A stretch of DNA of 63,758 nucleotides, counting the filler, from Reclinomonas americana ATCC 50394 (lineage: Eukaryota), in the NCBI GenBank assembly GCA_048213135.1. It is 14 parts of 14 records of this genome, joined end to end, with 100 filler letters (N's around TTAATTAATTAA, not from the genome) between each part and the next. Parts side by side here need not be neighbours in the genome. Positions count along the whole stretch, not along the records: positions 11,665 to 15,160 come from AFZH01018091.1; 13 more parts are not named here. One strand, 5' to 3'. Under the pieces are notes generated by a model that was not told the origin of the DNA, did no database searches, and saw only the letters and a program-made list of their open reading frames with translations. Position numbers and translations under genes: made by a program. Of this stretch, positions 1-63,758 are shown one piece after another; within the stretch, counting starts at the first letter, position 1, and each line of letters starts with the position of its first letter.

Positions 1-20
1 TCTCACTCTCACTTTCACAG

Positions 21-1808
21 GCAATGTGCACACTGGGTGGAAGCACTTGCTCTTCCCCGAGAGCGCCGGAGCAGCACCGTCGGCGGCGGCGGCGGCGGGG
101 GCGGACGATGACGGCGCCATGCTCATTCGCCAGGAGTCGCACCGCGAGGCCACACTGAGCCACGCCGGCATGTCGATGATGGCGGCCGCGCAGGATGACA
201 AGGCCGCGGTGCCGTCGTCGCCGGCGCCCCTCTCGGCACACGACGTGATCGGCAAGATGAACAGCTTCCCACAAGTGCCGTGCGTCGCTGAGCGCTTGCC
301 GGTGAGTGCCACGTCGTTTTCCATGCATCAGCCTTCGCTGACGGGTTCGTTGCGCAGGTCGCCATGTGGTACGATCTATCGACCCGAGCCGAATTCGCGT
401 TCAAGTTTGTGGACTCACTCATCCGGCACGGATACTGCATGGTTTGTTCTCATTCCATGGGCAGTCAGCCATGCTGCAAACACCGACTGTGCGCTGGGTG
501 CAGATCCAAGTGTTGGAGGACGATTACTCGCCGATCGCTACAATGTGGGAAGACCTGCGCAAGTTCATGACCGAGAACAGCGAGGAGGAGAAGCTGGCTC
601 TGTGGCTCAACGACTGGGATTGCGGGTTCGTGCTGGTTGCATCCATGACTGCTTCTCAAGCTTCTCATCCATCTCCATCAGATATGCGTTCGCGCCCGAC
701 ATGTTTGAGCAGTTCCGCTTCGTCTACTCCTCCAGTTGAGCTCGAGATGTTCATTACGCATTACAAGCCCAGCGTTCTCCGCCGACACTGAACACCCGCT
801 GCAGATGTTCGTGAGCGCTCGGATTACCCGTGGCCGCAGAAACCAGCCACGTTTCCGACCTCGGTTGTCAGCTGCGTCTCTCTCTCGATGCTCCTTGCTG
901 CAGGAGGGCACGATCTCATGCGTGCGTGCGTGTGTGTTTGCGCAGACTACCATGAAACCATGGATGGACTGGCTCGTCAGCTGCTGGAAGCTGTGGCGGT
1001 GGGTCTGCATGCCGATCCAGCGCGCTTCCTCGAAGTGTGCGACGAGTCGCCGCTGCCGATCGGCAAGTACTCCAACGGCGATTTGCGCATGTTCCGTTAC
1101 CACACGGAGACCGCCGGAGAGAACTACATTGGTGAGACGCGAGACCAGGTTGGGGATGCAAAAGCGCGTGCACTCACTTGCAGTGTCATGCGCAGGCGAG
1201 GTGCACTGCGACATTAGCATCCTCACTTGCATTCCCGTGTCGACGGCCGATGGACTGCAGGTTTTCGGTGCGTCATCATGACCTTCTGTGCGTCGCTCAA
1301 AGAGACTAACGCGATCGTGCAGACCGCAGCGGCATGAGCTGGCAACTGCCCGAGGAGCACGGGTACGGACCGGCGACACGCGATGTGGTCGTGTTCCCCG
1401 GCGAAGTGTTGTGCGGTGAGCAGTGGGTAGGAGTTTGAAGGCAGCAGAAAGAGTCATCGTTCTCACAGATGTGGCGCAGGACTGACGGCTGGATGCATAC
1501 CCGCGTGCCCGCATCGGTTTGCTCTCTTTTTTGTTGCTTCTCGGCCCCGACGCTCTGGTCCCTCACTCGCTTTGTTGTCTCTCCCATCCAGTGTGAAGCT
1601 GAATCCACACGTCGTGGAGCGTTACTCCATGCCATTCCTGCTGCGTCCGCGAGACGAGGCGCCGATCCGCAGCGTGCTGGAGGGCCGCATTGCGGCCGAG
1701 GCCAAGCCGAAGAACATTGTCGAGTCGCCTTCGTACACCGAGTTCTATCGAGCGAGTTTCAGCACGTGTCTGTGCACCCCGCGGTGGAAGTATCTGCCAC
1801 CGTATTAA
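21..1808 (+). CDS. 2-oxoglutarate/Fe(II)-dependent oxygenase, IPNS-like fold (multi-exon, 5' partial)
   Basis: Spliced exons give LRMFRY..GEVHCDISILT (HxD), GLQVFD, VVVFPGE, PHRV (distal His) and RYSMPF (RxS). Stop TAA at 1806-1808. The window begins at an intron 3' end (cacag, 16-20). Confidence 0.75.
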
Positions 1809-1876
1809 GTAAGGCTCCTGCCAGCCATGTGCTTCTCGTTCTCTTGTTGACCAGAAATGATGCTCAATTTATCATG

Positions 1877-4843
1877 TTACCCCGAAAAAGTCACCGACGG
1901 TCACTTCTCGCATACTCTCGTCGCCAAAGAAGAGGCACATGAGTCGAGCATCTTCCAGCTCTCCACGCGCATCGACACCGAATCTCGGATCTGTGTACGG
2001 CAAGGAGAATGAGGGGAACCACACAGACAAAGATTGACGACAAGTGCAGACAGACCGTACTCGGTCGACGGCGTGGAAGAAACGAGGGTCTGCAGCAGAA
2101 AAGGGGGTGTCGGCAACGGTGAAAAAGATCGGCTTCTACTGGTACTGCCACACGAACCCTGTACACGTCGACGAGTTTGGTACTGGATGCGGCGTTGCGC
2201 AGCATGCGGAGCGTCTCGTACCAACTCCACGTGCCCTGCATGCCCTCGAAATCAGCCGAGGTGATGACCAGCAGCGGCAGTGTGGCCAACACGCGCCGTG
2301 CCTCATCCACCTCGGTTTCGCCTGTGATTGTGCATGCCACCGACGGCAAGCTGTCGCCCTCCATCAGCGAGCTGCAGGTCGGCGGAAGCTCGTTGCCCGA
2401 CTCCACATCGAGCGAGTGCTCCGGTACCCTGCAGGTGCACCGTGAACAAAAAGGAATACGGCGACGCGGGCGGCGAGACGCGACGCACCAGTGCTGAAAC
2501 AGCCCTCCACTGTAGCAAGCCCCTGTGAACAGCAACGCCTGCGCGATAGCTCCCGATCGGAGGAGTGGGACCAGCAGTGCCGCGAGTTCTTGCCAGTGCT
2601 GCATGCACCGAGACGCGATGAGCGATCACTGGTGGATATGCTGCATGACGGTCGCAGCAAACCATGGTGTACGCCGATGTACTGACCGTGGTGTCAAACG
2701 ACGACACCGTGTGCGAGTCAACGTGCAGTGCCGCGTCGACGTCTTCATCTTCACCTCGCGCCTCGTTGAACTCGAGCCACCATCGCCGACGATCGGGATC
2801 CACCGAGTGTGATCGCTGGTAACGGTGGTGAGCGATATGCGAGGGTGCNNNNNNNNNNNNNNNNNNNNNNNNNNNNNNNNNNNNNNNNNNNNTTAATTAA
2901 TTAANNNNNNNNNNNNNNNNNNNNNNNNNNNNNNNNNNNNNNNNNNNNGAGGATCTCTAGCGTGTCCAGTGGTCTGCAGATGGAGAAACCGACGGCGATA
3001 TCCTCCGGCATCTCCGGCAGCGCTTGCACTCCCATGAAGCGCCTTGTCTGCACACAAAACACCATCAGTGCGTAGTGTGGTCAAGAGCAAGCACCACCAG
3101 AACGCAGCGTACCGTCAAGTCGGTGCCTTCGTGGATTTCGCAACCGAATCGCTTGTTGCGCAGGTCGAAGCGCAGAGTTACCACATCGCCCGAGGTGATT
3201 GCGAATCCCGACAACCATGCCGATGCTCGACCATTTCTGTACAGATTTCCATTGGCGAGGTCTGCGCATCGCGTCTGTCAGCTACCTTCCTCTCCCACAC
3301 ACGTGGTGGGTGCACGCAACAGAGGCAGGCGGTCGGTGGCGTCGGCAACTGAAACACGTCCATGCGCCACGATTGGGCGGGAATGTCGTCGGCCACGTAG
3401 CCGACGGCACACATGGTGGGCGTGTGGGCGAATGACACACGAATGCGTACCACCATCGTGCATGCGACGCCGATGCGATCGTCGCGCAGCACCTGTGCAG
3501 TGCGACCGGAACGGAATTGCGGCACTGTGGTCTGCACCGTCGACGGCGACGGCATGCTCACATCCGGCTCGAGGTGATCGGTCGACCATGTCAGCAGGCT
3601 TACTGGTCCTGTGTGCGACGCGCGATGAGCCCATCGAGCAGATGCTCGGCGGGTGGCACAAACACGCAACTGACTAGCGCCTGCTGTATTGTGGTGACGA
3701 GCTGCTGGCACGTACTGCCCGAGTCGCAAACCGGCTCGGCCAGCTGCGCCGCCATCAACACGGTCGACGTCAACTCGGGCAGCGGACCTTGTGACCAGGC
3801 CAGCACATTGGAGGCGAGTCGCAGCAGCGCCTCGATGAACGGTGTCTGCGATCTGGAGAGCAGCTCGGCCGACAGCAACTCCACACCACCGTGACCCACA
3901 AACGACTGAACGTTCCCGTCGTGCTCTGCGCCACGATCGTGTGAGTGGCAAACCACACAGGAGTTATGATCGCTCCAGTCGCAACTCCACACTGCATTGG
4001 TGAGTGTCATGACGGCCTCGATCAGCAGCTCGCTGCGCATATCCTCCAGACTGCGACTGCGCAAGTGATCGCGGACCCAGTCCAGCACGCGCTCCACGCC
4101 ACCGCCTTCACAAAACGCATCCTGATTCAACGCGCAGCCTGTGGCGCACCATGGCAGTGAGCCTCTTCCGCAGATGGGGAAGAAGAACAACAAGTGCGCA
4201 CCATGCATGGAGTTGCGCAGTGTGCCAAACAAGCTCTCCAGCACCATCTCGTCGCTCTCGCTCGCCATGAGCTGCAGCACGCGAGGTACTCCACCGCACG
4301 AGTGGAAGACAACACGATTGGACAAGCTCCCTGTGATGGAGCGAGTGAGTGAGAAAGAGAGGGATGAGTGAGGAAGGAGTGTGAGGAGAAGAAGAAGGAC
4401 AAGAGGAGTGGCCGCACCATACACTGCCACCCAGAGCGCGCGTGTGACTGTCTGTCGCACGCCGATTGTCGCATCTGAGAGGTTCTCCAGCAAGTCGCTC
4501 ACCTGCTGCTCCTGTGCCACTCGCAGTGACTCTGCAACACAGAAGAAAAGAGAGAGAGAAGAGCAAAGAGAAGAGAGAAGAGAGTTAAAAATGTATCTCA
4601 TGGCCTTCATCACCATCATCACATGCTGACTGACCATTTATGCACCACGCATCGTCATCGACGAATGCGCTGCCTTCTTTGTCAAGGCGAAGGCGATGGA
4701 ATCGCTCGGCTTGTGCTTGGCATTGCTTCTCAATGACTGACAAGGCAACTGCTTTATGTGTGCGCGTGAGACTGAGAGAGAGCGAGGAGAGAAGGAGAGA
4801 GAGAGAGAAGAGTGCTGTGCCACAGACCGTCGTCGTCGGCCAT
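1877..4843 (-). CDS. Multi-exon protein with ARM-like repeats, then a SPRY/B30.2-like beta domain and an unassigned C-terminal region
   Basis: ARM-like motifs NRVVFHSCGGVPRVLQLM and NQDAFCEGGGVERVL. Spliced continuation contains GNLYRNG..TSGDVVTLRFDLRNKRFG (SPRY-like). Same-strand exons continue beyond the 2849-2948 gap to TAA at 1877; continuity across the gap is inferred. Confidence 0.5.
2849..2948. other. Artificial gap spacer N44-TTAATTAATTAA-N44 (also starting at 11565, 15161, 22662, 26678, 32065, 39077, 48708, 50929, 55379, 58096, 60900, 62410)
   Basis: Identical 100-nt linker with stop codons in all six frames. CDC123, ITPR and the MSP gene continue across such linkers. Confidence 0.98.
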
Positions 4844-4968
4844 CCAACGCGGCGTTCGCCCCTATCACAGTTGTCTCTCACTAACAGGACATATCGCGGG
4901 AAAACTTCAAGCACCACACTTCATTGGCTTGAGCATGTGCGTGAGAGCGAGCGACGGGAGCAGCGGGA

Positions 4969-6998
<2,030 letters not shown>

Positions 6999-7004
6999 CT
7001 GCAT

Positions 7005-7166
7005 AGAGGGAGAGAGAGAGAGAGTGAGAGAGAGAGAGAGAGAGGAGGAGAGAAGAAGAAGAAGAGAGAGAGAGAGAAGAAGAAGAAGAAGAGAGAGAGA
7101 GAGAGAGAAGAAGAAGAAGAAGAAGAAGAAGAAGAAGAAGAAGAAGAAGAAGAAGAAGAAGAAGAA

Positions 7167-7198
<32 letters not shown>

Positions 7199-7270
7199 AG
7201 GAGAACAAAGCAAGAGAAGAAGAGGAAGAAGAAGAAGAACAGAGCAAGAGAAGAGTAGAAAGAGGAAGGA
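7005..7270 (+). repeat. Polypurine tract with (GA)n and long (GAA)n microsatellite
   Basis: Seen directly. It lies upstream of the pip ATG, probably in a 5' intron. Confidence 0.95.
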
Positions 7271-7548
7271 TACACTCACAGAGAGACTGAGTGTGCAAAC
7301 TGTACTGCAGATGACTTCTGTGACTGCTTGAGTCTCTTGACAAGCTCCAAGAATTTCTCCGCAGACAACGCTCTCTTGTGCCCTCCTCTCACTCAGTTGC
7401 GTCTCTCTTTGTGTGCTCTCTCACTTGCCAGCACACACGCACCCTTCTGACTGCGCTTGAAAGGGCACGCAAGAACATGAGGGCATGACGTCACCGACGA
7501 TCTGTCCCGCGTCGTGCAATCACTCTTCGTTTGCTCATTCAGCCGCCC

Positions 7549-10500
7549 ATGCCACCAAAGGCCTCAAAAGGTACGCTTGTCATGCATGTGCATAAGACAG
7601 GCGCGCGATCCTGCAGCGTGTGGTCGCTTGCAGTTGCATGCAGACTCTCCATTCTCCTCCTCTCTCTCTCTGTGTGTGGCGTGCTCCCGTTCTCTCGCCA
7701 CTGGTGGTTCTGTGATGCATGTGTGTGCATCGTGGTGATGGCGTGGCGCGTTGGACACGAGCGGCCTTGCGTGTGCGCGTTGTGCTGTTGCTCGTGCACA
7801 TTCACATGCACATGGCCACCAGCCACTCACACACTTACTTTTTCACACGCGTGCAGAGAAATCGGCGGCGGCGGTGACGGCCGCGGGCAAGGCCAAGTCA
7901 TCGATGGTGTGTGAGCCCGTCGCAGATGGCCTCCTTTATGCATAAGCTGATGTTCGATTTGTGGGTGACCTGCAGAACGGGTCGACATCGATGCTGCCGG
8001 CGCCTGTCACGCAAAAGGAGAAGCAGCAGCGACAGCTGGAGAAGCAAAAAGCTGCTACTGCTGAGCAGAAGAAGAAGAATGCCGACCAGCAGCAGCAGAA
8101 GAAGAAGGATGATCGCAAGAAGAGGGAGGATCGGAAGAAGAAGGACGACAAGAGGAAGGAGCACAAGCAGAAGGATCACAAGAAGGAGGACGACAAGAGC
8201 AAGCAGACGAAGAAGAAGGACGACAGAAAGGAGAAGCCTGCTGCGCAGAAACCCGCGGCACCGCGCAAGCCCGTGGCGCCACCGTCGGAGCAGTCGCTGT
8301 TGCCGGTGTCGGTGCTGAAGCAGCGAGCGATCCAGATGTATCAGGAGCGCATTCGGCGACATGAGGAGCAGCATGGTGCGTTTATGTGTTTCCATGTGTG
8401 TGTGCATCGGCAGCACGTGCGGCAACTGACGTGTTGTTTGCCTCGCAGAGGCCACGGCCAGTGCCGGCAAGGAATCGAGCGACGATCGGTGGTTGCGAAT
8501 GGTGCTCAAGTCGGGCACGCTGTCGGATCGTGTGGCCGCCCTGTCGCTTCGCGCACAGCAGGATCCGATTCACTCGTTGCGACTGATCAAGTCGCTCGTC
8601 GCCATGTGTGGCAAGCAGGCTGCGCGTCGTGAGGCGCTGCTGGCTGCTGAGGCACTGAAGGACGCCTTCACCAACAGTGACGCGCTGCTGCCGTCCGATC
8701 GCCGTCTGCGTTACTTTCACGAGTCTCTGGCCGCGTACCGTGTGACCACACCCGACGGCGACGTTCCCGACCGATTGCTCATTGACTGGTGAGTGAGTGA
8801 GTGAGTGAGAGAGGAGAACGCCAATAGCAGGGAGCTGAGCGTGGAGTGGGGACGCAGGGCGTTCGAGGATTTGCTAAAGGAGACGCATGGCGAGTTCATG
8901 CGCACTCTGGAGGTGATGACGCACGATGCGTTGGAACACACCAAGACCGTGGCGCTGCGCTACTGCTTCGACATGCTGGTGGCGAAGCCAGAGGTACTTG
9001 CGCACACTTGCATCACCTTTGCACCCTCCACTCTTCCCTCACCCATTCACCCAACTCAGGGCGAACGCGTGCTGTTGAGCATGTTGGCCAACAAGCTCGG
9101 CGACCCCGATCGCAAGGTCGCCTCGCGCTGCTCGCACCTCCTCCTGCAGCTCATCACCGAGCACCATCCGTCGATGAAGGCCGTGGTGGTGACCGAGGTG
9201 GAACGACTCATGTTCCGCCCCAATGTGGACCTGCATGCGCTGCACTACTCCGCGGCATTCCTCAACCAGATCATTCTGACGCGTCGCGACAAGGCGCTCG
9301 CCACTTCGCTGCTGGAGATCTACTTTGGCATCTTCAAACTGCTCATCTCCAAGGGCGAGATGGAGTCGCGCACATTGTCGCTGCTGTTGACTGGTGTCAA
9401 TCGAGCGTACCCGTTCGCGGCAGGTGCGTCGCTGGATGGCAAGAAGGATCGGAAGCAGGGAGGGCGGCAGCGTCGTGACGAGGACGAGGCTGCGGAGGCC
9501 GCGGAGGCCGCAGCCGCAGACGAGCAGGCCGAGGGTCTCACGATCACCGACAAGTTCCGCTCGCACCTCGACACGCTGTTCAAGGTGGCCAACGGGTCGC
9601 ACTTCAACGTGGCCACGCAGGCCCTCCTCCTGCTCCTGCAAGTGTCGTCGGCAGACAGTGGCGAACTGCGCGATCGGTTCTACAAGACGCTGTACGGTCG
9701 CCTGCTGTCACCGGAGCTGCACGTGACCTCGAAGAAGGTGCGGTGTGCGGGAGGGAGTGTCAGTTTGTTGCAGATTGAGTGACCCTCTTTCTTTCTTCTT
9801 TTGTTGCATAGGCGCAATTCCTGAACGTGCTGTTCCGTGCCATGCGCGACGACCCGATGGTGGACCGAGTGCGTGCCTTTACGAAGCGCGTGCTGCAAGT
9901 CGGCATGCACCAGATGCCGAGCTTTGTGTGCGGTGCCATTTTCCTGCTCTCCGAGGTCGTGCAGCGTCGATCGGTGCTCAAGTCCAGCATTCTGCACGCC
10001 GAGCACCTCGCACCGTCCACAAGTGCCACCTCCACGTCCACCGCACCGCCCTTGGCGCGAGGCAAGTCTGCTGCTGCTGCCGATGCCGATGCCGACAGCG
10101 ATGAGGATGAGTACTTTGGTGACGCGCGGAAGGTGGTGGAGAAGGAGGTGTGTGTGCAAAGAGGCACGGTCGTGCCTGCACAGCGAGTCCTCACTTTGGA
10201 TGACACGCAGGACGGTGATGATGACGATGACGAGGAAGCAGACGAGGGAGAGGAGGCAGAAGAGGAAGAGGAGGAGGAAGAGGAGGACTTTGAGTTTTCC
10301 GGTGATTTCACGATGGACGGTGAGAAGGACGACGATGATGATGATGACGACGAGGACGATGAGGATGGAGAAGAGGCTGCCGACAAGGAGGAGGGAGAGG
10401 AGCAAGCCGACGATGGTGTCTTGTGAGTGAGCCGATGCATGCAAGGCCAATCTTCAAAAGACTCACATCTGCCTTGCAGCAAATCCGACTACCCGTACAA

Positions 10501-11564
10501 GCCACTCAGTCGCGACCCGCGACAGGCAAACACCGCAGGCACATGCTTGTGGGAACTGGTGCGTTCTGTGAGGAGAATGTTTCTCATCAATCAATCACCA
10601 CTCATTTTCATGCACGTGACACAGTCGCTGTTCCGTCACCACTTCCATCCCAGTGTGCGCTCGTTTGCCAACACGATGCTGCGCGGTGAGGCCGTGGTGT
10701 ACACGGGTGATCCGATTGAGGACTTTTCCATGCACACCTTCCTCGACAAGTTCATGTGAGTCTTCACTCCCTTGGTCTTCTTCCTTCACCCCGCCGCTCA
10801 CCGCCTTCCTCGCAGCTTCAACCGACCGAAGAAGCGCACGTTCAAGGACCGCAGTGGCAGCATCATGCAGCGACGAGTGAGCACGTACGCTGCGGCGGAG
10901 CCATTGAACTCTTCCAAGTCGAACTTTTCCACACTGCCCGAGTCGGTGGTCCGCGAGAACGAGGTGTTCTTGCACAAGTATCTGTCTCGTCGGGTGCCGG
11001 TGATGTTGCCCGAAGACGACGGAAAGCGCCAACGCGGCGACTTTGACGACGACGACGATGAGGACGATGACGAGGACGCGGAGCTGGACGATGATGAGAT
11101 TGATCGCATTGTGGAGCGCGAGGCCATGGGCACAGATGCCATGCCTGACGACGACGACGATGACGAAGACGAGGTGTGTGCTCGGTGGGAGCGGAGGATT
11201 GATTGCCTTTGTGTCTCATGGTGTGCGATCTGTGCAGGATGATGAATTCGACGAGGACGACGACGAGGACGAGGAAATGGATGCAAAGAAGCGGGCGGTG
11301 CGTTCCAGCCTGCTGCATTTTGTGTGCGCATCTCAATAATCCCCCCGATGTGCAGATGTTCCGAAAGATGGACGGCCTCGGTGACGAGGACGACGAGGAT
11401 GACGAGGAGGATGCAGAGTTGAGTCGACTGCTGCTCGGCGAGGAGGACGACGACGACGAAGATGGCGGCGGCTTCAACACCAAGCTGGAGGGCGACAGCT
11501 CGGACGAGGAGGAAATGGGCAGCGATGACGACGACGACGACGGTGCTGGCGGTGGCAAGAAGCC
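7549..11564 (+). CDS. CEBPZ: CCAAT/enhancer-binding protein zeta / Mak21 / Noc1 (60S biogenesis), 3' end lost in gap
   Basis: SGTLSDRVAAL, KPEGERVLLSMLANKLGDPDRKVAS, LLTGVNRAYPF, DRFYKTLY, RVRAFTKR, RDP, CLWEL, HFHPSV, YTGDPIEDFS..FLDKF and acidic tracts. Confidence 0.9.
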
Positions 11565-12003
11565 NNNNNNNNNNNNNNNNNNNNNNNNNNNNNNNNNNNN
11601 NNNNNNNNTTAATTAATTAANNNNNNNNNNNNNNNNNNNNNNNNNNNNNNNNNNNNNNNNNNNNAGCAGAAGCAAAAGAGAGGGATAATCAGCATCAATG
11701 ACAGAGAGGCGTGGGGGAGAGTTGCCTGCTCTGCCTGTCGTGCTGTTGATGATGAAGGAGAAGATGAAGAGGAGGAGTGCGTGCGTCTCTGTCTCTCCCA
11801 CCATGCCATGGTCTATTACAGGCGCACAGACCTCACTTTTCGGCTGTCCCTCTAACTGCTGGCATGAGGCCACAAGCACTCACTCCAACGCACACACGCA
11901 GGCACACTGCCTGACGCACAGGGCGCGCGTCGAGACATGCCGCACTTCTCATCGCTCTCTCTGCGTCACGAGTCTCTCTCTCTCTTTTTCCACTTTCACT
12001 CAC

Positions 12004-12049
12004 CGCCCTTGGGGATAGTCACCGAGTTGGTGGAGTAGATGTCCTTCAT
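12004..12049 (-). CDS. RPL9: 60S ribosomal protein L9 (uL6), first coding exon only; the rest is lost in the gap
   Basis: MKDIYSTNSVTIPKG resembles the eukaryotic uL6 N-terminus. It is flanked by a tgcag acceptor and a GTGAGT donor. A 5'UTR intron lies at about 12052-12241, head-to-head with RtcB. Confidence 0.6.
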
Positions 12050-12346
12050 CCCTGCACAGGCACACAGCGTGAGCAAGAGAGCGCTCACCATGCTGCACAT
12101 GCACATGTCATGGCAACCCCACACACACACACACGCTCACACGCAGGAACCCCTCGTCTCTCCACGCACACACGCTCTGTCACACACAGGCACAGGGGCA
12201 CACACTGAGACTCGAAGGCGATTCAGAGCACATTCATTCACCTGCGCTGCGATTGGAAGTTTGTGTGTGAGTGGATCGGTCGGTCGGGCGGACAGTGGAC
12301 ACTTCGCAGGACATTTCAGTCTTGCAAACCTTGTCACCGCGCGAGA

Positions 12347-14512
12347 ATGGCCTCGGGTTCTTCAGGGCGCAACTATGCACAAGAGATGGACTTTATCGAG
12401 CAAGTCTCGCCCACTCGTTTCGTCGCGCACAAGTTGTCAGATGCGCGTCTGTCCCTTTCTCACTGCTCTCTCTCTCTGCCTTCGATGCAGAGTTCCGCAT
12501 TCGACGCGGCTTTGTGCCGCACATGAAAGTTGCGCACACGCACGCACGCACGCATGCAAGGAAAAACCCTTCCCTCCTCTTGTTTGTGTGTGTCAGAGAG
12601 TGGCCATTTCCAGCTCACGCACGTTTGTCGTAGGTGGAGGGCACGTTTTACATTAACGAGCACCTCAAGCATCTCATGCTCGACGAGCTGTCACAGTACA
12701 GTGAGCACGGTGGAGTCGGTGGATTCCTGCCCTCGGTCAAGCAGATTGCAAATGTCGCCGCGTTGCCTGGCATTGTCGGAGTTTCGCACTGCGGGAGAGA
12801 GACAGAGAGATTCTCAGTCCAGGGTAAGTTGGCATGACTGACATTCTCTCTCCATCTTTATGTAGAAATCGATTGGGTTGCCTGATGTGCATTCCGGGTA
12901 CGGATTTGCGATTGGCAATGTGGCGGCGTTTGATACGGCGGATCCGCACGCAGTTGTCTCGCCCGGCGGTGTCGGCTTCGACATCAACTGTGGTGTGCGA
13001 CTGCTGCGCACGAATCTGAGCGAGGAGGACATTGCGCCGATCAAGGAGGATCTCACGCAGAGCCTGTTTGATCACATTCCGGTCGGTGTCGGCTCGATGG
13101 GTGTGATTCCCACGACCATGAGCGATCTCGAGGAAGTGCTGGTGCGCACGTCAACAGGCTTTTTGCTCTCGTGCGTGTGGCTGAAAGTGGAATGCAGGAA
13201 CTGGGCATGGACTGGTCCATTCGTGAGGGCTACAGTTGGGCCGAGGACAAGGAGCACGCGGAGGAGTACGGCCGCATGCTGAACGCCGATCCGACCAAGG
13301 TCAGCGCGCGTGCCAAGAAGCGCGGATTGCCACAGGTACGCACCGACTGTCGAGTCTCTCTGTGGTATACAGAGTGAGAGACTCACAATCGGCGATCACA
13401 GCTGGGTACGCTGGGCGCCGGCAATCACTACGCCGAGATCCAGATTGTGGACGAGATCTACGACAAGATGGCGGCGGCGACCATGGGTCTGGACCACATT
13501 GGTCAGGTGGTGGTCATGATTCACAGTGGATCGCGTGGACTCGGTCACCAGGTGGCCTCGGACGCGCTGGCTGTGATGGAGCGTGCCATGGCGCGTGATC
13601 GCATCGAAGTGAACGACAAGCAGGTTTGTTTGAAGAAGAGATTGAGAGAGAGAGAGAGACTCATGATGTATGCTGGCAGCTTGCGTGCGCTCGCATCGGC
13701 AGCAAGGAGGGTCAGGACTACTTGAATGGAATGGCGGCGGCCGCCAACTTTGCGTGGGTCAACCGATCCTCGATGACGTTCCTCGCCAGACAAGTTGCGT
13801 TTGCACCCCAGGGTATATTGTTATGAGAGTGCCTTCGCTCACCTTGTCGCCACCGCATCGTGCAGGCATTTGCCAAGGCGTTTGACACCACTCCCGACGA
13901 TCTCGACATGCACGTCATCTACGACGTGTCGCACAACATTGCAAAGATCGAGGAGCATGTTGCGTGCGCCGCATGGCATTCGTTGGTTGTCGTCGCGCAC
14001 TTATTCTTTGCTTCGCAGATGGTGGATGGCAAGATGAAGCAGCTGCTTGTGCACCGCAAGGGCTCGACACGCGCCTTCCCACCGCACCACCCACTCATCC
14101 CGGTCGACTACCAGTTCACGGGTCAGCCTGTGCTGGTACGATTGTCGCCTCTGCGCTCTTTGTTGCTCGTTGCTTACCCCCGAGTGTCGCGCAGGTTGGT
14201 GGCTCCATGGGCACATGCTCGTATGTGCTGACTGGCACCGACAAGGGCATGGAGGAGACTTTCGGCTCCACGTGCCACGGCGCCGGTCGCGCACAGAGCC
14301 GTAACAAGTCGCGCAGAAAGCTGGAGTATCAGGATGTGCTGGATCAGCTGGCAGAGAAGGGCATCTCCATTCGCGTGGCGTCGCCGAAATTGGTGGTGGA
14401 GGAGGCTCCAGAGTCGTACAAGGATGTCACCGAGGTGGTCAACACATGCCACGACGCCGGCATCTCGGCCAAGTGTGTCAAGCTGCGACCAGTGGCCGTG
14501 ATCAAGGGCTAA
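12347..14512 (+). CDS. RTCB: RNA-splicing ligase RtcB (10 exons)
   Basis: Near-complete match to eukaryotic Rtc[92 protein letters not shown] and LRPVAVIKG*. Confidence 0.98.
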
Positions 14513-14666
14513 GACAAGTAAACACACGTGAATTACATGCATTGAGATTCATCACGTGGCACACTCGGGGTGGTGCTTGACTCGGGCACTCCTGCGCGCG
14601 CGCGGGCGAGTGGCCAGTCCTGCCGTTCAGCGACGGCGTCCTTTTTGAGCGCGCGTCCGCTCGCTC

Positions 14667-16078
14667 TCACTGCCGATGGCGACCATACTCGCGAATCAAG
14701 TCCTCGAGCGACACACCGCCCTGCAGCTCCGCCGGCAGTGCATCATACATGACTCGTGAAGGCACAAGCGAGCCGCGATTGGAGGCGTCCACCACACGCA
14801 GACCGAGAGACTCGCCGGCCTCCAACTCGCTCAGGTCCTCCCACGAGAACAACAGCGTGTCGGTGGCGCGCTCACTCAACACACCGAAATCAACGATTCG
14901 CACACGATTCGCTGAGTCCATGTGCACATCCACCGTGTCTGCAAACGACGAGCGCGACGGGGTGAGCGTGGGAGTGCACCGGGCAGTGACAAACGGACGC
15001 AACAGTCGGCCAGCGGAAACACGCCACGAACGACAGTCTCAAAAAACTCCTCAATCGCCTGCTGCGTCTGCGCCTGCGTGTCACTCTCGCCGAGGAACGG
15101 GTAGCAGGTGGATGTGTCGCGCTGCGAGATGCCTGGCGCGCCACAATGAGAGGCAGGGAGNNNNNNNNNNNNNNNNNNNNNNNNNNNNNNNNNNNNNNNN
15201 NNNNTTAATTAATTAANNNNNNNNNNNNNNNNNNNNNNNNNNNNNNNNNNNNNNNNNNNNCGGTGGGGGAAGAGGGGTGGTCGCCACTCACCAACAATTC
15301 TGCGATCCCGCACAAAGCACCGAAACTCGCCCGCCGCATTCACATCGCCGCGGAACTTTTGCAAGCACAGATGCACCTGCTCCCGTCGCGCCTCCGCACA
15401 CTCGGCCTCCGGTTCACAGAACGCATACCTACAAAAAAACAGTGAGGAAAAACACGCACTTGTCTCACAAAATGCAGCATATCGCAACGGTGCCGCCAGC
15501 TCATCCGCCACTGTCGTCGACGCCTTCAACGCCATGTACACCTCCGCCACCGTGAAGCACTGCAGCACGTTGCCGGGAAACATCCACCGCACATCCTGCA
15601 CTCACCGCCCGTGTGAGCACCACACACAGCTCAATTACAAGACATCGCTGGTGAGCCTCACCTCCGGTGCCGACCAGTCCAACTTGGGAAACACCGACGG
15701 GCCCACCTCACGAATCGCCTGCTCAATCGCCTGCTCCACCTCCGGGAAGCTAATCACAGCATCGGCCTCGTCCTCATGATCACCAGCAGCCTGCTCACAC
15801 ACACACACACGCACTAAGAACACACTCTATTCTCAGGAGACCGACTCACGTACATCATCAACATCGCGTGTCAAGTGTCGCGGAATGCGAAGGCCTGTGT
15901 CTTCCTCCTCCTCCTCGTCTCCAGCTGCAGCTGCTGTCGACAACAGGTATTGTGTGACAAAGGCCGGTGACAGAGGAATGATGCGCACGTCGTCGCGAGT
16001 CCACACGTGTCGGCGTGCGTCAAAGAGTGGGAACCACGCGGGAAACGCACATGCGTCGAGCTCCTCGCGCGTGGTCAT
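14667..16078 (-). CDS. CDC123: Cell division cycle protein 123 (D123, ATP-grasp), spans a gap
   Basis: CAFPAWFPLF, IIPLSPAF, FPKLDWSAPED, EVYMALKAS, EFRCFVR, ISQR and LLFSWEDL. Confidence 0.9.
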
Positions 16079-16149
16079 TGGAAGGTCGCGTCGCGGTCCT
16101 GTCGGTGCGTGTCCCACAGTCGGTGATTGATCAATCGCGCGCGCGCGCA

Positions 16150-20876
<4,727 letters not shown>

Positions 20877-21071
20877 ACGCGAGACGACAAGTTAATGTGG
20901 CCACACTTGTTAGTGAAGAGAAGAAAAAGAATCATGTGACGCTCCTCTGTGCGTGTGTGAGTGTGTGTCGTCGCGGAACGCCTGAGAAAGGAGAAGAACC
21001 CGAGCTTCAATAATTTGTACCACCACACCACACCACACCGCCAACAACACAATTGCCTGGCGCGCATTCCC

Positions 21072-22396
21072 TTATCCAGTGGCGGGCGCCGTGAAGGCTG
21101 CAGCGGCCACGGCACGCTTCTTCATGGTGGCGTGCACGGGGTCACGCTGCGGGCTGCTCTCGGTCGTCGACTTGATGGCGTCGGGGTGATCCTTCGGCAG
21201 CGTGTCTTTTTCGCGCACGTCGTGCACGCCGCCACCGCTCAGCTGCCGAATGGCGATCCGTGCAATCAGGTAGAACCAGTACACGTGCAGCACCTGCAGG
21301 ATGGTCATGCCGACGGTGAAGCGGCCCAGCCAGACCATGCCGACGATGTTGTAGTGGCCGTAGACACTGCGAGAGGCGTGTGAGGCAATGTGTGTGTCGA
21401 GCAACGAGGGACGCGTGATCGCACGCAACATGGCAGCGCGAATCGGCACAAGTGGGAAGAACGCGAGGCGGGCAAAGAAGAACGAGATGGCGAAGATGAT
21501 AAAGGTGACGTCGACGAGCTTCTCCAGCCTCAGATAGCGGAACGACTTGGCCGAATACAGGAAAATATCAGAGACGTCGTGCAACAGCAGCAGCAGCAGT
21601 CCGTGGCGGTGGCAGCTGTATGGCGCAGCGCAATGAGCGGATCTGGCAGCAGGGCGAGCACAACACAAAAACCGCACGCACCGCGCCCACGCCGAGAACA
21701 AGATCAGGAGAATGGTGGTGACATGATGAATCACATACACCCAAAAATCGTCGAGTCGCGTCTCGAAAAAGTGCGACACCAGCGCCTCCACGTAGAACGA
21801 CAACTCCAGCAGATAGTAGAAGAGGAACGACGGCCTACACACACAAGAAGCGCAACACGAGTGAGCAGGCACCTCTGCGCGCGCGTGTTGTGATGATGAT
21901 CACATCAATGCACCTGAACGGTTGCAGCGGCCAGTTCGCCCAGATGTTGGTCAGCGGGAACACTGTCCACTCCTCCGTCATAAACACCCAGAGCGCCATG
22001 GAGAACGCCAGGGTGTAGTACGTGGCGTACCACGAGTTCTCCAAGAACTTGCGTTCCAATTTGCGGAAGGTGGCCTCGTAGGCGACGGGGTTGCTCGTCT
22101 CACCGTGCCACCGCCGAAAGAAGCGCAGCGCGCAGAAGCGATACAGCTTCTTCACCACAAAGAAGCACAGTGCGAGGATGCAGATGGGCACGAGACCGCG
22201 TGCTTCACAGACGACGCGCTCGAGGTCTGTCACGAACAGCGCGTTGTTGGCGTCCACCACTGCATTGTGAGCAAAGGTGGAGATGTTGTCGCCAGAGTAC
22301 TCGTGGGTGAACCTGAGCAGCACAGACAAGGCGGGTGTGTGAGAAGTCTGGTCATTGGGCGAAGAATATACGCGAGCTGTGATTCGTCAACAACAT
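21072..22396 (-). CDS. Ceramide synthase (LAG1/TLC domain)
   Basis: KFLENSWYATYY, YYLLELSFY, Lag1 motif RLDDFWVYVIHHVTT..LHDVSDIFL, FFFARL, LQVLHVYWF and DVRE. Start position approximate. Confidence 0.9.
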
Positions 22397-23275
22397 TTTT
22401 GGCAACGCGCTCTTCTTCTCACACACACTTTTTTTTTTCTCATCGCAACTCCCGCGCGCGCAAAGAGAAACGAAACAATGTACACTTCTTCTCTCTCAGA
22501 CAAACATGCACACACACACGAGGGGGGAGAGAGAGAGCAGCGCACCATGATTGCTTGCCCCACATTTTTTCGAAAAAAGTGTGTGTGGTCGCGTGAGATC
22601 AATAAACACGTGTGGATCGAAAGCGGGTATGAGAGGTTTGATTGATTGTCCCTCGCGTTTTNNNNNNNNNNNNNNNNNNNNNNNNNNNNNNNNNNNNNNN
22701 NNNNNTTAATTAATTAANNNNNNNNNNNNNNNNNNNNNNNNNNNNNNNNNNNNNNNNNNNNAAACTGAACAAACTCTGCGTGTGTGTGTGTGTGTGTGTG
22801 TGTAGAAAAGAGTCAGTCTCATAATCGTCGTCGGAGTTTGTGTAGGAGGTAGCGGAGAGGGGAAGGAGGGAAAGGGCGATTGGCTGGTGTGTGAAAGGGG
22901 GGGAGACGGGGAGAACGGGGGAGAGTGGGCATGCACATGACATGCACAGCAACAGCTGAATGCGCAGAGGGAGGATGGTGCAAGCGCGGAGATTCCTCTC
23001 TTGCTTGGGGGGCAGGAATGGGAGAGTGTGAGTGTGGCTGTGTGTGCGGGAGACGCAACAGCTCCGCGAGCGCGTGTGGATCGGTCGATGCAGGACATGG
23101 ATGAGGTCGGATTCTTCGACGTCACAGCATTCTTCATTCACGCCATCCCCATCTCAAAGAGACAGAGAAACAAAAAGGAAAGAACACATTGCGGCGCAGA
23201 AACAAGGTTCACAGGAAAAAGGGGGGAAAAAAGTCTGTGAAGAAAAACCGGGGAAAAGACGTCTCTCGAGACCGC

Positions 23276-24507
23276 TTACTGCTGGTGGGTGATGGTGGTC
23301 TTGAGGAAACCGTTGCGGCTGCGGCGGTGGTGGTGGTTGTGGTGAGGAGCAGAGTCGAACGAGTTGCTCGTCTGGCACTGTTGTGCAAACAGGGCGTGTC
23401 AGATAAACTCTCAGAAACGAGAGAAAAAACTTTGGAAGTGAAAAAAACGCAACGCCCTGCGGCACGTCAAAGTCGTTGCTCGGCGGCGCCTCGGCGTGGA
23501 AGGTGCGGAAGGTGATGACGTCAAAGTCGGAGTCGTGGCGCTGGACAGTGAGGGCGACCGGGACGTTCGGGTTCGAGTCGTCGACGCACAGAGTCAGCTT
23601 GCGGCCGGCCTCCTCCTCCACCCACAGGTCGCACACCGTGCCGTCGGGGAACTTGCGCTGGCCCTGTATGCACACACACACACGTGTTACAACAACACGC
23701 AACGAGGAGGAGGAGGCAGGGCGACAGGAAACGCAACAATGTAGCCGGCGTAGTCGACAAAGCCAAAAGTGCGCGGCATGAGGCCGACAATGTCCTTCAC
23801 GTTGCAGTCTTGCTCGCTGCGCGCGCACACACACAGGCGGTAAGCACCAACAACAACAAACAAGCGAGCGTGTGTGCCGACAAGAGTACTCACCGAGGGA
23901 ACCACGACTGCACATGCGGAACAATACATCAACAATAATGTGAATTGAATGTGAGTCGCGATACCACGCGCGGTGCGTGTGTGTGTATGTGTGCTTGGTG
24001 TGGAGTGACGCAACGTAGACGCGGTGCAGGTCAAAGCGCTCAATGATCTCCACGTCGCGCTCCACGTTGGGCTGCACCTGGAACTGCCACAATTGGCGGC
24101 CGAGGCCCTTGGGCTGGTCCTGGTTCCACACACCCTATTGCACATGCACACTGGTGAGAAAGCAGAGCAGCAGCAGCAGCAGCAGTAGAGAGAGTGAGGA
24201 GAGAGGGGGACAGGTGGGGGTCGGTGCGAAATGTGACCGCCATGACGGAGAATAACAAACGCGTGCTTGCTCACCGTCGCGCGCACGACCTGGCGGCCGG
24301 GGCGAGCCACGTCGACGTGGATGAGGGAGGAGAAGGTCTCCGGACTGCACACGCACACACACGCAAGAGAGAGAGTGTGTGAGAACATTTGTGTGCGGAG
24401 AAATAGATGCAGGAAGAGAGACGCAACATCTTGGGGCGCGGCGGGTCCGCAGCATGCACAGCCGCCACCACCACCAGCGCAAGCACCACAAACAACACCG
24501 CCTTCAT
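23276..24507 (-). CDS. Secreted ependymin-related (EPDR/LolA-like) protein
   Basis: Signal peptide MKAVLFVVLALVVVAAVHA, then PPRPK.PETFSS, RFDL, a cysteine pattern, CDLW and FDVPQGC, as seen in ependymin-related proteins. Confidence 0.55.
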
Positions 24508-24685
24508 TTCTCTCTTCAAACGATTGGAAAAAACAATGGAAGATCTTGTCGGCGGCGGGCTCGCGAACGATCATGAACAGACGTTCCTCCGATTATGCGA
24601 CTCTTTCTCTCATCGTTCATTTAATCACACACACACTAACAAGCACTGCTCTGCTCTCGCGAAGCACACGGTGGGGTCGACCACC

Positions 24686-25889
24686 TTACTTGCCACTGTG
24701 AGCGTGTGATGCAATGAGTGATGTCCAAAAAAATCATGATAATCGCGACTGGAACGCAACATAAAGTCGAACTTGGTGATGAGGTTGAAGGCGCCGCGCA
24801 CGTTGAGCGGGTTCAGCAGCGTGCCCAGTGAGAGGAACGGGTTGCTCTTCAGCGTCAGTCCCAGGTTCACGAAACCGTCCAGCGCGCAACCAATGGCGTC
24901 GGTGCGGTTCTTCACGCCGTGCCACCACATCGGCGGGATGAACAGCGCATCACCCGGCTGCAGCTCCACCTGCGTGTCACACGCACACACACGAAGAGCA
25001 AGTGAGCATGAGTAGGCTCACACACTCTTTCTCTTTGGCATGCACAAAACCTTGTAGCCCGAGGCGTACTTGAACATCGGGAACGTCTTGATGTCGGGGT
25101 TGGTCGGGTCCTCTGTTATCATCCAAAGTGCTTGTCAGTCGCTGACAAAACACACACACACACCCCACTTTGCCAGTGCACGCAACGAATGGCGCTGCGG
25201 TAGAACAGGTTGGTGCTGCAGGGCTCAGCGTAAAAGTAGGGCAGCTGGTCCGGCGGGTAAATGTGCCACTCCTTGGTGCCCTCGATCTGCATGTTGAAGT
25301 TGGTGCCGACATCCGAGTGGATCTGGGTGTAGGTGTTCTGGGCGCTCATGAAGAGGAGACCCTCGTACTGGCCCGAGCCCATCTTGCCAATGTTGTGATC
25401 GGCGCCGCGCAGCTTCTGCACCAGGGGGTAGTTGACCTCCTGCAGCAGGGCCGGGTCGTGCACAAAGAACTCGTCGAGGCCGCGGCCGTAGACGCGCTCG
25501 CCGGCCTTGACCTTGTCGATGAACTCCTTGCACTTGATAAAGGTGAGGTCCTTCTTCGAGTGATCCTTGAAGACGGCCAGCTCCAGGTCGGGGTAGTTGC
25601 GGCGGAAGAACTCAAAGTTCCACTTGCCGACCGCCGTCCAGCCCTGCTCGCGGCCGAGGCCACGGATGACGACGGGGGTGTTGGTGCGGAGGTACTTGGC
25701 CTGGAACGACTCCACGTCCAGCTGCGAGGCCTGGATCGTCGGCAGCTCCACCAGCGTCGGGCCCTTGGCCTGCGTCGCCGGCATGTCCTTGGCCATCCAG
25801 TTGGTCACGCGGTGCTTCAGCGTCGTGATCACCGGCAGCAGCTTGTGCAGGCCGAGCATCGTCAGGAAGAACATGAAGTAGTACACCAT
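24686..25889 (-). CDS. JmjC (cupin-8) domain hydroxylase with hydrophobic N-terminus
   Basis: PVVIRG, KWNFEFF, LFMSAQNTYTQIHSD (HxD), NFNMQIEGTKEW and LQPGDALFIPPMWWHGVKN. Confidence 0.88.
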
Positions 25890-26777
25890 GACTGCGGGGA
25901 AGAGGCAGTTATAACCGTGAGTCGCATTGTCGGGCGTGACGCGCGGTGCGTGGCAGTGGGTGGAGAGAGGGGGGAGCTAGTGCGAGGCGCAGAGAGTGGG
26001 AAAAGATGCGCGGAGGGCGGGGGGAGAGGGCGCGCGTGTGCGTGTGCGTGTCGGTGTGATCAACATGACCCGATGTTGGGAAATGTTGACGCGGGCGCGC
26101 CCACACACGCACACACACGCGTGTGTGGGAGAGGAGAGCGAGGAAGATGTGGAAGAGTGGAAAGAGAGGGGAGAGAGTTTCGCATCGTGTCTTTTTTCCC
26201 GCTTGATGTCGTCATGAGTGTGCGAGTGACGAGGGAGAGAGAGAAACCACGAAAAGAAACCGTGGCCCCGTGGAGTTTACGCGTATACACACACAGAGAG
26301 AGAGGTACGTACTCTTGTAGAGTGGCACGCCGGGTGGGCGGAAAACGCCGAGCGTCTTGAGAATGCCGCCAAGCATGAGTATATGCACGCGCACAAGGGC
26401 ACAAAAAATATCGTAAGACAGAAGCCGGACGGATTCTCGGAGTTGAGCGGTGGATTCCTCGGCGATGCGCTCGCTCGCTACGTACAGCTGACGTGGGACG
26501 GTGCTTGCCTAATGTTGATTGATTGCGGAGAGCATGCACAAGATCAACGCCCCGTCGCCTTTATAGATGGTCATCGATGGGTGGAAGAAAAGGAAAAAAT
26601 GCGTGACCGGTATCGACGCATCACACACACTCTCTTCCCTCCCCCGCGACACGCAAAAAGCAACAACAGACACACTANNNNNNNNNNNNNNNNNNNNNNN
26701 NNNNNNNNNNNNNNNNNNNNNTTAATTAATTAANNNNNNNNNNNNNNNNNNNNNNNNNNNNNNNNNNNNNNNNNNNN

Positions 26778-28045
26778 GTGAGTTGTGTGCACTGCCATGC
26801 AAAACCTGACAAGTTTGACGACAAACCAGTCATGTTCTCGCCCAACTCCTTGGCCACTCGGCGCAGGTTCTTCAGTGAGATCTTGCCCGTGTCGTCTGCA
26901 GCGACGAGTGAGCACAGGCACACAAAGAGACAGCTGCGCAAACAGCAGATGCAGACCGTCGTCAAACAAGCGGAACGCCTTCAGCAGCTCCTCCCGCGAG
27001 TCCTTCTCCGACATCTTCGCCGTCATCATCTATCATGCACACAGGGGCAGCACAGGTGAGCCTCTGTGCACGTTGAGTCGTGAGCTGGCAAACATGCACA
27101 CCTCGAGGAACTCCTGGAAGTCGATCTGTTGGTTGCCGTCCTTGTCGGCATCTGACATCATCTTCTTGATCTCCTCCTTTGATGGCTCGAAGCCCAGTGC
27201 TCGCATGGCCACCTTCAACTCCTTGGCGTCGATTTGACCTGCAACACACAAACAACAAAGGAGTCAGGACATGTTGCACCTTCACCACCGCCCACACACA
27301 CACGCGCGCAAGACACACACGTGCAACACCGCACAATGCAACAAGTGAAGAGAGAGCGAGAAGGAGAGACAGCGCGCGCATGTGCATTCGCGAGAGAAAC
27401 AAGACGGGACATGGCAAGCACGAGAGAGAGGCGAGATGGCGCGCGCGCAACTCGTGCACTCAAACACACACGCACACACGCACACATACACCCAACGCAC
27501 CCGAGCCATCAGTGTCGAACAGATCGAATGCCTGTGAAGAAGAAGAAGAAAGAAAAGAGAGAGAGTCGCCAGAGAGATGAGTTTCAACGGGCTGCTCAAG
27601 GCAAGCGGGTAAATCGCAATCGTGACGCGACCTCGCGGATCTCGTGCTTCTGCTCCTCCGTGAGCTCCATCCGTCCGCGACCACGTGCGCGGGATGCACC
27701 AGCAGCAGGGCGACGATGAGAGGCCTGTGTGTGTGACACAAAGTGAGCGAGCTGGCTCTCTCCTATCGTTCAGCATGCGTGTGCGTATGCAAAGACGACT
27801 GTGTGTGCAGTATCTCTGTGCGTGTGTGCGGGTTGCATGCGGCGATGTGCGTGTGTGCGCTTGCGAGAGAAAAACTGCAACACGACGCACACGCACGCGC
27901 GCCGCGCAGCAATGTCCATGGCGCCAACGCGCGCACACAAAACGCACGCAGACGCACGCGCAGGAGTTACAAAGAGTGACACGCAGGAGAGAAGGGGCAG
28001 GGAGCGAACAGTGACTGCGACAGTTTGCGGCAGGGCACTCACCAT
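26778..28045 (-). CDS. CETN: Centrin (EF-hand), 3' end lost in gap
   Basis: [87 protein letters not shown]. The first coding exon is the ATG alone. Confidence 0.96.
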
Positions 28046-28476
28046 TTCGCGATTGAGTGTGAGTGAGTGTGATAGTGCGGGTCCGTTGGTCGGAGTGGGC
28101 GGTCGATTTCGGTCGACGGCGAAGTTGGTTTCGCGCGACTGGGTTTTCATCGCGTATGCACGGCTATGAAGTGGGGAGATAGTAGAAGCACTAGATGGTG
28201 GAGTTGCAGGGTGAGAAAGAGATGTACAGACCGAAAACTGGCGATTGCAATGTAATAATTGCGAATATCGAGAGCGGCTTACGGAAACAAACCCGGCTCT
28301 TTCTCCTCCTCTCGCCAGCTAAAACCACATGTACTGCGTCATTCGACTTCTCCAAACAAATGACAACAACAAATTCATTCACCAACAAACAAGCAAGCTG
28401 TCTTGATGACCAATCGATGATGTAACCATGTCGCTCCACCCTCTCCTTCTTCCTCACAATACAGTCTTCATTTTTT

Positions 28477-31400
28477 TTACAGCGACATATCCGAAGTACC
28501 CATCAGCACACGCGCCATGTGCCTATACTCCTCCAGCAATCGCGGAAGATCGGCCACCGTAATTGTCTCCGGCGTTACTTCGGCGAAAGAAATGGCCGTG
28601 AAGGAGGCCGACGAGGCCGGAGAGAAGGCACTGTGATGCAGGTGCGGTGCGGGACCAGGCGAGTGCGCCGAGGCCGGGAGTGCGGGCGATGCCGGAGGTG
28701 AGGACGAAGCAGACGAGTGCAGGCCGGTGGGGAGCGGGGAGTTGGATCGCGAGTTTGCTCGTTGCTGAACGACCGAGATCAACAACAACAACAACAACAA
28801 CGACACAAAAAAAGAGGGGGGGCGAGACACAACTGCCAATGCGGCCTTGTGCTGCTCAATGAGCATGGTGGGCACGGGGTGCGAGTCGGAGGAGACCGAG
28901 GAGACGGAGCCGCGACGACCCGACGGACTGTGGTGTGCGTGCATGGTCTCCAGCATCGAGTGGTGGCCGGAGGGCATGGGCACCGAGCTGGACATGTGCA
29001 GTGGCGCATGCTGGCCGAGCAGCGGCGGACCACCGCCAGTGGACGAGCTCTGTCCGAACACGGTGCGTGATCGCTGCCGCCGGAGCACCACGGGCTCGGC
29101 TGGTGCCTGTAACGTGCACGTTGACAGTCAGCAACCACTTTCCGAGACAAGGAGAGAAAAAGAGAGGAAGGCACAAACAGCACAGCGCACCTCGTGATGG
29201 TGATGGAGAATGTGATGCTGCGCCGAGAGAGGAAGCACAAAGACAGGAAAAGAAAGAAAGAAGAAAAGGAAGAGAAAACAATCGTGAGCGCGACGGCGCA
29301 CGCGAGAATGGCGAGAACAGACGCAACATCAACCGGCATCATGGAAAGGTGGCGACTGGCGACGGTGAATCCCTGACTGAGAGGAGAGGTGGCTCGCGAA
29401 CGCGGACTGCGCGGTGGACTGTCCTCATGACTGACACACGTGAGCGGCGACAAACATAAAAACAGCAAACGACATTGCAGTTGTGTGCGCGCAACGTTTG
29501 GGCCGGCGACGACTCAGCCGTGCTCGGCTGCGACGACGACGACGGAGTCGGTTTGATGCGCGAATCGGCACGAATGCTCTCCGCATCAGTGCTCTCAATG
29601 TACAAGCATGCCGCCTCAAAGTGCGGGAACCAGTAATCCGCCAGCGCAAAGAGGCTGTCGCCCTCGGCCGCCCCACCCACATCCTCCAAGGCACCCTCGG
29701 CCAGCTGCATGAAGCGCTGTGATACACTGATTCACACACACACGCGAGTTAAACGAAACAGTATGCAAGGCAATGGCCGACACCACGAGGTAAACTACGC
29801 ACGAGAGATCGGAGCAGAGGGTCGCCGGTCGGCACTTGATAATATTGTAGATGAGAATGGGAATAAAGTCGTCGGCCGACGGCATGATCTTGTGCACGCT
29901 GCCCGACAGCTTCATCAACTCTGCGCGCACCAGCAATGAGTGTCAGCAAACAGCAAACAGCACCTCCTCCCCCGCTGCACTCACCAAACAGACTGCTGGT
30001 AAAATGTACAATACAGCGAAGCTTGTCTTGCGGGCCAGTAAACTTGCTCATCTTTTCGAGCTCTGCACAAAACAATTCAGCGACATATATCACTCTCTCA
30101 CACGCAGCCTCCAACACGTTGCAAAACACACACCATCGCGTGCCAGCTCCCACGTCTTCTCGCACAAGAAGGCCTTCGGAATGTCCAGCAACTGCGGCGT
30201 GACAAAAGACAGCTCCATCAATTTTTGCATCATCTTCATGTCCTTGCCGTCGTCGGGACTGGCGAGGCCACTGTAACCAATCACCAACAGTGAGCCTCTC
30301 CTCGCCAACTCATCTCTCTCTCTCTCACACACACACACGCACTTGTTGTGGATGCGAGCCAGAACCATGTTCTGACCCGAGCGCACAGCATGGTCGATCT
30401 CCAGCGCCGTGATGCCCTTTCCTGGGGTGCCGCCATAAAAGCGCTTCACCTCTAGTCGCAGCTGCTCGCCGAAATCGCGCAGCTTGTCGTTCATCTCCTC
30501 AATGTATGCACAGCCAGGCAGCTCCTCCAGGAAACTGCGCGAGGGGAATCGTACACGCTTACAACACATGCGCAGTGTGGTGGAGCGGCTCGAACGCTGC
30601 GCAACTGCCCGATCAAGCCCTGAATGCTCTCATAGAACGGCGTCATGCGCTGCTCCTCGAGGAATTGAATGAGGCGCTCACGCTCCGTCGACAGTTCTGC
30701 ACGCAGACGGGGGATGAGTGGTTTGGCGACAACAAACAAAAGGAAAGGAGACGAACCCTTGATCTGCATGGACAGCAGTTCGGTCGACAGCAGAATATTT
30801 TCCTTGGTCTTGCGCAAGTCTAGCAGCATGTGAGCGCGTGCATCCATGTCCTGCACCTCGCAGTCAATACCCCCTCGGCAACCCAACCACTATGAGCAGC
30901 AGCAGCAGCACCACACCTTGCCGATTTCAGCGAGCAGTGCTTCATAGTCATTCTCCGAGTACTCGGGTCCGAGTCTCTCCAGCTCCACCATAATCTCTCG
31001 GATGGACGCCGCCACCATCAAGGACCCGCTGGAGCGCTCTTGCTACTCACGCACGATTATCAGCATACGAAGCGATCAGCGGCAAGCGACGAAAGATACG
31101 CAACGTGGACGGCGCGTTCCAAGAATCGCATCAGGGTACACGCCGAGTGCACATAATCGGACAGGTCGATTGAACACACCAGCTGCCGCAGTCGTGTCTT
31201 GACCACTCGCGTGCCGTCCACCGCGCCCCAGAATTGATCCTCTGGTCGCACAATAAGTGAGCGACAATGCGACCGGTATAGCTCCCCTTTTTCTTTCTCC
31301 TGCAACTCACCAGTAATTGGTGGCTTGTATGGTGGTCGTGCTTCGTGCACCAGCAAATACTTGGTGGAGGTGGGCGGCCGCTCAGGGTCCGGCTGGCCAA

Positions 31401-31890
31401 TGGCGCGCAGAATCTCCTCCAGCTCGCACACCATGTCCTCCGGCTGCCAAGCGACACAAGGTAATCTTCGTCAGCACAACAGTACATGCACGCGACGCAC
31501 AAGGGCACCACGCAATATACGTCACCTGAGCAGCCATGTGGGACCACAAAATGAGGTGCGCCGTGTACAGATCCTGGTTGGACATGCAGCCGGGCAGAAT
31601 CGGATACTCGGCCTGCGCACGACCGTGAGTAGCAAGTTGCAATGCACAGAGGACAACAAGGCAACGCACCAAATCGTCGACTTTGCAGTGCTCGTACACC
31701 TCCTCGAGGTCTGCCACCTGCGCCACTTGCTCAAAGAACGATTGCAGGCGATCCGAGTTTTCGCGAATGAAATGGTTCATGCTCTTGCACGGACTCTTGT
31801 CGTTGAACTCGGTGCCGTATGCCGTGTGACTCAGCACCGTTCCGATCTGGGAGGGAGTGAATAAGTCACGCATTATGCGGAGTGTGCCCA
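28477..31890 (-). CDS. RasGAP C-terminal-like region plus VPS9 domain protein (GAPVD1-like architecture), 5' partial
   Basis: VPS9 motifs ELEKMSKFTGPQDKLRCI, SADDFIPILIYNIIK and YWFPHFEAACLYI. Upstream FNDKSPCKSMNHFIRENSDRLQSFF resembles the end of a RasGAP domain. Confidence 0.7.
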
Positions 31891-32326
31891 CACACACACA
31901 CGCATTCCACAAGCACATGTCTCCACAAACACACACTCACACGCACACAGCCCGAGAAACACACGGAACACTCACGCACACGTCTCTCTTTCTCTCACAT
32001 ACTCCCTCTCCATGTCTCATTTGTTTATCTCTCCCCCTCCCCCTCCCTCCCTTCCCCTCCCTTTNNNNNNNNNNNNNNNNNNNNNNNNNNNNNNNNNNNN
32101 NNNNNNNNTTAATTAATTAANNNNNNNNNNNNNNNNNNNNNNNNNNNNNNNNNNNNNNNNNNNNAGCTTCCTCTCCCTCTCAGCACCCTCTTCACGAGAC
32201 TACTCTGACAGAGGCACCGAGAACGCGCACACGGTCGCTTGTTTCAGAGAGTGACAGATTAGATGCAGTAGCGCGCTCGCGGGCGGCAAACTCACCTCCA
32301 CTCACTCATCTCACACGCTCTCGAAC

Positions 32327-35300
32327 ATGATGGCCGCGGTGGCCGCGGGCGGAGGCGGAGGCACAGCCACAACGCGTGCACCACCGACCGCGCTCTCACT
32401 CTCTCTTCGTTGCGCTCACTGCACTGTAACACACACATACGCCCATGCTGACTTCGGACTTTAGCCTCGTCGTCGGTGCTGACACAGAGCAACGCCACAC
32501 GGTACTATGTGCACTTTGGTGATGCCATTTCACTGGGCGAGTCGGCCTCCTCAGTGGCGTCGCTGATGGAGGGCGGAACATCGTCATCGGATGCTGTGGC
32601 CGCAGCGGCAGCGGCAGCAGCAGCAGCGGCCGCCGCTGCAGCCTCGTCGGCGATCAACGTTGGTGGTCGGTTCTTGTGCGAACGAGAGGAGATGGTGTGG
32701 GCCACTCAATGCGTCGTCATGATGATCAGGGGGTTGCTGCTGCTGCTGACTGCAGTCAATCATGGCAGGTGTGCATCGAGGACATGCAGCACGAGTCGTT
32801 TGAGCCGCTGCCGAGTGGCTTCTATGGCAACGTGTGGGAGATTGTGGACTCGCATCTCGATCTGCAGAGCACGTTGCGTGATGGAGGAAGCGCGTGGAGT
32901 CCTGCGAGTGTTCACTGACAGTCGATGCAGTGCGAACCCGGAGGACTTTGCAGCGTTTCGTCTCACATATGGCACACCGTTCCAGCTGCGGCACAAGCTG
33001 TCGAAAAAGTACTTGTCGCTGCGACGTGATGAGGTTCGTGTAGTCGTCGCCGACCGGCCAACAGCGAGTGTCACTGATCTCGCTTTGATGGTGTGAGCAG
33101 TTTGCGACCGGATCGGCCTCGTTGCGTGTGTCGCTAGTCGACGCCAGTGAGTCGCATCACGGGAGTGCCTTGTGGACATTTGTGCCGGGAACACGCGCTC
33201 GCAGTCGAGGCGGTCCAGTGTTTGTGCGCGACAGCTTGCTGATCATGAACACCGTTGCGCACACCATTCTCCCCCCGACCGTGGTGTGTATATATGTGTG
33301 TTATGCTGATCCACGTGTGGAGCACAGGGTACCAAGCTGTACCTGAATGCCGTGTCAGATCTGCCTGATGTGCGCATGTCGACGCTGATCTTTATGAGGA
33401 GGTGTGCGCTCATGTGAATGTGTGACTCTCTCTCTCTTACCGCTTACGATGCTACAGCTACCACACGGTGGTAAGCGGACCCGCGCCCAATACTCTCTGG
33501 ACGGTCCATCGATTTGCTCTTCGGCACACAATCCCGGATGCTCTTGAGGCATGTGTGTCGGTGTTGCTCTCCACGTAATTTTTTCGTCACACTGAGATGT
33601 GATGCTCCCCTTCTCTCCACCAGTACGGTCAGGCCTTTGCGCTGTACTTTACCGAAGACAATCGGTGCCTTCGAGCGACGCAGTACCGGTTGCAGATGGA
33701 CGACCTGCAGGTTGTGTATTGTTGTACATGTCTGGTAATCAATAGCAGTGGAAGACTGATGAAGCCGAGTGCACTGCAGGCCACGGATCTCTTTCTCAAC
33801 TCGGCTCTAACCGTAAAAGTCAATTCAGAGTCGATTCTGGACTGGTGGAGTTTCGAGCCGCTGCAGACACGCACCGGTGGTGTCATTCGGTGGTGCGCTT
33901 AGCCGACCACGTTCCTTCCGCGTTCTGGTGTTGATTCGCTCCGCCTGCAGGAACCAACAAGTGCGAATTCGACACGTGCTCTCCGGGCGCTATCTCGTGC
34001 TGATCAACAATGCCACTGACGACGGTGCGCCTTGCTGCAAAGTGAATGGAGTGGATGTGTGTGTGTCTCACTTGCGATGTTGCAGAGCCGGATGCCGTCG
34101 ACCTGGTGTTGGTCAATCTGCCAGAAGTGGACCAGGAGACACTTGGTGCGGTTGGTGTGCTTTTTCTGTGCTGGCCAACGTGTAGCCTCACACCGTGATG
34201 CAGATCTCATGGGCACATCCGATCGTCACGAGGCTGTGTGGATTCTTCGCCCGACCGGCGTCGTTGATGATCCCACGGCGCCTGTGTTGAAGGACTCGTT
34301 CTTTCTCGTGCAGGTGTGATGCGTGTGTGTGTTGTTCCTTCTTGCTTTGTTGCTCACATGCATCACCACGAACAGCACATGGATACCAAGTTGTTCCTGC
34401 GAGTGCTCACGGAGAGCGAAGGTGCCGCGGGGGTTCTTTCTGTGCGTGTGTGTCCGTCGCGTCGGCTGACTCTCCTGGTGCAGTGCGTCTGGCGGCACAA
34501 CGACAGGCAGACGAGGCTGCCAATGAGCTTGCCGAGTACGAGGACGAGTGGGAGTTTACAGTGAACGAGGCACGAGGTCAGAGAGCGGCTACTGCTGCGG
34601 CTGCGGCTGCTGTGCCAGGCGTGTCGCCGACTCCCGCAGATGCCGTCGCCGCCGGCAAGGTTTGTGCGGTCGCGTGTTCATGCACTTGTCGGCGTGTTTT
34701 GTTGTCTGTCTCACATCATGTTCTCGCATGCTTGTAGGCTGGTCGTCCACTCGGTGTGCGTAAGACGTCGACGTTGCACGATGCATGGAACGTGTCTGTC
34801 ATTCCACAGAGTCTGCTGGCGCACTACTATTCCATGGCCGAACGGTGTGTGTGACTGGTGATGCGCCTGGCGATGCCAGTTGAGCTGCTCACATCACGTA
34901 TCGCACAGGTTCGATCGTCTCGGCGTCATCATCAAGCACCTCACGCAAGATGCGAACTCGGCTGGAGGCTTCCGCATTGTAGAGATGGCCGTCATTATCA
35001 CTGGTAGCGACTGGCTGATTCCGCTTGCCGATGAAGTTGCGTTTCCTGCTTCCGTTCATGCAAGGACGAACAACTGACACGATGTGGTGCCAGGCTGACG
35101 CGCTGGCCGATTTCTTCAAGAGCCTCGGGCGACGAGGTCTCAAGAGTTGCGTCACACGTTGCGCTTGCATTGTTTCTTTCCGTGTTCGCGGTGTAACACG
35201 TGTGTGTGTATGCGCGCGCATTGCAGCCTTCCAGGACTTGCAGGCGACGGCAGTCGATGTGGCCGGCATTCAGTATGTTTTCAACATTCTGATCACGCTG

Positions 35301-38300
35301 AAGCTGACCATCTCCATCCAGAGTGCAGCCGAGGCTGTTGCGTCTCCGAGGCATGCAACGCCCTCGTCTTCACCTCTCATTCTAATGGTGTTCACGAGCA
35401 GGCACGCGACTATCGCATCGAGTTGGAGGATTTCCACAAGATGGTGGCCAACTCCGTGGATGCCGCGAGCGCGCTGCTGCGCGTTGTCCGTGCTGTGTGC
35501 AAGAAAAACGATGTCGCATCAGCGGTTCGCTCTGTTTGCACTCTTTTGTATTTTGGCACGAAGCTCACGTGGGCTGTGTGTGCACAGACGGTGTACAAGA
35601 ACCACCAGCTGCAGTTGTTTGAGCTCGTCAGCCGTTCCCTCGTCTCCAACGCGGCCGTCAGTACATTTGCTCTGTTGTATGCCAGCTCACACACTGTGTG
35701 CCGTGGTGTTAAGCAGGATCATGTTGCGTCACGCAAGCCGGGTGCACTTGCGCATCAACAAACACAATTCTGATTGTGCTGCACAGATTCACAAGTGGCT
35801 GGAGATGGCCTCCGAGAAACCACAGTTGGTGTCTGACTGTTTCCGTCTGGTGACTTTCATTTGCGGCGAGCCAGTCACTGCGCAGTCGTCGGCCACGCTG
35901 GATAGCGGTACGAAGCTTTGTGTTGATCGCTTCTTTGCAGACACTGACTAACGCAACGCTATTTTAGACGTCATTGAGCCGGAGCTGTATACCGTCGGTC
36001 GTGTGCAGCGTCGCTTGCTGAAGCGCAATCAAGCCATTGCTGGTGACATTCTCTTTTCACGATTCCCCGAGTTGCTGCAGAAATATGTGGTGTCGTTTGG
36101 CGACCGTGGTGGTGCGGCATTGCGTATGATCCCTCTATCCCGTATCTATTTAGTCGCTAACGCGGATAACGTGCGCAGATACTCCGGAACTGGTCGTCAG
36201 CATGTGGGAGGGGCGACAGGCGCGCGAACTACCGCTCCGATTTTTCACGAATTCGCAGTTTGTCAATGCGGCGTTGAAGCGGCGTACTCGCAAGTCGGGC
36301 CCTGCCGGTGCGGCGGGTGCCGACTTTTCGCCAGCCTTTGACGCCGCACAAGACATGGGCAGTCGACACATTGCCTTCCTAGATTTGGCTGTGGTTGAGT
36401 TCATCATGCGAAACAATAGTCCGTGCCCGCTTCGCTGTGCACTCACGCATGTGTATGTTTCCGCAGGTGCTTTGCTTGGAGCTGCAGCGAAACAACGAGG
36501 ACGAGCTGCGCAAGTTGTTCGAATTGCCGCATCTGCTGCATGCCATGGAGTTGCCACTCGACTCGACCATCCGAGCCAAGGTTTGACAAGTGTGGATCCG
36601 TAGCACAACGCACATGCAATGACACGGCCTTTGCAGATCATGGACATTATCACCAACATTTACGTCGAAACCGCTGACGTTGGTGTGTCGGCATTCGACA
36701 TCGAGACAGTCAAGGTCATTCACGATCGGCGACCAAGGTCATTTACGCCGCATGTGATTGTGCCCTTCCTTGTCACAAGAGAACTGACCTGTTTCGAGCA
36801 GACACATTCCACCGCTGTACAAGGACGAGTGCGAGCGGCTGATTGTCTTCACCACTCAATACTTGGAGCAGTTTGCTCAGCACATGTTGCGTGGAGAGAA
36901 ATGGAGTACCGACTCTTCCGAATGTTCATCTAATTGCTCTTCCGTGCATCAGTCAAGAGCGAGATCGACTGGAGCGCGCGGCAGAGCCGGCGGATCTGCC
37001 ACGTCGGTCGGCGATCGAGGCACCCTCGCCTGTGCGTCAAGCACAGCCGTCTGCTGCTGCAGGGTCTGCAGCGCCCGCTGCTTCTGGTGGTGTGGAAGGC
37101 GCTCGCGTGCCAACCACGCCGGAGCTGATTCTCGTCCAAGAGGTTGGCTGGCGACGAATGGAGATGTGTGACAGTATTTCGACTTGCTGACTTGCTTTGC
37201 GGCAGACCATTGAGCAACTGCCTTGCGTGCTGTCGGGTATTGAGGCATTGCACGGTCTGTTCCGGTACCAGCGTGGCTTTCTGCTCACGTCGCCGGATGT
37301 CATTACGCGCATTCTGGACAGCCTCTGCACGATTGTCGCGTGGAAGTTAAGTGCAGTGCCTATCGGATAGTCCAAGCTGCCGTGTGGTGGATTTTGGCTT
37401 ACGCTTTGCCTTGCTGTGCAGAGTGGCTCAGGTGCCGGCGTTGGAAGACGCGCCGAAAGGCAGCCCGGCGGCGCTGCTGAGTCGCATCAAGCGGCACATT
37501 TTTGATTTTATCCAGCTTATCATGGACATTCGCATGGATCTGGAAGTGCACAGCATCTTTATGAGGTACGCGGCCTCTTGATTGCAGTGTGCCGCGGCGT
37601 GTTTCTCACCACACCATCGTCCCCGTCACAGATTCCAGTCCAATATTCTGGAGTACCCCTCGTTGCCGCGGTTGCACCACTCGGAGGCATCTGAGTTTTT
37701 CGGTCTCGGCGGCTCGTGGACGGCGAGCAATCGAGAGGTCATTGAGTTCAGTCCGGACCACGAACTTCGCAAGCGCGCCATCTTGGCATCGTTCACCATG
37801 GTAACGCGGATTTATTGCGCAACGTGTTTGCCCACAGGCACTCACAGAGTGTGTGAATTCGTGCACAGCGCATGCACGGCCATCACACGCTCAACGAGAT
37901 TCGCAACGTGTTCATTCTGGTGGGTGACGACTCCAGTTCGCTGAAGCAGCGCTTGGCCACCATTGTGTCGGAGTTGTGGAGTATTGGCCTCAGTGAGAAG
38001 ACGCTGACGGACGGACTCAACAAGGTCTGTGCGAGGTGTCGTGCGTTCGTCGTGCTCCTCGATTGACGTGTCTCTTTTTTTGCGCGACAGGCATACCGAC
38101 TGCTGTCTGAGCTCGTCCGAGATCTAATTGTGTCGGCAGATGCGGAGGCCGACCAAGGCGATGCCATCAACTTGGACGGCGTGCCGAGCCGCCGCACGCA
38201 GCAGCTGATGCGTGAGATTCAGGTTGCGTATGCAGACTGTGGTTGTACTGTGTTTGTTTTTCTCAGGCATCCTCACTGACACACCGCCTCACGCGTAGGC

Positions 38301-41300
38301 CCATCGAGCCATTTTCCGCATCCTCTCGTTCCCGTACGAGAAGAAGTTCTTCAACGTGTACCGGCTTGCTTTCCACGCTCTGCGCCTCTTTGTGCGACAG
38401 AACTCCACCAACGCCGAGGCCATCCGCCCATTCTTCCCCATCATGATCGGCCACATGGCGCGCAATCTCAAGGTAGGGTGTCCGTTGATTGCAGTGATGA
38501 AACCCTGATTGCTTACACGGGTGCGAATGCCGCGACACAGGCTGCGCCGGTGTTTGTCGAAATGTTCTCCACCAGCCTCAACTCGGTGACGCAACTCAAG
38601 GACTCGGAAATCTTGCGCTTCTGCCGCCTGATCCTCGAGAACGAGCGTCAGCCGCGCTACGCCAAGCTGTTGAAGTTGCGATCAGTGTGGTTACGCGCGT
38701 TGCAGTCATGTGCGAGGTCGCGCATTCATCACGAGTGGATGCACAGGACGATTTGTGTCGTGAACGATCGCCCCGTGCCGCACAACCAGTCGGTGATTTT
38801 CGACTTTCTCATCAAGAATCAGAAGCGAACATTCTGCTTGTACCAGACACCCGAAGGTAACGCTGCGAGAGATGCACATTGAGAATGCATGAATGCCCTC
38901 ACTCGCACCATGCTGTTTGTGACTTGCAGAGCGAGCAATCCGTGATCAGCAGCTGCATGCGTCGCCTGGCGAGTCCGAGAGCGTGCTGTACTATCACTTC
39001 TCCTTTGTGGAGCTGCTGGCTGCGACAGCAGTCGGCTCCAACACGGAAATTGAGGTGCATTGCTCGACTTTGTGGTNNNNNNNNNNNNNNNNNNNNNNNN
39101 NNNNNNNNNNNNNNNNNNNNTTAATTAATTAANNNNNNNNNNNNNNNNNNNNNNNNNNNNNNNNNNNNNNNNNNNNCATGCATGACATGAACCCCGACGA
39201 AGTCGGTGGCGATGTGGATCAGTTTCACGGTGCGTTTTGTGCAACAGAGCGATACGCACACAATGGTGTCATGCATTGACTGGTGACGCTGCAGGATTGC
39301 TGGAGCACGAGGACGATGAGCAGCGACTGGCAGATGGACTGGATTTGTTGCAAGAGATGCTGGCCGAGAGCATGAATCAGTCGACGCCGCAGATCGAAGC
39401 GTGCGTCTTTATCTCGTATCTGTCTCCCTTTCCTCCCTTGTCTGCTCATGTTGTCTCTGCAGCGATGCAAGGCTGGTGTGGTCGCTCTACATCAAAGTGC
39501 TTCGGCGGCACTGGGAAGACGAACTCTTCGACGAGCGCATCGAGGGCGTGCGAGTGATTGCCCACATGAATGACACCACGCTGAAGGTTGCGAATGAGTC
39601 TCACGCGTGTATGTGTGCAGCACGACGGATGTACTCATCACGCCGCTTGTTGCATTTGTAGAATGTGATTGAGCAAGCGGATCTGGAGCGCAATGGCAAC
39701 CACGTTCCGCTGACCATGTTCATTCTCGATCTGATGAAGTATCTGTTGGTCGGCGACTACCGTCAGCAGTTGCGCTCGCCGGCGACCTCCTTCGAGGCAT
39801 TCGAGTCGGCCCAGAATGGCATGTTTGGCAGCGGCACATTCGCCGCGACCACTGCTCCGCTGTCGCCCACGTCGCTGGCCGGCGGTGACGCTCACCTGGG
39901 TGGCGACGGTCAGCCGCCTGTGCAGGTTGGCGCGGCTGCCGCCGCCGCAGCAGAGGAAGAAGTGGTGCCGGGGTAAGTGGGGTGGAGCATCGGCGCAAGT
40001 GTTTTTGTGTGCGTGTGTCTCGCTTGCTCACCGCCTTTCTTGTGCTTCCAGTGACGATGACATGCCGACGGTGTACGTCCAGTGGCAGACACGTTTGGAT
40101 CAGTTGGGCGGCACGCGAACTGTCATCTCTCTCCTGTCGACCACCAACCGAGCCGTGTTCCAGCGCGTTGCGTCGTTGTTGTGCTGTAGTCCTCCCATCT
40201 TCGATGTGCGCTGACTGTGTGTGTGTGTGTGGTGACTGCAGGCTGTCGAGACGCTTACGCTGCTGCTCCGTGGTGGCAACAAGAGCGTGCAGGCCACGGT
40301 GTTGCGCACGATTGAGGAGGCTGGCAACGAGGACGATGCTGGTTGGTGGTGGTGTCTGCTGCCGTGCACTTCAAACATTGATGCACACGGCTGATTGATT
40401 GACTCGTGCAGATACCAAGTCCGCCGATGGTGGCCGGCTCAGTTTGTTGCACGGCTTGCGAGAAATGATTCGGCGCACCGTCGACGAGAGCACTCGTCGA
40501 CCGTGGTGGCTGGAGATGCGCGAACGTTGCGAGGCTTGAGTCGTCAGAGTGCGAACATGCGCCTGCAGACTGATTCTTTCGTGCAGGGTACCATCGCGTC
40601 AAGTTTGTGCGTGCATTGCGAGAAGAAGAGCAGCGCGAAAGTGCCGCGCGACAGTCGGAGAGCACTGTGAACCTGCGAGTGCGTCAACTGGAAGTGTCGA
40701 CGTCCGAGTTTGAGACGCAGGAGGCGATTTTGAGAGTTTCGTCTCGTTCCCCTGAATTCGATGACACACAGTACACTCACAGGCGGTATGCAGTTTATCA
40801 AGGAGCTCTGCGAGGGACACAACCTGCAGAGTCAGGATGTGCTGCGTGAGCAGACGCACACCCGTATCAACATTCTACTCGCACTGTGCGAGTATCTGGA
40901 AACGCTGGTGCCTTCTGAACTGCCTGGTAAGTTCCTGGTTGTTCGTCACTCCTACTGTTACTGCAGTCGCCCTGGATGGCTGATGTTTCGTTGACAGATC
41001 TGAAAGACTATGGTTTGCTCGGTGAAAGTGGAACCGACCTGGCATTGTTGCGTGCACCAATTTCTCTGTCTCTCTCTTCTCCTCCATCTACCGTGGCTTA
41101 ACTTTATTACCAACGACAGACTGGTAGCCGACCGTATTGAGCGTCTGGGAGTTGCCTCGATCAAAGGTATCGAAACCATCTTCCAGCCCGTCTCTGTCCT
41201 CTTGGACACACTCACGGAGACCATCCAGGGTGTGTGCCCACGTGTTCCATTCGTTGACTTGCTTGTTTGTTACTGACTTGTGCATGTCGCACTCCCTCCT

Positions 41301-44093
41301 TTGCAGGACCATGCCTCGGCAACCAGACAGAGTTCCTCAGCGGCAGCGGGTTGCAGGCAGCCAAGAACCTCTTGCGGCTGACATGTTGAGTCAGTCCCAC
41401 GAGCTTGTGCGCATGCTTGAGCATGTCTGTGTCACTTACCACTGTGGTATCAGTCACCTTGGAGACGTTGTCGCGCACGGATGTGTGGCACAACCGCTTC
41501 TTTGAGATCTCGTATCTGTGGCGTACCACCACCGCCGAGCGTGTCGTATTCCAAAAGTGTTGCAAACTGCTGCTGGCCACACTTGAGGGTTGGTGCTGCT
41601 TCTTTGCTCGCTACCCTCCTCCTCCTCCGCACACGTCAGTGACATTGTCAACCTCCCTCGCCAGGACCCAACATGCTGCAGCATATCCGTGCCATCCGCA
41701 CCGGTGGTTTCATGGAAGTGCTGCGGTACAAGCTGGAGTCGTATGCTGGTCTCGTCGTGCGCACGCGTGGCCGTTCACGCTCCCTTGCTGACGAAATCAT
41801 GCAAGAGGTGTGTGTCAGTGTGCCTCGCCAAAAGCCAATGCACTCCTCACCGCCCCACTCGCACTCGCAGAGTATGATCTTCTACGTGCTGTTTTCGTAC
41901 CTCCTTGTCGACTTCCCGCCCGACAAGCAGGAGCGACACAAGAGTGATATTCAACTGCGCTCTGAGTTTGACCGGCGTCTGGGTCGCATTGAGATTTTGC
42001 GGTGCGTGAGTCTCTGCGCGTCTCTCTCGCCTCATTTCCTGTCACTTAGCATCTGCACGTTCAGTGACGACCGCGTGTTGCCGGTGATTTTCGCCAAGGA
42101 CACACTGAGCGAGGAGCTGCGCAAGGTCGATCGGACTGAGTTGTTGCAGTTACATCGATCGTCTCTCTGTGGTGCTTTGTGTGCTGCGTTTCCGACTGAC
42201 TTGGGGGAACGCGGCGCGACAGATCGGTAACCAAGGCCAAGGACTCGGAGCGGCTGCAGAGCTTCCACGCCGGTATCGAGATGACGTATGACAAGATGAC
42301 CATTCGACGGGAGCGCAAGCAGACGCGCTCGTACAAACTCTTGTCGCGCTACGTTGATGTGGGGTGCGTTCAGTGAGAGCCGTCGTGTTGCCTCGCGTTG
42401 CACTGCTAACACTTGTCCTCAGGCTCGTGCGCATCATCGGCAATCTGTTGTGCATACTGGTCAATATTCTCATGATCGCGTGGTCGGAGGTGCATCTCTC
42501 TCTCTTTCTCCATCGTCGAGCATCATCTCGCTTCTTCTCAACCTTCTTCTGTCTCTGTAGGTGGACGATGACACCAAGCCGCCATTATCTATTGCCATTT
42601 ACACATTCGGCATCATGCTCTTCCTGGCCCACGTGGCCGTCTTAGCCTCGTTCTGGACACTCGAGTTTCGCGTGTTCGGTGACAGTCTATACAAAGCACG
42701 CATCAGGCGTCTGCGTCGTCAGCGTGAGGACCGCAACTGGAATCCGAGCCCGAGTCGTGCGCGGGTGCGTCACATGCTTTCACGTGTTTGCTCTTGCCGC
42801 CCGTCCCGTAATCTTAACCGTTCGGTGCAGTGGATGCGAATCGTGGCTCATGTACAAAATCCACTACTTGTTTACATGTTTATTCTTGGTTTATGCTCGC
42901 TGTTGGGCCTCGTGCACACTTTTTATTGGTGAGCCGCCACCCCTTCTACATGGATAGAATTCTAGTACCCTCACTTCTTCTCCCTCTTCTTTCCTTTGCA
43001 GGTTTGCGGTGCCACTGGCCGACCTGGTCATCCAGTCGCAAGTGTTGGTCGGCGTGTTGCAGAGTATCAACAAGCCGCGCACGTCGTTCTTCCTCACGTT
43101 CCTGCTGCTGCTGCTTATCGTGTACGGATACGCGATTGTCGGCTACGTGTTCCTGTCGGACGAGATCTTTGCAGATCCAACAATGCGCACGCCGGGCACC
43201 GAGGTGTGCACGTCGGTTGGCCAATGCTGGCTGGCGCTGGTGGGACAAATCTCCAGTGGTGGCGACTTTTTGCGGCAGTCTCTGTCAGTCACCAGTCCAC
43301 TGCAAGTCCTCTACCAGCTCACCTTCTTCTTTGCGATTCTCGTCATTATCCTCAACATCCTCTTCGGTATCATTGTGTTGCGTCACCGGCATCACTTGAC
43401 TCGTTCTTGCCAGCGAGTGTGTGCTTTTTTGCTGACTTTGTTGCTTGCAGCGATACGTTCTCCGAGCTGCGTACGACTCGCGAGAGCATTCAGCGAGAAC
43501 TGAAGACGCGCTGTCTGGTGTGCGGTCTCGACAATGCGACTTTCGATCGCGAAGGCAACGGCTTCCAGCAGCATTTGTTCCGCGAACACCTGTTGTGGGA
43601 CTACGTGCATTACTACGCGCGTGTGATGGAGGCCAAGGCGCGAGGCGAGGACATTGACTTTGACGGCTACGAGTTGTACCTGTACGGTCGCTTCTTTGCC
43701 TCGGATATCGGTTTCTATCCGCTCAGTAGGTCGTACGCTCTGGAGCTGCGTGGGCGTGTGAACGAGGAGGACAACCGCGATGCAGTGGTGCGTCTGTTTT
43801 TCGTGTGTTGTTTCAGTCTCCGCTGTTTTTTGAGTTGACCACGCTCTCTGCAGGACCCGGCAACCGTGGTCAAAACGCTCACCTCCACTCTCGACTCGAT
43901 GGCCGAGCACCTCGAGGTCCTCGAGCAAGAGGTCCGCGCCAAGGAGCGGGTCATTGTGTCGTTGCATGGCCGAGTCGAGCAGCTGAATGCCTTGCTGCGA
44001 GAGCAAACCTCGGCCGTCGTCAATGCACAACTGCAGCGCCTACAACAGAATGCACGTCCAGGTGCCGGTGGAGTGTCGCCGGCGGCCGTGTGA
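32327..44093 (+). CDS. ITPR: Inositol 1,4,5-trisphosphate receptor / RyR-family Ca2+ release channel (about 50 exons, spans a gap)
   Basis: YVHFGDAISL, LTYGTPFQLRHKLSKKYL, VRIRHVLSGRYL (MIR), RRTQQLMRE, LLRGGNKSVQ, ILRFIKELCEGHNLQSQDVLREQ, TLTETIQGPCLGNQ, six TM helices, LNILFGIIVDTFSELR and CLVCGL..H..EH. Confidence 0.93.
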
Positions 44094-44157
44094 CCGTCGT
44101 CTTGACCAAGAGAAGGAGAATGAAATTTATTCCGCTTTGTTTATCATCATCATTATC

Positions 44158-58256: not shown

Positions 58257-60262
58257 CCCATCGCTGCGAAAGGAGTTTGTAAAGGAGGGCGTTCTGCATC
58301 GCTTGGTGAAGCGCCTCCGCAGCGAATCGAAAGTGTCGGTGTTGACCGAGATTGCGCGTGCCACCGCCGAGCTGGTGGCAGACGGTTCGCTTGTGTGAGT
58401 CTCGTATGTGTCTTCACCGCTGGCACTCACACGCACTGTGTGCCGTGCACAGAGGACATTGCGTACTTTTTCGTGCAACTCGACGGACTGAAGATCCTTC
58501 TCCAGCTCATGTATCGCAACGAGGAGGAACTGATTGCACAGGTCGCCAAAGCCACTGGTCGTGTGGCCAGGCTTGAGGAGAACAAGGACGTTGTGCTGGA
58601 GAAGACTGGCCATCGTTTGCTCGATGTGATTGGTTTCGCTGATACGTCGGCGCAAGCGGCTGCTCTGGGCGCTCTGGCGAACATTGCATACTCCAGTTGT
58701 GTCCGCTTTTTTTTTTACTGCAGTGGAGTCGACCATCATCTTCTCATTCTCGTTTTGTTCACACAGAGCGAGTGAGCACCCCCGAAGATTTAGTGGATGT
58801 GGTGCACGAGGAGGAACATTGTCGGCGCTCGTTCAACAATCACTTACTGCAAGCCATCAACCAGCAGAACTTGCCCGAATTCCGCCACTTTTGGTTCTGC
58901 TCTGTTGCGTGCATGCTCCACGCCGTTTTTCGTTCTCTCGTTTCACGCTGAACGCGCGCTCTGTGCCATCACAGACCAAGGCCGACATTCCCGCACATCT
59001 CGAAGCTCTCGGCTACGTTGACTTTTGCGCGGCGACAGATTTGTCGCGCATGAAGGACAATTGCGAGCGCAATCTCTACCTGAGTGTGGACATGGCACTC
59101 GACGATATTCACCGTCTCTTTGACGACATTATCGGGCTGCCACTTGCCGAGGATCCAGGTCGTCTCAAGCAACGAGTTTTGTCACGACACTTGCTGCTGT
59201 TGGCGGGCATGATGCCACTTCCTTGCTCATGATGCTGTTGCTGCTTGGCACAGGCCGCTGTATTACGAGACCGCCTCGTGGCTGCCATTCAGGTCTTTGA
59301 GACCGATCGCGCCGAGTCGTTCCGCATCATGATCGACTACATTCGCAAGATCAAGACGCGAGAGCACGAAGGTTCTCCTCGCCACTGCTTGCGCAGACCT
59401 ACAGATGTTGCTCAGTGCCTTTGCTGCGGAATGCAGATCGAGTGCGTCGTCAGCTCCTGGAACTCGGCAGTATGTTCACGCTGCTGCAGTTGCAGTCGGA
59501 TTCGGTGGACGTAAAGACCGCGGCCTCTACGTTCTTTGCCAACATTGCCATTTCTGGTGAGTCCCGTCATGACAGACTGCGTGGCTGGTATTCGTGCTGA
59601 CCACTGTGACAGATGAGAACCGAGCCGCACTCGAGTATCACGGCGAATACGAAGTGGTGGTGGGGGCACTGGAAACCGATGACCCCATTTTGGTGGCTGA
59701 AGCAGCACGGCTCATCGGCACTCTAGCCGTCACGGGTACGAGCAGTTTGCTGTTAACAGATCGATTGTATCATGCATACAGAGCAAGGCGCTGAGTGCAC
59801 TGCGCACAGATGATGGCAAAAAACTGTTGATTGCGCAGGGTGTTATTGCTTTGCTGCTGGAGAAACTGGAGTTGGAGGACCATGTTGCTCGCCAGTGGTG
59901 TTGTCGAGCACTGGCGATTCTCGCCGACAATGGTATGCGTTGCACTACGGGAACGGAAAGCGCGGCCTTGTTTCCGTGCTTGCTCACATCACAGTGCACT
60001 GCACGCAGATCGAGCAAAGATTATCATGGCCAAGAGTGGAGCTGCCGAGAAGTTGCACCGCGTGTTGTTCATCGCGCAGGGTGAAGTGCGCTACGAGTGC
60101 TTGCGAGCGATTGCCACTTTGTGCACCGAGGATCTGTTTGCCAAGCGTTTCATGCGCGACGAGTACATTCAGACGCTGCTGTTGTGTCTGAGCTCCGAGC
60201 ATCACCGACAGCAGTGGCACGCGGCTCGTGCCCTCGCTGCGATTGCTGTGAAGGGTTTGTTG

Positions 60263-60297
<35 letters not shown>

Positions 60298-60899
60298 GCG
60301 TGCATGCTGCCTTGCTGTGTTGCTGACCGTCACTGTAGAAAAATACAACACCAAGCTGATGCAAGGCCACACACTGGCTCGTCTGCTCAGTCTCATGCGC
60401 GAGCACGTCGGCATTGTTCCGGAGCACGAAGATGGTTGCCGTACCTGCGACGAGCCGTTCGAAGTGCTTCGCTCGGCGCTGCGTGCTCTGGTTGCTTTGT
60501 CGGCTGTCCGTTGCGTCGCCGTGTGTCGCACCTCCCCCTCGACGCATCACGCGTGCTGACGTACATTATTGTTGTTGGCAGCCCTGGCCAAGGATGTTAT
60601 CTTGGATTTGAATCCCAAGGATGATCTGGTGACCGTGCTGCAGACCTCCTCCGACGTGTGGGTATTGCGATACGCCATTTCACTGATTGCCAGTCTGGTC
60701 ATTCGTGATGGTTCGTCGAGGCAAAGATAAATAGCGAAGGAAGGAAACAAGAGCAGCTCACGGCTTGGTGTCTTGTCTCGTCGCAGACGAAGTGAGAGAA
60801 GACTTTACGCGGCACGGACTGCTGGATCTGGTGATGGAGCACGCGTACAAATCGACTGATCCGGAGGTCCAGTACCAAGCAGCGGGTGCCCTCGCGCAC
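58257..60899 (+). CDS. Armadillo-repeat protein with an embedded bromodomain-like segment (partial at both ends)
   Basis: Repeated ARM H3 motifs (AALGALANIA, AARLIGTLAV, CCRALAILAD, AARALAAIAV, QAAGALAH). The internal DLSRMKDNCERNLYLSVDMALDDIHRLF segment is bromodomain-like. Confidence 0.7.
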
Positions 60900-61033
60900 N
60901 NNNNNNNNNNNNNNNNNNNNNNNNNNNNNNNNNNNNNNNNNNNTTAATTAATTAANNNNNNNNNNNNNNNNNNNNNNNNNNNNNNNNNNNNNNNNNNNNG
61001 TCGCTTCCACCCCCCCCCCCCCCCCGACCCGGC

Positions 61034-62409
61034 TCACCGGTAGTAGTTGCGTGCCTCGTCCTTGGCGCCATGTGAATCAACAATACCCTTGAGCTCCTTG
61101 ATCACAGCGCGATACTCGTTGCGCTGCTGCTTTTCGGTGGCGGAGGACGATGCCGAGGTTGCCGCAGATCTCTTCCACGACTGCTGACTCGACTTGCCGC
61201 CCGCCGCTTCCTTGTGACCGAGTGATGTGGCCATAGTCGTGGTTCCTGAACTGCTCGCCACCGAGCCCTCCGGTGCCATGTGCTTTCTCATCGTCGGCAG
61301 CGTGCCTCTGCATTAATGAGAGAGGCCGTCAGATTGTGAAGATGTGCGGCGGTAGGTAGCGCAGCACACCGTTTGTAATCCTGTCCAGAGATACTCATAA
61401 AGAACACGTCTTCGTCAGGAGCGCCGTCGGCATCGTTCTCCACCGCCTGCTCCAGCCACTCGCCCACACCCGTGTCATCAATCAGCATGTCGTCTTCGTC
61501 GTCTTCTGGTGCCGAGTCATCCGACATCATGTCACTGACACCTGCGCGCATGCGTGCCACTCGGTCAGCACACAGGCGCGACACCTCGCACCAACAGAGA
61601 CAACTGTGAGCGGAGAGACCTTCACGGCGGCCTTGTCGCATCTCCATGTGCTTCCTCGCCGCTGACTTGAGCGCGCTCTTCAGTTTCGCCTCCCGTGCCA
61701 TCACACGGGCAATCACTCCAGCAACGCCTTTCAGCAGTGGTCCACCTCCGTCGTCCTCATCCTGCAGAGAACATCCATCGTCATCATCATCATCATCATT
61801 GTCGTCGATCACACGCATTGCAATTCTGCCTGCACACCATCATTTCCTCGTCTTCATCATCGCCATCCTCGTCCTCGTCCTCATCCGCACCGCCTCCATC
61901 CTCATCCTCGGCTGGCTCCGGTCGCTTTCGCGACGAACCACCTGTGCATCTCTCTATCAATGTTCCGACCCACACAGACACGCACAGAGACACACAGACA
62001 CAGATGCGCACGCACGTGTGCCCTTGGAGGAACTTGCAGGGTCCACCAGCTGATTAAAGTACACCACACCGTAGCCGCCAGTCTTCTCGTCCCACTCGAT
62101 GGGCTTGAGAAGACGCGTGGAATCGAATGAGCGGCGCCCTGGCGGTGCGCGTCGAACGCCACTTCCACTGCCGCCACCTGCTGCTGCTGTCGCTGCGCCT
62201 GGAGGCGACAGTGCCATGGTGGCAGTTGACATTGACGCGATGGCAAACCAAAAGTGACTTTAATCGATCCGTTGTCCATCCAATTGCAGGCTAGGCGGGA
62301 ACACTGCCATCATCGACAATCTCTTCTTCACCGTCACCTGCATCCCTGCCCGTCTCGCTCACAGCAGCAGCATAGATTCTACGTCATTCTACAAGATCCA
62401 AGCGTCACG
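61034..62409 (-). CDS. Hypothetical multi-exon protein with acidic low-complexity tracts (partial)
   Basis: Coding-like segments separated by GT-AG introns. No family recognised. Confidence 0.45.
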
Positions 62410-63463
62410 NNNNNNNNNNNNNNNNNNNNNNNNNNNNNNNNNNNNNNNNNNNNTTAATTAATTAANNNNNNNNNNNNNNNNNNNNNNNNNNNNNNNNNNN
62501 NNNNNNNNNCAACACATAAAGACAAGGGGAGCATGAGCACAAGCAGCCGAGAGACACAGAAGCGTGCGTGGGCTGCCCTGGCCAGCCATGACATGCACAT
62601 GACCATGGCACACACACACACAGAGAGAGAAGACACAACCGGCCACTATTATTCGCTCTCTCTCCCCGCTCTGCTACTGCCGAGTCGTGCAACGAGTTGC
62701 GTGCAGTGCAGCGTGAGTGCGGCAAGCGCGTGCGTGCGCGATGGTCTGCGGCATGTGCGACATGCACACTCTCACTCCAGCTCCACAGACGCACACAGGC
62801 ACACACACACATGCACACATACACACACAGACACAGAGAGGTGCACTGGGGATATAGTCATGCGCTGAGCTCTTCAGCGTGGCTGTGCGTGTATCTGTGT
62901 GCACGACAAGGTACGCAACACTTGGCCTTGTTTTCGATCTTTGCCGAGTAGCGGACCATTGGAACGAATACCCTGCGTCGCACACTGTCAGCCTTCTTCA
63001 GAAAACACACACAGAGAGTGGCGGAGGGGCGTGTGAGGCCGCACCGAGGGTGAAAAACGCGATCAGTACTTAGGTTGATTCGATCAGACCGTGAAACTGC
63101 ATCCATTCATAAACAGCGCCACTTTTGCGGAGGTGAGATCACGCAGCTGGAGACGTGTGATAGGCGCGCTCTACGGTCGCAGACAGTCAGCAGTGGCCAC
63201 TCTGTGTCTCCACGTGTGCGTGTGTGTCGGTGTGGGGGGCGTGCGCGTGGTGCTGTTGTGCATCATGTGCATGGCAATGGACGACGCCGCCCCCCACCAC
63301 CCCCTGTGTGTGTGCGCACTGAGACGGTGTGGAGTGACAGAGAGGGGGGGAGAGACGCACACAGGCAGTGACAGGCACTTTGTGTGTGTTTGTCATGATG
63401 ATGATGATTGACAGAGAGACTCACTTCACTCTCTCTTGTGCCACAGGCTTCATCTTCGTAATC

Positions 63464-63725
63464 ATGTTCATCAAGGGAGACAACCGTGTGACCTACCGCC
63501 GCCGGCACTCGTATGCCACGGCCAGCAACAAAGTGCGACGGTGTGTGTGTGTGTTTTGCGCGAGGCACACCCTATTCTGCTCTGTTGTGCACGGTCGTCT
63601 CATGTGGGTGGTGGTGGGTGTGTAGTGTGCGCACGCCGGGTGGCCGCTTGGTGGTTCACTACGTCAAGAAGGGCAACCGTGGCCCGCGCGCACCCAAGGA
63701 GCTCGGTGGCCAGCTGCTCGCCGGT
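63464..63725 (+). CDS. RPL34: 60S ribosomal protein L34 (eL34), 3' partial
   Basis: RVTYRRRHSYATASNKVR|VRTPGGRLVVHYVKK..GQLLAG. A 5'UTR intron lies at about 63133-63446. Confidence 0.93.
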
Positions 63726-63758
63726 GTTGCGTAACAAACACGAGCAGCGAGAGGTGCA

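Follow-up and report, generated by a model that had tools for sequence, protein, structure and literature searches.

Introns in a 63,758-nt window of the Reclinomonas americana ATCC 50394 genome carry two types of 5′ splice site, termed here class A and class B, and the evidence supports the view that these are one fixed-spacing heptamer placed in two registers that lie one base apart. The last base of the exon goes with donor class as a strong trend, and not as a law, in that G is mostly followed by a class A donor and any other base by a class B donor. We put at roughly 55% the probability that a +1-shifted pairing register of U1, known from rare human sites, serves about 40% of the introns here. 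Literature searches returned no account of GUUGCGU donors or of a shifted register forming a major class; to judge from them, no earlier genome would be known to use the shifted register for a major class of donor and not as a rare exception.

The last exon base and donor class

The window is the whole stretch of DNA that was analysed, comprising 14 contigs of assembly GCA_048213135.1 concatenated with 100-N spacers, and this single stretch of about 64 kb lies behind all counts given here. Introns were taken from the models of our own gene finder, whose donor term scores positions +3 to +8 only and never the exon bases. The class A donor is GTGNGT and the class B donor is GTTKCGT. These models gave 158 introns in the window, 152 of them classifiable as A or B; introns outside RtcB are gene-model predictions with partial support from homology.

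The gene for RtcB, an RNA-splicing ligase, falls within positions 11,665–15,160 (AFZH01018091.1). Removal of its nine GT-AG introns leaves a 1533-nt ORF encoding a protein of 510 aa, which is 74–84% identical to 11 full-length homologues retrieved with single-exon references as queries, and all nine junctions are gapless in 11 of 11. The features of the gene are as follows, with a slash marking the exon–intron boundary and each intron supported by the ORF and by homologues.

12347..14512, + strand: RtcB coding region, 10 exons, 510 aa (spliced ORF and homology)
12417..12490, + strand: intron 1, 74 nt, phase 1, class B, c/GTTTCGT
12529..12633, + strand: intron 2, 105 nt, phase 0, class B, a/GTTGCGC
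12781..12865, + strand: intron 3, 85 nt, phase 0, class B, a/GTTTCGC
13142..13197, + strand: intron 4, 56 nt, phase 0, class A, g/GTGCGCA
13336..13401, + strand: intron 5, 66 nt, phase 0, class A, g/GTACGCA
13624..13679, + strand: intron 6, 56 nt, phase 0, class A, g/GTTTGTT
13794..13865, + strand: intron 7, 72 nt, phase 0, class B, a/GTTGCGT
13959..14018, + strand: intron 8, 60 nt, phase 0, class B, t/GTTGCGT
14136..14194, + strand: intron 9, 59 nt, phase 0, class A, g/GTACGAT

A preliminary description of this DNA had drawn attention to the split between these donors, which read exactly as it claimed: a non-G exon base is followed by GTTKCG in 5 of 5 introns, while G is followed by a donor with G at +5 in 4 of 4 (Fisher p = 0.008). 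Intron 6, with T at +3 and G at +5, lies in the canonical register and belongs to the control group of GTT donors with +5G (GTT.G) considered below.

The same trend had been claimed beyond RtcB, and a contingency test on the 158 predicted introns bears this out, with G preceding 57 of 76 donors that have G at +5 and 10 of 66 that have G at +6 and not at +5 (p = 3e-13). It holds when all 177 predicted introns are taken (class A, 71 after G and 26 after non-G; class B, 9 and 64; seven unclassified; p = 8e-16), when RtcB is left out (149 introns; class A, 59 and 23; class B, 9 and 52; p = 4e-12) and under the strictest filter (57 introns; class A, 32 and 4; class B, 4 and 15; p = 8e-7). In the alignment of the two classes described below, G occupies −1 in 73% of class A and 14% of class B introns. 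The rule that G predicts A and non-G predicts B is correct for 120 of the 152 classified introns and is broken by 32. Counts made independently of any gene model show the class B heptamer itself to be enriched: GTTKCGT occurs 65 times in the window, compared with 24.4 ± 5.3 in shuffled sequence (none of 100 shuffles reached 65), and inside gene spans it is found 40 times in sense and 3 times in antisense orientation, with G preceding 2 of the 40.

Clearly, predicted introns leave room for an artefact of gene modelling, or for chance in a small sample, and modelling errors did arise. An early model that had no donor term placed 4 of the 9 RtcB donors wrongly, and a loose length prior caused exons to be swallowed into long introns, as was seen in the transportin-like gene. 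The donor errors were fixed by a two-class donor term, the final model recovers all nine RtcB introns, and RtcB is verified through homology. Moreover, the donor term is blind to exon bases, the association survives all filters and the exclusion of RtcB, and the model-free counts concur. Of all the accounts weighed here, this is the one to which we attach the least credence.

Another candidate, that the depletion of G before class B merely reflects a rarity of GGTT, was dropped. G does precede only 11% of sense-strand GTT trinucleotides as background, but GTT donors with G at +5 are preceded by G in 10 of 10 cases, against 5 of 53 for those with G at +6 (p = 2e-8). Among perfect motifs, G stands before 14 of 18 GTGCGT donors and 1 of 30 GTTGCGT donors (p = 8e-8). 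The preference for G at −1 tracks the register, and neither donor strength nor T at +3.

One heptamer in two registers

When the +3 to +8 positions of predicted donors were subjected to an unsupervised two-component EM analysis, the motifs GTG[CTA]GT and GTT[GT]CGT were returned. Class B has G at +6 in 92% and T at +7 in 85% of donors, and class A has G at +5 in 86% and T at +6 in 68%. If no shift is applied, each column from +3 to +7 separates the classes at p<1e-8. Alignment of A with B at a shift of +1 lowers the summed Jensen–Shannon divergence to 1.37 bits, compared with 2.76 at 0, 4.1 at −1 and 4.68 at +2, and about 1 bit of what is left at +1 is owed to motif position 2, where G against T is forced. 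The exon columns taken alone behave likewise (0.056 at +1 versus 0.326 at 0); the last exon base of class B differs from the last base of class A (p = 5e-12) and does not differ from the penultimate base of class A (p = 0.27). The preliminary description had taken the recognised unit to be a hexamer of fixed spacing. Its fixed spacing in two registers stood, with +1 the best shift, but the motif proved to be longer, namely G-K-T-G-C-G-T. If the −1 base of class B is read like the −2 base of class A, an enrichment of A would be expected at both; it is clear at the class B position alone, A at −2 of class A being 30%, or about the baseline for codon position 2, and this speaks against the shifted reading.

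A link between exon end and donor could also arise in a single register, through a trade-off between AG//GU and //GURAG sites, with the shift a by-product of a GC-rich consensus. An anticorrelation of exon-side with intron-side strength is reported from a wide range of eukaryotes (Parker et al. 2022 preprint), and an association of exon-end G with +5G is known (PMC8283771). A 2022 preprint (bioRxiv 10.1101/2022.04.05.487178) describes last exon bases that predict the kind of intronic sequence after them; it deals with one register in which strength differs, whereas here the same consensus recurs one base over. For the present donors we regard such a trade-off as very improbable, since class B donors have their consensus moved along by a base and not merely strengthened, as the unshifted columns attest, and since GTT donors with +5G retain their exon G throughout. 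Nor is there any trade-off within class A, where G precedes 22 of 32 perfect GTG[ACT]GT donors and 36 of 47 imperfect ones (p = 0.45).

The displacement of the motif leaves the cut where it was. The preliminary description held that cleavage still occurs before GT, and the RtcB reading frame confirms this, with all nine gapless junctions having GT-AG boundaries. In a frame test of GTTKCGT, decidable at 11 of 40 heptamers, the offset was 0 at 10 of the 11 sites, with control motifs evenly spread, and gapless junctions in three further genes agree with cleavage before G. The rest of the intron is much alike in the two classes: the CTNAY branch motif was found in 41/60 class A and 32/39 class B introns, C occupies acceptor position −3 in 57/60 and 35/39, respectively, median lengths are 66 nt and 74 nt, and base composition is similar. 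The best explanation is that A and B belong to one population of U2-type introns whose donors come in two architectures.

U12-type introns carry the donor motif RTATCCTT and have a branch-site consensus of their own near the 3′ end. Class B resembles them in having a tight intronic donor and no exon consensus, but its donor is not RTATCCTT, and its CTNAY branch motif, CAG acceptor and length are as in class A. A U12-type identity for class B is thus not borne out.

The uniform 7-nt start of class B introns, together with the missing exon consensus, might bring to mind mobile, introner-like copies, which share sequence along the intron, or else a set of recently gained introns with an inherited donor and insertion-site preference. 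An all-versus-all blastn of 101 introns showed no similarity between class B members beyond short low-complexity matches, the longest of 18 nt, and 16 of the 54 B–B matches consist of the donor itself only. Given also that length, base composition, branch and acceptor match those of class A, we give such an origin scarcely any weight.

Proposed pairing with the 5′ end of U1

In the reading that we favour, the heptamer G-K-U-G-C-G-U lies at either of two offsets from the cut. In class A (about 55–60% of introns; G/GUGNGU), the exon gives the first G and the cut falls directly behind it. In class B (about 35–45%; H/GUUGCGU), the heptamer begins at the intron's own +1 G, with all conserved intronic positions one base further 3′ and an exon end that has no preference for G. 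The 5′ end of U1 snRNA would pair with class B donors one register downstream (+1). Under such pairing, +1G would face the C normally paired with −1G, +2U would be a tolerated mismatch, +3U would meet the A normally paired with +2U, and +6G and +7U would replace +5G and +6U. Later spliceosome steps would then set cleavage at GU. What the data show is the pair of motifs, their offset of a single base, the site of cleavage and the tie to the last exon base; a role for U1 as the reader, with one U1 serving both classes, is our inference.

Donors were folded by nearest-neighbour duplex methods against the canonical U1 5′ end, from which the organism's own U1 may differ. With this U1, 61 of 79 class A donors adopted the canonical register, while the 66 class B donors were divided among canonical (2), shifted (21), bulged (8) and other or mixed (35) registers; the shifted register is thus the commonest single one for class B, yet is the optimum in just 21/66. 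Mean pairing energy was −5.5 kcal/mol for class A and −1.95 kcal/mol for class B, which pairs weakly in every register and has a prominent C at +5 that is partnerless in canonical U1. Because of this weak pairing everywhere, canonical U1 alone is a poor account of GUUGCGU as the most conserved donor. When a G5 variant like that reported from Mastigamoeba was substituted for the canonical U1, class B folding gave 33/66 shifted, 10 bulged and 0 canonical. A fuller version of the proposal would have one U1, perhaps altered at its 5′ end (e.g., G opposite +4), read G-K-U-G-C-G-U, with the position of GU alone setting cleavage and with about 40% of introns recognised one base away from the universal register and their exon ends freed of the −1G rule; this we advance tentatively, at odds somewhat short of even. 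Rfam and tRNA scans of the window gave no matches.

The weak pairing of the most conserved donor would also suit two readers, in which standard U1 reads class A and a dedicated U1 variant (e.g., with A for C opposite +2U, for perfect pairing with GUUGCGU) or some other factor reads class B. The one-base offset would then reflect a variant snRNA and not slippage of register by a single U1. As described in the Roy & Bowser 2022 preprint, lineage-specific U1 5′ ends have co-evolved with donors in Entamoeba (GUUUGU donors, U1 ACAAAC) and Mastigamoeba (GUGCGC donors, U1 ACGUAC), Physarum is said to carry standard as well as modified U1 variants, and Thecamonas and Micromonas have +4C donors with a standard U1. 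Such cases indicate that the pairing region of U1 is able to change within a lineage. Class A here resembles the donors of that preprint in being GC-rich with C at +4; the genomes it treats have one consensus each, with a second, shifted class unmentioned in the part available, as opposed to the two classes found here. Nevertheless, we think two readers unlikely. Branch, acceptor and length are common to both classes, and A and B are mixed in 12 of 14 gene models. Conservation at the shared positions is tighter in class B (C at the shared position is 79%, versus 48% in class A), which would be expected if an internal mismatch needs offsetting and which fits such compensation better than it fits a perfectly matched snRNA.

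It is also conceivable that U1 pairs canonically at −1, +1 and +2 and that one U (+2 or +3) is bulged, with +4 to +7 pairing like +3 to +6 and a strong intronic match excusing the missing −1G. For the intronic half of the alignment a bulge and a shift come to the same thing, and folding chose a bulge for 8/66 class B donors with canonical U1 and 10/66 with the G5 variant. Bulged registers are established at human sites (Tan et al. 2016, PMC4856993), and, as in the human bulge and asymmetric-loop registers described there, downstream positions here are displaced by 1 nt and U is common at +3. Unlike those registers, which are canonical at −1/+1/+2, class B has lost the preference for −1G. Under a bulge the −1 base would still lie opposite the same C, so G would be expected to be favoured there, yet it stands at 14% in class B versus 73% in class A, and with perfect motifs it is nearly absent (1/30 for GTTGCGT versus 14/18 for GTGCGT). 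A perfect intronic match in class A does not loosen −1G (22/32 versus 36/47), so the compensation that a bulge calls for is absent where it can be tested. On this basis, a bulge seems to us improbable.

Shifted-register sites in humans are a rare set of some tens. Class B here makes up 73 of 177 predicted introns, including 5 of 9 in RtcB, and has its own tight consensus, GUUGCGU. Experiments have established the shifted register, which we prefer for class B, at human 5′ splice sites of atypical sequence (Roca & Krainer 2009, described in Tan et al. 2016, PMC4856993). The human sites are alike in keeping cleavage at GU with U1 contacts displaced by one position, as is proposed for the pairing here, in filling the slot of exon −1G with the intron's +1G, and in having their conserved G at +6 and not +5.

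If the shifted register is indeed used in this way, 5′ splice-site recognition and the choice of cleavage site would be separable by one nucleotide genome-wide, beyond a few human oddities. A cell with thousands of paired donors, some canonical and others shifted, would constitute a natural test system for what fixes cleavage after U1 departs (U6, U5 or Prp8) and for whether U6 shifts too. Annotation is affected in any case: gene finders trained on a single donor matrix will mis-call many introns in this organism, and splice-site logos would merge both classes into one weak consensus.

Exon ends, exceptions and further introns

For exon evolution, the two classes bear on how strong a constraint the −1G rule places on exon ends. 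The preliminary description had suggested that the shifted donor is used when the exon cannot supply G, and that exon ends are freed as a result. The first part calls for revision: among phase-0 class B introns after a non-G base, a synonymous G-ending codon was open in 19 of 26, so the non-G end is not forced by coding. The second part needs amending, as class B exons are not altogether unconstrained at their ends. In phase 0 they end in A in 11/35 cases, an enrichment over third codon positions, of which 9% are A (p = 2e-4). Their count of G in last place (9/66) lies below the 21.7 expected from codon position and is not below a small "before GTT" null of 12.1.

Nine exceptions to the rule had also been listed, comprising ordinary donors after non-G at 10756, 17126, 39401, 53357 and 54812 and shifted donors after G at 36394, 38223, 39587 and 44218. 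The sequences given for them are present at all nine; eight are donors in the conservative models, and 17126 is a donor solely under the most permissive setting. In the IP3R-like and transportin-like genes, homology is mostly too weak for the placement of boundaries; the junctions below are those that are informative.

43377..43450, + strand: predicted class B intron, t/GTTGCGTC, IP3R/RyR-like channel gene; gapless against P0263, 15/16 residues identical
54425..54496, + strand: predicted class B intron, c/GTTGCGTC, transportin-like gene; gapless in 3/3 spanning homologues
54603..54673, + strand: predicted class B intron, c/GTTGCGTT, transportin-like gene; gapless in 3/3 spanning homologues
38223..38298, + strand: exception, class B after G, g/GTTGCGTA; gapless against P0237, 6/16 residues identical
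39587..39661, + strand: exception, class B after G, g/GTTGCGAA; gapless, homology weak
10756..10815, + strand: exception, class A after non-G, t/GTGAGTCT, CEBPZ/Noc1 gene; gapless in 51/57 spanning homologues
53357..53424, + strand: exception, class A after non-G, t/GTGCGTCC, transportin-like gene; gapless in 1/1 spanning homologue
54812..54878, + strand: exception, class A after non-G, t/GTGAGTCT, transportin-like gene; gapless in 3/4 homologues, preceding exon found by tblastn

Compared with metagenome sequences, the CEBPZ exon had a lone match (L001) of 29 residues, which is uninformative for orthologous introns. A close relative was absent from the protein databases, where RtcB reaches at most 84% identity over its full length. 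Over most of its length the CEBPZ/Noc1 exon is at most 40% identical to its matches there, one 43% match covering 57% of it, and the IP3R-like exon is at most 44% identical, with one 48% match to its first 61 residues. The best named match of RtcB is from a jakobid, and the best matches of CEBPZ are from animals.

RtcB and the make-up of the window

The window consists of eukaryotic DNA of about 57% G+C, rich in short GT-AG introns, and was analyzed through its own sequence, protein homologues and the literature. It contains 13 spacers of 100 bases, each built of 44 N, TTAATTAATTAA (a linker with a stop in all frames) and another 44 N. The window is therefore a set of 14 contigs artificially joined, with genes interrupted at the spacers.

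2849-2948, 11565-11664, 15161-15260, 22662-22761, 26678-26777, 32065-32164, 39077-39176: spacers
48708-48807, 50929-51028, 55379-55478, 58096-58195, 60900-60999, 62410-62509: spacers, continued
27033-27670, minus strand: centrin
51415-52130: Rab32-like

Rfam and tRNA scans of the window gave no matches, and close relatives were absent from the protein collections searched, where full-length identity was at most 84% for RtcB and, over most of the exon, at most 40% for CEBPZ/Noc1. The best named match to RtcB was the jakobid Seculamonas, and animals gave the best matches to the CEBPZ/Noc1 exon. Taken as a set, RtcB, centrin and the Rab32-like and IP3R-like genes point to a non-fungal protist capable of forming flagella.

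Removal of nine GT-AG introns from RtcB (12347-14512) leaves a 1533-nt ORF encoding a 510-aa protein. Homologues were fetched with a single exon as the query, and the spliced model was then aligned to 11 full-length ones, with 74-84% identity and all nine junctions free of gaps in every homologue. Donors fall into class A, with G at +5 (GTGNGT type), and class B, displaced by one base with G at +6 (GTTKCGT type). The preliminary description had claimed that the last exon base predicts the class, and its RtcB donors were found as listed: c|GTTTCG, a|GTTGCG, a|GTTTCG, a|GTTGCG and t|GTTGCG after a non-G base, and GTGCGC, GTACGC, GTTTGT and GTACGA after G (Fisher p=0.008 for these nine introns alone). 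The sequences it gave for nine exceptions were also present, namely ordinary donors after non-G (10756, 17126, 39401, 53357, 54812) and shifted donors after G (36394, 38223, 39587, 44218).

Last exon base and donor class across the window

Introns were predicted by a dynamic-programming gene finder. Besides codon usage and a length prior, it scores acceptors with a matrix and donors with a term that covers +3 to +8 alone and is blind to exon bases, so the intron set is not circular. Without the donor term, four of the nine RtcB donors were wrong. A two-component mixture fitted by EM converged on the donor types GTG[CTA]GT and GTT[GT]CGT, and with a tight length prior all nine RtcB introns were recovered among 177 predicted in total.

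Table. G at the last exon base (-1) of predicted introns, by donor class
Set; class A; class B; p
All 177 introns (7 unclassified); 71/97; 9/73; 8e-16
RtcB excluded; 59/82; 9/61; 4e-12
Strictest filter (57 introns); 32/36; 4/19; 8e-7
Gene models scoring >20 (158 introns), by the preliminary definitions (+5G; +6G but not +5G); 57/76; 10/66; 3e-13

In the 158-intron set, 16 donors match neither definition, seven of them after G. The trend claimed across the window holds as well: the rule that G precedes class A and non-G precedes class B is correct for 120 of the 152 classified introns, and 12 of 14 gene models contain both classes. Homology backs class B junctions in the IP3R-like and transportin-like genes, together with three of the ordinary donors after non-G (10756, 53357, 54812); elsewhere, most junctions have homologues too divergent to place the boundary. 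The association between last exon base and donor class is confirmed and highly non-random.

34400-44100, plus strand: IP3R/RyR-like channel gene
52373-55378, plus strand: transportin-like gene, its start at 52373 placed by tblastn to P0124, upstream of the predicted model start

The IP3R/RyR-like gene is very intron-rich, with about 40 predicted introns, and its C-terminal channel exon shares 28-48% identity with channel proteins of 2000-3300 aa. It appears to run on across the linker at 39077-39176, so the contig order looks real at least there. In the transportin-like gene, codon bias is weaker than in adjacent genes, and the fit to the rule is the poorest of any gene, with non-G before six of nine class A donors.

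A one-base shift between the two donor profiles

Profiles were built from 79 class A and 66 class B donors, with (GT)n-repeat donors left out; several predicted donors coincide with the first bases of a GTGTGTGT run, which makes their precise position uncertain, and were omitted from these counts. Introns in the window commonly hold (GT)n and (CT)n/(GA)n microsatellites (16856, 24634, 41230, 56627, 60262 and others).

Table. Base preferences of the two donor classes
Position; class A; class B
-1; G 73%; A 32, C 27, T 27, G 14%
+3; G 75%; T 86%
+4; C 48, T 25, A 22%; G 79%
+5; G 86%; C 79%
+6; T 68%; G 92%
+7; not conserved; T 85%

Moved one base to the right, class B superimposes on class A, with the common motif G-[G|T]-T-G-C-G-T. 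The two profiles lie closest at shift +1, with a summed divergence of 1.37 bits, of which about 1 bit comes from the forced G-or-T contrast at the second motif position; other placements gave 2.76 bits (no shift), 4.1 (-1) and 4.68 (+2). The exon columns, which played no part in defining the classes, fit the shift too (0.056 bits shifted vs 0.326 unshifted): the last exon base of class B is unlike that of class A (p=5e-12) and not distinguishable from its penultimate one (p=0.27).

Checks independent of the gene models gave a similar picture. The window contains 65 copies of GTTKCGT, whereas dinucleotide shuffles contain 24.4 +/- 5.3 (none of 100 reached 65), and the strand of the motif tracks blocks of gene orientation; within gene spans 40 copies are sense, two of them preceded by G, and three antisense. 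Of the 65, 39 coincide exactly, at their first G, with donors predicted in the gene models, 12 lie on the sense strand without being used, four are antisense and 10 fall outside the models. Cleavage before GT, as proposed earlier, was borne out by a frame test that disregarded the GT rule and sought the offset reconciling upstream and downstream reading frames: the test could decide 11 of 40 heptamers, leaving 29, and 10 of the 11 gave offset 0; control motifs were divided evenly among the three offsets.

Two same-register donor classes, with exon and intron strength anticorrelated, have been reported (Parker et al. 2022, bioRxiv 10.1101/2022.04.05.487178); there, the last exon bases predict donor class within a single register. 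An ordinary exon/intron trade-off was rejected here, as -1G is not relaxed in class A donors with a perfect intronic match (22/32 vs 36/47 imperfect, p=0.45), and it precedes GTGCGT in 14/18 cases but GTTGCGT in 1/30. Background G before sense-strand GTT is just 11%; rarity of GGTT was rejected as the cause of low -1G in class B by the GTT donors themselves, where -1G occurs in 10/10 with G at +5 and 5/53 with G at +6 (p=2e-8). The -1G preference tracks the register of the downstream G-T, not +3T and not donor strength.

The suggestion that class B frees exon ends from coding constraint needs rewording, since in 19 of 26 phase-0 cases with a base other than G at the exon end, a synonymous codon ending in G was available. 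G at the class B exon end is depleted relative to codon position (9/66 vs 21.7 expected, p=6e-4), and against a 'before GTT' null (12.1 expected) there is no depletion. Phase-0 ends (e.g., 12528, 12780, 13793, 35035, 35145, 38674, 40735) carry A in 11/35, compared with 9% at third codon positions (p=2e-4); measured against the 'before GTT' null, which is small, the excess has p=0.047. The class B exon end is not merely a coding leftover, and the A excess is a suggestive detail. This A would fit pairing to the U normally facing -2; unlike the expectation from such pairing, a clear A excess at class A -2 is absent.

Intron type and U1 pairing

Branch, acceptor and length are alike in both classes: CTNAY branch motif in 41/60 class A and 32/39 class B introns, C at acceptor -3 in 57/60 and 35/39, and median length 66 and 74 nt. 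The introns are therefore one U2-type population with two donor registers, and a minor-spliceosome class is ruled out for class B by the same features. An introner family is likewise ruled out, as no sequence common to class B introns was found beyond the donor (longest match 18 nt, low complexity).

The class B pattern is as predicted by a U1:5' splice-site helix shifted by +1, in which +1G would take the slot of -1G, +2U would be mismatched, +3U would occupy the slot of +2U, and +6G/+7U those of +5G/+6U, with GU remaining the cleavage site. The stronger class B conservation at the common positions is consistent with a need to compensate for that mismatch inside the helix. In an old yeast study, the cleavage site was reportedly not fixed by U1 pairing alone. 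Atypical human sites are an established case of a +1-shifted register (Roca & Krainer 2009, described by Tan et al. 2016, PMC4856993). In the open-access papers and preprints searched, a genome in which shifted-register donors form a major class defined by a consensus of their own was not found, and the two-register pattern is of real interest to splicing specialists.

In duplex folding with a canonical U1 5' end, 61/79 class A donors took the canonical register, and the 66 class B donors divided into 2 canonical, 21 shifted, 8 bulged and 35 mixed or other, with mean energies of -1.95 kcal/mol for class B vs -5.5 for class A. Donors with +4C and GTGCGY are known from several GC-rich protists and algae, and a U1 with G opposite +4 is reported for Mastigamoeba in a preprint (Roy & Bowser 2022). 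With such a U1, 33/66 class B donors were shifted, 10 bulged and none canonical. On these counts, the shift would be the best-supported register for class B. A dedicated second U1 recognising class B is a live rival, favoured by the weak pairing with canonical U1; in folding with these two U1 ends, the tight GUUGCGU is not accounted for by canonical U1 alone. The shifted register proposed in the preliminary description stands on sequence statistics, shift +1 being the minimum of divergence; that U1 reads it is something we infer, not something proven.

Seven predicted donors assigned to class B by the mixture model have the form GTG[GA][CT]G[TC] (GTGGCGT, GTGACGT, GTGGTGT).

37087, 44421, 59895, plus strand: GTG[GA][CT]G[TC] donors
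56946, 55856, 46838, 31525, minus strand: GTG[GA][CT]G[TC] donors

All still have G at +3, with G-T at +6/+7, and in three cases the preceding exon base is G; the set may represent mispredictions or a small third group of bulged type.
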